A stretch of DNA of 64,000 nt from an uncultured Bacteroidales bacterium (GCA_964387795.1 CAYLYP010000009.1:998-64997); one strand, 5' to 3'; positions 1 to 64,000 are shown, numbered from the stretch's first letter. The notes: generated from the letters alone by a model not told the origin. Program-made: numbers and translations.

Positions 1-451
1 CATGTAGCAAGATATGCAATAATTGATATGCCCTGATTTGATTTTCTTCGAAAAAGCAAACAACGCCATCTTTTTTTATTTCATACTTAATGTCTAATCT
101 GTCAAATAAATCTTTGTGATTATTGAAGTAATCCATATTTAAAGAACATGTCTTTTTTTTATCCCATGCACAAATCCCTATTACCCCATTATTATACCAA
201 CCATCCGGGCCTCCTCCTTCAGCCAATAAAATCGCATCAAATTCATCTTCTATTTCTTCCCAATGAGGGAGTATTTCAAGAAAATCTATTATATCACGCT
301 TTTCAAGAAAATGTTTATATCCTTTCCCTGGACTTTCAATGTCTATTTGAAGGACATCTTGTCTTGTATTCCAGTAATTTGGTGTTAATTTATGTCGATT
401 CTTTTTCTGAACGCGACCATCTTTAACTTTCGGTGTCGTTTTTCTATTCAT
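1..451 (-). CDS. hypothetical protein, 3' end cut by window edge
   Basis: Absent from the ORF track because it runs off the edge. Reverse complement from ATG (451..449) reads MNRKTTPKVKDGRVQKKNRHKLTPNYWNTRQDVLQIDIESPGKGYKHFLEKRDIIDFLEILPHWEE... and stays open to position 1. The opposite-strand ORF 148..426 is shorter and low-complexity. Confidence 0.5.
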   Translation of the reverse strand, partial: MNRKTTPKVKDGRVQKKNRHKLTPNYWNTRQDVLQIDIESPGKGYKHFLEKRDIIDFLEILPHWEEIEDEFDAILLAEGGGPDGWYNNGVIGICAWDKKKTCSLNMDYFNNHKDLFDRLDIKYEIKKDGVVCFFEENQIRAYQLLHILLH

Positions 452-464
452 TTAATTTGTTTTT

Positions 465-737
465 CTACTCTTTATTTTCTATCAATTGTTTCAATTCTTC
501 TTTACTTGGCAAAATAGTCTGGTATTTGCTTGCGAATATTTGATGGTTTTCTTTTGGTAATGTAATTCTAACCAATGTTTCATTTTTTTGCTTGCAAAGC
601 ACTATTCCGATTGTTAGGTTTTCTTCTTTAGTCTTTTTGAATTCATCAAAAATCCGCATCACTGATGCGGATTTTTCGTTTTTCTTAATTCTGTTATTTG
701 CAGGTGCAAAATACAGTGTCATGCCGGTTCCAAACAA
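465..737 (-). pseudogene. C-terminal remnant of a DUF1016/YhcG-type PD-(D/E)XK nuclease
   Basis: Only the last ~51 aa (nt 468..620: NLTIGIVLCKQKNETLVRITLPKENHQIFASKYQTILPSKEELKQLIENKE) resemble the conserved C-terminus of DUF1016 proteins. The N-terminal part of the ORF reads through a terminator-like hairpin (648..676) and has no family resemblance. Confidence 0.45.
648..676. terminator. hairpin with a 13-bp perfect stem, flanked by an A-run and a T-run (bidirectional terminator-like)
   Basis: AAAAATCCGCATC-ACT-GATGCGGATTTTT. It lies downstream of the minus-strand ORF 792..986. Confidence 0.5.
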
Positions 738-791
738 GGCTCTTTTATTACCGACCGGTATTTTGTTTTCCTTTCATGAAAACTGCTTTCA

Positions 792-986
792 TTATTCAAT
801 CACTTTCCAACATCCGGTTTTATCGCTTCCAACACGTTTTATAACACCCTTCACTTTCAGTTCTTTTATTTTTCTTTTAACTGTACTCAAACTAATCTTT
901 AAACGTTCGCTGATTTCCATCGCTGTAATGTTGTTGTTTTGCTTTATCAAAAAAAATACAGTGTCATTTACAGTGTCATTTTGCAA
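792..986 (-). CDS. small winged-helix DNA-binding protein, probably a detached C-terminal HTH module of AlbA_2/RecG-like ATP-binding regulators
   Basis: NITAMEISERLKISLSTVKRKIKELKVKGVIKRVGSDKTGCWKVIE matches the C-terminal wHTH pattern (...SxRTIKRxIKELKxxGxIxRxGSDKTGxWxVI) common in Bacteroidota. The upstream ATPase/AlbA part is missing. Confidence 0.5.
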   Translation of the reverse strand: MQNDTVNDTVFFLIKQNNNITAMEISERLKISLSTVKRKIKELKVKGVIKRVGSDKTGCWKVIE

Positions 987-999
987 TTTTACAGTGTCA
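958..999. repeat. three copies of ACAGTGTCA (958..966, 970..978, 991..999); a fourth copy at 713..721
   Basis: Read directly from the sequence. On the minus strand two copies encode the DTVNDTV start of ORF 792..986. Confidence 0.8.
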
Positions 1000-1261
1000 G
1001 CAAATTGTACGTGAATTTGAGTTTATCCCCCAATCCAATATAAGAACATCTTTTCTTTAACCAGGTTTTTTATCAAGCCTTATTTTCCTGATAAAACAAA
1101 TTTACCGATTATCAAAAGAATTAAATTTATTTTAAGGCATTTGTTCATTGAAAAATTTAACAATACAATGATTTCCGGCTAAAAGGCAAATTATCGTTAA
1201 AACCAACAATGCCATTTCTGTTTTTCATATTCCCCATTTTCAAACCATTATAATAGGGGCA

Positions 1262-1299
1262 GAGACGTAGAGACGTAGCATGCTACGTCTCTACGTCTC
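1262..1299. repeat. 38-bp perfect palindrome (19-bp arms) built from tandem GAGACGTA units
   Basis: GAGACGTAGAGACGTAGCA|TGCTACGTCTCTACGTCTC, paired base by base. It is the only copy in the window. Confidence 0.95.
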
Positions 1300-1442
1300 C
1301 AATATCCACATGGACGATACTGAACCTGATAAGACCTTGGTATATCCTTGGTAATACCGTGACCTATCCATGATGTTGAAAACCAGACTGTTAAGTGATT
1401 TTTATTAACTTATGATAACATAAAATTAACAAATATTCACAT
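1296..1442. repeat. inverted-repeat copy 1 (perfect 65-bp core 1310..1374), partner at 45637..45783
   Basis: The reverse complement of 1310..1374 is identical to 45705..45769. The flanks align without gaps, with about 41 of 60 positions identical on one side and 3 mismatches in 13 on the other. Confidence 0.9.
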
Positions 1443-1916
1443 AGTGTTGGTTGTAAGTGATAGAATATTAGCCATATAGACAAAATGCAATATGTTAATA
1501 AATGTAAAACGATTTTTGTTTTGTCCATCGTCATATCAATCATCCTTCACTTTTAACTTTGGAAGGCTTAATGGTTTTTTCGGGACAATCAATTGTCAAT
1601 CCGGATGGCTTTTTGATGATGTTATTATTAGATTTTTGCATGGGGCAATAAAGATACTTTACATGCTGCCTGGGGTAATAAGGGGTGTTGAAAGCAATTC
1701 ATGATTTATCTGGCAAAGCTATAAAACAGTATAAGGCAACACAAATTCCGGGCACTGTTCTTTAATGGTATGAATATGAATGTTTTTAATGGGCTGAATT
1801 ACATCACTGCTGGTTGAAAATAATCCTTAGTAAAGTTTTTGCTTATAAAAGGGATTTTTTGTGCTGATTTTTTACTTGCTTCAGTTATCTTTATGGGGAT
1901 AAAAGTCGCTTTTGAA

Positions 1917-2849
1917 ATGATTAATTACTTCTCTCTAAAAGATAATAAAGTTGTTCAGGAAAAAGGGAAGGACTTCCCTAAGAGCAAGATTATCTGGGTT
2001 GATTTGTTTTGTGCTACGGAGGATGAAAAAAGACATGTTGAAAAGGTTTTCAATATTGACTTGTTTACACGCCAGGAAAGCGAAGAGATTGAAACAAGTT
2101 CCAAATATATCGAAACGGCTGATGAGATTGGTATTAACCTGAATTTTATCAGGGCGGAGTATGGGAACTTTAAAAGCGATCCTGTTTCCTTTATCATCAA
2201 AAACAAAATCCTTGTTACACAAAGGGAACATGATTTCAGGACTTTTGATGATGTTTACAGAAAGCTGAAGCTTAACCATATTTTTGATGGCGATGATATT
2301 TATCTTCAATTGCTTGATGTGCGGATTGATTATGATGCCGACCTTATTGAGTCGGTTACTGAAAGGATATCTGAAATCAGTCGTGAATTAAATACCGATA
2401 AACAGGTTGACAAAGCCCTTTTGTTAAAGATTACCTCTCTTCAGGAATCCACAATCCTGATACGTGAAAACATTGTTGAAAAACAACGTGTTATTTCCTC
2501 AATGCTCAAGAGCAAAATCTTTCCAAAAGAGGATTATGAAACCATGCGTATCATGCTCAACGACGTTAGTTCGTTGCTCGAGCATTCAGGTTTTAATTTC
2601 GAACGGCTCGAATTTCTTCAGGATACCTTTCTTGGCCTTGTTAACATGGAACAAAACAGGGTCATCAAATTATTCACCGTGTTAACGGTAATCTTTATGC
2701 CCCCAACCCTTATTGCTGGTATTTATGGGATGAATTTTAAATATATGCCGGAGCTTGACTGGAAAATTGGATATCCCATAGCAGGTTTGATGATGCTCCT
2801 CTCTTCTGTGCTAACTTTATTGTTTTTTAGAATGAAAAAATGGCTGTAA
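1917..2849 (+). CDS. corA: CorA-family Mg2+/Co2+ transporter
   Basis: C-terminal YGMNF (GMN motif) followed by two TM helices. The ORF-track frame opens at a TTG (1839). In-frame ATGs at 1893 and 1917 are more likely starts. Confidence 0.85.
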   Translation: MINYFSLKDNKVVQEKGKDFPKSKIIWVDLFCATEDEKRHVEKVFNIDLFTRQESEEIETSSKYIETADEIGINLNFIRAEYGNFKSDPVSFIIKNKILVTQREHDFRTFDDVYRKLKLNHIFDGDDIYLQLLDVRIDYDADLIESVTERISEISRELNTDKQVDKALLLKITSLQESTILIRENIVEKQRVISSMLKSKIFPKEDYETMRIMLNDVSSLLEHSGFNFERLEFLQDTFLGLVNMEQNRVIKLFTVLTVIFMPPTLIAGIYGMNFKYMPELDWKIGYPIAGLMMLLSSVLTLLFFRMKKWL

Positions 2850-3081
2850 AATGCTGTCTTGATATTTTTCAATCCCGCCCAAATGATTATTTTGGCTTTG
2901 TGTTATTAATATTGGCGTTTTAAGGGGTTTCTGATATTTTTCATCTACATTTATTTTTTAATGGGTTTATTGCTATATTTGATGTAAGGCTTGAGTTGTC
3001 CTGTCGGAAAGGTTTTCTCAAAGTCTTATTTATGGGATTTTCTTTTTTTTCTGAGTATAGGTTAAAAATGGGAGATGGATT

Positions 3082-3714
3082 ATGTCAATACTTGATAAAC
3101 TTGCCTCTGTGCAGGGGCTTAAAGGATCGGAAGCCAATATTTCGCTTGCCAAAGAGCTATCAGCATCGAAGGATGAGGGTGCAATCAAAATGCTTGTTGA
3201 CAATTTAAAAAACAAGGATAAGAATATCCAGAGTGATTGCATTAAAACGCTGTATGAGCTGGGTTATCAAAAACCTGATTTGATAGCCCCCTATTATGCT
3301 GATTTTTTAAACCTTCTTGGAAACAGGAACAACCGCCTTGTTTGGGGCTCGATGATTGCCCTGGCTTGTATTGCTGACATCAGGCATGTTGAGCTGTTTG
3401 GGTCATTAAATCAAATTATGGAATGCATCAAAAAGGGATCTGTAATTACCAATGATGCAGGGGTTGAAATCCTTTCAAAGCTTAATGTGCATTCAAAGTA
3501 TCAAAACATAACAGACCCACTGCTTATTGATTTGCTTTGGAAATGCCCTGCAAAGCAATTGCCAATGTATATTGAAAAATCTATCAAGTCTGTTCATCCG
3601 GGAAATAAAGAAATTTATATTTCGCTAATCGGACAACGCAGGGCTGAATGTGAAAATGAATCACAGCAAAAGAGGCTCGATAAGGCGCTTAAAGCCCTTG
3701 AAAAAATCAGTTAA
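3082..3714 (+). CDS. hypothetical helical-repeat (HEAT/ARM-like) protein
   Basis: 210-aa ORF with an ATG start and an alpha-helical repeat character (…IKMLVDNLKNKDKNIQSDCIKTLYELG…). No confident family. Confidence 0.6.
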   Translation: MSILDKLASVQGLKGSEANISLAKELSASKDEGAIKMLVDNLKNKDKNIQSDCIKTLYELGYQKPDLIAPYYADFLNLLGNRNNRLVWGSMIALACIADIRHVELFGSLNQIMECIKKGSVITNDAGVEILSKLNVHSKYQNITDPLLIDLLWKCPAKQLPMYIEKSIKSVHPGNKEIYISLIGQRRAECENESQQKRLDKALKALEKIS

Positions 3715-3803
3715 AAGAAGCAAGAGTATTGTATAACACCAGGATATGGCCTGGCTTAGAAAAACTACTTTCATTGAAACCCTAAAAAAAAACAATAACA
3801 GCC

Positions 3804-4337
3804 ATGACATTCATTGAATTGATAAACAAGAGGCAAAGCAACCGGAAATACAAAGAGCAGGCTGTTGAAAGGGAATTGGTTGTTAAATGTATTGAAGCAG
3901 CGCGACTTGCCCCATCTGCCTGTAATGCACAGGCCTGGAAATTTGTTGTTGTTGATCAGGCGGATCTTTGCATGCAGCTTGCAGAGGCTTCAACAGGATT
4001 GGGGATGAACAGGTTTGTTGCCCAGGCCCCTGTAATCATTGCTGTTGTTATTGAACGGGCAAACATCACATCTTCCATTGGCTCATTGATAAAAAGCAAG
4101 GATTATACCCAGATTGATATAGGGATTGCAGTGGAGCATATTTGCCTTCAGGCTGTTGAGCTTGGCCTTGGAAGTTGCATACTGGGCTGGTTTGATGAGC
4201 CAAAAGTGAAAAAACTCCTTAAGATACCTTCTTCCAAAAGGGTTCTCCTGCTCATCACCCTGGGTTATCCCAACGATACCCAGCGCAATAAAGTAAGGAA
4301 GGATTTTGATGAAATCTGTTCTTTTAATTCCTATTGA
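3804..4337 (+). CDS. nitroreductase family protein
   Basis: N-terminal RQSNRKY…ARLAPSACNAQAWKFVVV, the typical nitroreductase FMN-binding signature. Confidence 0.85.
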   Translation: MTFIELINKRQSNRKYKEQAVERELVVKCIEAARLAPSACNAQAWKFVVVDQADLCMQLAEASTGLGMNRFVAQAPVIIAVVIERANITSSIGSLIKSKDYTQIDIGIAVEHICLQAVELGLGSCILGWFDEPKVKKLLKIPSSKRVLLLITLGYPNDTQRNKVRKDFDEICSFNSY

Positions 4338-4384
4338 CAAACAGATAAAAAAGGGCATTTTTTTCACTGGATTTCTGTTTGTCA
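4335..4384 (+). terminator. 11-bp perfect inverted repeat overlapping the stop codon
   Basis: TGACAAACAGA (4335..4345) pairs with TCTGTTTGTCA (4374..4384). The loop is 28 nt and there is no clear U-tract. Confidence 0.35.
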
Positions 4385-4607
4385 GAAAGTACCAGGTTTT
4401 TTTCAGATAGTAATTTTATTCAAATAAGGCGTAAAGACTTTTTGCAAAATAGATATTTGTCATGATGTTAAGATATTAAACCAAAGACCTGATTGTTTAA
4501 ACAGGGCTTACGGAATGTATAATAAAACAGTAAAAACTTGTTTTCATACTTTGGCAGGCTTTTTTAAAAGAATAGATTAATTTTATGGTTTCAAAAAACC
4601 ACAATCC

Positions 4608-4793
4608 ATGAAAAGGTATTATGTGCTGCTGATAGCCGGATTAATTGCATTGTCAGTCATTTTCCTGTCAAAAAACCTTCATCTTTATGAGTTGAATGAT
4701 TTTATGCGGGGTTTCCTTACAGGCATTGCCCTTGTTTTTTTTGGGTCAGGTATTGTTGATGTTTCCCGGCATTTATTTTGTAAAAAGAAATAA
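4608..4793 (+). CDS. small two-TM membrane protein
   Basis: 61-aa ORF with two hydrophobic segments, just upstream of the kinase gene. Confidence 0.5.
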   Translation: MKRYYVLLIAGLIALSVIFLSKNLHLYELNDFMRGFLTGIALVFFGSGIVDVSRHLFCKKK

Positions 4794-4908
4794 TTCCAAT
4801 CAGCACATCGGTCAGCTTTTTACACTCATTGTTTTTTAGTTGAATTGAGAAGGAAAAAGGCTGTTGGTCAACACTTCCCCCTTGACATATTTGAAATAAA
4901 CGAAAAAG

Positions 4909-6420
4909 ATGAAGAAACGTTTTTTTAATTTCAGGATGTTGTTATGGTTGATGCTTGTGATTGCATTGATTATGGGAGGAGGTTATCTTGTGATTGCGTA
5001 TTCCTATAATTTGCAAAAAGAAACAGAAGGCCGTATAGACGCAGTAAGGCATAGTGTGAATGTAGCCAAGGAGATGGAAGTTGAACTGGTAAGGCTTCGG
5101 GGCTTTACCTTTACGTATCTGGTTGACAAATCGCCCCAGTGGCTGGATTCGATCAAAGCCCGTGAAATACGGTTTATCATATTGCTTGAAAGGGCCAGGA
5201 TGAGTGCCGGGACGCCTGAAGAAATGTCGCTTATACAACAGATATCGGGATTGTTTGCAAACTACGAGCAAAGCATGATCCAGGCATCAAAAAAACTTAA
5301 GCATTATCAGGTTAGCCAGGCCAATGCACTCATCGTTTATGCTGCACGGGATTTGTTGGGCACTATCCATGACAAGAGCAGGGACTTCATAGCTTTTAAC
5401 ATCAAGGCCGAAGAGAGTTATGAGTTGGATATAGCCAAGGCAAACAAAATTATTTTAAGGACAATGATTTCGTTGGGTTTTGGGGGTATCCTGGCCGGTT
5501 TGATCATGGGATGGATTGTCTCGCGCCTTGTGTTAAACCCGATTAACCAGTTGATATTGCAAGTGAGGGGCGCATCAGGTGGCACGCTTTTAGAAAAACT
5601 TGAAGTGCCAGATCAGGGCGATCTTGAGGAGCTGGGCGACAGGATTAAATCGATGATCAATAAGATGAATGTTACCCAACAGGCTTTGGAAAAAAACAAA
5701 GAGCTTTTGCAATATTCCAATAAATATGCTGTTTTGGGCAAGGTGGCACCAACAGTGGCACATGAAATCCGAAACCCTCTTGCTGCCATCAAGATGCTTA
5801 TCTATTCAATGAAAGAGCAAAATGATATTCCTGAGTCTATAAGGCCCGACCTGAATATTATCTCAAGCGAGATAGACCGGATGGAAGGATTTATAAGGAA
5901 TTTTTTAAAGTTCTCACGCCAGGCAGACCCTGTCCTTGTTAATATAAACCCCGTTGATGTTCTTCAGGAGGTATTACAATTGCTGATGCCCCGGATTAAA
6001 AAGAACGAGATTGCCCTATATAACCGCACTATTGGTTCGACACAGCTTGTGGCCGCTGATCCGGGACAGCTCAAACAATTGTTTATGAACCTGATCATTA
6101 ACGCCCTTGAAGTAATTCCCCAGGGTGGTTCTTTGATTTTTGATACTGCGCTCCATGAAGCCCATGTGGGCAAAGAGAACCACAAAGCAACCACCTTCCT
6201 CATGATTCGTATTGAAGATTCCGGCCCGGGCATCCCTGAAAAGGTAATGAAGCATCTTTTTGAACCGTTTATAAAAGGGAGCGACCAGGGAGTGGGCCTT
6301 GGTTTGTCAATTTCACAGAATATTGCCAATATGCATAATGGATGGATCGAAGCATTGAACAAACCCCAAGGCTCAGGGGCCGTATTTAAAGTGTTTATCC
6401 CGGTGGCAGAAAATATTTAA
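4909..6420 (+). CDS. sensor histidine kinase (TM-HAMP-HisKA-HATPase)
   Basis: H-box VAHEIRNPLAAI, N/G boxes (NLIINALEV, DSGPGIP, GVGLGLS), two TM segments. Confidence 0.9.
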   Translation: MKKRFFNFRMLLWLMLVIALIMGGGYLVIAYSYNLQKETEGRIDAVRHSVNVAKEMEVELVRLRGFTFTYLVDKSPQWLDSIKAREIRFIILLERARMSAGTPEEMSLIQQISGLFANYEQSMIQASKKLKHYQVSQANALIVYAARDLLGTIHDKSRDFIAFNIKAEESYELDIAKANKIILRTMISLGFGGILAGLIMGWIVSRLVLNPINQLILQVRGASGGTLLEKLEVPDQGDLEELGDRIKSMINKMNVTQQALEKNKELLQYSNKYAVLGKVAPTVAHEIRNPLAAIKMLIYSMKEQNDIPESIRPDLNIISSEIDRMEGFIRNFLKFSRQADPVLVNINPVDVLQEVLQLLMPRIKKNEIALYNRTIGSTQLVAADPGQLKQLFMNLIINALEVIPQGGSLIFDTALHEAHVGKENHKATTFLMIRIEDSGPGIPEKVMKHLFEPFIKGSDQGVGLGLSISQNIANMHNGWIEALNKPQGSGAVFKVFIPVAENI

Positions 6421-6432
6421 ATTGTTGGTAGC

Positions 6433-7845
6433 ATGTATAAGATCCTTATTGTTGATGACGAGAACAGTGTTCGTTATTCATTTAAAAAATTGCTGGCAGC
6501 ATCAAACTATGAGATTTCTGAAGCGGCCTGCTTTGATGAAGCTATAAAGGTGTTTCCTAAGGAGAAGCCCGACCTGGCAATTGTTGACATAGAGATGCCC
6601 GGTAAAAATGGATTGGAACTTTTACAGGCTTTAAAGGAATTATCCCCATTGACACCCGTTATTGTTGCAACCGCTTATGGTTCGGGCGACAGGGTTATCA
6701 AAGCAATGAAATACGGGGCTTATGAATATATAGAGAAGCCTTTTGATATTCCCCAGCTTATCGCCCTTATTGAAGAGGCACTAAAAACAACCAGAGAGCT
6801 TGCAAAGCCTGTTGTTGTTGAACCCAAAACGGAAACCAAGGTAAGATATGCAAGCAAGGAAGATAATAAAATCATTGGCGAAAGCTCAGCAATAAAAGAG
6901 GTATATAAACTTATCGGGCGGGTTGCGGCCAGTGACGCAAGCATATTAATAACCGGTGAGAGCGGGACTGGCAAGGAATTGGTTGCAAGGGCAATACACT
7001 CCTATAGCGACCGGGCATCGAAAGCCTTTGTGGCCATTAACTGCGCGGCTATACCTGAAACCCTTCTTGAAAGCGAATTGTTTGGGTATGATAAGGGAGC
7101 TTTTACAGGGGCCAATAAAGATAAGCCCGGGAAGTTTGAAGAAGCCAATCAGGGCACTTTGTTCCTTGATGAGATAGGGGATATGGATATCGCACTTCAG
7201 GCCAAGCTCTTAAGGGTATTGCAGGAAGGAAGCCTTGAGCGTTTGGGTGGCTCTAAAACAATACACGTGGATGTAAGGATAATCACAGCATCCAACCTGA
7301 ACCTTGAAAACCTTATCAAAAAGAAAGCCTTTCGAGAGGATTTATACTACCGTATCAGGGTAGTCACCATTTCTTTGCCCCCTTTGCGCCTTCGCAAAGA
7401 TGATATCCCAATCCTGGCAAAGCACTTCATCCAGAAACATGCACATGAAGCCAGGATGGACAATATATCCATTCATCCGCTTGCAATGGAAAAAATGCTT
7501 GAATATTCATGGCCCGGGAATATCAGGGAGATGGAGAACACCATCAAACGGGCAATGATATTGGCAAAAGCCAATGTGATAACCCCGGAGTTGCTTAGCA
7601 ATGAGTTTTCACAGGAACTTCCTGAAATAGCAATCGAAAGCGGGCTTGAGCATTACCTAAGCAAAGAAATTCAGAAAAGGGAAGGGGAGATATTTGAACT
7701 TGTTACCGAAGCACTTGAAAAAGACCTGCTAAGATGGGCACTTGACACAACAGATAAAAACCAGGCGAAGGCTGCCCGCCTGTTGGGCATCTCCAGGGTG
7801 ATGCTTCATGAACGTATTGAAAAATATAAGCTTGAAAAAAAATAG
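6433..7845 (+). CDS. sigma-54-dependent response regulator, NtrC family (REC-AAA+-Fis HTH)
   Basis: REC domain (ILIVDDE…DIEMPGKNG), Walker A GESGTGKE, GAFTGA motif, C-terminal HTH QAKAARLLGISRVMLHERIEKY. Confidence 0.95.
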   Translation: MYKILIVDDENSVRYSFKKLLAASNYEISEAACFDEAIKVFPKEKPDLAIVDIEMPGKNGLELLQALKELSPLTPVIVATAYGSGDRVIKAMKYGAYEYIEKPFDIPQLIALIEEALKTTRELAKPVVVEPKTETKVRYASKEDNKIIGESSAIKEVYKLIGRVAASDASILITGESGTGKELVARAIHSYSDRASKAFVAINCAAIPETLLESELFGYDKGAFTGANKDKPGKFEEANQGTLFLDEIGDMDIALQAKLLRVLQEGSLERLGGSKTIHVDVRIITASNLNLENLIKKKAFREDLYYRIRVVTISLPPLRLRKDDIPILAKHFIQKHAHEARMDNISIHPLAMEKMLEYSWPGNIREMENTIKRAMILAKANVITPELLSNEFSQELPEIAIESGLEHYLSKEIQKREGEIFELVTEALEKDLLRWALDTTDKNQAKAARLLGISRVMLHERIEKYKLEKK

Positions 7846-7999
7846 GGGATGTTTTAAAGATATGTTGAATGGGCCATTTTTAAATAATGATCCAGATCCT
7901 TTGTTGTCTTTTTAATACAGTATTGCCTTGTCATCTCACATAGAAGGAATGTAAAATGTCTTTCTGAAGAATCTGATAAGTTATATGTAAAACAGCAAA

Positions 8000-8037
8000 C
8001 CCCAAGACCTGGTTATGAAATAAATCAGGTCTTGGGG
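8000..8037 (-). terminator. intrinsic terminator of gene 8053..9177
   Basis: 12-bp stem CCCCAAGACCTG/CAGGTCTTGGGG. On the minus strand it is followed by TTTGCTGTTTT. Confidence 0.6.
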
Positions 8038-8052
8038 TAAAGGTGAGCTAAA

Positions 8053-9177
8053 TTAAAAAGCTCTTATCGGGCGAGATCTGTGTTCGTTATTATCCTTGTA
8101 AGTATAAGTAGTCGATCCATCAACAGCACTTATTATCCATGCCATTATGTTATTGCCTGAATATTCGACGGATGTCCAGTAATACGCATTAAGAAAAGCA
8201 TCACCTCCATGTGCAAGTGCCACCTGGTTAATAATTGCTTTATTCTGGATCATAAGTATTGATTCATATTTTGAGGGTAGGAACCAATCTCCATAAGCGA
8301 TTCCATTTTGATTAAACATATAATCAAAACATAAACGGGCAGCATACATATTACCATTGTCACCAATGGAAAGATGTGCAGCAATGATTAGAGTAGTATT
8401 GTCTTTACCTGCATAAAGTCCATCGGCAATAGCACGGGTTGAACCATTAGTGCCGGCATACCATGTTGTAGGATAAAGTTCATCAATAGCGCAAACAAGG
8501 CCATGCTGCCCTGTTTCATCCACCCAAAAGACAACTCCGCCCTGTGCATAATCACCAACAGCGTATTTCTTTATTTCGCTTCTTAAAAGTGAAATAGAAT
8601 CGCCCAATGCAGCTTGTGTTGCCAGCAGGCTTAAATCCTGGTCACCTGTATTAACACCAGATAAGTTGTTAATATTAGTAATGTGTTGATTAGTAATGTT
8701 GGTAGCAGGGCTTTCAGAAAACACAGGGTCGGATTCAATAATCTCTTCAGTCAGCGCATCGGCAGTTTTAGCGTGGAAAGCGTAGGGCACACTAAGAACC
8801 TGGCTGGTTCCTGTAATTGTATAATTTGAGCTTCCATCAGGGGCAATTTCTGTTTTGATAAAATAGGTTCCTTCTGCCCAGTTAATATCTGCAAAATTGT
8901 TACTTGTTGACCCATCGCCAATTTCAATTGAAATAAGACCATTCCCATTTGTTGTTATGGTATGGGTCTCAGTGTATATTTCAGAACCGGAAGCAGAACC
9001 TAGTAAAATGCTTACCCGCATACCTATTTCAGTATTTATTATCAATTGGTTGTTGTTGTTCCTTACAACGGCCTGATAACTGATTTTTTCAGGGCTCTGT
9101 GCCCAAATGCCTGAAAAAGGAATGAGCACTGCTAGTATAAAAATGATACTTTTAATCTTGTGTGAAGCTTTTTTCAT
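8053..9177 (-). CDS. secreted protein with an N-terminal 'SYQAVxR…SVPYAxHA' module and a C-terminal DUF1566-like module
   Basis: Signal peptide from the internal ATG (9177). The N-terminal ~130 aa are paralogous to 53500..54387. The C-terminus (YAQGGVVFWVDETGQHGLVCAIDE…) resembles DUF1566. Confidence 0.75.
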   Translation of the reverse strand: MKKASHKIKSIIFILAVLIPFSGIWAQSPEKISYQAVVRNNNNQLIINTEIGMRVSILLGSASGSEIYTETHTITTNGNGLISIEIGDGSTSNNFADINWAEGTYFIKTEIAPDGSSNYTITGTSQVLSVPYAFHAKTADALTEEIIESDPVFSESPATNITNQHITNINNLSGVNTGDQDLSLLATQAALGDSISLLRSEIKKYAVGDYAQGGVVFWVDETGQHGLVCAIDELYPTTWYAGTNGSTRAIADGLYAGKDNTTLIIAAHLSIGDNGNMYAARLCFDYMFNQNGIAYGDWFLPSKYESILMIQNKAIINQVALAHGGDAFLNAYYWTSVEYSGNNIMAWIISAVDGSTTYTYKDNNEHRSRPIRAF

Positions 9178-9342
9178 GATTTTTTGGTGTTTAAAATTAT
9201 TCTTTTTGGCCACAAAGCATATAGTTTAACTTTATGGCTTTTTTGTTTTTACTTTTTGTTTAAACAATATTGTATTATTGTGTTTTACAGCTTGATATGT
9301 CTAGCCCTGCCGGAGGGAATGAATATCTTACTTTGGGTATCT

Positions 9343-9846
9343 TTAGCGTTTAATGATTTTAAAGGTCTTTTCAGCCTTTGAACCAATTGTGATTTTTAAA
9401 AAATAAATCCCTGAAGGGTATTCATACATTGATATTTTGGACTGCCTTACATTCAGGGTTTCTTTAGTCATAATCCTGCCTTGTATGTCGATCAACTGGT
9501 ATGAAACGGTTCCTTCCAGAAGGCTTGTTTCTAATTGTGGGCCAATATTTATTTCCAGGAAATCAGAGGTTGGATTGGGAAATGTTGAAATGCTTAAATT
9601 TACATTTTCAGGTTCTATCAGACCTGTAATTTGAGATATCTCAAAAGGCTGTTGAACCCCTTCTGCTAATGACCCATTGCCAGCTGACCAGGTATGATAG
9701 GATATTTGTCCAATAGAAAAACTTGTAGTTCCTCCAGTCCCAGTGCCATTTCCTCCCCCCGAATTTATTGATTCCTGCGAAAAGGCTGTAAGCTGCCCAA
9801 TGGCAAAGAGGAAAGCAACACATAGATTTAGCTTCTTGTGCTTCAT
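9343..9846 (-). CDS. small secreted protein with a T9SS C-terminal sorting domain
   Basis: Signal peptide. C-terminal FPNP…GIYFLKITIGSKAEKTFKIIKR is a Por/T9SS CTD pattern. Paralogous to 52954..53481. Confidence 0.75.
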   Translation of the reverse strand: MKHKKLNLCVAFLFAIGQLTAFSQESINSGGGNGTGTGGTTSFSIGQISYHTWSAGNGSLAEGVQQPFEISQITGLIEPENVNLSISTFPNPTSDFLEINIGPQLETSLLEGTVSYQLIDIQGRIMTKETLNVRQSKISMYEYPSGIYFLKITIGSKAEKTFKIIKR

Positions 9847-10173
9847 GTTTTTGTTTGTTTAAAAATGATTAATTGCCAGGTTTTGGTAAATGTTTTATCC
9901 AAAACACAAATGAAAAGTAATGTATTTTGGATGACTAAACTTCGTTTTTTTTTGTGTTATTTCATGTTTAATATGTTGACAACATCTTGGTTGATAACAT
10001 GCTAAACGTTGAGTTGTTTTAAAAATAACAACCTTAATAAAATCCCCTTTGAAGTTTCCTGGTTTTCAAAGATAGTTTTTATTTATTATTCTTCAAAATG
10101 TTATATAAGTTTATTATAAAAACGGGTTAATTCAATAGATATAGTTCAAGGTTTATAGAAGTTCAGCTTGGGC

Positions 10174-10746
10174 TTAGTCAAGGTGTATCCAATAAATATT
10201 TACATCTTTAGGTTCCATACATGTCTGACCAGGATATAATAGGGGTTTTGTTTCCCGTAAAGTCCCACCGCAGTTTCTGATAAGCTTGTTAGAGGCATGG
10301 TTATCGACATAACAACCCAGCATGACCTCAGTGATGCCGATAGATTTGGCATAATCAAGGCCGGCATTAAGGATTAGTGTTGCGTATCCCTTTTTCCTTT
10401 CAGATGGTTTTACCGAAATCCCAATGTGCCCGCCATAGGTTCTCAGAAAAGCCTGTTCGAGGTTGTGCCTTATATCCAGCATTCCAATAATCATTTGGTC
10501 GCTGTTTCTTTTAACAAAAAAAGTGGAAGACACAACCCAATCTTTGCTGACTGTAGCCGGATGGCTGTTTCTTTTAACGCTATCAAGCCATTCTTCAAAA
10601 TCGAGTTTGTCGAACATAGCACTGCCATTAATAACAGTCTCGCCATTTGAGAAAAAGGCTTCTTTAAAGGCTATGGCTTCCTGTTTGTGTTCTAACTGTG
10701 GCCTGACAAGTGTTATCATCTGTTTTTGATTTTGTTGGACGGGCAT
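10174..10746 (-). CDS. GNAT family N-acetyltransferase
   Basis: Acetyl-CoA binding region GISVKPSERKKGYATLIL. A start at ATG 10746 (or 10719) removes the overlap with the upstream gene. Confidence 0.8.
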   Translation of the reverse strand: MPVQQNQKQMITLVRPQLEHKQEAIAFKEAFFSNGETVINGSAMFDKLDFEEWLDSVKRNSHPATVSKDWVVSSTFFVKRNSDQMIIGMLDIRHNLEQAFLRTYGGHIGISVKPSERKKGYATLILNAGLDYAKSIGITEVMLGCYVDNHASNKLIRNCGGTLRETKPLLYPGQTCMEPKDVNIYWIHLD

Positions 10747-10753
10747 TTGTATA

Positions 10754-11155
10754 TCAGGATAGTTTGTTAAATTCAATGAGTTCGATGGGGGCGCCATTGT
10801 GGACAATCATTGCTACGCGGGTTCCTTCTCCGGGAGCATTGGGCGGGGTGAGGATTTGAAACTCCCTCTTTGCCAGTTCAACATCAATATTTTCCACTTC
10901 AAAGGCAATATGAGGGACAGTTTGAATGAGTTTGTCAATTGGGCTGTCCGGCTCAAAGCGCATCCATTCAATTCCAAAGGGACTGGTAGGGAAGCCTGAA
11001 GTATAAAATTTGAAAGCAGGAAGATATCGTTCCCCTTTAAATGCTGTTTGGGTGGGGATACCAATGTGGTGGTATTTCCAGCCCCATTTTTCAATGGCCG
11101 GGGGTGCATCACTGTCTTGTCGAAACACTTCAGTTGTTGTTTTAATGGCACTCAT
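10754..11155 (-). CDS. VOC/glyoxalase-fold protein
   Basis: 133 aa with HHIGIPT…PHIAFEVENID…IELIEF, a paired beta-alpha-beta-beta-beta metal-site pattern. Confidence 0.7.
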   Translation of the reverse strand: MSAIKTTTEVFRQDSDAPPAIEKWGWKYHHIGIPTQTAFKGERYLPAFKFYTSGFPTSPFGIEWMRFEPDSPIDKLIQTVPHIAFEVENIDVELAKREFQILTPPNAPGEGTRVAMIVHNGAPIELIEFNKLS

Positions 11156-11261
11156 CCTTTGCTCCCTTTATGTTTATGAATAGCCTGAATATGAAAATGC
11201 TATATTATGAAATTTTCTTAGATAATATTTCATTTAATCCGAAATTAATTTTTTGGGTTAT

Positions 11262-11312
11262 GGTTGCAAGGGATATCCTTGCACTAATTTGTTTGCATCT
11301 TGTTTTTCAGCT
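11262..11312. repeat. partial, diverged copy of the MITE-like family
   Basis: CCTTGCACTAATTTGTTTGCATCTTGTTTTTCAGC compared with copy B CCTTAAGTGCTAATTTGTTTGCATCTTGTTT…TTTTTCAGC. Confidence 0.5.
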
Positions 11313-11493
11313 AGTTCTAATTAAAGTCCTGTTATAAAAACAGTAATGCAGGGATTGACAGTTAGCCTCTTGTTAAGAAGAAAAGAGCAATGCTATTGAA
11401 TAATCAGGGAGAGAAGAAAAAGAGATACAGGGAGGGTGTTAAAAAATATTAGGCAAGAATAAGCAAAAGTGTTATTTTTGTATGCAAATATGA

Positions 11494-11567
11494 GGCCCCG
11501 TAGTTCAGCTGAATAGAATGTCAGATTCCGGTTCTGAAGGTCACAGGTTTGAATCCTGTCGGGGTCA
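11494..11567 (+). tRNA. tRNA-Arg (anticodon CCG)
   Basis: Folded by hand. Acceptor GGCCCCG/CGGGGTC, anticodon arm TCAGA-TTCCGGT-TCTGA, T-arm ACAGG-TTTGAAT-CCTGT. 74 nt, no encoded CCA. Confidence 0.95.
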
Positions 11568-11570
11568 CAA

Positions 11571-11603
11571 AAAAAAAGCCGCTTTTGTAAAGCGGCTTTT
11601 TTT
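11571..11603. terminator. bidirectional intrinsic terminator
   Basis: AAAAAAAGCCGCTTT-TGT-AAAGCGGCTTTTTTT. It lies between the tRNA-Arg (+) and the stop of 11616..12629 (-). Confidence 0.85.
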
Positions 11604-11615
11604 GTAATGTTTTTC

Positions 11616-12629
11616 TTAGAGGAATTCAATGCTATAAAGAATTGCTTCAACCTGTCTGATATAATTTCTTTTTTCAAATTTTGGGGCATATACAAATCCA
11701 TCGAGCATAACCAGCCTGTTGTTTGTTGTGTCAACGAGTGTGTAGTTAACATAAGGACCACCCATAAAATCACCTTCAACCCTCCACAGGCCCCTAAGTT
11801 CTTTGGCATATAAGCCATTAAAATTTACTTCCCTTGTTTCAGGATCCAGTTTACGGAATGAAGTCATATAAGAATTAGGGAATTGTCCGGGGATATGAGC
11901 TTTAGTGATTGAATCGCGACGTGCAACAATAGTTTTGGTGTCAAAGTCCTTAACGGCATCTTTATAGGGATAAAAGGTAAGCAAAACACCCATATCAAGG
12001 TCGTCGCGTGTTCCAGTTCTTCTAATCCAGATAAAGTTGGTATCCTGTTTTCCGATAAAATAACCCTCGGGGATACTCATATTCACTTTATAATTGTCTT
12101 TCAGGGACTTTTTCACAACTTCATTTTTCATCCTGCTATAAGCATTGATGGTCCTTTCCCTTTCAACAGCCATATATCGGTCGATAAAGTCCTGAGAATT
12201 TTTTTCAAAGACAGCTTCGAGGGTAGATTCATCTTTTACGTTAACTTTAATAATCAACTGAGGATAAGCCCAATTATCGCGTTTTATCTCAATGGATGGC
12301 TTTTGGGCGGTGGTATCAAATTCGAGGATAAAGATATTTCTGTGTGTTTGAAAGAGTTTGGAAAAGTTGGAAGGATCGACCTGGTAAATAGTAAAGATAG
12401 GTTCGTCCTGAGGCAGTCCTGGCATAGGAGCAGCGAAAAAGCTTTTGATAATAAACCCGGCGTTTGAGTCCCATTTTGATTGTTGGGCAACAACAAGGAG
12501 TTCACAATTTCGGCCTGTAGCAGAGACTTTTTTCTTAGGTTGTTCCTTACAGCTTGAAAGGGAGAATAAAGCCAGGGAGATGGAGCTAATTAATAAGATG
12601 TTTTTAAAGGACGAAGTTAAACGTTTCAT
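11616..12629 (-). CDS. lipoprotein, DUF4837-like
   Basis: Lipobox LSSC. The pattern CELLVVAQQSKWDSNAG…PMPGLPQDEPIF resembles the DUF4837 family, recalled from memory. Confidence 0.7.
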   Translation of the reverse strand: MKRLTSSFKNILLISSISLALFSLSSCKEQPKKKVSATGRNCELLVVAQQSKWDSNAGFIIKSFFAAPMPGLPQDEPIFTIYQVDPSNFSKLFQTHRNIFILEFDTTAQKPSIEIKRDNWAYPQLIIKVNVKDESTLEAVFEKNSQDFIDRYMAVERERTINAYSRMKNEVVKKSLKDNYKVNMSIPEGYFIGKQDTNFIWIRRTGTRDDLDMGVLLTFYPYKDAVKDFDTKTIVARRDSITKAHIPGQFPNSYMTSFRKLDPETREVNFNGLYAKELRGLWRVEGDFMGGPYVNYTLVDTTNNRLVMLDGFVYAPKFEKRNYIRQVEAILYSIEFL

Positions 12630-12690
12630 ATTCCGTTTTTTTTTTGGTTTTTTGTTGATAATAAGGGCAGGAAAAACAAAAAATACTTTA

Positions 12691-14352
12691 TTATTTAGCA
12701 GCCACAGCGATTTTTAAAGTCTGTCCCGGTTGAAGGTTTTGGGAAGAAAGGTTGTTGAGTTTTTGGATCTCTTCAACAGAAGCGCCTTCATGTTTCTGGG
12801 CAATAGTCCAGAGGGTATCACCGGATTGAACGGTATAATAAATCACTTTATTGTTGGATGCAACCTGTTTATTATCAATATTTGTGCCGGAATTTGTGCT
12901 TTTTGAAACAGTGTTTTTGTCTTTTTTCACGATTAGCTTCTGTCCGGGATGTATCTTATTGGAAGACAGATTGTTTAAAGCAAGAAGCTCATCAGCTGTG
13001 AGGTTATATTTTGATGCGATGCTTGCAAGGCTTTCTCCTTTTACAACGATATGAACATTGTTTTTTGGAGAGATGTTTGGTTTTTCAGGAGCCCTAACAA
13101 CAAGTCTTTGACCAACGCGTATGGTTGTACCCCTAATATTGTTCCAATTTTGGATTTCGCGAACAGAGCAATTATATTTTCTGGCGATAGAGCCAAGCAC
13201 TTCACCACTACGCACTACATGTATTGTTGTTTCAGGGATTTTAAAAGCCAGTTCTTCCTGTTTTATTTGTTCATCGGATTTTAAATTATAAATTGTCTCT
13301 TCATTAAGTACGAATAGGTTTGCATAATCACGGGGCAACCTAAGGGCATAAGGGTTTTCGGGGGAACCGGGAACAATATTTTTTCTAAAAGAAGGATTTA
13401 GATAGCACAATTCATCTAAAGGAATCCCAATTATTTCGGTAATACTGCTGAAAGGAACAATTTTTTTAATATGGATGGTATCCAGGTCGTTGTGTGAATA
13501 TTTTGGATAGACAGGGTATAGGTTATGTTCAGCAGCATACTCAAAAACATAAGTAGCGGCAATAAAACCAGGGACATAGTTTTGGGTTTCACGAGGGAGG
13601 AACCTCCTTACATACCAAAAATCTTTAACCCCCCCAGCCCTGCGTATGGCCCTGTTCACGTTGCCAGCACCGGCATTATAAGCTGCAATCACAAGGTTCC
13701 AGTCCCCATAGATATTATAGAGGTCAATGAAGTGGAGGCAGGCAGCATTTGTAGCTTTTATTGGATCACTGCGGTCATCAACATAGGAGTTTACGTTGAG
13801 TTTATACATACGCCCTGTTCCGTACATGAACTGCCAGAGGCCAGTAGCACCAACTCTTGAGCGTGCCTGAGGGTTAAGGGCAGATTCAATGACTGCGAGA
13901 TATTTGAGTTCGAGGGGCAGGTTATACTTATCTAATTGTTCTTCAAAGAAAGGGAAATATATTTCACCAAGGCCCATGATACGTTGAGTGAGTTCCCGGC
14001 GGCGGTTGGCATAAAGTTCGATAAAAGGTTTTATAGCGGGATTATAAACAAAATGATAGGAGGATGTAAGGTTAAGTTTTTCGATACGTTCTTTTATAAT
14101 CGAATCAGCGTATTCAGGTACAAATCCAGGAGGGAAAGCACTGTTTTTGTTCGCTTTCTGAAAGTTTTCGGTGTTGAAAATTGACAATGAGGCAAGGCTG
14201 TCAAGCATTGATACAATTGGATCGTCCTGTTCTATTACTGTAACAGCGGTGCTGTCAGAGCTTAAGGCTTCCTGTGAGGGTTTATGTTGTTGAGCAAAAG
14301 ATTGGAGAGATACAATTAAAAATATCATCAATGCTAATGTTTCCCGCTTCAT
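12691..14352 (-). CDS. lytic murein transglycosylase (SLT domain) with three C-terminal LysM repeats, MltD-like
   Basis: Catalytic region AVIESALNPQARSRVGATGLWQFM…AAYNAG. Three LysM units (HVVRSGEVLGSIARKY…, HIVVKGESLASIASKY…, YTVQSGDTLWTIAQKH…). Confidence 0.9.
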   Translation of the reverse strand: MKRETLALMIFLIVSLQSFAQQHKPSQEALSSDSTAVTVIEQDDPIVSMLDSLASLSIFNTENFQKANKNSAFPPGFVPEYADSIIKERIEKLNLTSSYHFVYNPAIKPFIELYANRRRELTQRIMGLGEIYFPFFEEQLDKYNLPLELKYLAVIESALNPQARSRVGATGLWQFMYGTGRMYKLNVNSYVDDRSDPIKATNAACLHFIDLYNIYGDWNLVIAAYNAGAGNVNRAIRRAGGVKDFWYVRRFLPRETQNYVPGFIAATYVFEYAAEHNLYPVYPKYSHNDLDTIHIKKIVPFSSITEIIGIPLDELCYLNPSFRKNIVPGSPENPYALRLPRDYANLFVLNEETIYNLKSDEQIKQEELAFKIPETTIHVVRSGEVLGSIARKYNCSVREIQNWNNIRGTTIRVGQRLVVRAPEKPNISPKNNVHIVVKGESLASIASKYNLTADELLALNNLSSNKIHPGQKLIVKKDKNTVSKSTNSGTNIDNKQVASNNKVIYYTVQSGDTLWTIAQKHEGASVEEIQKLNNLSSQNLQPGQTLKIAVAAK

Positions 14353-14517
14353 AAGTAAATATTTTAAAAAGTTTATTTAGTTGATGTTTACGCAAAAATA
14401 ACACATGAGTTTCTGAAATAAATGCGTACTTTCATTTTTTAACAAAATTCGCATGTATTTATGCTTAATACAATAGTGAAACCCACTATTTTTCAAAACA
14501 GAAATCTGCGAATTAAA

Positions 14518-14534
14518 CTAAGGGAAGCCCTTAG
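14518..14534 (-). terminator. short hairpin downstream of tatA
   Basis: CTAAGGG-AAG-CCCTTAG, followed on the minus strand by TTTAATT. Confidence 0.4.
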
Positions 14535-14572
14535 AAATGATTCCGGAGGGGGTGGCAAAAGAAAAAAGGGTA

Positions 14573-14761
14573 TTATTCCTCTTTTTTAGCATCCTCTTTG
14601 TCATTGCCTTTTGAAGCATCTTTAAACTCTTTGATACCTTTGCCAAGACCACGCATGAGTTCAGGAATTTTTCTGCCACCAAAGAGAAGGAGGACAATGA
14701 CGGCAATAAGAATGATTTCCTGGGTTCCAATAATTCCAAGAAGTACAAAATGAGAGTTCAT
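14573..14761 (-). CDS. tatA: twin-arginine translocase subunit TatA/E
   Basis: MNSHFVLLGIIGTQEIILIAVIVLLLFGGRKIPELMRGLGKGIKEFK. The internal ATG (14761) avoids overlap with the upstream gene. Confidence 0.85.
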   Translation of the reverse strand: MNSHFVLLGIIGTQEIILIAVIVLLLFGGRKIPELMRGLGKGIKEFKDASKGNDKEDAKKEE

Positions 14762-14781
14762 ATAGAGTGAGTTATTTTGGT

Positions 14782-16008
14782 TTAAATTGATTTTGAAATC
14801 CAATCGACAGGGTTCAGTATAGTTGTTCCTTTCCAAACCTCGAGATGTATTTCAGTTTTTCCTTCCCTGTTGTTTGTACTAATAACGCCGATACTTTGGC
14901 GGGTAGAGATTTGTTGTCCGATACTAACAAACACTTCAGAAAGGTTTGAATAGACGGTAAGGTAATCGCCATGTCTGATGATAACAGCAAATTGTGCCCC
15001 GGGGATAGAGATTACCCCGCTGACAACGCCATTGAAAACTGAGCGGGCATGTGAACCCTGAGAGGTGGCAATGTCAATGCCATTGTTTTTAATCTTGATG
15101 TTGGGCAGGACAGGATGGGGGTGTTCACCAAAAGTGCTTGTAATAACCCCTTTTTCTGAAGGCCAGGGCAGCTTTCCTTTGTTTTGGGCAAAGTTATCAG
15201 AAAGAGTAGCTTCGGCAGGGGTCATAGCATACACATTAGTAGCAGGTTTGCCGGCTTTTCGAGCAGCTTCTTTTGATTTACGTGTTTCTTCAGCGATGAG
15301 TTTTTCAATTGAATTTTGAAGGTTTGTCCTGGTTTTTTCTTTTTCTTTAAGATTAGCGATTAGATCTTTTTCTTGCTTTTTGAGCTTATTGATTGTTTCA
15401 GCCTGTTCAGTTTTTAGTAGCTGAAGGGATTTCATTTCATTGGACTGGGCCAGGATAAGCAGTTGTTGTTCTTTTCGCTTTTGTTCCAGCTCAAGAATTT
15501 TTTTTTGAATGAGGTCTTTGGCCTTAACAATTTTTTCGGCCTGTAATTTTCGGTGGCGGCTGTATTGCTGAAGGTATTTAAGGCGGAGGTAAGCCTGGTT
15601 AAAGTCTTTGGCAGAAAAGACAAACATCATCTTGTCGTGAGAATTGCGCGAACGGTAAGCAAACTTAATCATCCGGGCATAGGATGCTTTCAGTTCTTCA
15701 AGGTCGGAAGTAAGCCTCTCAATGGTGTCATTGCTGTTGGATATTTGACGGTTGAGCAGGGCAAGTTCGCTGTTTAGATTGGCAAGAAGCGACTCTCGAT
15801 GATTGATTTGGCTGTTGACAAGAAGGAGTTTTGAGAGGCTGTTCTCGGTATTTTGTTGAACTTCTTTAATAAGCCTTGAGGTGTATTCGATTTCTTTTTC
15901 AATGTTTTCTTTTTCCTTTTGGAGTTTTTCTCTTGACTGGGCTTGTAAAGAAGTTGGCGAATACCAAAGAGAGAGGGTAATAAATAGCATTATCCCCAGG
16001 CGGGACAT
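14782..16008 (-). CDS. coiled-coil plus M23/LytM domain protein (EnvC-like murein hydrolase activator)
   Basis: Long heptad-rich N-terminal region. C-terminal GIDIATSQGSHARSVFNGVVSGV…IIRHGDYLTVYSNL is the M23 fold pattern. Confidence 0.85.
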   Translation of the reverse strand: MSRLGIMLFITLSLWYSPTSLQAQSREKLQKEKENIEKEIEYTSRLIKEVQQNTENSLSKLLLVNSQINHRESLLANLNSELALLNRQISNSNDTIERLTSDLEELKASYARMIKFAYRSRNSHDKMMFVFSAKDFNQAYLRLKYLQQYSRHRKLQAEKIVKAKDLIQKKILELEQKRKEQQLLILAQSNEMKSLQLLKTEQAETINKLKKQEKDLIANLKEKEKTRTNLQNSIEKLIAEETRKSKEAARKAGKPATNVYAMTPAEATLSDNFAQNKGKLPWPSEKGVITSTFGEHPHPVLPNIKIKNNGIDIATSQGSHARSVFNGVVSGVISIPGAQFAVIIRHGDYLTVYSNLSEVFVSIGQQISTRQSIGVISTNNREGKTEIHLEVWKGTTILNPVDWISKSI

Positions 16009-16108
16009 TGTTTTGTTTTGAGTAACAAAAATGAAAAAAGGTTTATCCATGCTTGAAAAAGAAAATCGAAAGATAAAAGTATAAAAAATCCTTTAACGAA
16101 GCGAGTAT

Positions 16109-16954
16109 TTATTCAACAACCATGGGTTTGTATCTTTTTGGGATACTAAAATCAAGATTTTGGGGTTCGTTGACATTAAGCCTTGAATATTTAATGTTCA
16201 GTTCGGCCTGGGTAGCATTATCAGAAAAGACGATATCCAGTTGGTGGGGGAGGATCTGACCAGATACTGAAACGAATTCGGAATAAGAAGCCGTAAGTAC
16301 CCTTGAGGAATTTTTTTCAAAGATTGAGTTTTTGGAAAGCCTGTAATCGGAAGGCCTGATTAAAATTTGTTGGTCAAAGATGAAGCTTTGGTTCAGTTTA
16401 GAAAAAGAACGTGAATAATGATTGATTTGTATTTCGTCGTTAGCTTGAGATACTTTAGAACTTGCTCCGGAGGCGTTTTTAAAATCGTTACCGGTAAATA
16501 TGGCCTGAAGCATATCGAAATCAATATTTGTATTGAATTTTTTAACGAAAAAATCTGTGCCCCCGATGTAGTAAGTGCTTTCCATGCGGTTAATGAACTT
16601 TACTGTGTCGTTGGAAACGAGCAGGCGTGCCACTTCCTGACCAAGGATGGGGGTAACAGAAATAAATATTGCACTGTCTTTTTTCATTTTCAGCGCCCCA
16701 CTGACAGGATAAGTGTTCCCATCATATAATGCTGAACCACTAAAACGCATGCTAAGCCATGTAAAATCAAAGCTATTTGTCATTACATTATTTAGCACGG
16801 TATTGATGTAATCAGGGGAAGAACTTTCAACTGTGCTTTCTATGGGTTTACGGCTTGTCCGGCAAGCACTAAGGAGGATTAAAAGCACAAGCACCGACAT
16901 TAGGATGCCCTTATTAATACTGCTTAATATCTTATTCATTAAGTTTATTTTCAT
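16109..16954 (-). CDS. DUF4292-like lipoprotein
   Basis: Signal/lipobox LILLSAC after the internal ATG (16954 or 16939). The position between the TPR and EnvC-like genes matches the usual Bacteroidota arrangement. The track's 5' extension overlaps the TPR gene. Confidence 0.65.
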   Translation of the reverse strand: MKINLMNKILSSINKGILMSVLVLLILLSACRTSRKPIESTVESSSPDYINTVLNNVMTNSFDFTWLSMRFSGSALYDGNTYPVSGALKMKKDSAIFISVTPILGQEVARLLVSNDTVKFINRMESTYYIGGTDFFVKKFNTNIDFDMLQAIFTGNDFKNASGASSKVSQANDEIQINHYSRSFSKLNQSFIFDQQILIRPSDYRLSKNSIFEKNSSRVLTASYSEFVSVSGQILPHQLDIVFSDNATQAELNIKYSRLNVNEPQNLDFSIPKRYKPMVVE

Positions 16955-18713
16955 TGATTTTTTTCTCCAGTTCTTTGTTTTCAGGATCTTTTTCCAGGGC
17001 TTTTTTCCAGTTTGAAAGGGCTTCTTCAGTCCTGCCCATTTTAAAGAGGACATCACCATAGTGTTCAAGGACAACAGGGCTAACTTCTTCAGAGTTTTTA
17101 ACGGCCAATTCAATCCAGGTTAAAGCCTGGCCATAGTCGCCCATCATATAAAAAATCCAGCCATAGGTATCCTGGTAAGAAGCGTAGTTTTTTTCAATTT
17201 CATTGGCGCGCTTAGCCATTTTCAAAGCTTTATCAAGGTCTTTTCCCAGTAAAGCAAGGTAATAACTGTAGTTATTAAGGGTATAAGCGTTATCAGGATC
17301 AATGGTAAGCACTTTGTCATAGCTTGAAAAAGCTTTTTCATGCTGGTTCAGTTTATAGTAAGAGTCCCCAAGCATGGTAAGGAATTGAATTTTCAGTTCC
17401 TTGTCGCCAACCAATACTTCAAGGCCACTCTCCAAAGCAGAAGCTGCTTCCTGATAGTTTTCGAGCTGGTAGTTAGAAATGCCATTGAAAAGATAGGGGA
17501 TTGGCTGTTCAAAAAACAACTCCATTGCTTTTTCTGAATGTTGTTTCATGTCAGGATAATCATCAAGTTCAGAATCCAAAAAGATGATTTGTTGCCAAAC
17601 CTTATAAATATTTGGATCTACTTCAACCGACTTGAGGTACATTGCTTTGGCTTCGATGTATTTCTTATCCCTTGACAGAAAGTCAGCATATATATAGAAA
17701 GCGTTGGCATTATCAGCATGGACATCAATGAGTATGTCGAGCATCTCGTAAATATGTTGGTTGAAAAACACATTGTCCATATTCTTAACAAAGAAGTTAT
17801 AAAGGATCCTGGCTTTTCCATCGAATTCAAGATTTGGGCTTGCAAAGGCAAGCAGGAGCTGTTCAAGTGATTTTTCATTATCACCCATAGCCCTGTAATA
17901 ATCAGCAAGGTAAAGGCTTACATTTGCATTTTGAGGGTCTATTTCAAGAATTTTTTGATAGGTCTCAAGGGCTTTATCAGTTTGTTTGGTTTCGAGATAT
18001 AATTCAGCCAGGATTTCCTGATACATTGGCTGGTCGGGAACATAAGCTACCAAGCGAAGGGCTTCTTCGATTGCAAGGTCAAATTTTTTCTGTTCAACAA
18101 GAATTTTTTGTTTTTCAATTGAAAGGTCTTCAGAGAATCCCAGCAGGGATTCGATATGGTCAAAGACCTTAAGGGCTTCATCAGGTTTATTAAGTTGAAT
18201 AAAGACATTTGCCAGGTTAAGGTGCATCTGCACATCCCTTGGGTTTTTTTTAGTGAGAAGCTGGTGGATTTTCAGGGCTTCTTCGTTTTGATTGGTCAAA
18301 GAGTAAATCTCGGCAAGCAGGCCTTGATAGTAAGGGTTTTCAGGGTCAAGGGCAACAGCTTTTTTAGCATATACGATGGCCTCATTATAATTTTTATTAA
18401 AAGAAAAAATCCTTGATAGTTCATAGTAAGCAGCACTGTTTTCAGGATTTTTGCGAATAGCCTCAAGATAGAGCATGCTGGCAGCAGAATAGTTTCCAAG
18501 CATATTTTGTTTTGAAGCATCAATAAGTAAAGCAGTACTTTCAATTTTCTGCTTATCATTAACGTTATATCCGGTTTTTTTTTGATCACCGTTAAGGTTG
18601 GCTGTTGATTTGCAACCCATTATCAGTGCCAAAGGCATGATATATAGACCTATTTTAATTATATTACGCATTCGGTAGGTATTTCTGGTTTGAAATTTTC
18701 TTTTAATGCTCAT
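16932..18713 (-). CDS. tetratricopeptide-repeat protein
   Basis: More than 10 recognisable TPR units (…AAYYELSRIFSFNKNYNEAIVYAKKAVALDPEN…). Confidence 0.85.
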   Translation of the reverse strand: MSIKRKFQTRNTYRMRNIIKIGLYIMPLALIMGCKSTANLNGDQKKTGYNVNDKQKIESTALLIDASKQNMLGNYSAASMLYLEAIRKNPENSAAYYELSRIFSFNKNYNEAIVYAKKAVALDPENPYYQGLLAEIYSLTNQNEEALKIHQLLTKKNPRDVQMHLNLANVFIQLNKPDEALKVFDHIESLLGFSEDLSIEKQKILVEQKKFDLAIEEALRLVAYVPDQPMYQEILAELYLETKQTDKALETYQKILEIDPQNANVSLYLADYYRAMGDNEKSLEQLLLAFASPNLEFDGKARILYNFFVKNMDNVFFNQHIYEMLDILIDVHADNANAFYIYADFLSRDKKYIEAKAMYLKSVEVDPNIYKVWQQIIFLDSELDDYPDMKQHSEKAMELFFEQPIPYLFNGISNYQLENYQEAASALESGLEVLVGDKELKIQFLTMLGDSYYKLNQHEKAFSSYDKVLTIDPDNAYTLNNYSYYLALLGKDLDKALKMAKRANEIEKNYASYQDTYGWIFYMMGDYGQALTWIELAVKNSEEVSPVVLEHYGDVLFKMGRTEEALSNWKKALEKDPENKELEKKINENKLNE

Positions 18714-18939
18714 TCAAGCCTTCATGAAAGAATGAAACGGGAAAGAAGGTTTAAAAATTATAAGCATAATTTAAAAAAAGCTTAAATCCCGGAAAGAAAA
18801 ACACATATCAGCACATAATGTTTGGATTTTTAACAAAATGGTGCAAGATGATTTTTCAGACAGACATAGCTGATTGCCAAACAAAAAGGAATTCTTTGCA
18901 AAGTTACACAATAAATAAAACAAATTGGGCCATTGATGA

Positions 18940-19374
18940 TTAATGGGTTCCGGTATGCCCAAAGCCACCAGCACCTCTTTCAGTATCTTGCAAGACTTCC
19001 ACTTCCTGCCATAATACTTTTTCATGGCGGTGAACCACCACCTGGGCTATACGTTCGCCAGTCTGAATGGTGAATTCTTTATCAGAAAGGTTAATAAGGA
19101 TAACTTTAATCTCACCACGGTAATCAGCATCGATGGTACCCGGGCTGTTAAGAACGGTAATTCCGTGTTTGGCAGCAAGGCCACTACGAGGCCTAACCTG
19201 TGCCTCAAAGCCTTCAGGGAGTTCAAAAAACAATCCTGTTGGGATAAGGGCGCGTTGTAAAGGTTTTAAAACAACAGGTTCAGTGAGCTCAGCCCTGATG
19301 TCCATTCCTGCAGAATGGCTTGTTTCATATGATGGTAAAGGGTTTCCGGATTTGTTAACTATTTTTACCTGCAT
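18940..19374 (-). CDS. dut: dUTP diphosphatase
   Basis: SAGMDIRA…[35 protein letters not shown]…GFGHTG. Start taken at [10 protein letters not shown]. Confidence 0.95.
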
Positions 19375-19402
19375 TATTTTTTTGGGATTAATGATAAAAC
19401 AA

Positions 19403-21706
19403 TTAAAATGAGATACTGATTCCAGGTCCAAAGATAAAAAACAAATCGCCTTGTTTTAATAAATATCCGAAGCCAAGATAAATGGGCACACTAAATTTCG
19501 TTGACTTGCGCATAGGCTCTACTGAACCCATAACTACAAGGCCTATATCCCTTCTGATATCTTCAGAGTCCCTGAAATTAAAAGCATTAAGTGCAATAAA
19601 CCCAACTCCTGCCTTATAAGGTTTTTTATAGCCAATTCGTTTGGGGTCATAAAAACTTAGTTCAGCAAGAATGGATGCACTGATACCTGAAAGAGAACCA
19701 ATGCCAGGTTCTTTAAATTCCTTAACCAGCAAGCCTGTGGGGAAGGATACCTGAATATCAAATGCATTTTTTCGTTCAACAAAAAGGGTGATTTTTTTCA
19801 CATAGCCAGATTGCCCATGTTTGATTTCATTATGTTTAACTGTAATGATGACCTGAGAGAATGCTTCGAGGAGGTATGTTTTCCGTAATAAATATTCATT
19901 AAGGCTAACAACAGTGCTTTGAGAGCAATCCTGGCTGCTGTAAAAGTTATAACGAGGGGAGCCAGGACCGGGGCATACCACAATGTTGTTGATTGTTTGC
20001 AAATCGAGCAATTGATTTTTTGCATCAAGGATCCTTATTTCTATTGAGATGTATTGTTTCCCGAATAATTGGGTTTCTGAATCAATTTCAGAAGGATCGA
20101 AGATTAGGTTAATATCTTTAATTGTTTGATCGTAAAATACCGGTTTGTTAAATTTTGTCTCAGTGATACGGTAATCCCTTTCGCCATAATTAATTTTAAC
20201 GAAATCCAGAGGGGCAGGCCTTTGATATTCACGGACAAGTAATTCATGGCGGGTGATATTCCGGTTCATGAAGAGAATGATTTTTTTTCTGGGTATGTTA
20301 ATAGGCACCACAACTTCATAAAACTGAACCTGGTCATTTATCCTCATGCTATCGAGTCTTTGACGGCAACCATCAAACTGAATGTTTACATCATAAAGCC
20401 CAGAGCCCTGGACTTTAACTTCAATTTTTTCTCCTGGAAAAACACTAAGGTTTGAAGTCCATTCGGCACCCTCCCTAAGGATTTCAATCTGGCTAATCTC
20501 GGGGCGGTTAACAATATTGAAATTGCTGATAAACATAGTGCGGTTTGCATCTTTAATATAAAGATAGCCATCAGTAAGCCTATGAAGGGAATAGGTTTTT
20601 ATTTCAGCTAAAATTTTGTTATCGCTCAGGAAGGATTTTATATAAAGCTCAGCGATGAGAGTTCCGCCATTATCCTGCTGGTCTTCAATACGGTATGTTT
20701 TTTTTAATTGAAAACTGCTGTGATAGTCAATCCTGATCTCTTCACTTCTCCTTTGATTGTTGTCATGGTAAAGATATTCCTTATCGACATTTATAAATTG
20801 AAGCCTGCTTGGTTTAACAGACATTTTTATTAGTAAAGGATCGAGCTCCTGGTGAGGTTGCCCGAAAGCATCAGGGAATGGATTGATAGTATTGAGCAAA
20901 ATTGGCAATTCAGCGAACCCGGTCTGGGATGCTTTAATTAAAATTCTTAGGTTGTTGGCCGAAGGCAGAAATTTATATTCAAAATTATTCAACGAATGCC
21001 AGTTGTTATCGGTGAAGATGTTATCAATAAAGGAGCCTGGGATGTCAATAATTTTCTCTTCGCCTTCAAACAACTCAATGGTTTCGCCATTATAGTTAAG
21101 ATTGGTGATTACATAAGGAAAGAGTTTTGTTTCAATATTACGGGTTTCATTTAGGTTGTTTGTATAGGCAATGATTATTACAGGGAAAGAGTTTTGTTTT
21201 AAGTCATGAAAACGTAACCTTATCCTGTAATGGCTATTTTCAATAAAAACCAAAGAGTCAAGAGAAGTGAAGTCAGGGGACGGAAGGATTTTAATTGATT
21301 TAATTGAATTGGGTGTTTCAGGGATAATGATTAATTCCCCAACGGGGTTTTGCTCGATGGCCTGAAAAAAGAGATAGGGTTTGTTTTGCCAGAATACAGT
21401 ATTCTTAAGCAAAGAGTATTCTTTATTATTGATCCTGATGATTATATCTTTAATGTCGGGGTTTGAATATTGATTATGTCTGCCAGGTTTTGCTACAGAA
21501 TTTGGATTGACAGGATGTTTTGTTTTTAGGACACTATTAATGGATTGATTACCGGTTGTTGTATCCGGTGAGATTGATTGAAGTTCAGAATCATTTTTCT
21601 TGAAAAAAAACAGGGAAGAAAAAGTAGAGGCGGTGACTGTCTCATTAACAAAAAAGAAAAGCACAAAAAACAGGACAGAAATCTGAATGGCTCTGGTTTC
21701 TTTCAT
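19403..21706 (-). CDS. large secreted hypothetical protein, possibly outer-membrane associated
   Basis: Signal peptide after ATG 21706. No family recognised. The C-terminal ~110 aa are beta-strand-like and end in …[11 protein letters not shown]. Confidence 0.7.
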
Positions 21707-21885
21707 TTTATAAGTCATTAGGTTAGGCGAAAACAAAGGTAAGAAATTCAATTTCTTTTTTTTACAGGCATTCTTTGTTTAATAGATTTTAAGAAAATTA
21801 AAAATCTATTGGGCTGTATGGAAATATTTCAGTTGTTCGTTAGGCAGGTTCTTATTAACTTTACAACATCAGGAAAACATATTGT

Positions 21886-24800
21886 ATGAAGGAAGAAAAG
21901 CCGGATTTAAAGCAGAAATTGGAGAAATTGCTTTCAGAGAAATCCAGAAAAAGCAAATCAGTATATATAAAGGAGTTAGAGGAAATAGCTTTGGCTTTAT
22001 CAAAAACAAATGAAGAGGGCAATGGAGACCAACCCCGGCTAACGAAAAGAGAAGATTCTGCTGAGATTAAACAAGCGAGAGGGAAAAAGGCAAGTATAAT
22101 TACAGAGGAGGATGGAAAGAGGGGATATAATTATAAGCAATTGTTTGATGCTTTTACAATAGGGCTTTGTGTGGCAAGAAGCATAGTAGGGAAAAAAGAC
22201 GTCCTGCCCCGGTTAAAGGTTATTGATGCAAATAGTGAATTTTGTAATATTTGCGCAATTTCACCCAGCGAGGTTATAGGTTCTTCAATAAAAGACATTT
22301 CGGCAGATTTGTATCATGAAATCATTGAAGAAATCAGGGTTTATAAATCATTTACCTTAACAGGGAAGAAAGAGGTTTTTTCATCTGCTTTGATGAAGTA
22401 TTTTTATATCAACATCAAAGAAATTGAAGACAGTTTATATCTGATTATCCTTGAGGATATTACTGAGAAGAAAGACAACCTGCACAAGCTTGAGCGCACT
22501 GAGAACTTATATCGAAATGTTGTTGATACACAGAATGAAATGATTTGCCGTTTTTCCCCGGAGGGCATTATCACCTTTGCCAATGCGGCATTTTGCAGGT
22601 TTTTGGGGAAGGATGAGAAGAATATTCAGGGAAAAAGCTTAAAGTCTTTGCTTTCCCCTCGCAAGCATAAAAATTGGATTTCGCATATCGATAAGCTCCT
22701 GGAACAAAAACAGGCTGTTTCATGGGAGCAGCGAATCAAGGGCTTAAAAAAACCGGACTGTTGGACACACTGGGAAGATACTCCTATATTTTCGAAGAAA
22801 GGAAATCTTTTAGAATTTCAGTCTATTGGTTTCGACATTAGCTTTAAAAAAACCGCTGAACAAGAGCTGACATATCAGAAGAACCTTCTGGACACGATTA
22901 TTAATGCCGCCCCTATTGGAATTTGGCTCACTGACATGAATGGCAATTATCCGATAATTAATAATTATTTCCGTGATATTGCAGGTTTGGGTGAGCCCTT
23001 ACCTTTTATGAATGAAGATGAATTTGCTGTTTGTCGCGAAAGTGATCAGCTATCATTAAAGCAGGATCAGCCGATAATAAGGGAAGAGACATTAAGCCTG
23101 AAGGATGGGACACGACACGTTTTTCAGATTATTAAGAAAAAAATAGTTGGCCCTGACGGCTTTGCCAAAGGCATACTTGGCCTTGCAATGGATGTGACAG
23201 AACAAAAAAAGACCGAACAGGCTCTTAAAGAAAGTGAAGAAAAGCTTAAGACAATATTCAGGATCCTCCCTGTTGGTGTAATCATTACAGATGTAAACGG
23301 TAATATTATTGACAGCAACCATGCATCTGAAATGCTGCTGGGAGTTATGGATGACAGGAAATTTAACAATGATGACCCAAGGAAAAGGTGGAAAATCATT
23401 AGAACAGACAATAGCCTGATGCCCTCAAGTGAACTTGCCAGTGTAAGGGCTTTGCACGAGAACCGTATCGTAGAGAATGTCGAAATGGGACTGGTGAAAG
23501 GTAAAAATCCGATTACCTGGATTAATGTTAGTGCTGCCCCTATTCCATTATCTTCCTACGGAGTAGCTGTGGTATATATGGATATCACTGAACGAAAGCT
23601 TGCACAAGCTGAGAATGAGGAGATTTTCAGAAACATAATACAACGTTCAACAGACGGTATTTTTTATATCAATACCGATGGTAAGATCATGGAATGGAAT
23701 TCCGGCCTTGAAGAAATCACAGGGCTGAAAAGGAATGATGTGTTATTAAAACCCTATTGGGAGATACTTGGTGAAATCCCTGCAGTGGTTGGTGAACCTG
23801 GTATCACCAATAAACAGATGTCAAAAATCATCGAGAAAGCATTAAAATCGGGGGATGCAAATTGGTTTCATAAGATTTTGGAAACGCAGCTTACAGGTTA
23901 TAGCCAGGAGCCAAAGATTCTCCAATCGGTTGTTTTTCCGGTAAAGACAAACAGGGGTTTTATCCTGGCAGCTATTTGTCGTGACATCACTGAAAGAAAG
24001 TCGGGTGAGATTTTATTAAAGAAGGCAAAGGAGGAAGCTGAAGCAGCCAACAGGCTCAAAAGTGAATTCCTTGCCAACATGAGCCATGAAATCCGCACCC
24101 CATTGAATGCGATTTTAGGTTTTTCGGAAATACTTAAAGAAAAGCTAACCTATCATGCCAACTTGGTAGATTATTTAACAGGAATTGAAAAAAGCGGAAA
24201 TGCACTTATGGGGCTAATCAATGACATCCTTGACCTTTCAAAGATTGAAGCGGGAAAGATGAAGATCAGCCTTGAACCGGTAAACATTACAAAGCTCATC
24301 CATGAAGTTGAACAGATTTTTTCACTAAAGGCAAATGCAAAAGGCCTTGAGTTTAAAATTTCTATTCCACCCGATATTCCTGAATTCTTAATGCTTGATG
24401 AGTTAAGGCTCAGACAGATTCTTTTCAACCTGGTTGGGAATGCAGTAAAGTTTACTCACAAGGGATATGTTAATGTTGATGTAAAAGTTAGCGCCAATAT
24501 TGAAGACAGCCATTTGGTTGACCTTGAAATCAGGGTTAAGGATTCAGGCATTGGGATTCCGGAGAATGACAGGTTTGTTGTCTTTGAACCATTCAGGCAC
24601 CAGGAACGGGAAAAGGTAATGCAATACGGAGGCACAGGCCTTGGGCTAGCCATCTCGAAACGTCTTGTAGAGATGATGAATGGCTCAATTAGTTTAAGGA
24701 GCCGTGAGAATGTAGGTTCAATATTTTCAGTAAAGCTGCAACATGTGCGTCAGGCCTTGTTACAAGGGCCTAGTGTGAATGTACCATCGCTGTTTTCAGT

Positions 24801-25533
24801 ACAGTTTGAACCTGCCACCATTTTGATGGTTGAAGATATGGCTTCAAACAGGCTTGTGATAAAAGGCTTCCTTGGCTCTTCAGGTATCTCTGTTATTGAA
24901 GCTGAGAATGGTAAAATTGGAGTTGAAAAAGCAATAAGCAACAAGCCTGATTTAATATTAATGGATATTCAAATGCCGGAGATGGATGGTTTCCAGGCCA
25001 CTAAAATCATTAAAGGCAACGAAGCCACCCGTCATATCCCTATCGTAGTGATTTCTGCCTTTGGGCCAACACCTTCTTATGCAAGCGAACCGGGTTTATT
25101 TGATGCTTATTTGCGAAAGCCTATTTCGAAACATGTACTTATTGAAGCGCTTACACGTTTCCTCCCTCATAAAAAAATCCCATTGAAAGAAGGGGCTTTC
25201 GATCAGGAAAACTACCCTGAAGTATTATTGAAAATCGAGCAAAATCTCGGACAGCTAACTAATGATAATTTTGTAGTATTGAAGAATCTTTTTGAAAATG
25301 AACTTATTCCTTATTTTCAAAAAATCACTCATATCTTGTCTTTTGAAGAAGTAGCTGATTTTTCCCAAAAGCTTGAAAAAACAGCAGTTCGTTTTCGAAT
25401 CAGTGGATTAAAGGAATATGCATATACCCTTCATCTTGCTTCCAATGCGTTTAATGTTACTGCAATTAATAAACTGCTTGAGCTTTTCCCAAGGATATAT
25501 TTGCTTATACTTCAAAAGCCCGATAATAAATAA
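21886..25533 (+). CDS. hybrid sensor histidine kinase (multiple PAS, HisKA, HATPase, REC, HPt-like tail)
   Basis: H-box [16 protein letters not shown]-boxes [27 protein letters not shown], several PAS-like segments (…VMDITERK…). Confidence 0.9.
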
Positions 25534-25553
25534 AATATTTAACCTGTAATCTT

Positions 25554-26726
25554 ATGGCCTTACAAAAACACAGTCCCCTGAATCCTGATCGAAGATCTAA
25601 AGTCCTGATTATTGATGATACACCAGACAACATTCAGGTATTGGCGGGAATCCTTAGTGAAAAAGATGTAAGCTTAAGCTATGCGAGCAGTGGTCAAAAA
25701 GCTTTGGCAGCGATACATGAAAACCTTCCTGATCTCATATTGCTGGACATCACAATGCCTGGCATGGATGGTTTTCAGGTATGCAAAGAATTAAAAAGCC
25801 ATCCTCAAACGCTGGATATCCCGGTAATATTTCTCACGGCAAGGGTTGAAGAAGAAGATGTTTTGAAAGGCTTCAGGATGGGGGCCGTTGATTATGTTAC
25901 CAAACCCTTTAATGCACAGGAACTGGTATCCAGGGTTTATACCCATCTCGAACTTAAACATTCAAAAGACCTGATCCGGGAACAAAACAAGAAACTTGAG
26001 GAACTGAACGCTACAAAAGACAAGCTTTTTAGTATCATTTCCCATGACCTGAAGAATGTGTTCAATAACATTATGTTTGGTTCTGATTCGCTTGCAAAAG
26101 ACATTGAACTGTTTCAGGGGGCGCAGATCAAAGATATTGCTGTCATGATAAATGTTTCTGTTAAGAGGGCTTTTGCTCTTTTTGATAATCTATTGGAATG
26201 GGCAAGGTCGCAGTCAGGACTATTGAGGTTTGAACCTGAGCCTTTGTACTTAGAACCTTTGATAGACGAGACCATTTTGTTATTTTCCCAGCAGATATCT
26301 AAAAAAAACATTCATATTGAAAAGCATTTTCCGCCTGAACAAACATTTATTTATGTTGATTTTCAAATGATAGGTACTGTACTGAGAAACCTCATTTCAA
26401 ATGCCATCAAGTACACTTCCGATAATGGCTGGATTAGGGTTGCAATCCGCAATTCAGAATCATGGTGCCATGTGGAGGTTGCAGATAATGGAATTGGAAT
26501 TGAAAAGGAAGACCTTGACAGGTTGTTCCGTGTTGACAGTCAGTTTTCAAGACCAGGAACCGCTAATGAAACAGGAACGGGCATTGGACTGATCCTTTGC
26601 AAGGAATTTATTGAAAAAAATAAAGGCGCAATCTCTGTTGCTTCCACAAAAGGGGAGGGGAGCACCTTTAGTTTTTACCTTCCAATATATGACGAGAATA
26701 TTGATCTTAATGAATCTATAGATTAA
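25554..26726 (+). CDS. response-regulator/histidine-kinase fusion (REC, HisKA-like, HATPase)
   Basis: REC (VLIIDDTPDN…DITMPGMDG…DYVTKPF), H-box IISHDLKNVF, DNGIGIE, GTGIGLIL. Confidence 0.9.
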   Translation: MALQKHSPLNPDRRSKVLIIDDTPDNIQVLAGILSEKDVSLSYASSGQKALAAIHENLPDLILLDITMPGMDGFQVCKELKSHPQTLDIPVIFLTARVEEEDVLKGFRMGAVDYVTKPFNAQELVSRVYTHLELKHSKDLIREQNKKLEELNATKDKLFSIISHDLKNVFNNIMFGSDSLAKDIELFQGAQIKDIAVMINVSVKRAFALFDNLLEWARSQSGLLRFEPEPLYLEPLIDETILLFSQQISKKNIHIEKHFPPEQTFIYVDFQMIGTVLRNLISNAIKYTSDNGWIRVAIRNSESWCHVEVADNGIGIEKEDLDRLFRVDSQFSRPGTANETGTGIGLILCKEFIEKNKGAISVASTKGEGSTFSFYLPIYDENIDLNESID

Positions 26727-26829
26727 ATTTTGATTCCAAAAAATCTTTTCTATGGTCTTTTCATCCACATTTGTTAACTTCGCAAGTTAAAATTTTCATT
26801 CTTTTTAAATTATTAAACACATACCTGCA

Positions 26830-29592
26830 ATGGATTACAACTTCAATGTCATCGAAAAGAAGTGGCAAGCTTATTGGAAAGAAAACAAAACTTATAAGAC
26901 CCTGACAGATCTTTCAAGGCCTAAATTCTATGTTTTGGATATGTTCCCTTATCCTTCCGGCGCAGGCTTACATGTAGGACACCCACTGGGTTATATTGCT
27001 TCCGACATCTATAGCCGTTATAAGCGCCTTCAGGGATTTAATGTCCTTCACCCCATGGGATATGATGCTTATGGGCTCCCTGCCGAACAATATGCCATAC
27101 AAACCGGTCAACATCCTGCTATTACTACTGAAAAAAATGTTGCCCGTTATCGTGAACAACTTGATAAAATTGGGTTCTCTTTCGACTGGGATCGCGAAGT
27201 AAGGACATGTGACCCTGAATACTATAAATGGACACAATGGACTTTTATTCAGCTTTTTGAATCCTGGGTTAACCTAAAAACACAAAAAGCCACTCCGATA
27301 AAAGACCTGATAGCTCTTTTTGAAAAAAATGGGAGTAATGGCATACAGGCAGCCTGTTCGCCTTTCGAGGCTTTTAGTGCATCGCAATGGAAAGCTTTTT
27401 CTGAAAAGGAAAAACAGCTAATGCTCATGAATTTTCGCCTGGCCTATCTTTCTGAAACCATGGTTAACTGGTGTCCTGCTCTTGGAACAGTGCTTGCCAA
27501 TGATGAAGTGAAAGATGGCTTAAGCGTCAGGGGAGGACATCCTGTTGAAAGAAAAATGATGAAGCAATGGCTCCTAAGGATTACGGCTTATGCCCAACGC
27601 CTGCTTGATGGCCTTGAAACCATTGAATGGAGCGAGTCAATAAAAGAGATACAGAAAAACTGGATTGGAAGAAGTGAAGGCGCTTCAGTGTTCTTTAAGC
27701 TCAAAGGCTCTGAACAACAGATAGAAATCTTCACTACCCGTCCTGATACTATTTTCGGAGCAAGTTTTATGGTACTGGCTCCCGAGCATGAACTTGTTGA
27801 ACAGATTACTTCACCTGAGCAAAAGCAGGAAGTCAGCGAATATGTGCAGTGGGCAAAGAACCGTTCTGAACGCGAAAGAATGACCGAAGTAAAAAAAGTG
27901 ACTGGAGCTTTCACCGGTGCTTATGTTGAACATCCTTTCAGTGGAGAAGCTGTTCCAATCTGGATTGCAGATTATGTACTTGCAGGTTATGGTACCGGGG
28001 CTATTATGGCTGTTCCTGCTCATGATAGCCGTGACTATGCTTTTGCAAGGCATTTTAATCTCCCTATTGTTGAAGTTGTTGCTGGTGGAAACATAGAAGT
28101 AGAATCTTACGATGCCAAAGATGGGATCCTTATTAACAGTGATTTCCTGAACGGATTGAACGTGAAAGAGGCAATAACCCATGCTATTGCAAGGATTGAA
28201 GAAAAACATATTGGAACTGGCACTGTCAATTTCAGGCTTAGGGATGCTATATTTAGCCGTCAGAGATATTGGGGAGAACCTTTTCCGGTTTATTATATTG
28301 ATGATATCCCTTATATGCTCCCAATCGATAAGCTTCCGCTTCAACTTCCCGATGTGGATGCTTACCTGCCTACCGAAACTGGCCTGCCTCCATTGGCAAG
28401 GGCAAAAAACTGGGCTACTCAGGAGGGATATCCTTATGAGTGTAATACAATGCCTGGCTTTGCTGGTTCAAGCGCTTATTATATCCGATACATGGATCCC
28501 AAAAATAATAAGGCTCTTGTTTCAGAAGAAGCTGTTTCTTATTGGAGAAATGTTGACTTATACGTAGGAGGTGCTGAACATGCTACGGGGCACTTAATTT
28601 ATTCACGTTTTTGGAATAAATTCCTGTTCGATCTTGGAATTACAAAGGAAGAAGAACCTTTCAAGAAGCTTATCAACCAGGGGATGATACAGGGCCGTTC
28701 TAATTTTGTTTACAGGCTTAAAGGTTCCAACACCTTTGTTTCTCATAACCTTAGAAAAGATTATGATTGCACTGAGATCCATGTTGATGTTAACATTGTT
28801 CATAATGACATTCTGGATATCGAAGCTTTTAAGAAATGGAGACCTGAGTTTGAATCTGCTGAGTTTATTCTTGAAAACGACAAATATGTTTGCGGGAGTG
28901 AAATAGAAAAGATGTCCAAGTCTTTATATAATGTTGTAAATCCTGATGATCTTATTGAACGTTATGGTGCCGACACCCTTAGGTTATATGAAATGTTCCT
29001 TGGACCGGTAGAGCAGGCAAAACCATGGGATACCAATGGCATTGAAGGGGTGTTCAGGTTTATCAAAAAACTCTGGAAACTCTATCATGACAAAAACAAT
29101 GATTTCTGTGTTGTTAATGAAGCCCCTTCTCCTCAGGAGTTAAAAGTGCTCCATAAAACAATTAGAAAAATACAGGACGACATTGAGAAGTTTTCTTTTA
29201 ATACTTCAGTGAGCTCATTCATGATTGCTGTTAATGAACTTACAGATTTGCAGTGTAATAAAAGAGAAATCCTTGAACCATTGGTTGTGCTTATCTCTTC
29301 TTTTGCTCCTCATATTGCGGAAGAACTCTGGCAGAACCTTGGGCACAACTCCAGTGTGACACAGGCTGCATTCCCTGCTTTTATCGAATCTTATGTGGTT
29401 GAAAACACTGTTGTGTATCCGGTTTCTTTCAATGGAAAAATGAGGTTTAAAATTGAGGTAGAGGCAGGGACTTCAAATGCTGAAATCGAAAAATTGGTTG
29501 TGGACCATCAGGAAGCTCAAAAATGGCTGTTAGGCAATCCACCCAAAAAAATCATTGTTGTTCCTGGAAAAATTGTAAATGTTGTAATCTGA
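26830..29592 (+). CDS. leuS: leucine--tRNA ligase
   Basis: HIGH motif ([10 protein letters not shown]), KMSKS motif (EKMSKSLYN), CP1 editing region. 920 aa. Confidence 0.98.
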
Positions 29593-29620
29593 TAATTGAT
29601 TGCTTAATATGTTGTTATAC

Positions 29621-29656
29621 AGGAGGGTTGATATTTTTTTCAAGCCTCCTTTTTTT
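29621..29656 (+). terminator. weak terminator after leuS
   Basis: AGGAGG…CCTCCT stem of 6 bp with a long loop, followed by TTTTTT. Confidence 0.35.
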
Positions 29657-29751
29657 GTTCGTTTTTATATTTTATATTTGATATAGTGGATTTTTACAAT
29701 TTTGGAATGTTTTTTGGTTGTTCTGCTTGAAAGCATAAAAAATTCAAGGAC

Positions 29752-30582
29752 ATGAAATCAATCAATTTTAAAAAATATGTGCTGCGGAACAGTCTAAGAT
29801 TGTTTCTAATCAGCCTCTTCATCTGTGTGTCTATTGTATCCCAGGCACAGAATCTCAGAAAAGTGTTTAATGAATCATACACTTATGGAGAAAAGATTTC
29901 CTACAGGGTTTACTATGATGCCATACTTACAGGAAAAGTAATTGCCGGAGAAGCATCACTTGAAATAAAAGCTGATCCTGTTGTTATTAGCGGGAGACCT
30001 TCAATGCATGTCGTAGGTATTGGTCGTACTAAAGGGGTGTTTAATTTGTTCTATAGGGTAAACGACAGGTATGAGACTTTTATTGACCAGGAAGCTATTG
30101 CCCCTTTCCTTTTTATTAGAAGGGTGAATGAAGGGGGTTATATCATTAATCAGGACGTGACCTTTAATCAGTTTCAGAATTTTGCAAGGAGCAATAAAGC
30201 TACAGTTCAAACTCCCCCTTACATTCAGGATATCATTTCTTCTTTTTATTATGCCCGCACGATAGACTTTAAAAACGCCAAAGCAGGAGATGAATTTCCT
30301 GTTGAGTTTTTGCTTGATGACACTGTTTTTGTTACTAAGATACTGTATGAAGGGCCGGAGGTTATCAATACAGTGCTTGGAACTTTCAAAACGCATAAAT
30401 TTAAACCCATGGTGCTTACCGGTGAAGTCTTTTCCCAGCCATATCCTATGACTGTCTGGATCAGCGATGATAAAAATAAAGTGCCTCTGATGGTAGAGTC
30501 TGGCATTATTGTTGGTTCTGTTAAAATGGAATTGATAAACTACAATGGTTTAAAAAACCCGGTTAGTTCTAAGATTGAATGA
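29752..30582 (+). CDS. DUF3108-like secreted protein
   Basis: Signal peptide. GEKISYRVYYDAILTGKVIAGEASLEI resembles the DUF3108 N-terminus, recalled from memory. Confidence 0.65.
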   Translation: MKSINFKKYVLRNSLRLFLISLFICVSIVSQAQNLRKVFNESYTYGEKISYRVYYDAILTGKVIAGEASLEIKADPVVISGRPSMHVVGIGRTKGVFNLFYRVNDRYETFIDQEAIAPFLFIRRVNEGGYIINQDVTFNQFQNFARSNKATVQTPPYIQDIISSFYYARTIDFKNAKAGDEFPVEFLLDDTVFVTKILYEGPEVINTVLGTFKTHKFKPMVLTGEVFSQPYPMTVWISDDKNKVPLMVESGIIVGSVKMELINYNGLKNPVSSKIE

Positions 30583-30607
30583 AGAAAAACCCCTAAAACA
30601 AAACAAT

Positions 30608-31021
30608 ATGAAAACAAGAAAATTTAACCCAATGCTCATCGCATTTGCGTTATTGGCACTTACGCTTGGTGCCTGTGGAAAATATGAGTATGACGAACGT
30701 AACCGTTTTGTTGGAAGATATGAAGTTGAGGAATACTATTATTACCTAAACACCTATTCATATTTTAATTCCAGCATTGAGAAATCGGATGACTATGATG
30801 ATGAAGTTATTATTACAAACTTTTTCGATACTGGTTATGATGTTTATGGTGTTGTTGAAGGCTCCAAAATCTTTATTGACCCTCAGACCATAGGGATGTA
30901 CACTTTTGAAGGATATGGATCTTTGTCTGATAATACAATTACGATTAACTACGAGGTAGCGATTGCAAGGCCTTCTTCAACAATTTATGAAGACGTGGTT
31001 GCTGTTTATCTTAAGTATTAG
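30608..31021 (+). CDS. small lipoprotein, hypothetical
   Basis: An internal ATG gives MKTRKFNPMLIAFALLALTLGACGK (lipobox). Confidence 0.6.
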   Translation: MKTRKFNPMLIAFALLALTLGACGKYEYDERNRFVGRYEVEEYYYYLNTYSYFNSSIEKSDDYDDEVIITNFFDTGYDVYGVVEGSKIFIDPQTIGMYTFEGYGSLSDNTITINYEVAIARPSSTIYEDVVAVYLKY

Positions 31022-31041
31022 TTAATAAGAAATTCAATTCA

Positions 31042-31069
31042 ACGTCCGGGCTTCCGGGCGTTTTTTTTT
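31042..31069 (+). terminator. intrinsic terminator
   Basis: ACGTCCGG-GCTT-CCGGGCGT (8 bp including one G-U pair) followed by T9. Confidence 0.8.
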
Positions 31070-31227
31070 GTATTTTTGTATTGGTAGCATTTATTAGTTT
31101 GCTTTACCTGATTGGAAATCCAATAAAGCAACTGCTGCATTAAGATTTTTGTATTCTTTCAAGGCTTTGGCTGAGAGGGAATAATGTTTTCTTAAAAACC
31201 AATATTTGAAACTTAAACGCAAAAACG

Positions 31228-31665
31228 ATGAAAAAAGCTGAGATCCATACCGAAAAGGGAGTAATGGTAGTATCTTTTTACGAAAAAGACGCACCCAATA
31301 CAGTTGCCAACTTTGTCAAATTATCTAAAAGTGGATTTTATGATGGGCTTACTTTCCATAGGGTAATCCCTGAATTTGTTATTCAGGGTGGATGTCCCCA
31401 GGGAACTGGTGCTGGTGGTCCAGGCTATTCAATTAATTGTGAACTTGATGGAGGAAACCAATATCATGATCGCGGAGTACTATCAATGGCTCATGCAGGC
31501 AGGAACACAGGTGGTTCTCAGTTTTTTATCTGCCATAACCGCGAGAACACTGCCCATCTTGACAGGAAGCATACATGTTTTGGAAAGGTTGAAAAAGGCC
31601 TTGAAGTTATTGATTTGATCAGGCAAGGTGATAAAATCATTAAAATCAACATAATTGAAGAATAA
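31228..31665 (+). CDS. cyclophilin-type peptidyl-prolyl cis-trans isomerase
   Basis: [13 protein letters not shown]…[16 protein letters not shown]…HTCFGKV. Confidence 0.95.
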
Positions 31666-31888
31666 AACACAAAAGATTACTTTTGCCCTTGATGGCCTTT
31701 ATATTGAGCTGATTGGGCTGCTTAAGCTCCTTAATATTGCTGAAACCGGAGGGCATGCAAAACTTCTTGTTGATGAAGGCCTTGTTTTCCGTAACGGGGA
31801 AGTAGAGCTTAGGAAACGTGCTAAGTTAATTCCTGGTGACAAGATTACATTTCAGGATATTGAAATAGTAATTGTTGAACAACAGTAA
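31655..31888 (+). CDS. S4-domain RNA-binding protein (YbcJ-like)
   Basis: …[45 protein letters not shown]… There is no ATG upstream of the conserved part. A TTG at 31655 overlaps the PPIase stop by 11 nt. Confidence 0.6.
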
Positions 31889-31892
31889 AAAG

Positions 31893-31924
31893 AAAAAGCC
31901 CCGCATGATTACGCGGGGCTTTTT
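31893..31924. terminator. bidirectional intrinsic terminator (S4 gene / groEL)
   Basis: AAAAAGCCCCGC-ATGATTAC-GCGGGGCTTTTT. Confidence 0.85.
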
Positions 31925-31950
31925 TGATTTATTTTGGCTTGCAGTCTGGT

Positions 31951-33585
31951 TTACATCATGCCGCCCATACCGCCCATTCCTGGGTTCATTGGCATTTCAG
32001 GTTTGTCTTCCTTAATCTCTGCCAATACACATTCTGTTGTTAATAACATACCGCTGATTGATGCAGCGTTTTCAAGTGCAACGCGGGCAACTTTAGTAGG
32101 GTCAATAACCCCAGAGTTGAAAAGGTTTTCAAATTTCTCTGTGCGGGCATTAAAACCAAAGTCATCTTTGCCTTCTTTTACCCTCTGAACAATGATTGAA
32201 CTTTCGATACCTGCATTTTCAACAATGGTACGTAAGGGTGATTCCAAGGCCTTTTTAACGATGGCAATACCTGTTGTTTCATCTTCGTTCTCTCCTTTAA
32301 GGTTTTCGATGGCTTCCAATGCCCTGATGTATCCGATACCACCACCAGGGATGATACCTTCTTCAACGGCTGCACGGGTTGCATGAAGTGCGTCATCGAA
32401 ACGGTCTTTTTTCTCTTTCATCTCAACTTCGCTTGCGGCACCTACATAAAGCACTGCTACCCCACCAGCGAGTTTTGCAAGGCGTTCCTGTAATTTTTCA
32501 CGGTCATAATCACTTGTTGTGTTTTCAATCTGTGCTTTGATTTGATTTACACGTGCAGTGATTAAGTCCTTTGTCCCTTTTCCACTGACAATGGTTGTGT
32601 TGTCTTTATCAATAGAGATTTTTTCTGCCTGGCCTAATTGTGATAAGTCTGCGTTCTCAAGTTTATAGCCTTGCTCTTCTGATATTACTGAACCACCTGT
32701 CAGGATTGCGATATCTTCAAGCATTGCTTTTCTGCGGTCACCAAATCCAGGAGCTTTTACAGCAACGATTTTCAATGAACCACGTAACTTGTTAACTACT
32801 AATGTTGCGAGAGCTTCGCCATCAACATCTTCTGCAATGATTAAAAGAGGACGTCCTGTTTGAACAACTTTCTCAAGGATTGGAAGGAAATCCTTCATGG
32901 TTGAGATTTTCTTGTCGTGGATAAGGATAAATGGATTTTCATATACAGTTTCCATTTTATCGGTATCAGTTACAAAGTAAGGAGAGATAAATCCACGGTC
33001 GAATTGCATCCCTTCAACAAGTTTAACACTTGTTTCTGTTCCTTTTGCTTCTTCAATGGTGATAACGCCTTCTTTTTTTACTTTGCTCATCGCTTCTGCA
33101 ATGAGTTTACCAATTGAACTATCGTTGTTGGCTGATATAGTTGCTACCTGTTCTACTTTATCATAGCTGTCGCCAACTTCTGTTGATTGTTTCTTTAAAT
33201 GTTCAACAACTTTCTCAACAGCTTTTTCGATACCGCGTTTCAAATCCATTGGGTTTGCACCGGCTGTTACGTTTTTTAATCCGTTATTAAAAATTGCCTG
33301 AGCAAGTACAGTAGCAGTGGTTGTTCCATCACCTGCAACATCAGCAGTTTTAGAAGCTACCTCTTTTACCATTTGGGCTCCCATGTTTTCAACTGCATCT
33401 TTCAACTCGATTTCTTTTGCAACACTTACACCATCTTTGGTGATTGCAGGTGCACCGAATTTTTTGTCGATAATTACGTTGCGGCCTTTTGGTCCCAAGG
33501 TTACTTTTACTGCATTTGATAAAGCGTCAACACCTACTTTAAGCTTGTTCCTTGCTTCAAGGTTAAACAAAATTTCTTTTGCCAT
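31951..33585 (-). CDS. groL: chaperonin GroEL
   Basis: MAKEILFN…[14 protein letters not shown]…[12 protein letters not shown]…, C-terminal GMGGMGGMM. Confidence 0.99.
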
Positions 33586-33639
33586 AGTTGTATGTTTTTT
33601 TTATTTTTTTACTCTTGTTTGTTTGTGTTGTATTATCTC

Positions 33640-33918
33640 TTAGATAATTGCGTATATGTCCGACTCGCGCATGATCAGGTAATCGTTCCCATCTACTGAA
33701 ATCTCAGTGCCGGAATATTTGCCATATAATACATTATCGCCCACTTTAACGGTCATTGGCTCATCTTTTTTACCTGTGCCAACTGCTATTACGATGCCCT
33801 TCTGTGGTTTTTCTTTTGCAGTGTCTGGAATAATAATTCCACCAGCAGTTTTTTCTTCTGCCTTCGCTGGCTCAACAAGTACTCGGTCTGCTAAAGGTTT
33901 GATATTTACGTTAGCCAT
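33640..33918 (-). CDS. groS: co-chaperonin GroES
   Basis: [12 protein letters not shown]…[18 protein letters not shown]…[14 protein letters not shown]. 54 nt upstream of groEL. Confidence 0.98.
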
Positions 33919-34053
33919 TTTTGTGTGTTTAAATGTTAAACAATATTTATTGATGTGTTTTCTTTTTCAACGATTCTTTTTCCGTCATAATGTGTGCCAA
34001 ACCATTTTTTTGAATCATTTTAAGACATTATTTCATGTTTAAAGGTTTGTTCC

Positions 34054-34089
34054 CAAAAAAAAATGTCAGACTGCATGACAATCTGACAT
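34054..34089 (-). terminator. intrinsic terminator of secG
   Basis: The minus strand reads ATGTCAGA-TTGTCATGCAG-TCTGACAT followed by T9. Confidence 0.85.
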
Positions 34090-34110
34090 TTTATTCTGCT
34101 TTCTGATACC

Positions 34111-34467
34111 TTAGTTACTTTCAGGTTGAGCTGTTGGGGTTGTAGCCGGCTCAGCTTCTGGTGTGGTTTCAACAGGGCTTTGTGTGCTGGCTGGTATCTT
34201 TAACTCAATCTGTGGGTCTTCCTTGGTGTTTTTTGAACCGCGTGGAATTACAAAAGCTGATGCCAATGTTAATACCAACAAGGCAACTGCAATTGTCCAG
34301 GTCGCTTTTTCAAGAAAATCTGTGGTTTTTCTTACACCCATAATCTGGTTACTGGATGAAAAATTACTTGCAAGACCGCCCCCTTTTGAGTTTTGAACCA
34401 ATACAATTAGTATCATCAATACACAGGTGATGAGTATCAGAACTGTTAAAAAAATGTATGCTCCCAT
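34111..34467 (-). CDS. secG: preprotein translocase subunit SecG
   Basis: ILIVLVQNSKGGGLASNFSSSNQIMGVRKTTDFLEKATW, two TM segments, P/E/T-rich tail. Confidence 0.9.
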   Translation of the reverse strand: MGAYIFLTVLILITCVLMILIVLVQNSKGGGLASNFSSSNQIMGVRKTTDFLEKATWTIAVALLVLTLASAFVIPRGSKNTKEDPQIELKIPASTQSPVETTPEAEPATTPTAQPESN

Positions 34468-34470
34468 TAT

Positions 34471-35421
34471 TTATTCAGGTTTATTGATTTGATTTTTCAG
34501 CAACTTAATTTTTTCTGCAAAGTAAGTGCTTTTTTCTGGAATTTTCAAACATAATTTTTCGTATGTGTCAATTGCCTTTTCAAAATTTCCCTGACGGGTA
34601 TAAATCAAGGCCAATGTTTCGCTTACCAACTGGCTGTCATCATGAACACTGCTGACCGCTAAGTTCTCTACTTCCGGTGGTAAATCTTTTTTTGCCACGA
34701 TTCTTGGTTCTTCTTCTATAAACTTATCTATTAGATGTGTATAGCTTGGCTTTTTTGTTTTCCTTTGCTTTTCTTCCTGGCTTTTTTGATTTGCTTCGCT
34801 TTGTTTTTCCTTGTTTTTTTCTTCTTCTATTTCTTTTATCCTTTTTTGTACCTGGTCAACAAGGAGTTGTTTTCTTTCATCGGTGCTCAGGTCTCCTGTT
34901 GGATGTGGATTGGGTGACAATGGAATAAATGGCTCTTGTGGCACTGCTTTTATAACAACAATTTCTTTTTTCTTGTCTCCTGTTTCTTGCGCTTCTTCTT
35001 TTTCTATTGTTTCTGGGCTTATAACAGATCCTGTTGTTTCTTTTATTTCTTCACGAGACTCATTTGCCTCATTTTCTGCCTCTTCTTTTATTTCATGGGA
35101 GGCTTCTTTTACTTCAATCACAGGGGGAACAGGTTCCTGGGTTTTTTCCTCCGCAACTTCTGTTACTTCTATCTGTTTTAGTGGTTGAAATCCTGCTGAG
35201 ATGAGTTTTTGGAATCGCCTCCTGTCTTGTGCATAAGCTGATGCTTTTTTTACCTGTAACTCAAAGGCAACCCTTTCCCCTCCATCCATGTTTTTTGCTA
35301 ACAGCATCTGTGCAATTTGCATATATGGATAGTCTTTACAAACATCCTGCAAAAACAGAAATGTTTTTGTATTAAGTAGTTCAGGCTTAACTGTAAGGTC
35401 TTTAAAGAGTTGCTTTTCCAT
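34471..35421 (-). CDS. hypothetical protein with an acidic E/K/P-rich linker and a C-terminal TPR-like helix pair
   Basis: 316-aa ORF abutting secG (3-nt gap). C-terminal LALIYTRQGNFEKAIDTYEKLCLKIPEKSTYFAEKI. Confidence 0.65.
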   Translation of the reverse strand: MEKQLFKDLTVKPELLNTKTFLFLQDVCKDYPYMQIAQMLLAKNMDGGERVAFELQVKKASAYAQDRRRFQKLISAGFQPLKQIEVTEVAEEKTQEPVPPVIEVKEASHEIKEEAENEANESREEIKETTGSVISPETIEKEEAQETGDKKKEIVVIKAVPQEPFIPLSPNPHPTGDLSTDERKQLLVDQVQKRIKEIEEEKNKEKQSEANQKSQEEKQRKTKKPSYTHLIDKFIEEEPRIVAKKDLPPEVENLAVSSVHDDSQLVSETLALIYTRQGNFEKAIDTYEKLCLKIPEKSTYFAEKIKLLKNQINKPE

Positions 35422-35433
35422 TTTAATAGTGTA

Positions 35434-35955
35434 CTACCAGTTTACCACAGATTTATTAAAAATATCATCTACAAGGGCTTCTGTGATTTGTTTTATGGCA
35501 TCCGCCTCAATGCTTGGCAATGATAAACTGCTATCAAAGTCATAATATCTTGAAAAGGTCTGATCAAAATCTTGTTTTGGGTCTTTTTCGTTTGTGAATT
35601 TAACCCTGACTGCAATTGTTAATCGGTTTTGAGAAGCAACATCCCCGCTCTGGATTGCAACGGGCTGCGTTCCATAGGATGTAATTGCTCCTTCAAAATT
35701 TAGGTCACCACCATTGTCAACCAATGTAAGACTTGTTTGCGAAATAAATTTATCTTTCAGGGCTTCGGTAAAAACCTGGCTTAAGGTGGGCTGAACCAAT
35801 GGTGCCTGGTTTGGAAAATATAATATTGAAACCGTCTTTACATCTGGTGCAATTGATGCCCCGGTAAAGCTGTATATCCCGCATGAAGCCATGACAATAA
35901 GCCCCAGAACGGAAATAATTGTTGCTATACCTTTGCGCTTTTTGCTCCTTTTCAT
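35434..35955 (-). CDS. lptE: LptE-like LPS-assembly lipoprotein
   Basis: MKRSKKRKGIATIISVLGLIVMASCG lipobox. Size and position (sigma-54 activator-lptE-x-secG) fit Bacteroidota lptE. An alternative ATG lies at 35970. Confidence 0.6.
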   Translation of the reverse strand: MKRSKKRKGIATIISVLGLIVMASCGIYSFTGASIAPDVKTVSILYFPNQAPLVQPTLSQVFTEALKDKFISQTSLTLVDNGGDLNFEGAITSYGTQPVAIQSGDVASQNRLTIAVRVKFTNEKDPKQDFDQTFSRYYDFDSSLSLPSIEADAIKQITEALVDDIFNKSVVNW

Positions 35956-35989
35956 TTTTATGACTTGCATCGTTTTAGGGTTTATACGT

Positions 35990-37276
35990 TTATTCGTCTG
36001 TCAGGTTTCTTTCATCAAGATTATATTCTTTTATTTTTCGGTATAAGGTCCTTTCCGAAATCCCAAGTTCTTTTGCTGCTTTTTTGCGGCGGCCTTTATG
36101 TTTATCTAATGCTTTTTTTAATAATTCCATTTCTTTTTTTTCAAGTGAAAGGGATTCATCAATAAAATCTGTTTCCTCTTCAAAGGATTCAATCACATGC
36201 TCATGGGGTTTAACAGTAGTGTTTATTTCTATGTCGGACTGTTTGGGCATAACCTTCATCGCTGAAGTTTCATGATATATTGTTTCGGGATGAGTGGGTT
36301 CCTGATCCCAATAAGTCTGTTCAACATCTACCTTTGGCCTTACTCCATAGGCTACCTGTTTAATGACATTTGTCTCTTTCCTGAGCTCCGCAATTTCTTT
36401 TCGCATGTCAAATAGCAAGGTATAGAGCAATTCACGTTCCGAAAAATCACTTTCTGCCCTGATGTCTTTTGCCAATACGGGTAATTGGTTTTCTTTATGG
36501 GCTGGAATATATCTTGCAAGGATTTCTGCATCTATAGAGCGGTTTTGTTCTATCACCGATATTTGTTCGACCATATTTTTTAACTGGCGAACATTACCCG
36601 ACCAATGATAGTTTATTAACATCTGCTGGGCTTCGTAATTTAGTTGAAGCATTGGCATTCTGTATTTCTCGGCAAAATCGGAAGCAAATTTTTTAAACAA
36701 TAAAATAATATCTTCTTTTCTCTCGCGTAAAGCAGGAATAATAATCGGAACTGTGTTTAAACGGTAATACAAATCTTCCCTGAATTTTCCCCTGTGGATG
36801 GCTTCAGTGAGATTGACATTGGTGGCGGCTACTACCCTTACATCTGTTTTTTGAACTGCCGACGAACCTACCTTTAAAAATTCTCCGCTCTCCAGCACCC
36901 TGAGTAAGCGTACCTGGGTCAATAATGGTAGTTCAGCTACTTCATCCAAAAAGATTGTGCCCCCGTTTACAACTTCAAAATATCCTTTACGGGCTTCGTG
37001 GGCCCCTGTAAATGAACCTTTTTCGTGACCAAAGAGCTCTGAATCTATTGTGCCTTCTGGGATTGCTCCACAGTTAACTGCTATGTATGGGCCATGCTTA
37101 CGGGCACTCAACTGGTGAATGATCTTTGGAAAAGACTCTTTTCCTGTTCCACTTTCTCCTGTTATCAATACCGTAATATCTGTCGGGGCTACCTGACGGG
37201 CTATGTCTATTGCTCTTTCCAATAGTTTTGAATTTCCAATGATACCAAATCTTTGTTTGATGGCAGAGATATCCAT
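35990..37276 (-). CDS. sigma-54-dependent transcriptional activator lacking a receiver or sensor domain (AAA+ plus Fis HTH)
   Basis: The AAA+ domain starts about 30 aa from the N-terminus (GESGTGKE, GSFTGA, ELPLLTQVRLLRVL). C-terminal KKAAKELGISERTLYRKIKEY. Confidence 0.9.
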   Translation of the reverse strand: MDISAIKQRFGIIGNSKLLERAIDIARQVAPTDITVLITGESGTGKESFPKIIHQLSARKHGPYIAVNCGAIPEGTIDSELFGHEKGSFTGAHEARKGYFEVVNGGTIFLDEVAELPLLTQVRLLRVLESGEFLKVGSSAVQKTDVRVVAATNVNLTEAIHRGKFREDLYYRLNTVPIIIPALRERKEDIILLFKKFASDFAEKYRMPMLQLNYEAQQMLINYHWSGNVRQLKNMVEQISVIEQNRSIDAEILARYIPAHKENQLPVLAKDIRAESDFSERELLYTLLFDMRKEIAELRKETNVIKQVAYGVRPKVDVEQTYWDQEPTHPETIYHETSAMKVMPKQSDIEINTTVKPHEHVIESFEEETDFIDESLSLEKKEMELLKKALDKHKGRRKKAAKELGISERTLYRKIKEYNLDERNLTDE

Positions 37277-37425
37277 TATCTTATGTTGTTTTTTATGGTG
37301 CCATTTCGCTATTTTATAAAAAAACTGTCAAAATGGCTGCTTTTTGCAAAAATACCACTTAATTTTAAAAAAAATGTCAGAAATGCCCTGCTTTTGTGTA
37401 AAAAGTGTTAAGGCATACTTGTAAA

Positions 37426-37555
37426 TAGGGTCTGATGAAAAAAGCTAACGCAAACAAGATGTAAACATATTAGCTCTTCCCTTGTATGCGATATTATGAA
37501 ATGACATTATAAAAAATATACATCCTGCCTGTTAAGTGTTTTTCAGCAGACCCTA
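37426..37555. mobile_element. MITE-like element, copy A (130 bp)
   Basis: Imperfect ~25-bp terminal inverted repeats TAGGGTCTGATGAAAAAAGCTAAC … GTTAAGTGTTTTTCAGCAGACCCTA, with TA at both ends. Homologous to copies B and D. Confidence 0.55.
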
Positions 37556-37637
37556 AGTAAGCACTTAATTGTATCTGATTTGAAATGGATTTAATTCGCC
37601 TATAAGGATTTTTTTTATAAAACCTATGCCTCAGTTA

Positions 37638-38552
37638 TTAATCCGGCTCAATAAAACTAAGATATGCCTTATTGGCTTCGACAATAAGCCTGATTTCATT
37701 CCCCATAATTAATGGAAGGTTAAGATCCTGATGCCCGGCAGGGAAACCAAAACAAACAGGATAATCATAAGTACTTACTGCATCTGAAATAATCTCAAAA
37801 GCATTTTTACCAAATGGGATTGCATTGTCATGCATGTCTGACATGCTTCCAACAATAAGGCCTTTAAGCTTGGATAATTTGCCTGATCTCTTAAACGAAA
37901 CCATCATCCTGTCTATATGATAAAGATATTCGTCAAGGTCTTCTATAAAAAGGATTTTATTATTTGTGTCAAGATCTGATTCAGAGCCTATAAGGCTATA
38001 TAATACTGATAAATTACCCCCTACCAGTGTTCCCTGTGTAGTTCCAATACGGTTTAGGGGATGGGGGTTTACGGTATAATCAGGTTTAAGCCCAAATAAT
38101 GTAAGATGAAGTGTGGTTAATGCATTGATGCCTTCAGGTGAATTGGCAAAGGTAAGGGGCATAGGTGCATGAAGGGTTTTCACACCTGCATTTTGATGAA
38201 TATGTGAATGTAATACTGTAGTATCACTAAAACCTACAATCCATTTGGGATGGGTTTTTAAAGCCGAAAAATCTATATGTTCAAGTATTCGGACTGTGCC
38301 ATAGCCTCCCCTTGCACAAAAGATGGCTTTGATGTCTTCGTCCTTGAGCATTGCCTGAAAATCAGATGCCCTTACTTTGTCATTCCCCGCAAACTGATTG
38401 TCCTCTTCATAAAGCGATGGCGATAGCCTTACCTCCAGCCCCCATGACTTGATAATGTTAATGGCTGATAATAGTTCTTCGGGTTTCACTTTCCTTGCGG
38501 TTGCTGTGATGCCTACTTTATCCCCTGTTTTTAGTGGCGCCGGTGTTATCAT
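37638..38552 (-). CDS. LD-carboxypeptidase (peptidase S66)
   Basis: VGITATARKV… with nucleophile motif GFSDTTVLH. Size 304 aa. Confidence 0.85.
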   Translation of the reverse strand: MITPAPLKTGDKVGITATARKVKPEELLSAINIIKSWGLEVRLSPSLYEEDNQFAGNDKVRASDFQAMLKDEDIKAIFCARGGYGTVRILEHIDFSALKTHPKWIVGFSDTTVLHSHIHQNAGVKTLHAPMPLTFANSPEGINALTTLHLTLFGLKPDYTVNPHPLNRIGTTQGTLVGGNLSVLYSLIGSESDLDTNNKILFIEDLDEYLYHIDRMMVSFKRSGKLSKLKGLIVGSMSDMHDNAIPFGKNAFEIISDAVSTYDYPVCFGFPAGHQDLNLPLIMGNEIRLIVEANKAYLSFIEPD

Positions 38553-38814
38553 AAGCCATCTTTGTTTTTCAGGTTTTTATTATCGGATATTCGATACAAG
38601 TGCTAAATTAACAAAAAAAAACCTTTAAAACGAAAACATTTTAAAAATTGAGTTTCATTGAATGTTTTTGTTCCCCTTAAAGAGTTTGATATATTAATTT
38701 TCGAAAAGGAACAGGCTTTCCATTTCTGTATAGATAATCATAATTCAAATCCAATTGTTGCTGATTCAAAGGTAATCAACCCAAATTGAGAAGTAATGCT
38801 TTTTAAAATATATA

Positions 38815-38848
38815 TTGTTAAATGCTGTTTTTCAGCAAACCCTGCTTA
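38815..38848. repeat. solo terminal-repeat fragment of the MITE-like family
   Basis: TGTTAAATGCTGTTTTTCAGCAAACCCTG compared with CTGTTAAGTGTTTTTCAGCAGACCCTA. Confidence 0.4.
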
Positions 38849-38939
38849 TGGTTTCTAATGATATTTATATCATTTCTTGTGTTTGGCCGGTAACTATTAA
38901 TATAAGATTGGACCTGATACTTCTTTTGTATTGAAAACA

Positions 38940-39818
38940 TCAAAAAAGATATTTTGCTATGCTGATTGCGGAAGAAATTATTATCAGGGTTCCAACAAGG
39001 GCTGTGAGCATCTTTTTTTTCATTTTTACAGATATAAGTGCCCCAAAAGGAGCAGCTATTACACCGCCCAATATCAGTCCGATTACGATATCCCAGTTTT
39101 CGATTCCCACAAAAAACAAAAAAATGCCTGCACTTACAAAGGTGATAAAAAACTCAGCTGTGTTGACTGTGCCAATTGTTTTTGATGGGTTGTTCCCCTG
39201 AACAATAATATTTGAAGTAACAATTGGGCCCCATCCTCCTCCGCCTGTTGCATCAAAAAAGCCGCCAAACAGTGCTAAAGCTTTTACATGTTTGGGCTCT
39301 TTTAAAACGGAAGCTTTGTTAAATATGCCTTTGATAAATATCAGTATCCCAAGTATCAACAGATAGGCTGCAATATATGGTTTTAAGATGTTCCCGTCAA
39401 ACACATTGCTGATAAGATAGGCTCCTGCTATTGAGCCTGCTATTCCTGGCAGTATTAGCTTTAAAAATAGTTTTTTATCAATATTGTTTAATGCAAGGTG
39501 AGATATGCCCGACACCCCGGTAGTAAATACTTCGGCAGTATGAACAGCAGCTGTTGCCATTCGGGGAGGGATGCCAAGAAATAATAAAAAAGAAGAACTG
39601 CTTACACCATAAGCCATTCCCAGCGAACCATCAATAATCTGCGCAGCAAAACCAATTAGGCAATATACTAAAAAGCCTGATCCGGCATCACTTATAGCCA
39701 GGCTTATACCGGTTCCCGAGTTAATGGCGAGTATTACTATTAAACTGACAATAAGCACTATGATAGCTATGATAATGTGCCAGCTTTCAATCAGGTTGTT
39801 TTGAAGGCTTCGTGTCAT
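38940..39818 (-). CDS. TauE/SafE (DUF81) family membrane exporter
   Basis: About 8 TM segments with the duplicated G-rich pattern (…DGSLGMAYGV… / …DATGGGGWGPI…). Confidence 0.8.
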   Translation of the reverse strand: MTRSLQNNLIESWHIIIAIIVLIVSLIVILAINSGTGISLAISDAGSGFLVYCLIGFAAQIIDGSLGMAYGVSSSSFLLFLGIPPRMATAAVHTAEVFTTGVSGISHLALNNIDKKLFLKLILPGIAGSIAGAYLISNVFDGNILKPYIAAYLLILGILIFIKGIFNKASVLKEPKHVKALALFGGFFDATGGGGWGPIVTSNIIVQGNNPSKTIGTVNTAEFFITFVSAGIFLFFVGIENWDIVIGLILGGVIAAPFGALISVKMKKKMLTALVGTLIIISSAISIAKYLF

Positions 39819-39930
39819 CCCTGAATTTTTTTAAGCTATAAAAGTAATATTTTTTTGTAACTCTATCTTTCTTACTGCAATCAGGGAGGATAAAAAATAA
39901 TTATGCCTTATAGACCAAAATATTGAAAAT

Positions 39931-39958
39931 AAAAAAACCGGGCGCTGACAACGCCCGG
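39931..39958 (-). terminator. intrinsic terminator of 39991..40578
   Basis: The minus strand reads CCGGGCG-TTGTCAG-CGCCCGG followed by T7. Confidence 0.8.
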
Positions 39959-39990
39959 CATTCGTGTGTTTCTGTTTTGGTTAAACCAAA

Positions 39991-40578
39991 TTATTTTTTA
40001 GGAGAAAATGCAAGTAAATCGTTCTGGATTGTAGCTGCTTTTTCTTTTAATGCAGTTACTTTTTCCATTGCTGTCATGAAGTCACCATTGCTAACAAGGG
40101 TGTTTACTTCTGCGATAGATGATTCCATAACTGTGATTTCGTTCTGGATAGTTTCTAAAGCTGCTTTGTTTTTAGCGTTAGCAACGATTTTTCCAAAAGC
40201 GTCTTTTTCTTCAGTTACAATTGTATTTACTTCAGCTACTAATGCTTCAACCTGAGTGCGTACTTCTGCTTTGCGGGTTTCTGCAGTTACTTTTAAGCTA
40301 TCAGCAGCGGTAGTGATAACGTTTAATTTTTCAACGAATGGTTTGTAATCACGTTTTCCAAATGATTCTTCTTTCTGTGCTTCGATACCTGCTAAAGCTG
40401 CAGTTAATGAATCATTCAATGCTGTGAATTCTGCTGCCATGTAACGGTCTGCTTCAACTGCTTTTGCTGCTTCAATAGCTGCCTGAGCTTTTTCAATTTC
40501 TACGGTTGGAGCTTGTTTACATGAACTCATTGCGAAAACCATCATTAATGCTGCTGCACCTAAAATAATCTTTTTCAT
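39991..40578 (-). CDS. Ala-rich coiled-coil lipoprotein, hypothetical
   Basis: MKKIILGAAALMMVFAMSSC lipobox followed by heptad-like A/E/K-rich sequence. Confidence 0.65.
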   Translation of the reverse strand: MKKIILGAAALMMVFAMSSCKQAPTVEIEKAQAAIEAAKAVEADRYMAAEFTALNDSLTAALAGIEAQKEESFGKRDYKPFVEKLNVITTAADSLKVTAETRKAEVRTQVEALVAEVNTIVTEEKDAFGKIVANAKNKAALETIQNEITVMESSIAEVNTLVSNGDFMTAMEKVTALKEKAATIQNDLLAFSPKK

Positions 40579-40665
40579 TGTCTGTTTTTTTAATTGGTTT
40601 GTTTTTATGTTCTTTGTTTCGTGGCCATTTAAAACTTTTGGGCTTTTAACGGCGATCTTAACTTT

Positions 40666-40680
40666 CCAATTCGCGTGCCA
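40666..40680 (-). promoter_or_regulatory. candidate sigma-54 (-24/-12) promoter
   Basis: The minus strand reads TGGCACG-CGAA-TTGG versus the consensus TGGCACG-N4-TTGC, with one mismatch at the -12 C. It lies about 90 nt upstream of ATG 40578. Confidence 0.35.
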
Positions 40681-40994
40681 CAGTTTTTAAGTGTCACTAA
40701 AACAGCATTATAACAAAAATGCTGATTTTTTATTGCCTAATTATTAAAGAAAACTGTTTTTTACCTTATTGCCCTGTCTATTATCACTATCAGGGCTTTT
40801 TCGATGATTTTTACCTCCTGGCCCAAACTGCATCACTGTAAGATTTTTTTACAATGTGTAAATTTTCTTTACACTTTTACTTCCTAAAGTGTATTTTGAT
40901 TGTAATTTGGGTGCGCATTGAAAGTCTTTAAAACTGTAAATGCAGGATAAAAATGTGAAATTGCATAAAAACACTATAAGCCTGTGGAAACTTA

Positions 40995-41137
40995 ACTTAT
41001 GATAAAATAAAGGCTTATAATGACAAGACACTGATATATTCGCACACAAGGAAATAAATATCCTTTCATTCACTATAAAAATAAATGAACTGTATTGGTT
41101 ATATATCCTTCTGGTTAAGTGTTTTTCAACAAATCCT
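40995..41137. repeat. MITE-like element, copy D (diverged, left end decayed)
   Basis: Right end ATATATCCTTCTGGTTAAGTGTTTTTCAACAAATCCTGA aligns with copy A. Internal AAGGAAATAAAT and ACAAGA…ATT.GCAC blocks align with copy B. Confidence 0.45.
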
Positions 41138-41139
41138 GA

Positions 41140-41799
41140 TTAATCAAAATATTTCATTCCTACATATTTCAGGCATTGATGTCTTACATTTTTCAAGAAT
41201 TCATTAATGTTTGTATCGGTGGGTTCGATATCTGATTTTAAATTGAAGTGATACATTGGGAATGGCCCCCAACCACTTTCTTCTGGATCAAATGTTAGCC
41301 AGATTTCAATCATTAGGTTGCCTTTTTCATCTTTTAGTTCTTCAGGCAGTTCAATTATCCTGACATTCAATAATTTTATATAATCAGTTTTTTGGTGCCT
41401 TGTAAGGTCTAGGGTGTCACCTATATAATTAACATATTTTGATTCTGTATTGAAGGCCTTTATTAATAATTCAGGTGTTAATAAGCCTTTTAGAAAAAGC
41501 ATGCTTATTAAACTGTCCTGTTGATTATATATTTTTTCTGCTTCTTCATAATTATCAAAACCAGTTAGAAAACCAAGAAAAACTTCTTCATATAATATCA
41601 TTTCGGCACTATCAGTTCTGTAAGTTGTTAAACTAAGGGTGTCATTTCTTATTATTTCCAGCCTTCCTGTCTGTCTTGGATACTCGCAGTCCAATTTTGA
41701 AATAGAATAATAGGCATCTTCATGTTTTTCCATTATTTCTTGCCCAAATGTTGTCAAGCTGATTAATACCAAGAAAGAGATGATTACTGTTTGTTTCAT
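41140..41799 (-). CDS. secreted hypothetical protein
   Basis: 219-aa ORF with signal peptide MKQTVIISFLVLISLTTFGQE. No family recognised. Confidence 0.6.
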   Translation of the reverse strand: MKQTVIISFLVLISLTTFGQEIMEKHEDAYYSISKLDCEYPRQTGRLEIIRNDTLSLTTYRTDSAEMILYEEVFLGFLTGFDNYEEAEKIYNQQDSLISMLFLKGLLTPELLIKAFNTESKYVNYIGDTLDLTRHQKTDYIKLLNVRIIELPEELKDEKGNLMIEIWLTFDPEESGWGPFPMYHFNLKSDIEPTDTNINEFLKNVRHQCLKYVGMKYFD

Positions 41800-42281
41800 T
41801 TTAAGTGTTTCTTATTGTTAATCATTTGTGCGTTAAACTCTTATGAGTCATTATAGCAAATAAGGCTGTTTGAAAAAACGTTTGATTAAGCCATTTGAAC
41901 AATAATGGGTTTACAAGTAAATTTTTCCCAGACCTGTTTTTAACGAATTTCATTTAGCATTGACATAATGAATCATGAATTCATTATACCCAAAACCTTC
42001 CTGCTTCACTGAAAAAAAAGAAAAACTTTTTAAGCTACTTGTTTTTGTTTAGAAGTAGTTTGAATGCATTAATGACTACTAAAATATAAAAAATGTGGCT
42101 AAAACAAAAATATTTTGGTGATCTAAAATATTTTGTATTATAATGAAGGGAAAAAGGTCTGTAATCGTATTTATTAAAATACACTTTGAATCCAGATAAG
42201 GATTAATTAAAACGGAGTACATGAAAAAAACCCTAAACCATTGGTAATTCTCTTGATTTGTGCTTTATTCAATCAAAAGCT

Positions 42282-43142
42282 TTATTTCGAATAGATATCT
42301 GTTAATGCACTTTGAATAGAAGGGAAGCGGAACCGAAACCCTTTTTCTTGCAATGCCTTTGGGATGGCACACTGCGATTTTAATATAATTGCCGATGCCG
42401 GGCCTAAAACGGCTTTTAAAATAAATGAAGGCACCATAAACAGCATTGGCCTGTTTAATGATTTAGCAATGGCTTTAGAAAATTCATTGTTTGAAACCGG
42501 TTCAGGCGAAACAAGATTGTAAATTCCCCGGACACTTTCTGTGTTGATTGCAAAAAGAAAGGCATTCAATAAGTCATCAATATGGATCCATGAAATAATT
42601 TGTTTTCCATTGCCCAACCTGGCACCTAATCCATATCTGAAAGGAGCAGCCATTTTAGGGAGTGCCCCCCCGTCTTTATCCAATACAATACCTGACCTGA
42701 AAATTATTGTCCTGCAACTATTACTCGCCACTAAGGCTTCTTTTTCCCATTCCTTGCACAAAAAACCCGTGAAATCGGTATTGAAGCCATTGCTTTCCTC
42801 TGTATGGCAACCCGAATAATTGTAAATCCCTACTGCCGAAATCTGGATAAAAGCTTTTGGTTTGGTGCCTGCCATTTGTACTGCTCTTACAATCTTGTTT
42901 GTTGTGGCTATCCTGCTGTCAACAATCTGTCTTTTTTGCTTCTTTGTCCAAAGGGAAAATAACGATTTTCCGGCCAGGTTGATAACTACATCGTATTTGC
43001 TGATTATTGATGAGAGCTCTTCATCTGGCATTTTTAACATACCGCGTGTAAGGGGTTCTGTATCAAAACCCGATTTTTTTAGGAATACTGAAAGCCGTTG
43101 ACCAATGAAACCTGAATAACCACAAATTAAGGCCTTTTTCAT
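42282..43142 (-). CDS. TIGR01777/YfcH-type NAD-dependent epimerase-like protein
   Basis: Rossmann motif ALICGYSGFIGQ after the internal ATG (43142). DUF1731-like C-terminus (…GFRFRFPSIQSAL). Confidence 0.85.
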   Translation of the reverse strand: MKKALICGYSGFIGQRLSVFLKKSGFDTEPLTRGMLKMPDEELSSIISKYDVVINLAGKSLFSLWTKKQKRQIVDSRIATTNKIVRAVQMAGTKPKAFIQISAVGIYNYSGCHTEESNGFNTDFTGFLCKEWEKEALVASNSCRTIIFRSGIVLDKDGGALPKMAAPFRYGLGARLGNGKQIISWIHIDDLLNAFLFAINTESVRGIYNLVSPEPVSNNEFSKAIAKSLNRPMLFMVPSFILKAVLGPASAIILKSQCAIPKALQEKGFRFRFPSIQSALTDIYSK

Positions 43143-43412
43143 TTCTATTCGGTTTTTGATAAAAATATTTGACAAAGAAATACAATTTTTTTTAAAAAAC
43201 ACCGAACCTTTCGGATTTGTTTATCGTATAGTATACTGATTTACTTAAAGTAGTACACTGATTTAAGTAAGGGTAAAATCCTATAATAATAAAACAGCAA
43301 AATCAACGGTTCCCAAAGTTTTATTATTATCTATCTTTGTTGAGGATTTTTGAAATCAATACAGCTCGTTTGCTGATGTTTTTTGAAATTAAAAACCTTT
43401 ATTTCCTTGAAA

Positions 43413-44738
43413 ATGAAAATTAAGTCCTACGCTCAATATATTCCCGCATTTTTTAAACTGGTTAATAGCCGTTTGTTCTTAAGGAGGATTTTAAGTGGCA
43501 CTGTCAAGTCAATGATTTTTTTATCCTTGTTTTTCTTCGTGCCGGGATATAACCAACATGCCAATGAAAAAAGAGCCCAAGAGGCATACCAGTTGGGAAG
43601 CGATGGTTCATGGAAGATGGTTCCTCCGGCTGTTACCCCTGAAGAGATCCAACGTATTGAGAGTGAAGTTAACCAGATAGCTCAAAGAATTGGCTTTAAT
43701 GGAAATATCTTAATCAGCCGTTCAGGTTTTGAAATCTATAACCAGTCATTTGGATATTCAAATTTATTAAAAAAGACCCCCTTAAATTCTGAAACCAGTT
43801 TTCAGTTGGCTTCTGTTAGCAAACAATTTACTGCCGTAGCGATATTATTGCTCCGCGACCGTGGTTATTTTGAGTTGGACGACACAGTCCAAAAATACAT
43901 TCCTGAGTTTCCTTATAGTCAGATTACAATAAAACACTTATTAACACATACTGCCGGTTTGCAGAATTACATCTGGCTCACCGAGAGAAAGTGGAAGAAA
44001 GCAGAAATGCCCAAAAATGAAGATGTCCCTGTTTTATTTGCACAATCAAAGCTTAACCTCAATTTTGTTCCTGGTGCAAAGTTTCAGTATTCTAATGCTG
44101 CCTATGCTATGCTTGCTTTGTTGATTGAAAAAGTTACATCTGAACATTTCCCTGATTTTATGCATGATAATATTTTCAAGCCGCTTCAAATGAAGCATAC
44201 TTATATCTATCAGCCTGACAAAGACAAACATCATGATAACAGGGCATACGGTTTTAAAAGGACGAGGCGCGGTTATATTGAAGTAGCTGATGATAAGCTT
44301 GATTATGTATGGGGCGACAAAGGTGTTTTTAGCACTGTTAAAGATCTTGCTATTTGGGACCAGGCTTTATATAATAACAAATTATTACCAAAAGAAACAA
44401 TGGAAGAAGCCTATGCCTATGCCCTCAAAAACGATGGATCACCAATTGATTATGGCTACGGATTCAGACTGGATACCTTTCAGAATGAAAAACTTGTTTA
44501 TCATAATGGCTGGTGGCATGGCTTTAAAACCACTTTCCGCCGTTATCCGCAAAAACAAACTACCCTGATTATCCTTAACAATACCAATTTTGACCTGTCA
44601 GGTTTAATTGCCTCCATTCAGGATATTCTGTTTCCGGATGAGGATTCACAGATGCAACAATTAATTGCTACCGAAACTGAGTCTTTTGAAGAAGATTCCA
44701 ATGCAACCGGAAACGGTTCGGATAATCCTGGTTTTTGA
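43413..44738 (+). CDS. serine hydrolase, class-C beta-lactamase/PBP4-like fold
   Basis: S-x-x-K motif (ASVSKQF), Y-x-N motif (QYSNAAY), late HNGWWHG. The first ATG is at 43413; the track start is a TTG at 43383. Confidence 0.85.
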   Translation: MKIKSYAQYIPAFFKLVNSRLFLRRILSGTVKSMIFLSLFFFVPGYNQHANEKRAQEAYQLGSDGSWKMVPPAVTPEEIQRIESEVNQIAQRIGFNGNILISRSGFEIYNQSFGYSNLLKKTPLNSETSFQLASVSKQFTAVAILLLRDRGYFELDDTVQKYIPEFPYSQITIKHLLTHTAGLQNYIWLTERKWKKAEMPKNEDVPVLFAQSKLNLNFVPGAKFQYSNAAYAMLALLIEKVTSEHFPDFMHDNIFKPLQMKHTYIYQPDKDKHHDNRAYGFKRTRRGYIEVADDKLDYVWGDKGVFSTVKDLAIWDQALYNNKLLPKETMEEAYAYALKNDGSPIDYGYGFRLDTFQNEKLVYHNGWWHGFKTTFRRYPQKQTTLIILNNTNFDLSGLIASIQDILFPDEDSQMQQLIATETESFEEDSNATGNGSDNPGF

Positions 44739-44739
44739 T

Positions 44740-45249
44740 TTATTGGGACAAGGAACCGCTTGGACTTGTTTCATCCTCAAATTTTAAAGTCATTAAGTAT
44801 TCAAGGGTGTTTTTATAAGCTGTTATATAAACTTTTCCTTTCTGAAATGTAATCATTATGGTCTCTTTTCCTATAATTGACCAGTTTTCAAAGCGGTATA
44901 TCAGTTGAAGCCCTCCATTTATTGTGCTTCTCTTTTTCTTCAGGACAAAATCTATCCTGCTTAACTCTTGGCTGATCTTTTCAATTACACTTATTTCCGA
45001 AAACTTATAACTCCTTACAACCTGATACCTTCTGCTAACCAAACCAATCAGGATGAAGGCCAATACTGAATTGGTGATCGAAAACTCTATGGCCTCAACA
45101 ATGGCTTCCGGCCATAAGCCTGCTTTTTTCAATAACCATAACTGGAAAAACTTAACCAGATAAGAAAAAATAAAAACACAGCTTACTGCTTTAATTTCAA
45201 AATCAGAATATGCCAACCATTTTCGTTTCATTGATATAAATCCTTTCAC
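44740..45249 (-). CDS. hypothetical membrane protein
   Basis: 169-aa ORF with two hydrophobic segments. Its stop lies 1 nt from the convergent stop of 43413..44738. Confidence 0.5.
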   Translation of the reverse strand: MKGFISMKRKWLAYSDFEIKAVSCVFIFSYLVKFFQLWLLKKAGLWPEAIVEAIEFSITNSVLAFILIGLVSRRYQVVRSYKFSEISVIEKISQELSRIDFVLKKKRSTINGGLQLIYRFENWSIIGKETIMITFQKGKVYITAYKNTLEYLMTLKFEDETSPSGSLSQ

Positions 45250-45636
45250 TTTTTTTCTTTTGGTATATTTGCCTTAAAATCACCATCTTTTTGTTTACTA
45301 AATTAATAATATTTTGATTACAAAAATAGTTTAATCCGTTTATAATCTTTTAGTTTATGGTTTAACCTTACTCATTCCTTACTGATTTAACTAAAAATTG
45401 AACTATTCTTTGAAGAAGGATTACAACCTTATGAGTATTTGTATTTCAATTAATTGACCTAAATATAAACAGAATTAAAAACAAGTTCAAAACCCCTTGA
45501 TGATACAGTTTATATTTTATGCATTTGTTTTTGATCTTATTGATTAACAAATACGATAAGCAAAACTCCATTAACAGATTTTAACGTTTGATAGATTTGT
45601 TATTTGACAGATAATCAGCCATATAAGCATTGTTAA

Positions 45637-45783
45637 ATGTGAATATACGTTAAAATTAACTTATTAAATGTTAAGAAAAATTAGTTATTAGGCTGATAAT
45701 CAATATCATGGATAGGTCACGGTATTACCAAGGATATACCAAGGTCTTATCAGGTTCAGTATCGTCCATATAAATATTGGAGA
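45637..45783. repeat. inverted-repeat copy 2 (perfect 65-bp core 45705..45769), partner at 1296..1442
   Basis: See copy 1. The core contains the direct repeat TACCAAGG x2. Confidence 0.9.
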
Positions 45784-46215
45784 TGGTATGGTTTTGACCT
45801 GAGTGTGACCACGATTTCATAATTTGTTTGCCGGTCAGGATTCTGCCATTATCCAAACCATCTTCCTGACTATGCTGTGAATTCTGATATAATGAAGCGG
45901 TATTTGATATTTTAAACGATTTATCAACAGAATTTTTTTTTTAATAGTTATTGATTGTTTTGTTGAGTAATTTTAAGATTAAGATTCTGATATCTAATTA
46001 AAACGAAACAATTTTATTATTTATACGCAATGTTTTCAATATAATATAAAAATATCATAAATTTGAGGAATAATTTGAAGAAAGGTCAAACAAATAAATC
46101 CCGTTTTACTAAAAGAATCATAGGATCTCAAATGCTGTCATAACCGGCACTTCATCTGAAACGGGTTTGATGGAAACCATAGTATTTGTTTTTAAGGCAT
46201 TTTTATCCGCTGACA

Positions 46216-48303
46216 ATGAGTAAAAGCATTCTCATCCTATTCATTTTACTGCCTTTGGTCCTTGGAGCCCAAACCTCTCGGGAACAAAGGGAAAGGGATT
46301 CGCTGAATATTATTGTCCTGACAAAAAAAATTGAGGCACAAATAAAGGGAAAAGACCTGTATCTGGCAAGGCAAACCCTTGATACGATATTTACATTGGC
46401 CCAGCTCAACAATTTTATAAAAAAAACCGGTGATTGTTATTTCAACTTAGGCATAATCAGTAAAATTGAGGGCGATACAAGCAATCTGCTTGTAAATCTC
46501 GCTAAAAGCATTGAATATTATATGGCCGATCAGGCCTGGTCTTCAGCAGCAAAAGCCCATACAGCAATTGCCCAAACCTATCTTTCTCTTGAAAATGCAG
46601 CTCTGGCTGAGGACAATTTTTTAGTTTCCCTTGACCTGAGAAAAAGGATACAGGATTCATTAGGTATGGCAAATAATCTAATTAACCTCGGAAGCCTAAG
46701 TTATCAGTCGGGCGCTTATTCAGCAGCAACAGAATACTATCATCAGGCATTGCAAATTTCAAATAGCATCCGCAACAAAAACTTATCCGCATCAATATTA
46801 ATAAACCTTAGCAATGTTCACAGTAAGCTCAGGAATTATGACCAATCGATTGGTCTGCTTCAACAAGCACTTGACATATACAGGGAAACAGGGGACAAAA
46901 AAGGGGAGTCAAATACCTTAATGAGCATTGGGATTTATTTTTATGAAAAAGGATCTTATAAAGAAGCAAAATCTTTTTTAAATCAGGCACTCAATATAAA
47001 AAAAACAATTAAAGAGGATGAGCCCGGAATAAGTAAGACCTACAATAATTTAGGCCTTGTTGCAAAGGCGGAAGGGGATACTGATTTAGCTAATCAGTAT
47101 TATGAACAGGCGCTTATTTATGCAAGAAAAACAAAAGACAGTTACCTGGAAGCAACAATCATAAATAATATCGGATCTGGGAAGCTTGGACAAAACGAAA
47201 CAGAATCTTTGGAATTGCTTATGCAGAGTCTTGCAAAAGCAAAAGAATTAGGTTTAAAAAGGCTTATTCTTGCCAATTATGTTAACCTTCAGGATTACTT
47301 TGCGCGGAAGGGCAATTATAAAAAGGCATTTGAGTATGCAAAATTTGCCCAAGACCTAAACCAGGAGATGCTAAATGAACAGGTTGCGCAGAAAGTCATA
47401 GAACTTCAAACCCAATATGATGCTGAAAAAAAACAGGCAGAAATTGAGTTGTTGCAAAAAGAGGCACAAATACAGGCTTTAAGCCTTTCAAGAAACAGGA
47501 TGTTTACCTATGCAGGGATAGGGTTTTCGATTATGCTATTGATTATCATTGCCATATTGTATTCCAGGTTTTTATTAAAGCAACGGACCAACAAGCAACT
47601 AAAAGAGCTGAACCAAACAAAAGACAGGTTTTTTACAATTATAGCACATGATTTGAAAAATACGCTTAGTGCATTTAAAAACATCTCAGGTTCATTAAGA
47701 AAGAAGCTTTTATTGTTATCTCCATCCCAGGTTGAGATGCTTATAGAAAGCCTTGATGAATCAGCCAAATCGCTCAATGAATTGTTTCAGAACCTTTTGC
47801 AGTGGTCACAATCACAAACGGGAAGCATTAAGCTCAATCCCTCGGTAGTCAATGTAGAAGATTTTATCCAGTCCCTGCTAAACGCTATTGAACAGGAAAG
47901 GGAGATAAAACAAATTGCAATCAAAACAAATATTGAGGAAGGCCTTGAAGTAATTAGTGATCCCAACATCCTGGCGACAGTTACCAGAAACCTTTTATCA
48001 AACTCAATAAAGTTTTCGCCACAAGGGAGTGCTATAGAGATAAGTGTGACAAAGCAAAACAGCAATGTGTTGTTTTCAATTAAAGATCAAGGTTCAGGGA
48101 TTTCAAAGGAAGACATTGGGAAGCTTTTCAGGATAGAAGAGGATGCCAAAAGGATAGGTAATCACGAAAATAAAGGAAGCGGATTAGGCCTTATCATAAG
48201 CAAGGAGCTTATAGAACGAGCCGGAGGAAACATAGGAGCAGAAAGCGAAATTGGGTCAGGGAGTAATTTTTATTTTTTAATTCCGCAAAAACCGCAAAAT
48301 TAA
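46216..48303 (+). CDS. TPR-containing sensor histidine kinase
   Basis: Signal/TM segment, about 8 TPR units, a TM segment, H-box IIAHDLKNTL, DQGSGIS, GSGLGLII. Confidence 0.9.
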   Translation: MSKSILILFILLPLVLGAQTSREQRERDSLNIIVLTKKIEAQIKGKDLYLARQTLDTIFTLAQLNNFIKKTGDCYFNLGIISKIEGDTSNLLVNLAKSIEYYMADQAWSSAAKAHTAIAQTYLSLENAALAEDNFLVSLDLRKRIQDSLGMANNLINLGSLSYQSGAYSAATEYYHQALQISNSIRNKNLSASILINLSNVHSKLRNYDQSIGLLQQALDIYRETGDKKGESNTLMSIGIYFYEKGSYKEAKSFLNQALNIKKTIKEDEPGISKTYNNLGLVAKAEGDTDLANQYYEQALIYARKTKDSYLEATIINNIGSGKLGQNETESLELLMQSLAKAKELGLKRLILANYVNLQDYFARKGNYKKAFEYAKFAQDLNQEMLNEQVAQKVIELQTQYDAEKKQAEIELLQKEAQIQALSLSRNRMFTYAGIGFSIMLLIIIAILYSRFLLKQRTNKQLKELNQTKDRFFTIIAHDLKNTLSAFKNISGSLRKKLLLLSPSQVEMLIESLDESAKSLNELFQNLLQWSQSQTGSIKLNPSVVNVEDFIQSLLNAIEQEREIKQIAIKTNIEEGLEVISDPNILATVTRNLLSNSIKFSPQGSAIEISVTKQNSNVLFSIKDQGSGISKEDIGKLFRIEEDAKRIGNHENKGSGLGLIISKELIERAGGNIGAESEIGSGSNFYFLIPQKPQN

Positions 48304-48953
48304 TGATTAAAGTTTTTGTTGTAGATGACCACAAGATTGTAAGAGATGGGATCAAAGCCATGCTCGCCGGAAATACAGGTTATAAGTTTGTCGGAGAAAG
48401 CGCTGGAGGCTATAAGGCCATCGAGTTGTTAGAGAAAATCCAGGTGGATGTATTAATATTGGATATTAATTTACCAGATGGGTCTGGCCTGGACATCATC
48501 CCTGAGATTCTGTCGCGCAATCCGGGGATAAAGATAATTATGCTAACAGCCAATATCGATGAAGAATCAGTTACCTTATCTGTGAAAGCAGGGGCACAGG
48601 GATTTCTTCATAAAGATATCTCAGAGGAGGAATTGCTGCTGGCAATAGATACGGTTTTTAGGACAAATGAACCTTTCTTTGGTGAAAAGATTTCTCATAT
48701 CATTTATAAGAGTTTTGTTTCAAAGACAAGAAACCCACAGGAAAAAGAAAACAAAGCCCATAGCCTTACCCTACGGGAACAAGAGGTGTTGAAACTATTG
48801 GCAGATGGCCATAACTGTTCTCAGATTGCTGACCTTCTTTTTATTAGTTCACGTACCGTTGAAACGCATAAAAAGCACCTGATGGAAAAACTTGAACTAA
48901 AAAACCTTGCCGACATCGTTAAGTTTGCAATCAGGAATGGAATCACACAATAA
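48303..48953 (+). CDS. NarL/LuxR-family response regulator
   Basis: REC domain (VFVVDDHKIVRDG…DINLPDGSG) plus LuxR HTH (LTLREQEVLKLLADGHNCSQIADLLFISSRTVETHKKHLMEKL). TAATG overlap with the kinase stop. Confidence 0.95.
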   Translation: MIKVFVVDDHKIVRDGIKAMLAGNTGYKFVGESAGGYKAIELLEKIQVDVLILDINLPDGSGLDIIPEILSRNPGIKIIMLTANIDEESVTLSVKAGAQGFLHKDISEEELLLAIDTVFRTNEPFFGEKISHIIYKSFVSKTRNPQEKENKAHSLTLREQEVLKLLADGHNCSQIADLLFISSRTVETHKKHLMEKLELKNLADIVKFAIRNGITQ

Positions 48954-49077
48954 AATTTAAAGAATAGATTTTAGCCCGAAAAAAGCCTTCGGTCCTCTGC
49001 GATTATCTTTAAAACATTTAGTATATGTTTTTGGATATCAGGTGACATATAATATGGATATGTCATGAAAGGCTACT

Positions 49078-49306
49078 TAGGGTCTGCTGAAAAACACTTA
49101 ACAAGCTGGATGTATATCATTTACAATGCCACTTTTTAATTCCAGAAGCATTGATTTATTTCCTTAAGTGCTAATTTGTTTGCATCTTGTTTACGTTAGT
49201 CTTTAAGGTATCATCTGCTTCGTTGCCATCGGCTCATAGTATTATTATACAATTTCGCCTTGTCGCCTTGCATCTGATACCTTAAAGACTTTTTCAGCAG
49301 ACCCTA
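49078..49306. mobile_element. MITE-like element, copy B (opposite orientation to A; carries a nested insertion)
   Basis: TAGGGTCTGCTGAAAAACACTTAACAAG … CTTTTTCAGCAGACCCTA, with TA at both ends. With 49200..49288 removed it is collinear with copy A. Confidence 0.55.
49200..49288. repeat. 89-bp nested insert with 14-bp perfect terminal inverted repeats
   Basis: TCTTTAAGGTATCA (49200..49213) pairs with TGATACCTTAAAGA (49275..49288). It interrupts GTTAG|CTTTTT, which is contiguous in copy A. Confidence 0.5.
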
Positions 49307-49568
49307 CTTAAATTCTTTGAGAAGGCTTTCATTATGAATTCTAAGGAGGGGATATTCTGTTTATTATAAAACAGGAATATGTTTTTTTCCTTTTTTTAAA
49401 ACGGAAACCGAGGCAAAAAGCCTATAACCCAATCAGTAAGTTCTCTTATGCAAAATCAGTAATTTCAGGGATGCCCCAATCATCATTCCCCCTATTGATA
49501 TAAAAGCGCTTTCCATCGTAGCTTTGATTTGTTTTAGCACATTAAGACAAAAGCTTATCAAATTTTAA

Positions 49569-50561
49569 ATGAAAGCTAAGGATACGGTGACTGGCGCTTA
49601 TCAATCCAGGCAGGAAAAGAGAAATAATAGTGGATTGAAAACATATAAGGAACATTCTGAAAAGGATGTTGCAAAACATGTACCTTCCAAAAGAAAAGAA
49701 ACCTATTACAAAGAGGAGTATGAAAGATGGATAAAAAGGTTTAATAGTATCAATTCAAAACTTTCAACAAGCAATGATTTGCCGGGCATTCAAAGGGTGG
49801 ACAGGGAGATAAAAAAATCTGAACAGTTTTTGGCTGGGATAATTAAAGCCAACAGGAACGCACAAATCACAAAAGAACAAATCTGTTTTGAGGAGGATGC
49901 CAAACAAAAGCTCCTGCTGTTAAAAGCTGAAAACAACAAACTTATCCAGAATTTTTTTAACACATTGAAATCAAGGCTTCAAAACAGCTTGGAAACCTTT
50001 GAAAATGACAGCCTGTGGAGAGAATCCTTAAACATTTTGCCATCATATATCAGATCGGAAAACATGGCTAAATTCTTGTCCCAGGTGAAGAAGGCAAGGA
50101 TCCTTTTGGACAAAGAATCATACGAAGATTTGGTAAATGTTTATGAAGAACTGAAAAAGAATAATAGCGAAAGGGCCAGGAAAGCTTTATCAAGAAGACA
50201 ATTAAAACCAGATAAATACATTAAAGATGATTCAAGCCAGATAAAGAAGCAGGCAAAAACAACTGTACTAAAGGCCCACCCCTCCGCCATTATTAAAAGA
50301 ATCCATATCCTTGATAGGGAGTGGAAAGAAACAATACAACAAAATGATAAAACCAATCCCTCCGGTTATATAAAGAGAAGAGAAATTATGGCACAATTGG
50401 CTGCTGAATTAAACAATAGATCCAGACTGTTTACAATTTACCTACATCAGGAGAAAAAGAATGATGGTAATTGGAGACGAATAAAGGGCCATATACTATA
50501 CTCCGATCCCATCAAGAAAAAAAACATTAACTCCCCGCTCAGTAAAGAAAGTCAAACTTAA
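49569..50561 (+). CDS. Lys/Glu-rich hypothetical protein with no signal peptide
   Basis: 330-aa ORF, strongly basic and helical in character. No family recognised. Confidence 0.55.
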   Translation: MKAKDTVTGAYQSRQEKRNNSGLKTYKEHSEKDVAKHVPSKRKETYYKEEYERWIKRFNSINSKLSTSNDLPGIQRVDREIKKSEQFLAGIIKANRNAQITKEQICFEEDAKQKLLLLKAENNKLIQNFFNTLKSRLQNSLETFENDSLWRESLNILPSYIRSENMAKFLSQVKKARILLDKESYEDLVNVYEELKKNNSERARKALSRRQLKPDKYIKDDSSQIKKQAKTTVLKAHPSAIIKRIHILDREWKETIQQNDKTNPSGYIKRREIMAQLAAELNNRSRLFTIYLHQEKKNDGNWRRIKGHILYSDPIKKKNINSPLSKESQT

Positions 50562-50594
50562 AGGAAACAAAAAAACGCAAAAAAAATCAAGACC

Positions 50595-52919
50595 ATGAAA
50601 ACAAGGATCATTTTTATCTTAATGTTAGCGCTTGCAGGGGTTCATACACAAGGCCAATGGCAACAGCTTCATCCAAGGCCAACGGGCATGTCATATTTAA
50701 CAGTATGCGCGCTTGAAGGAAACAAGATTATAACAGGAGCAGGCCCCGGAATTTATCTGGGGGAAATGCATGGTTCAGTGTGGTCAAAAACACTGAACAC
50801 AAGTTATGAGATTTTTGATATGTCATTTGCAAATTCGTTAAATGGAATTGCAGCAGCTGCCGAATCAAGGGTTTTTTATACAAGTGACGGTGGCGCACAA
50901 TGGACCGAAGTGTTCCTAAATGGATATGCAGACATAAAAGGAGTTTCTTTACTTCCTTCAGGAGTTGGTTTCGCTGTTGGAGAAAATGGAATTTATAAGA
51001 CAACTGACTTTGGTCAGAACTGGGCAATAATGGAAACTTCTATCAGTGAATACGAATTGTATAGTGTGTTTGCTTTGGATGAGGATCATATTTCTGTTGT
51101 GGGCGACCAGGATGTTGTGTTCTTAACAGATGACGGGGGTGCAAACTGGAACTCCTATACATTTTCCCAGATGAATAGGATTAGCTGTGTGTACTTTATT
51201 GATGAGGATATTGGCTTTGTTGGGGATGATAAGGGATACCTGATGCGGACAAACAATGGTGGAGAAAGTTGGGAAGAGGTTTTTTATGAAGTTTGGAATT
51301 CGATTTATTCTATAAGGTTTGTTACTCCCGAAACAGGTATAGCTACTTCAACAGACCAGATATTAAAAACCACTGATGGGGGCCAAAGCTGGAATGTTAT
51401 TTCTTTTCCCGAATCAGATAGTTTTTATTCTGTTGCATGGGCAGGAGAAAACACAGTTTATATTGCAGGCACGATGGGTGTATTCAGGTCTTTTGATGCA
51501 GGCCTCAACTGGGAAAACCTTAATCAAAGCACAACAAGGAATGGTTTTGCCACTGCTGCATATTATGGAGAAAATACAATACTTGCTTTTAGCAATGCAT
51601 CAAGCATTATCCGTTCAGAAGACAATGGCTATTCCTGGGAAGAACTTCCTCCTCCTTCTACTGGATATTACCCATATAGAAATGCCTGTGAAGTTAATAA
51701 TGAAGAAATATTTGTCATAACCTTATCCGGTAAAATCCTCAAGACCATTGATGGGGGTGATAGTTGGGAAATTATTGATCCCGGAATTGTTGCCCAGGGT
51801 ATAGATATTATTTTTCAGGATTCCCAAACAGGCTTCATTTCACTTGCCGATGGGAATATTTACCGCACCACAGATGGAGGCCAAAACTGGTCAAGCGTTT
51901 ACACAGGAACCTATAATATAATGAAGATACGCTTTTTTGATTCACAATTAGGGATGGCTGTGGGGGATGCAGGTATAATTCTTAGGACAACCAATGGAGG
52001 GCTTAGCTGGGTCGAAATAGCAAATCCAAACACAAACCTTTACAATGACCTGGTCTTTTTAAATCAGGATACGATTTTCGCTATTGGGAAATGGGGCAGG
52101 ATATACCGCTCGACAGATTCTGGATTAAACTGGCTGCAAATACCTACAGGAAACAATAATGAGTTGGTTTCAATTGTTTTTTTTGATCAAAACACAGCTT
52201 ATATCACAACAAGTGTATTTGGCACTACCTTAAAAACTACGGACGGGGGAAATACATGGGCTTATGACACTTACCTGGGCTATAATTATTCAAAAGCAAT
52301 ACCAACACCCAATGGTTCTATTCTTGTTGTTGGAGGGTATGGGCATATCTCAATACTGCCTGTTGAAGGAAGCTGGAATACGCCATCCAGCCCGGTTGCT
52401 TTGGCAGCCCAATCAATAACAGCAACAGGTTTTACAGCCCATTGGGATGCTTCAGAAGGAGCTAAAAGCTATTTATTGTTTGTGTCAAATGATGGTTTTA
52501 ATTCCTGTATTGAAGGCTATCACCCTTATAGGATCCAAACAACAGAGGCCACAATTACCGGTCTGGAGCCTAATAAAAGCTATGCTTACAAAGTTATTGC
52601 ATCAAATGAAGCGGGTAATTCAGCTTTTTCAAATACAATAGATGTCCAAACCCCTCCACTGGGAATTGGGCAGAAAAATGTTTTTAAAGTAAATGTATAT
52701 CCCAATCCTGCCAAAGAATATATAAGCATAGGGGTCTTTGAAAATGAAAGGGAAGCCTGTGAAATAGCAATAATAAATTATTGTGGTCAGGAATTGGAAA
52801 CATTCCAGCTCCGGGAAGGAACCCGGGCTATTGATGTTAGAAGTTGGCCGGCAGGGATTTATCTGCTAAAAATAACAGATCAAAAAAATACAATCACCAA
52901 AAAGATTGTTGTTCAGTAA
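50595..52919 (+). CDS. BNR/Asp-box repeat (Ycf48/sortilin-like beta-propeller) protein with an FN3-like domain and a T9SS C-terminal sorting domain
   Basis: More than 10 S/T-x-D-x-G-x-x-W boxes (TSDGGAQW, TTDFGQNW, TDDGGANW, TNNGGESW, TTDGGQSW …). C-terminal VYPNPA…GIYLLKITDQKNTITKKIVVQ. Confidence 0.85.
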   Translation: MKTRIIFILMLALAGVHTQGQWQQLHPRPTGMSYLTVCALEGNKIITGAGPGIYLGEMHGSVWSKTLNTSYEIFDMSFANSLNGIAAAAESRVFYTSDGGAQWTEVFLNGYADIKGVSLLPSGVGFAVGENGIYKTTDFGQNWAIMETSISEYELYSVFALDEDHISVVGDQDVVFLTDDGGANWNSYTFSQMNRISCVYFIDEDIGFVGDDKGYLMRTNNGGESWEEVFYEVWNSIYSIRFVTPETGIATSTDQILKTTDGGQSWNVISFPESDSFYSVAWAGENTVYIAGTMGVFRSFDAGLNWENLNQSTTRNGFATAAYYGENTILAFSNASSIIRSEDNGYSWEELPPPSTGYYPYRNACEVNNEEIFVITLSGKILKTIDGGDSWEIIDPGIVAQGIDIIFQDSQTGFISLADGNIYRTTDGGQNWSSVYTGTYNIMKIRFFDSQLGMAVGDAGIILRTTNGGLSWVEIANPNTNLYNDLVFLNQDTIFAIGKWGRIYRSTDSGLNWLQIPTGNNNELVSIVFFDQNTAYITTSVFGTTLKTTDGGNTWAYDTYLGYNYSKAIPTPNGSILVVGGYGHISILPVEGSWNTPSSPVALAAQSITATGFTAHWDASEGAKSYLLFVSNDGFNSCIEGYHPYRIQTTEATITGLEPNKSYAYKVIASNEAGNSAFSNTIDVQTPPLGIGQKNVFKVNVYPNPAKEYISIGVFENEREACEIAIINYCGQELETFQLREGTRAIDVRSWPAGIYLLKITDQKNTITKKIVVQ

Positions 52920-52953
52920 TAAACACAAATACAGTTTCTAAAAAAAAACAATC

Positions 52954-53481
52954 ATGAAAAACAAAAATCCTTTTAAACGGGCCCGATCAATGATAAAAAT
53001 CATTTCTGGTTTGTTTGCTACTTCATTTTTATTGCTTTTTGCAAGCCAATCTTCGGCACAAGAGGTGATATCAGCCGGAGGAGGGAGTTTCTCGAATTCA
53101 ACAGCTAAAATAAGTTTTACTGTTGGAGAAACAGTAGTAGGCACTTTATCTGCCGGAAATCAGATTTTGACCCAGGGTTTTCAGCAAAGCAGGCTTACAA
53201 TCTTAGGCATTGAAGATAATCCGGAATTGAATATTAGTATTCAGGCTTTTCCCAATCCGGTAATCCAGAAACTCAAAATTCAAATTGGAGGATTTGATGA
53301 AGCTGCTTCAATGCATTATTGCCTGTACGACATCAATGGACGCTTAATAGTGCTTCAAAACATTACAGGAGATGAAACAAACATTGACTTTGGAGGGCTT
53401 GAACCTGCTGTTTACATGATAAGAATTAATAGTGGGAATCAAGTCTTAAAAACGATTAAAGTATTAAAAGAAAAAAACTAA
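52954..53481 (+). CDS. small secreted protein with a T9SS C-terminal sorting domain (paralogue of 9343..9846)
   Basis: AQEVISAGGG…SFTVGE…SAGNQILTQGFQQS…NISIQAFPNP…AVYMIRINSGNQVLKTIKVLK. Confidence 0.75.
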   Translation: MKNKNPFKRARSMIKIISGLFATSFLLLFASQSSAQEVISAGGGSFSNSTAKISFTVGETVVGTLSAGNQILTQGFQQSRLTILGIEDNPELNISIQAFPNPVIQKLKIQIGGFDEAASMHYCLYDINGRLIVLQNITGDETNIDFGGLEPAVYMIRINSGNQVLKTIKVLKEKN

Positions 53482-53499
53482 CGCAAAGACAAGAACAAA

Positions 53500-54387
53500 A
53501 TGAAACGAATTATAACTTTTCTAACAATAGTAATTGCATCGCTTGGTATTTTAAATGCACAGGCACCTGAGTCATTCAACTATCAGGCAGTAATCAGGGA
53601 CGCTAATGGAGAGATTGTCGCCAATCAGGATGTTGCATTTAAGTTTTTAATAAACAAAGGTCCGGCAGGAACAGAGACTGTTTATGCAGAAACCCAAAGC
53701 GCAACAACAGATGATTTTGGCCTTGTAAATCTAAAAATTGGTGAAGGCAACCACATCATTGGTTATTTCAACGATATTAAATGGGGCGAAAATGAATACA
53801 TCCTTGCCGTTGAAATTGATATTACAGGAGGCACCAATCACACTCCAATGGGTTCAACTAAATTAATCAGTGTGCCTTATGCCCTGCATGCAAATACTGC
53901 AAAAAGCCTGGAATCAAGGAGCATACCTATGAGTATTTTTTCTGCTTTTTTGCCTGATGGTGCAGCCACATTTACAAGTGGATATGGAGTTAACTCAGGG
54001 ATTTCATTATCTGATGCTGTTATCTCAAAAGTAAACATGAATTTTACTTTACCTCAGGATTACATTCCGGGAAGTGAAATTCATATTCGTTATGTTGTTT
54101 CAGCCAATGCAACAGGGATTGTAGGTTTTTTTCCAAACTTTATTAGTGTTTCCCGTGCAGGTGTAGGGTTCATTCAGGGAACAGGAGCAACAACAGGTTT
54201 TGTAATCGAAAGCCCTGTATCAATAACAGAGGCCAATAAACCCTATGAAGTTTGGGGTACTATAGTATGTCCTGACAGTAACGAAGAACTTCAACCCGGA
54301 GATGGGATTATCTTTGGTGTGTACCGTAATATAACTGATGCCAATACAGGTGTTTTTAAAATTCATGCTGTTGAGATTTTCTATTAA
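53500..54387 (+). CDS. secreted protein with an N-terminal 'YQAVIR…SVPYALHA' module and a unique C-terminal domain
   Basis: Signal peptide. APESFNYQAVIRDANGEIV…GLVNLKIGEG…IKWGENEYILAVEID…LISVPYALHANTAKSL is paralogous to the N-terminus of 8053..9177. Confidence 0.75.
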   Translation: MKRIITFLTIVIASLGILNAQAPESFNYQAVIRDANGEIVANQDVAFKFLINKGPAGTETVYAETQSATTDDFGLVNLKIGEGNHIIGYFNDIKWGENEYILAVEIDITGGTNHTPMGSTKLISVPYALHANTAKSLESRSIPMSIFSAFLPDGAATFTSGYGVNSGISLSDAVISKVNMNFTLPQDYIPGSEIHIRYVVSANATGIVGFFPNFISVSRAGVGFIQGTGATTGFVIESPVSITEANKPYEVWGTIVCPDSNEELQPGDGIIFGVYRNITDANTGVFKIHAVEIFY

Positions 54388-54415
54388 AAAATAGTATATT
54401 TTCATTAAGCATTGT

Positions 54416-54530
54416 AAGGCTTTTCATTCATATATACCACACTTGCCTGCTTCTAAAAAAACAATCAGGCAGGATACATCCCAAAAGCTATGGGATTAAA
54501 AAGTGTAGGGAAAGATGAATGAAAGGCCTT
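54416..54530 (+). other. structured element of about 115 nt: a 16-bp outer stem enclosing two hairpins, followed by a T-run
   Basis: Outer stem 54416..54431/54515..54530 (one G-U pair). Inner stems TGCCTG/CAGGCA (54444..54449/54466..54471) and ATCCCA/TGGGAT (54478..54483/54491..54496). TTTT follows. Confidence 0.4.
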
Positions 54531-54631
54531 TTTATAATTGTTGACCATAATCTAAAAAAAACAATCATTAAAAGGTGAGAGGGGTAAAGGACAATAGTGT
54601 AATACGCTAAGGAAACTGCTTATAAAAAATG

Positions 54632-54660
54632 AAAGAGGGCTGAATCATTCAGCCCTCTTT
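54632..54660 (-). terminator. intrinsic terminator downstream of tRNA-Asn
   Basis: AAAGAGGGCTGAAT/ATTCAGCCCTCTTT palindrome. The minus strand then reads CATTTTTTA. Confidence 0.7.
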
Positions 54661-54667
54661 GTTTTTG

Positions 54668-54741
54668 CTCCTCCTTCAGGACTTGAACCTGAGACCCTCT
54701 GATTAACAGTCAGATGCTCTAACCAACTGAGCTAAGGAGGA
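54668..54741 (-). tRNA. tRNA-Asn (anticodon GTT)
   Basis: Folded by hand. TCCTCCT-TA-GCTC-AGTTGGTTA-GAGC-A-TCTGA-CTGTTAA-TCAGA-GGGTC-TCAGG-TTCAAGT-CCTGA-AGGAGGA-G. 74 nt. Confidence 0.95.
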
Positions 54742-55097
54742 GTATATATTATGTTCGTTAAAAAATCGGGGGTTTTTGTTTACCGCCGTATTTCGAGTTG
54801 CAAATTTATAGCAAATTTCTTTACCAACAAGCTTTTTTTTAAAAAAATTTTATTGATGAAAAACATTGTTTTCATGGCATTGATTTTATGATAATTACAT
54901 TTTTTATAAATGCCATGTTTTACTTTCTATTATTGTGTCAACAAGACTTACAGGCCGGAAAATACAAAAATCAAACAACAAATATTTATCAGATTTTTCT
55001 TAAAAAATCATTTTTGGAAAATATAAATGGCTTTAAAGAAAGATAACTGACTTTTGAACCAGTATATTAAACAACAAATTCCAATTTATTCCATGTG

Positions 55098-55808
55098 TTA
55101 TTTTAGTGAGACTTTTTCAATCCATTTAAAGGTAATGAAAAGAAGAACTGCATGGTAAAGAATACCGATAGTCCAGAAAAGCATAAAATGAAAATTATTG
55201 TCAATTACAATGAATGATTTATAAATCCAATAACTTGGAATTATCCCAAACAAATATTCAAAATTGCCCTGGATAAAAAAAGCAGGCAAAGGTAAAACCA
55301 TTATAAAATTTAGCATTTTGGCCCAGGTCATACCTTCAATTTTGTTTTTTGCCATAAAGGCCGGAATACATGCACTCATGGGTGCTATTGCTGATGCCAG
55401 TATTGCCAGTAATGGGGCTTTTAACTCGTTCCCGGTCAACATGCCAGACACCAGGAGCATCATCGTTGAGGCTATTACTCCAAACAAAAAGATTATTGTC
55501 ATTCGCAATCTGATAATTAACGAAAAAGAAATCGGCAAAATATGCAATGTTTGGATCAGGTTTTCATCTTTCTCATCCAGGATCACAAAACTTATTGCCA
55601 TACCCGGCATTGCAGCGGATATTAAACAAAAAGCCCCAAGAATCAAAGGCTTATACTGTACTACAATTGGCCACTGATTGGAAAGTAATGGCCACCCGAT
55701 GAATAATAACGCAGTAATAATTACCGGAACAATTAAAATCATAAACAGGGAAGGATCCCGAAAGATATTCTTAAGGTCGGTTTTAATAATTGTGAAGTAT
55801 CTTTTCAT
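55098..55808 (-). CDS. ABC-2 type exporter permease
   Basis: 236 aa, about 6 TM segments, last gene of the TetR-ATPase-permease-permease operon. Confidence 0.75.
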   Translation of the reverse strand: MKRYFTIIKTDLKNIFRDPSLFMILIVPVIITALLFIGWPLLSNQWPIVVQYKPLILGAFCLISAAMPGMAISFVILDEKDENLIQTLHILPISFSLIIRLRMTIIFLFGVIASTMMLLVSGMLTGNELKAPLLAILASAIAPMSACIPAFMAKNKIEGMTWAKMLNFIMVLPLPAFFIQGNFEYLFGIIPSYWIYKSFIVIDNNFHFMLFWTIGILYHAVLLFITFKWIEKVSLK

Positions 55809-55879
55809 TATAAAACAGTTTTTGGTGGAGCTAATGGTTTTTAAATATCCAGGTTTTAACCAATTGCGTATGAATTGGA

Positions 55880-56572
55880 TTATTTGTTAATATTGTTTAC
55901 AAACAACCGTCTGGCAAGCATCCAGGCGAAAAAAGTACAAAGCGGGAGGTAGGCATAAGCGTATATGATTTCCCAGCTTTCATAAACACCCCCTAAAGCG
56001 TAGTCAAAGAGTATAAGGGAGGCCTGGGTAGGGAAAATGTACCATATTAACCAATCCGTTAGCTCAAAAAAGTTTAAAAACGGCAAGCAGGCAGGCATAA
56101 AAGCAAGAGGGAGTACTAGAACATATTGGTTAAAAGTATTTACTTTTGAAACCCCTGCATAGCCTAAAAAAACAAACAAAAGAGAAGAAAACAAAACAGT
56201 CCACACAAAAGGCATCATATTGAAATGAAACCCCTTGGCAGCAATTATCATTGCAACACTACATATCAATGCCAGAAAGGCTAAACAAAGCGCTTTTGAC
56301 CACAAATATGCATCGGGTGAAACAGGGCTTACCCAGATCGCTTTGATTGTTCCGCTCATTTTTTCAAATAACACCAATACGCCGGTAAACATAAAACCAA
56401 GCATTACCGGGTCGGTAAATATTAAAATGATGTACAATACATCAGCCCCTTCCATGGCAAGTAATTTAAATGCAGCAATATATAGTGCCGTAATGATAAT
56501 AGATATTGTAAGGATATTGTTCCTTGCAATAAGAAGGAAATCAAGTTTTAATAAAGCAGTAAATCTTTTCAT
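55880..56572 (-). CDS. ABC-2 type exporter permease
   Basis: About 6 TM segments. Start at the internal ATG (MKRFTALLKLDF), 10 nt after the ATPase stop. Confidence 0.75.
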   Translation of the reverse strand: MKRFTALLKLDFLLIARNNILTISIIITALYIAAFKLLAMEGADVLYIILIFTDPVMLGFMFTGVLVLFEKMSGTIKAIWVSPVSPDAYLWSKALCLAFLALICSVAMIIAAKGFHFNMMPFVWTVLFSSLLFVFLGYAGVSKVNTFNQYVLVLPLAFMPACLPFLNFFELTDWLIWYIFPTQASLILFDYALGGVYESWEIIYAYAYLPLCTFFAWMLARRLFVNNINK

Positions 56573-56582
56573 GGCTATTTCA

Positions 56583-57437
56583 TTATTGCACAAGCTTATG
56601 GCCGGTGGTTTGGATAAAAATGTCCTCAAGGCTTGCTTCTTTTGAATGAAGTGAACGAATATAGTGGGTATTGATTAAATTCAGGAAATCCTGGTTAGCG
56701 CCAAGTCCATCCATTGGAAATTCGAGGGAATGAATGCCATTGTTTTCATATTCTACTTGTAGACTGCGTCTTGCATATTTTTGCTTTAAATTCCAGGGTG
56801 AATCAATGAGCACCAGTTTGCCACCTGCCATAAATGCCACACGGTCGCACAGCTCATCAGCATCGTGCATATTATGGGTTGTAAGAAAAACTGTTTTCCC
56901 CTGTTCCTTAAACTTTAAAATGATGTTTTTTAAAATCCTTGCATTAAGTGGATCCAATCCACTTGTAGGTTCATCAAGAAAAAGAATATCCGGTTTATGT
57001 AACATGGCACGAATAAAGTTTAAACGCATTCTCATACCCTTTGAGAACTCCCCAACTTTTTGATTGGCATTGTCTTTCAGACCAACCATTTCGAGTAAGG
57101 CCATCGGGTCTTCACATTCTTTATCATAAAAGGATTTGAAGAAATTAAGGTTCTCCAGTGCTGTCAACCTTGAATAATGGTTTGGAAGTTCAAAACCAAC
57201 ACCAATATTCTGAAAGAAAGCAGAGGAACAAGCAGGAGATTTAAAGCCATTAATATGAACAAGCCCTTCATACTTTTTCAATAAACCAATAAGGATTTTT
57301 TGGGTAGTGCTTTTTCCTGCCCCACTGGGTCCCAGAAAACCAAATATCTCACCCCTTGAAATATCAAAGTTTAGCTGATCAATAGCTTTTGTCTCAGAGC
57401 CTGGATAAGAAAAACAAAGGTTTTGAACTGTTATCAT
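56583..57437 (-). CDS. ABC transporter ATP-binding protein
   Basis: Walker A GPSGAGKST, signature-like FSKGMRMRL, Walker B ILFLDEPTSGLD, H-loop TTHNM. Confidence 0.95.
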   Translation of the reverse strand: MITVQNLCFSYPGSETKAIDQLNFDISRGEIFGFLGPSGAGKSTTQKILIGLLKKYEGLVHINGFKSPACSSAFFQNIGVGFELPNHYSRLTALENLNFFKSFYDKECEDPMALLEMVGLKDNANQKVGEFSKGMRMRLNFIRAMLHKPDILFLDEPTSGLDPLNARILKNIILKFKEQGKTVFLTTHNMHDADELCDRVAFMAGGKLVLIDSPWNLKQKYARRSLQVEYENNGIHSLEFPMDGLGANQDFLNLINTHYIRSLHSKEASLEDIFIQTTGHKLVQ

Positions 57438-57485
57438 ATATTTTACGTTTATACCGACCGACCGGTATGTGTATATTTAAAAAAA

Positions 57486-58085
57486 TTAGATTTCAACTAG
57501 GTCACACAAAAAATGAATCATTTGGCGTTCCGTAACAAAGATTGATGCATAGTCTGAAAGCATCACACCATGGAGTTCCACCCCATCCATCATACAACTA
57601 ATCTGTCGGGCAAAAGCGTTTTCATCAACCGATTGCTTTATTTCCCCTCTCATTTTGGCGTATGAAATCATTCTGACAAAAATCTGGCTTTCATATTCCA
57701 GATATGTTTTCATCTTTTCTTTCATGTCCGGCAAATATTGGATGGCCTGGAACAAATACATGAAAAAATTTACTTCAGGTACTTCTCCTCCCGAATAATC
57801 AGCAAACGTTTTAAATGCCTGGTCTTTTCCATCAATAATCCGAAGGAGGTTCTCTCTTAAACTTAATTGATCGTCAGGAGAGATATTTATTTTCTCAAAC
57901 ATTCCAAAGAAAAATGTATTCACTGTTTCAGAGAATAATTGCTCCTTACTAACAAAGTAATGATAAAAAGCCCCTTTGCTTAATCCGCTTTCATTCACCA
58001 GGCGACTCATTGTAATATCCCTGTAACCCTCTTTAATAAAGAGTTTAAACGCTGTAAAGAGAATATGCTGCCTTGTATCATTCAT
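57486..58085 (-). CDS. TetR/AcrR family transcriptional regulator
   Basis: RQHILFTAFKLFIKEGYRDITMSRLVNESGLSKGAFYHYFVSKEQL, the N-terminal TetR HTH. Confidence 0.9.
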   Translation of the reverse strand: MNDTRQHILFTAFKLFIKEGYRDITMSRLVNESGLSKGAFYHYFVSKEQLFSETVNTFFFGMFEKINISPDDQLSLRENLLRIIDGKDQAFKTFADYSGGEVPEVNFFMYLFQAIQYLPDMKEKMKTYLEYESQIFVRMISYAKMRGEIKQSVDENAFARQISCMMDGVELHGVMLSDYASIFVTERQMIHFLCDLVEI

Positions 58086-58215
58086 GTAAACCGACCGTTT
58101 GGTATGCAAAGATATGTCTTTTTTGTTTATTTCAATCATACAGATGAAAAAAAATAAGCTTTAGGAATAACCAGGCATCATTTAATATTGAATTTTAATG
58201 AGAATAAAATTCTTT

Positions 58216-58605
58216 TTACTCGTTTTTAGCATCAAGAGGCCTATAAATGCACCTCATCATATAATCACCCGAAGGATATTTTGATTTTTCAACATAAAGT
58301 GTTTCGGGAGTAAGTTCAATAAGAAACCATATCTCAGAAATATTCTGAATAAATATTTGCCTGGAATCCTTTTTTGACCAGTAATCATTAATATCAGGGC
58401 CAATGGATACTCTTCCATCTTTATAAAATACAGTAGGGGCAGAGAGGTTATAATTCGTCAACTCAGGATTTACATCAATAATATCAGGAATGCCCCAAAT
58501 GGTGCCGGTAAGGTAATCAATGTTGAATTCAAAATCAGGGCTTTCCTTGCATGAAGCATGGAATAGCATTGAAAGAAACAACAATAGAATGATTTTCTTT
58601 GCCAT
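58216..58605 (-). CDS. small lipoprotein (P4 of the envelope locus)
   Basis: An internal ATG gives MAKKIILLLFLSMLFHASCKE (lipobox). It lies 10 nt downstream of the P3 stop. Confidence 0.6.
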   Translation of the reverse strand: MAKKIILLLFLSMLFHASCKESPDFEFNIDYLTGTIWGIPDIIDVNPELTNYNLSAPTVFYKDGRVSIGPDINDYWSKKDSRQIFIQNISEIWFLIELTPETLYVEKSKYPSGDYMMRCIYRPLDAKNE

Positions 58606-58615
58606 ATCCTTTTTA

Positions 58616-61600
58616 TTAACGATCGATGACAATAATTTCAACCCTTCTGTTTTTCTGACGGTTTTCGGGGCTATCATTTGGGGCAATAGGACGAATATCT
58701 TCAAAGCCAACACTTTCGATATTCGAAAATCCTTTTTGCATCATATACCTCATAATCTGATTTGCCCTGTCAACAGAAAGTCCTTTGTTGTCAATGGTTT
58801 CAACAGCGTCTGAATGTCCGGCAATCTGGATTTTAACATTCGGGTTCTGTCTTAATTGATTGATGATCCTATCAAGTTCAGGATAAGCTTCATCGGGAAT
58901 ATCAGCACTGCCTGATGCAAATTTCAGGGTTTTAAGCTCAAAGCGCGAACCAACGACAATGCTTTCAAGAAGGATGTCCTTTTCAGCATCCTGAATAGTG
59001 AGAAGTTGTTCTAAAATCAGTTTATCAGAAAAACTCCAATAACCCTGGGCAGAGACCACAATTGTATAATTGGGCGAAGTAGTAAAGCTTGTAGAATACT
59101 TTCCGGTAGTTCGGTCTGAAGCTGTTCTTTCGATTAAAGAATTTCGTGTTTGATCAAAGATTTCAATCTGGGCCCTAATGGGTTGAAGTGTATTTGCATC
59201 CTTAACAGTCCCGCTAAGGTTGGTTCTTCCCAATCTTCTTATTTCGGCCTGAAGCTCATTAAATCCAGGGGCAAATTCTATTTGACGCCTGATTTCATCA
59301 AAAATAAAATTCACTTCAAACTGTTTAAACCCATTAAGATTTACCCTGTAATTATTTTGTCTTAAGTGAAAATGCTCAGTAAAAATGTTATTAATAGAAA
59401 CAATATAATTATCAACGCTAGGGACGTACATTTCCCAATAGCCTTTTGAGTCTGTAAGGGTTGATGTTGCACGCCCTTTACTGTCGATGGCTGTAATTTT
59501 AATATTACCTACTTCTATCGTACCAATGTTTGATAGTTTGCTACGGTTTAAAACCAATTGACCATAAACCTTATTTCGTTCCAGGAAGGGCATGTATTCT
59601 GTGTGGTCATTTTTGTGATGGACAAATATTTCGCTCTTCTCCGGCATAAACTTACCCTGGTCATTTCCAATACTCTCAATAGAAATACGATAAAAGCCTT
59701 CGGCAAGGTTTTCATAAGAAACAATGCCATCTGGCCCGGATAACAATTTATTTGTTATTAAAGCAGCTTTATTGTCATAGCTTTTTTCTTCTTCATCAAG
59801 CTTAGATGGGTCGATACTTTCAATGCTGACCAGGATATCCCTTACACCTGGTTCATTGTATTCATGGCTGAGGTTGCCATTTAAATCCTTAAATAACTCA
59901 ACTTTTAAATCGTGGTATTTTATTCTTGGCTGGTTCCAGTCAAAAGTTTTTTGAACCCTTGCTTCAAAATAGGTGTTCGAATATTTATACTTATTTTCTG
60001 TTATTAGATCTGTTGTTACCTGATAGCTTAAAGTATTTAAGAAGGAAGCAGTGATGCCATAGTTTAAAAACACATCAAGCTGGTTGTTCAGGTTGAACCT
60101 TGTTGTTTTAAAAGAAAAATCATGTAAGAAATTTAGTTTGCTTGAAAAGCGAACGATATCCTTAAAAATAAACTTTTCAAAATAAGGCATTACCCTAACG
60201 CTCTGGGCGCCATAATTAAAATACAACTGTGAAATCTCCTGGTTTATTGAATACGGGCCATAAAAGTAATTGAAATATATCCCCCAGAAATTTCTCCTGA
60301 TATTTATGCTAAACAAACTATTAAACATACTTTTGGACCTCATTGAATTCCTTATGGCAACCTCATTTTGAACAATATCTTCGGGAATTGAATAGCCATC
60401 AATAAAAGAATACCCCAATGTCAATGAAGGGTTAAAGAACATATTATGGCTTTCGGTAATCTTTAAACCAAGGTTGATTTTTGCTGAATGACTGCTGAAA
60501 GGGTTCTCTCCATCAAAATAGTAATATGAATTCGTTGTTTTTCTTTCATAAATTGGCCCCCCATACAACCACATATTCCCATTGATGTTTTTTCTTACTG
60601 TAAGCCCGGCAAGGGAATTTTGGTGATATTTATTTGCCGAAATCCCCGTATTGGTTTCAATCACAGGTTTATAATTTCTGTTATATACGCTTAGTTCATA
60701 AAACAAATTATTTTTATCATATGTATTAATGGTTCCGGAAAAGTCATGGCGACCGGAATTTATCCCATAATAGTTTATTGATCCTAATTGTTCCCTGGCC
60801 CTGACATTAAAATTCCTGAACTTCCCATTATAGTCAAGATAAAGTCCATATCCAAGCAAAGGATTATCAAGTAATTCATAATCCACCTCGCTAAGGCCAA
60901 GATCCACCATCATTCTTTGGTTTTGCCCAACTGAAATAACACCTTTGATGCCTGCAAGGTGTGATTTGTTACGAAGTGAATCATTACGACTATACCCATA
61001 CCTTGCTGAAATCCTAAAAGGGCTTACCGTTTCAGAAAACTCTCCACCTACAGACATGATAGGCCTGAAAGTATTTTTTCCTCCAGCTATACTTATCCGA
61101 TAATTGTTTTTAAAAAGATAAGATGTTTCAATACCCCTTCCTAATCCATATTTAAAACCGATACCCCTTACATCGCCCAAAACAAGCCTGAATGAAGGTG
61201 AATTATAACCTATCCTCATACGGCTTTGCCTGTAAACATCTTCCATGGTCTTATCGCCATATTTTCTAAAATAAAAAAAGACATCACGGTTTTTTGGAAA
61301 TAAAACAATTCCTTCAACACCTCCGGTATAATAGGCTTTTTGTTTGCTGAAAATGTTCTGTGCGGCCAGATCAACAACAAGCATCTTCTCAGATATCGGA
61401 ATATTATATTTGTAATGATTTGTAAGGTGATTAAACCAAAAAGATGAGCCAAACTCTGTTTCCTGGGTTGTGCCTAAAAGGTCAACCCTGTATAAACTAC
61501 GGTTTTCAACATTATAATCCGTAATAAGCTTTACTGGTATTTTTATCGTGGTATCTGATTTGGCGGGTATAATAACATTCATCAGCATCACATTCTCTTT

Positions 61601-62176
61601 TTCATTTTCAACAATTACGTTGTTTGTTGATGAGAATTGTAAATAAACCAATTCTGTAATATTCCCTTCATTAATAATTTTAAAAGAGATGTTGCTTTCT
61701 CCACTTTGTTGATCAAAATAAGACATCCTCGATATCGGCCTGAAAGACAACTTTGATAATCGAGGAACCTTAACAAAGCAATATGCATTGCAAATATTCT
61801 CGCCATCCCTTGAATTTATGGCAGCAATGATTGAATATCCTATCTCCCCTTCTACGCCCTTTGAGGTTGCTGCCCTGACAGGAATTAAAACCGAGTCACC
61901 CGGATTGATAAGATAAGACCTTGATTCATCTGCAATTGTTGACCAACCTATTGGAACGCTTAGCTCTACCAAAACCTCCTGCCGTTCGTTACCTTGATTA
62001 TTAATTATTAATACATTAAAGAATGTAGCATCTGTTTTTATTATAAGGCTTTCTTTTCTAAATCTGGCAGATATTTTTCTTTCATTTCCATTTGTTCCAA
62101 TAGAGGCCTGAGAAAATCCACTCAGGTAAGTTGCAATAAAACAAGCAATTAATAAATATCTCTTAACAAATCTCAT
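58616..62176 (-). CDS. 1186-aa envelope protein (P3): signal peptide, two Ig-like (NEW3/CARDB-like) domains, a predicted beta-barrel region, CarboxypepD_reg-like domains and an OmpA peptidoglycan-binding domain
   Basis: The OmpA_C signature is clear (KIQIAGHSDAVETIDNKGLSVDRANQIMRYM…NRRVEIIVI). The N-terminus has VLVELSVPIGWS…INPGDSVLIPVRA. The middle ~450 aa are rich in Y/G/N/R with alternating hydrophobicity. Confidence 0.85.
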   Translation of the reverse strand: MRFVKRYLLIACFIATYLSGFSQASIGTNGNERKISARFRKESLIIKTDATFFNVLIINNQGNERQEVLVELSVPIGWSTIADESRSYLINPGDSVLIPVRAATSKGVEGEIGYSIIAAINSRDGENICNAYCFVKVPRLSKLSFRPISRMSYFDQQSGESNISFKIINEGNITELVYLQFSSTNNVIVENEKENVMLMNVIIPAKSDTTIKIPVKLITDYNVENRSLYRVDLLGTTQETEFGSSFWFNHLTNHYKYNIPISEKMLVVDLAAQNIFSKQKAYYTGGVEGIVLFPKNRDVFFYFRKYGDKTMEDVYRQSRMRIGYNSPSFRLVLGDVRGIGFKYGLGRGIETSYLFKNNYRISIAGGKNTFRPIMSVGGEFSETVSPFRISARYGYSRNDSLRNKSHLAGIKGVISVGQNQRMMVDLGLSEVDYELLDNPLLGYGLYLDYNGKFRNFNVRAREQLGSINYYGINSGRHDFSGTINTYDKNNLFYELSVYNRNYKPVIETNTGISANKYHQNSLAGLTVRKNINGNMWLYGGPIYERKTTNSYYYFDGENPFSSHSAKINLGLKITESHNMFFNPSLTLGYSFIDGYSIPEDIVQNEVAIRNSMRSKSMFNSLFSINIRRNFWGIYFNYFYGPYSINQEISQLYFNYGAQSVRVMPYFEKFIFKDIVRFSSKLNFLHDFSFKTTRFNLNNQLDVFLNYGITASFLNTLSYQVTTDLITENKYKYSNTYFEARVQKTFDWNQPRIKYHDLKVELFKDLNGNLSHEYNEPGVRDILVSIESIDPSKLDEEEKSYDNKAALITNKLLSGPDGIVSYENLAEGFYRISIESIGNDQGKFMPEKSEIFVHHKNDHTEYMPFLERNKVYGQLVLNRSKLSNIGTIEVGNIKITAIDSKGRATSTLTDSKGYWEMYVPSVDNYIVSINNIFTEHFHLRQNNYRVNLNGFKQFEVNFIFDEIRRQIEFAPGFNELQAEIRRLGRTNLSGTVKDANTLQPIRAQIEIFDQTRNSLIERTASDRTTGKYSTSFTTSPNYTIVVSAQGYWSFSDKLILEQLLTIQDAEKDILLESIVVGSRFELKTLKFASGSADIPDEAYPELDRIINQLRQNPNVKIQIAGHSDAVETIDNKGLSVDRANQIMRYMMQKGFSNIESVGFEDIRPIAPNDSPENRQKNRRVEIIVIDR

Positions 62177-62191
62177 TTTTTCTATTACCCA

Positions 62192-62707
62192 TTAAGGACT
62201 TGGCCTGACTTCAAACACCAATATCAGGTTATAATAATCAGGTGGATTGCCAATTAACTCCTTGTTTGTTCCACAACGATAACTAACTTTTATTTTATGG
62301 GTTCCATAATCGGCATTTGATAATAAACGTTTTGCCTGGGATTCACCAAATCCCGGAAATTGAGAAGGATCAATGGCTCCACCGGCTGTGCTTTCAACCA
62401 CTTCCACTTCAAGATAGTCAAGATCAAGCTGATGGTAATCGCCCTGAAAGTAATCATCTTCTGCCCAGAAATACAAATCCCATTTTTTATTGAAATCAGC
62501 TGAGTCAACAAAAAAAACATCAAAGCTGGTCCAACCTTCATATTTAATCCCATCGTGATAGTGTTTCATGCTACTCACCACAAAGGGGACACTTCCACCG
62601 CTGACTGGCCTGAAACGGATATAAACCTCCTTGCTGCTTTGTGCAAAACAGCATATCGAAACAATACTCAACCAAAGAAAAATAAAAACTCTCCCCAACA
62701 AGGACAT
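62192..62707 (-). CDS. secreted beta-rich protein (P2), paralogue of P1
   Basis: Signal peptide MSLLGRVFIFLWLSIVSICCFAQS. Motifs shared with P1: VSGG[NS]xxF, [IV]x[WY]xCGT[TN], D[RY]Y…L.[LF]…P. Confidence 0.65.
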   Translation of the reverse strand: MSLLGRVFIFLWLSIVSICCFAQSSKEVYIRFRPVSGGSVPFVVSSMKHYHDGIKYEGWTSFDVFFVDSADFNKKWDLYFWAEDDYFQGDYHQLDLDYLEVEVVESTAGGAIDPSQFPGFGESQAKRLLSNADYGTHKIKVSYRCGTNKELIGNPPDYYNLILVFEVRPSP

Positions 62708-62798
62708 GTTTAATTGTTTAATACATGAAACGAACATGTTTGCAAATTTAATACTATGGCTTCAACAAGCTCAGCCACCTTAACACTTACAAGCTCTG

Positions 62799-62831
62799 GA
62801 AAGGCGACTGAGCCTCTCGAAGTCACCTTTC
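62799..62831 (-). other. 11-bp stem hairpin (one mismatch) in the P1-P2 spacer
   Basis: GAAAGGCGACT-gagcctctcga-AGTCACCTTTC. No U-tract. Confidence 0.4.
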
Positions 62832-62850
62832 TGAATAGCAAACATGGAGT

Positions 62851-62889
62851 TTCATCCGACCATTAACAAAAATTTTTTTTACGGATGAA
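62851..62889 (-). other. 8-bp stem hairpin just downstream of the P1 stop
   Basis: TTCATCCG … CGGATGAA with a 23-nt A/T-rich loop. Confidence 0.4.
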
Positions 62890-62954
62890 AATTAAGAGTA
62901 AACAATAATATGGGGCTGGAGAAGCCCCAAACCCCATATTTTAAATTTTCTTGA

Positions 62955-63569
62955 TCAGGGAGTAACAGGTGAAAGGATGAGAAAGATATTGGTAGCATAT
63001 CTGTCAGCAGCAGCTTGTTGTTCCAATATTGAAGTTGCTGCCATTGTCCCACCAGCAGGTGTAGTGCCGCATTCCCAATGAATGGTAAAATTATTTGTTT
63101 CAACGCCACCGGCATTACTTGTTGTTCCATTATATCCAACCAGTATAGTGCCAGGAATGTTGTTTAATCCAAGGGGAGCAGTTGGGTCATCAGCTGGGAT
63201 ATCATAATTGGCAGCAGCAGTAACAGAGGTTACATGATAGCCAATATTGTTTAATGCCAAAGTATTAGGAGTACCAGCATTATCAGTACCAACAAGGGTA
63301 GCATCCTCAGTATACATTTCTACATTCCAGTCAACGGATGATGCAACAGTAAAGACTGTATTGTAATTAGAAGAGTTGGAAATTCCATTCTGGTAATCAG
63401 AGAGGGTGTTAAAGTTAAATTCAATATTTCCTCCCGATACCACATTTAAGCGAAGTATTGAGTTAAGGGTAACAGATACAGGGATTACTGCACGGTCATC
63501 AATCCCCTGGGCAAATGATGTGTTGGCATACATTAAGATACCAAGCAAAGGTAGAATTAAACGTTTCAT
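62955..63569 (-). CDS. secreted beta-rich protein (P1), candidate major subunit
   Basis: Signal peptide MKRLILPLLGILMYANTSFAQG from the internal ATG (63569). The mature part is rich in N/T/S/G/V and ends in …DRYATNIFLILSPVTP. Confidence 0.7.
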   Translation of the reverse strand: MKRLILPLLGILMYANTSFAQGIDDRAVIPVSVTLNSILRLNVVSGGNIEFNFNTLSDYQNGISNSSNYNTVFTVASSVDWNVEMYTEDATLVGTDNAGTPNTLALNNIGYHVTSVTAAANYDIPADDPTAPLGLNNIPGTILVGYNGTTSNAGGVETNNFTIHWECGTTPAGGTMAATSILEQQAAADRYATNIFLILSPVTP

Positions 63570-63756
63570 TTTTTTGATTTTGTTAAACTGGTTTGAAATA
63601 TCCATTAAAAAAAAGACAATTATCTCTTTCTTCAAGTAAAATTGGGTCTAATTTAAGGATTTTAAAATTATTTGGCACATATTTTTTTACATCTATCAAA
63701 AAACAGGAGAAAATACATTGTTTAACCGGTAGTTTTACACGAATTTCCAGTGGAAA

Positions 63757-64000
63757 TCACCAATTATCCCCTATTTTAAATCCGATTATGAGCACATCAT
63801 CGATTTGGTTTTCCTTTGCTTCCATCCAGCTAAACAAGGTTTCCTTAAGGATTTTTTCCTGTTCGTCTGCTGGAAGCTGATGGATTTTTAACAATAGGTC
63901 TTTGAGGTTCTTCAAAAGGAATTTCTTTTGATTTTCTCCCCCAAACTGGTCAATATATCCATCAGAAAAAATATAAAACCAGGTTGGTTTGTCAACCTGT
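63757..64000 (-). CDS. C-terminal end of a SpoIIE/PP2C-type serine phosphatase; 5' part lies outside the window
   Basis: Absent from the ORF track. The reverse complement in frame from 63999 reads QVDKPTWFYIFSDGYIDQFGGENQKKF…ENQIDDVLIIGFKIGDNW*, with the stop at 63757..63759. The pattern F.FSDGY.DQFGG…Q.DD.L.IG.K is the typical SpoIIE-domain C-terminus. Confidence 0.7.
   Translation of the reverse strand, partial: QVDKPTWFYIFSDGYIDQFGGENQKKFLLKNLKDLLLKIHQLPADEQEKILKETLFSWMEAKENQIDDVLIIGFKIGDNW

Follow-up and report, generated by a model that had tools for sequence, protein, structure and literature searches.

A Bacteroidales locus predicted to encode a donor-strand pilus with a TLP-1-like major subunit and an usher-like outer-membrane protein

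Described fibres and the locus under study

The pilins of type V pili (FimA/Mfa1) start out as lipoprotein precursors that an Arg/Lys-specific protease processes, and they are joined through a C-terminal donor strand. TasA fibres, Tafi, archaeal bundling pili and cannulae are donor-strand polymers that form without chaperones, and TapA nucleates TasA. To our knowledge, Bacteroidota are not known for chaperone-usher pili. The closest described structure to the main protein of this study is TLP-1a/b, 8-nm tubular fibrils from pond water whose cryo-EM structures (PDB 9IKJ, 9IKK), obtained by CryoSeek in 2024, were presented as an exemplar of structure-first discovery (PMC11494351). TLP-1 assembles by N-terminal donor-strand exchange, in which strand beta1 near the N-terminus is exchanged between protomers n and n+4, and its authors did not identify the organism, gene or machinery of the fibrils; its best predicted relatives were from Flavobacteriales, and the N-terminal strand of a relative was disordered in the monomer prediction (PMC11494351). 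No follow-up on TLP-1 was found in the searchable literature.

The locus lies in a 64,000-nucleotide stretch from an uncultured Bacteroidales bacterium (GCA_964387795.1 CAYLYP010000009.1:998-64997), hereafter the window. The most likely product of its genes is a surface fibre, with a main subunit predicted to have the TLP-1 fold. The four minus-strand genes of the initial annotation (P1 to P4, Table 1), the gaps of 15 nt (P2-P3) and 10 nt (P3-P4) and the structured P1-P2 spacer of 247 nt were all confirmed on the raw sequence, and the chosen ATG starts match the invariant Met1 in homologue alignments (A1, A6).

Table 1. Features of the locus, in positions of the window
Feature	Position	Strand	Description
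TPR-SpoIIE (PP2C) sensor phosphatase gene, last 80 codons	63760..63999	minus	3' end, rest off window; upstream neighbour of P1
P1	62955..63569	minus	204 aa; ORF confirmed; predicted TLP-1-like major fibre subunit
P1 signal peptide, residues 1-20/21		minus	followed by N-terminal extension
P1 residues 22-35 (GIDDRAVIPVSVTL)	63465..63506	minus	predicted N-terminal donor strand
Structured spacer	62708..62954	minus	terminator-like hairpin 62911..62929 right after P1 stop, plus long near-perfect hairpin
P2	62192..62707	minus	171 aa; ORF confirmed
P3	58616..62176	minus	1186 aa; ORF confirmed
P3 Ig-like (NEW3-like) domains x2, residues 35-250	61427..62074	minus	DSSP on model; predicted periplasmic
P3 barrel region, residues 266-763	59888..61381	minus	~24-27 long antiparallel strands, pLDDT ~85-95; predicted transmembrane beta-barrel
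P3 beta-sandwiches x3 (SdrD_B / CarboxypepD_reg-like), residues 781-1070	58967..59836	minus	DSSP, Pfam; predicted periplasmic
P3 OmpA-like peptidoglycan-binding domain, residues 1086-1177	58646..58921	minus	Pfam OmpA, E 2.4e-15
P4	58216..58605	minus	129 aa; ORF confirmed

Synteny was followed in 80 loci, counted at species level, whose hosts include Bacteroidales, Flavobacteriales, Salinivirgaceae and Chlorobiota, among others. P1, P2 and P3 were collinear in each related locus of sufficient length (65/65), with P3 after P2 in 65/65, and P2 was recognized 3' of P1 in 65/69, the remaining loci holding an ORF of matching size. Two further genes, both outside the window, were co-conserved, one encoding a PapD/MSP/WxLIP-like two-domain protein (52/59 loci) and the other a MORN-repeat protein (48/56), whereas P4 was present in only 22/47. 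Conservation of the neighbourhood as a unit of four genes was thus found for P1-P2-P3 but not for P4, and the conserved core consists of P1-P2-P3 and the two off-window genes rather than of the four genes in the window.

Predicted major and minor subunits

P1 belongs to a family of 376 representatives among 1.84 billion, and none of its 299 homologues is named or bears a Pfam domain. Neither P1 nor P2 matched any Pfam or NCBIfam family; among 37 P1-like and 44 P2-like proteins there was no Pfam match, and pilin families in particular gave none up to E <= 10, in agreement with the initial annotation, which had not recognized the locus as a characterised system. The AlphaFold (AF2) model of P1 (pLDDT 88.7) was compared with the PDB by Foldseek, in which the only strong matches were TLP-1b and TLP-1a (E 1.3e-6 and 3e-6, probability 1.0; TM 0.58-0.59 query-normalised and 0.51-0.52 target-normalised, 16-17 % identity in the structural alignment). 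The runners-up FimA, TasA, CfaB and PapH, donor-strand pilins too, came at E ~1e-2 (the next match at 1.2e-2), four orders of magnitude behind. By computation, P1 is shown to be secreted and to share its predicted fold with the TLP-1a/b fibril protomer. In correction of the earlier view, the main subunit is not wholly without precedent, the fold having already been solved in those fibrils (PMC11494351).

At the sequence level, TLP-1b/a were again the best PDB matches of the P1 profile, with marginal E values (0.6 in one search and 0.035/0.093 in another; 0.019 for a single sequence) obtained against TLP sequences derived from density, and these matches always covered the same N-terminal 57-61 residues. 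In the reverse direction, a 61-aa TLP-1 fragment, likewise read from density, retrieved no natural protein. In these marginal matches the N-terminal motif V-x-V-x-x-x-L ... L-x-L ... F-x-F ... Y-x-x-G ... SS-x-x-W of P1 lines up with TLP-1. In both proteins the signal peptide is cleaved off, and monomer predictions leave the N-terminal strand disordered. Flavobacteriales, the group of TLP-1's predicted relatives, carries this locus type as well. On the other hand, mature P1 has ~183 aa compared with 236-237 aa in TLP-1, and TLP-1 is known as a fibre without genes, whereas the P1 system is known here from genes alone.

The segment of P1 directly behind the signal peptide, residues 22-35, is the best-conserved stretch of the family, is unstructured in the monomer model (pLDDT ~62), and aligns in the marginal profile match with TLP-1 residues 8-14, VTVTMDL, close to the N-terminus, to which the cryo-EM study assigns donor strand beta1 (PMC11494351). 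P1 and P2 are paralogues (hhalign of the family alignments: probability 99.65 %, E 5e-25), and P2 bears a 14-residue deletion directly behind its signal peptide, removing exactly this segment. We therefore predict that the strand relevant to polymerisation is N-terminal, and we read P2 as a tip or initiator subunit, a cap without a donor strand. The initial annotation had stressed the C-terminal strand instead; an alternating-hydrophobic C-terminal strand can indeed be read by eye in both translations, together with N-terminal signal peptides ending in A/S-Q and lacking a lipobox, as it had described, and the strand for polymerisation is now predicted to be the P1 extension that P2 lacks.

The ends of the signal peptides also bear on whether P1 and P2 are cargo or parts of another Bacteroidota system, such as T9SS or type V pili, that merely adjoin an OmpA-family gene. 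The genome does have a T9SS, as the same scan detected Por_Secre_tail in a window protein (50595..52919), and the C-terminal module of P3 is PorE-like. However, P1-P4 carry no T9SS CTD (Por_Secre_tail / TIGR04183), so T9SS cargo was rejected; Gln21/Gln23 is invariant at the signal-peptide end of P1/P2 with no conserved Cys there, so a type V pilus was rejected for want of a lipobox; and the strict P1-P2-P3 collinearity reaches Chlorobiota. We regard this explanation as very improbable, and the earlier view that the locus does not fit type V pili, T9SS cargo or Sus loci was upheld. Type V pili do share the phylum and the principle of strand-exchange surface fibres; they differ from P1/P2, which have a signal-peptidase-I site with Gln at +1, and from P1, in which the extension is N-terminal.

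The P1-P2 spacer folded with an MFE of −81.6 kcal/mol compared with −50.9 +/- 4.3 for shuffled sequences (z = −7.07, 0/200 shuffles as good). Among distinct P1-P2 spacers of related loci, 58/64 folded with z < −2, so that a stable stem-loop is conserved although its sequence is not, and no Rfam family matched. The order of major subunit, hairpin and assembly genes that had been noted before is accordingly real and conserved, and we read the spacer as an attenuator that sets the ratio of major to minor subunits.

An usher-like outer-membrane protein and a chaperone-like partner

P3 has 34 full-length homologues, and its AF2 model reached an overall pLDDT of 79. The architecture proposed earlier, two Ig-like domains, a barrel-like centre, CarboxypepD_reg (residues 987-1050) and OmpA, was borne out by Pfam and by the model. 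The OmpA_C-like domain PF00691 scored 57.1 bits against a cut-off of 27.2, and the OmpA domain matched OmpA, MotB and Pal domains in the PDB (best E 1.7e-20); this identifies one domain only and not the function of P3. Among the P3 family members, CarboxypepD_reg was found in 35/35, SdrD_B in 31/35, NPCBM_assoc/NEW3 in 7/35 and Usher (PF00577) in 0/35. Residues 35-250 hold many invariant alignment columns and showed weak profile similarity to the chaperone-like family described below (probability 50 %).

In Foldseek, the best bacterial structural matches of P3 were FimD (E 1.7e-10 to 4e-9), PapC (1.1e-8) and the PapC pore (3.7e-6), and it also matched the barrels of TonB-dependent transporters (BtuB) and LptD (E ~1e-6 to 3e-6); the centre is modelled as barrel-like. 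The global TM-scores between P3 and FimD were low (0.17-0.30) and hhalign against E. coli FimD was null (probability 0.4 %); the resemblance to FimD/PapC is structural only. In structural terms the initial annotation was nevertheless wrong to report no FimD-like usher, since P3 itself is usher-like (FimD/PapC E 1e-10 to 1e-8). From the model we predict that P3 is an usher-like assembly and secretion platform in the outer membrane, anchored to peptidoglycan.

The correspondence with classical and archaic chaperone-usher pili (Fim, Pap, Csu/SCPU) extends over the locus. In both, the Ig fold of the major pilin is incomplete and is preceded by an N-terminal extension that one subunit lacks (FimH/PapG, here P2); the outer-membrane protein combines Ig-like domain(s), a ~24-strand barrel and more Ig-like domains (FimD/PapC, here P3); most loci encode a periplasmic partner with two Ig domains; and a stem-loop lies behind the major subunit gene. 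The differences are that Pfam gave no Fimbrial, SCPU, PapD_N/C or Usher match at curated levels, that hhalign against FimC/FimD was null, that P3 has two N-terminal and three C-terminal Ig domains and a fused OmpA anchor, with no apparent plug domain, and that the chaperone-like gene is divergent, paired with the MORN-repeat gene, and missing near this window.

P3 also shares the C-terminal tandem of CarboxypepD_reg and OmpA_C with PorE and other OmpA-family proteins, over only ~200 of its 1186 residues. Its curated matches are confined to OmpA-type domains and CarboxypepD_reg, including sub-threshold ones to CHU_0125 and PorE, and Ig-like folds are frequent in envelope proteins that form no fibre, which would suit an OmpA-family tether or porin (of the CHU_0125 'outer membrane integrity' type, or like the PorE C-terminus) with P1 and P2 as Ig-fold accessories that bind it, as monomers or in a surface layer, on the periplasmic or the outer side. 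The NCBIfam matches, however, are far below their cut-offs (PorE 43.9 vs 600) and cover only the C-terminal 100-190 residues; P1 is structurally closest to a solved fibril protomer, with pilins making up all the next matches; and both the conserved P1 extension precisely deleted in P2 and the high-expression layout with its hairpin are signatures of donor-strand systems. We consider the absence of a fibre improbable.

The co-conserved chaperone-like family (250-280 aa), whose gene is transcribed divergently together with the MORN-repeat gene in related loci, matched EfmWxLIP1 of Firmicutes (PDB 9I25/9I1Y) over its full length and both domains (E 8.7e-5); WxLIP is predicted to complete the incomplete beta-sandwich of its partner with a donated strand (PMC10599100). 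Pfam gave PapD_N below threshold in 4/34, MSP in 20/34 and also ASH-type matches, and hhalign against FimC was null. The likeness has its limits, since WxLIP belongs to monoderms, carries a TM helix at its C-terminus and has unrelated partner proteins, and the relative found here is encoded outside the window. The statement of the initial annotation that no PapD-like chaperone is present holds for the 64-kb window, in which neither PF00345/PF02753 nor the chaperone-like gene was found, but not for related loci, in most of which such a gene adjoins the operon.

Assembly models and accessory genes

A donor-strand-exchange pilus of a class without an earlier genetic description, chaperone-usher-like and highly divergent, is on balance the reading we favour for this locus. 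P1 and P2 would cross the inner membrane via Sec, signal peptidase I would cleave them just ahead of the conserved Gln, and their incomplete Ig folds would be kept competent in the periplasm by the PapD/MSP/WxLIP-like protein as the candidate or, alternatively, by the periplasmic Ig-like domains of P3. The P3 barrel would serve as the passage of the subunits through the outer membrane, and the OmpA domain of P3 would tether the machine to peptidoglycan. Because P2 cannot donate a strand, it would enter first and cap the distal end, and P1 would then polymerise, the strand at about residues 22-35 completing the fold of the earlier subunit, into a TLP-1-like fibre. The hairpin behind P1 would cut read-through, and far more P1 than P2, P3 and P4 would therefore be made.

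Subunits could instead assemble by donor-strand exchange on the surface, independently of chaperone and usher, with P3 as an export pore or wall-anchored base and P2 as a nucleator like TapA. The window has no chaperone-like gene, nor does the contig of the nearest relative (92 % nucleotide identity) have one upstream of the SpoIIE gene, and TasA, Tafi, cannula and bundling-pilus subunits, which are donor-strand-complemented Ig/jelly-roll proteins, are among the P1 fold matches, although weakly (E 0.02-0.6). The pairing of the major subunit P1 with a minor paralogue, P2, recalls TasA and TapA; these systems have no outer-membrane barrel partner. In addition, the n/n+4 exchange of TLP-1 (PMC11494351) implies four covalently unlinked chains, which are hard to reconcile with a single-chain usher pore and suit lateral self-assembly better than single-file extrusion. 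Against self-assembly, the PapD/MSP/WxLIP-like gene is linked in most related loci, the host is diderm and its subunits still need passage through the outer membrane, and the periplasmic Ig-like domains of P3 are arranged in usher fashion in the model. We judge this route unlikely, though less so than a locus that makes no fibre.

More broadly, and with somewhat less than even confidence, we propose that a previously unrecognised class of donor-strand pili, widespread in Bacteroidota and extending to Chlorobiota, builds TLP-1-type tubular fibres with a core made up of the major pilin, a cap pilin that lacks the strand, an usher-like OmpA-anchored barrel, a WxLIP/PapD-like partner and a MORN-repeat protein, none of which belongs to known chaperone-usher families by sequence. 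A TPR-PP2C sensor, in some genomes with a SiaC-like protein, may control it, and n+4 exchange would need secretion that is not single-file. If this is true, the orphan TLP-1 fibrils gain a candidate gene family, a host phylum and conserved assembly genes, Bacteroidota have another donor-strand pilus system beside type V pili, and a chaperone-usher-like solution exists with a built-in peptidoglycan anchor, posing the mechanistic question of how a four-chain (n+4) donor-strand polymer is exported. A homologous locus (L064) on a MAG labelled Draconibacterium orientale offers a candidate path to a cultivable host. Metagenomes that contain the family come from sediment, groundwater, marine, digester and gut samples, and it may therefore matter for aggregation and biofilm formation of abundant uncultured Bacteroidales.

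Upstream of P1, the partial TPR-SpoIIE gene encodes a fragment 60 % identical to the C-terminus of its orthologue in a related locus (L010). In the full-length orthologue Pfam recognizes TPR and SpoIIE; the protein starts with a signal peptide, has a single TM helix around residue 310 and contains a PP2C domain. A SpoIIE gene lies upstream of P1 in 43/63 species loci and a SiaC-like protein is encoded in 20/53; this transmembrane TPR-PP2C phosphatase probably controls production, with the SiaC-like protein alongside it in many genomes. P4, which matched neither Pfam nor the PDB, has an invariant Cys19 followed by K/D/E-rich residues (alignment A6) and is by its sequence a small lipoprotein and a lineage-specific accessory, which would be optional and located in the outer membrane. 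The partial TPR-SpoIIE gene and the lipoprotein nature of P4 were absent from the initial annotation, as were the N-terminal donor-strand segment of P1 and the P1/P2 paralogy. An alternative ATG for P2 at 62737 would shorten the P1-P2 spacer to 217 nt.

P1 and its relation to TLP-1 fibrils

The four minus-strand ORFs of the locus were read from the window sequence and fell exactly where the initial annotation had placed them, with the same intergenic gaps of 247 nt (P1-P2), 15 nt (P2-P3) and 10 nt (P3-P4); their ATG starts coincided with a Met1 that is invariant across the aligned homologues. By searching a collection of 5.8 billion proteins, 299 homologues of P1 were obtained, all unnamed or 'hypothetical' and without Pfam domains, from Bacteroidales, Salinivirgaceae and other Bacteroidota MAGs, and when 1.84 billion cluster representatives were searched exhaustively with a profile, only 376 relatives emerged. 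One homologue (P0083, 54 % identity) is listed under an anaerobic protist, Anaeramoeba ignava, in a EukProt transcriptome; its source was presumably a Bacteroidota bacterium, either associated or a contaminant. Pfam and NCBIfam scans of P1, P2 and P4 gave no match. Comparison of 37 P1-like and 44 P2-like proteins with Pfam at E <= 10 gave scattered chance matches only, SCPU, DUF4402, Fimbrial and TasA being absent.

Coordinates of the features discussed (positions in the window, in the related loci L001 and L088 from other genomes, or in P3 residues)
Feature	Location	Strand	Remark
P1, predicted major fibre subunit	62955..63569	-	ORF
P2, paralogue of P1	62192..62707	-	ORF; alternative ATG at 62737
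P3, predicted outer-membrane protein	58616..62176	-	ORF
P4, small lipoprotein	58216..58605	-	ORF
Terminator-like hairpin	62929..62911	-	start of P1-P2 spacer
Second hairpin, long, almost perfect	62740..62835	-	~40 pairs; in spacer upstream of P2
TPR-SpoIIE gene, last 80 codons	63760..63999		upstream of P1; 60 % identical to an orthologue
TetR regulator, ABC ATPase, two ABC-2-type permease genes	55098..58139	-	directly downstream of P4
BNR/sortilin-repeat protein	50595..52919	+	fn3 domain and Por_Secre_tail T9SS sorting domain
Chaperone-like gene	L001:6605-7408, L088:6496-7296	-	
MORN gene	L001:5389-6600, L088:5325-6491	-	
SiaC-like gene (PF09345)	L001:4980-5411, L088:4900-5328		close to TPR-SpoIIE (PP2C) gene
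P3 signal peptide	residues 1-22		ending at Gln23; AF2 model
P3, two beta-sandwich domains	residues 35-250		AF2 model
P3, ~24-27 long antiparallel strands	residues 266-763		AF2 model, pLDDT ~90
P3, three beta-sandwich domains	residues 781-1070		AF2 model
P3, OmpA-like domain	residues 1086-1185		AF2 model

In the P1 family alignment, the signal peptide ended at an invariant Gln, which we take to reflect the 'Q-rule' of Bacteroidota signal peptidase I, and the most conserved stretch, (V/I)DDRAVIPVAVTLNSILRLNVxSGGNIEFNFNTL, followed directly; a conserved strand, DRYxTNVFLxL, was located at the C-terminus. The AF2 model of P1 was confident (pLDDT 88.7) except for residues ~20-38, which had no secondary structure. 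Foldseek comparison of this model with the PDB gave two strong matches, TLP-1b (9IKK, E 1.3e-6) and TLP-1a (9IKJ, E 3e-6), with TM 0.58-0.59, and the next matches, at E >= 1e-2, were donor-strand pilins (FimA, FimI, TasA, CfaB, PapH, Tafi, cannula CanA and bundling pili). Independently, the sequence profile of P1 found the same two TLP-1 chains as its best PDB matches, aligning P1 29-87 with TLP-1 8-64 (E 0.6 for the P1 family alignment and E 0.035 for a broader P1-type alignment). Single Flavobacteriales P1-like sequences searched against the PDB provided no bridge to TLP-1 (no match for that of locus L076, E 0.019 for that of L085), and a 61-aa TLP-1b fragment found no candidate in the 5.8-billion-protein collection. 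TLP-1a and TLP-1b, reconstructed from filtered pond water, are tubular 8-nm fibrils (rise 11.5-12.3 Å, twist 75-78°) in which the Ig-like fold of protomer n is completed by the N-terminal strand of protomer n+4; their authors could match them to no gene, organism or machinery, the best predicted relative coming from a Flavobacteriales bacterium (PMC11494351). Our literature search returned no later paper settling the gene, organism or machinery. Judging from its model, P1 would be a TLP-1-like pilin.

The P2 paralogue and the spacer after P1

For P2, 75 orthologues were gathered from neighbouring genes, 44 of which were aligned. The profile-profile comparison with P1 gave a probability of 99.65 % (E 5e-25) over the whole length, and the single clean difference was that the 14 residues following the P1 signal peptide (GIDDRAVIPVSVTL) had no counterpart in P2, which begins at the equivalent of the next strand of P1, (R/L)IxVxSGGxVxFNxNSLxKY. 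Searches of PDB sequences with the P2 and P4 profiles gave nothing meaningful. In donor-strand systems, the distal tip is occupied by a subunit that accepts but does not donate a strand, as in the case of FimH and PapG; since P2 lacks the predicted donor strand, it would by analogy be a distal tip or cap subunit, and with n+4 exchange approximately four P2-type subunits would cap a fibre, with no free strands left.

The P1-P2 spacer had been described as structured, and folding bore this out (MFE -81.6 kcal/mol versus -50.9 ± 4.3 for dinucleotide shuffles, z = -7.07). It contains a terminator-like hairpin and a distinct, long one, the latter kept only in the 92 %-identical contig L087. The idea that the spacer is a repeated element was rejected, as no second copy was present in the window and conservation was confined to L087. 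An Rfam search of window positions 57000-64000 gave no family matching the spacer; a 'throat-1' match inside P1, on the wrong strand and sub-threshold (20.7 bits versus 124.4), was dismissed as chance. Among 64 distinct related spacers, 58 had a stable stem-loop 3' of the P1 stop codon (median z -4.75 versus shuffles), the sequences themselves not being conserved. The fim and pap operons have the same stem-loop arrangement after the major subunit and produce far more major subunit than assembly proteins; by analogy, the post-P1 hairpin may set the ratio of major subunit to assembly proteins.

P3, P4 and the conserved neighbouring genes

When one genome per species was scanned, P1 relatives turned up in 211 genomes, of which 80 loci were retrieved (Bacteroidales, Salinivirgaceae, Tenuifilaceae, Draconibacterium, Flavobacteriales, Salibacteraceae, 'Sphingobacteriia' and Chlorobiota); a MAG named Draconibacterium orientale bears one homologous locus, L064. 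Gene presence was counted only in loci with enough flanking DNA. P3 followed P1 in 65/65 loci, P2 was present in 65/69, and the same-strand order P1<P2<P3 was kept in 65/65; the four P2-negative loci still had ORFs of 188-230 aa and 996-1160 aa after P1. Co-conservation held for P1-P2-P3 and not for P4 (22/47), which was confined to the clade closest to the window. The P4 product, a small lipoprotein, has an invariant Cys19 followed by K/D/E-rich residues, a combination resembling the Bacteroidota lipoprotein surface-export signal; it had no Pfam or PDB relatives, and a BSAP-5i immunity match (19.8 bits, cut-off 150) was rejected as signal-peptide or lipobox noise. In Salinivirgaceae, its place after P3 was taken by two genes, one DsbA/thioredoxin-like and the other for a small, Cys-rich lipoprotein unrelated to P4 (L003:14818-16006, L005:14842-15967).

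Only 34 full-length homologues of P3 were found (33-93 % identity), and curated families detected only its C-terminal CarboxypepD_reg and OmpA domains. Foldseek of the P3 model (overall pLDDT 79) ranked long multi-Ig ciliary proteins at the top (7SOM and 9IJJ chains, E 1.5e-12 to 6.7e-11), matches presumably driven by the tandem Ig-like domains, with CEP192 SPD-2 further down (~6e-8). The best bacterial matches were pilus ushers, namely FimD (9FW9_D, 9FY9_D, 9BOG_D and 3RFZ_B, E 1.7e-10 to 4e-9, ~890 aligned columns) and PapC (7LHH_C, E 1.1e-8; translocation pore 2VQI, E 3.7e-6), and the BtuB, BauA and LptD barrels matched at E 3e-6 to 9e-6. Global TM-scores were low (0.17-0.30), as expected because the domain arrangement differs. 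The Usher Pfam family matched none of 35 P3 members and hhalign of the P3 profile with E. coli FimD was null. The initial annotation, which had seen no FimD-like usher, was therefore right at the level of sequence but not of structure: P3 is, according to its model, usher-like in architecture and not in sequence. An even-stranded barrel combined with a periplasmic OmpA domain would place all Ig-like domains of P3 in the periplasm, as in ushers. We did not adopt the idea that its N-terminal Ig domains might be a fused chaperone-like protein, the sole basis of which was an hhalign probability of 50 % over 84 columns.

The main surprise was a divergently transcribed gene pair, nearly as conserved as the P1-P2-P3 core, encoding a chaperone-like protein (52/59 loci) and a MORN-repeat protein (48/56). 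The former is secreted, 250-280 aa long and composed of two Ig-like domains; the latter is secreted, 300-400 aa long with MORN_2 repeats, and always adjoins the former. The pair lies immediately upstream of P1 in Flavobacteriales and is replaced in Salinivirgaceae by a divergent gene for a 371-374-aa protein without Pfam matches. The match of the chaperone-like family profile to Enterococcus faecium WxLIP1 covered both domains (E 8.7e-5), and sub-threshold Pfam matches were obtained to fn3_5 (32/34), WxLIP_PGBD (24/34), MSP (20/34) and PapD_N (4/34, best 1.8e-4), as well as to Cep192 and ASH-type domains; the PapD/MSP/ASH class of folds is what these matches have in common. For WxLIP itself, donation of a strand that completes the beta-sandwich of its WxL partner has been predicted (PMC10599100). 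From fold class and synteny, we infer that the 250-280-aa protein is a candidate periplasmic chaperone; hhalign of its profile with E. coli FimC was null.

Neither this gene nor the MORN gene is encoded within the 64-kb window. L087, the nearest relative (92 % nucleotide identity), has pheT and other genes upstream of SpoIIE instead; in L088, the relative after that (P1 80 %), the set is complete, comprising SiaC-like, MORN, chaperone-like, SpoIIE, P1, P2, P3 and P4. The earlier statement that no PapD-like chaperone is present accordingly applies to the window but not to most of the related loci, if the candidate is counted. The lack of the chaperone-like gene here, together with the n+4 geometry of TLP-1, favours the main rival explanation, self-assembly without a chaperone in which P3 would be no more than a pore or anchor; we nevertheless regard it as unlikely.

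The TPR-SpoIIE protein (43/63 loci) combines a signal peptide and a periplasmic TPR region with a single TM helix and a PP2C domain. Together with the SiaC-like protein (20/53) it forms a pair which we take to recall the Pseudomonas SiaA/SiaC phosphatase-substrate switch controlling aggregation.

Proposed assembly and genomic surroundings

We propose that the locus probably encodes a donor-strand-exchange pilus, in which P1 would be the fibre subunit, P2 the cap, P3 an outer-membrane platform anchored to peptidoglycan and the WxLIP/PapD-like protein, where present, the periplasmic holder; the post-P1 hairpin would govern subunit stoichiometry, and regulation would fall to the TPR-PP2C sensor, joined by the SiaC-like protein in loci that have it. 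The roles given here to P3 and to the chaperone-like protein are far less secure than the fold relation of P1 to TLP-1 and the relation between P1 and P2. A non-fibre envelope complex fits the data poorly and is improbable, and a connection with T9SS or type V pili, also a poor fit, is highly improbable. None of these readings explains how n+4 exchange, with four separate donor-strand chains, would be reconciled with the one chain extruded by an usher-type pore.

The subunit fold (seen in orphan fibrils by cryo-EM in a single 2024 study), donor-strand exchange and the usher-like barrel principle were already known. What is new is the gene family with its host phylum, the operon and its conservation, the paralogue lacking the strand, the usher-like protein fused to OmpA, and the accessory and regulatory genes linked to them; none of these parts belongs by sequence to the chaperone-usher families. 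The question of what makes TLP-1 fibres, and how, becomes directly testable through this locus.

The window is an ordinary chromosomal stretch (~36 % GC) of a T9SS-bearing Bacteroidota, with leuS, groEL, sensor kinases and Por_Secre_tail cargo; the BNR/sortilin-repeat protein shows the organism to possess a type IX secretion system. The TetR/ABC genes downstream of P4 look like a separate operon, and the same genes also follow the locus in L088. A sigma-70 promoter scan, uninformative for Bacteroidota promoters, gave 19 sites, fewer than the 22.6 in shuffles. A 782-aa ORF at 19403..21751 (-) had no Pfam match at E <= 1e-5, and the product of 46186..48303 (+) is a TPR-histidine kinase with a TPR region similar to that of TPR-SpoIIE (tblastn E 1.8e-7).
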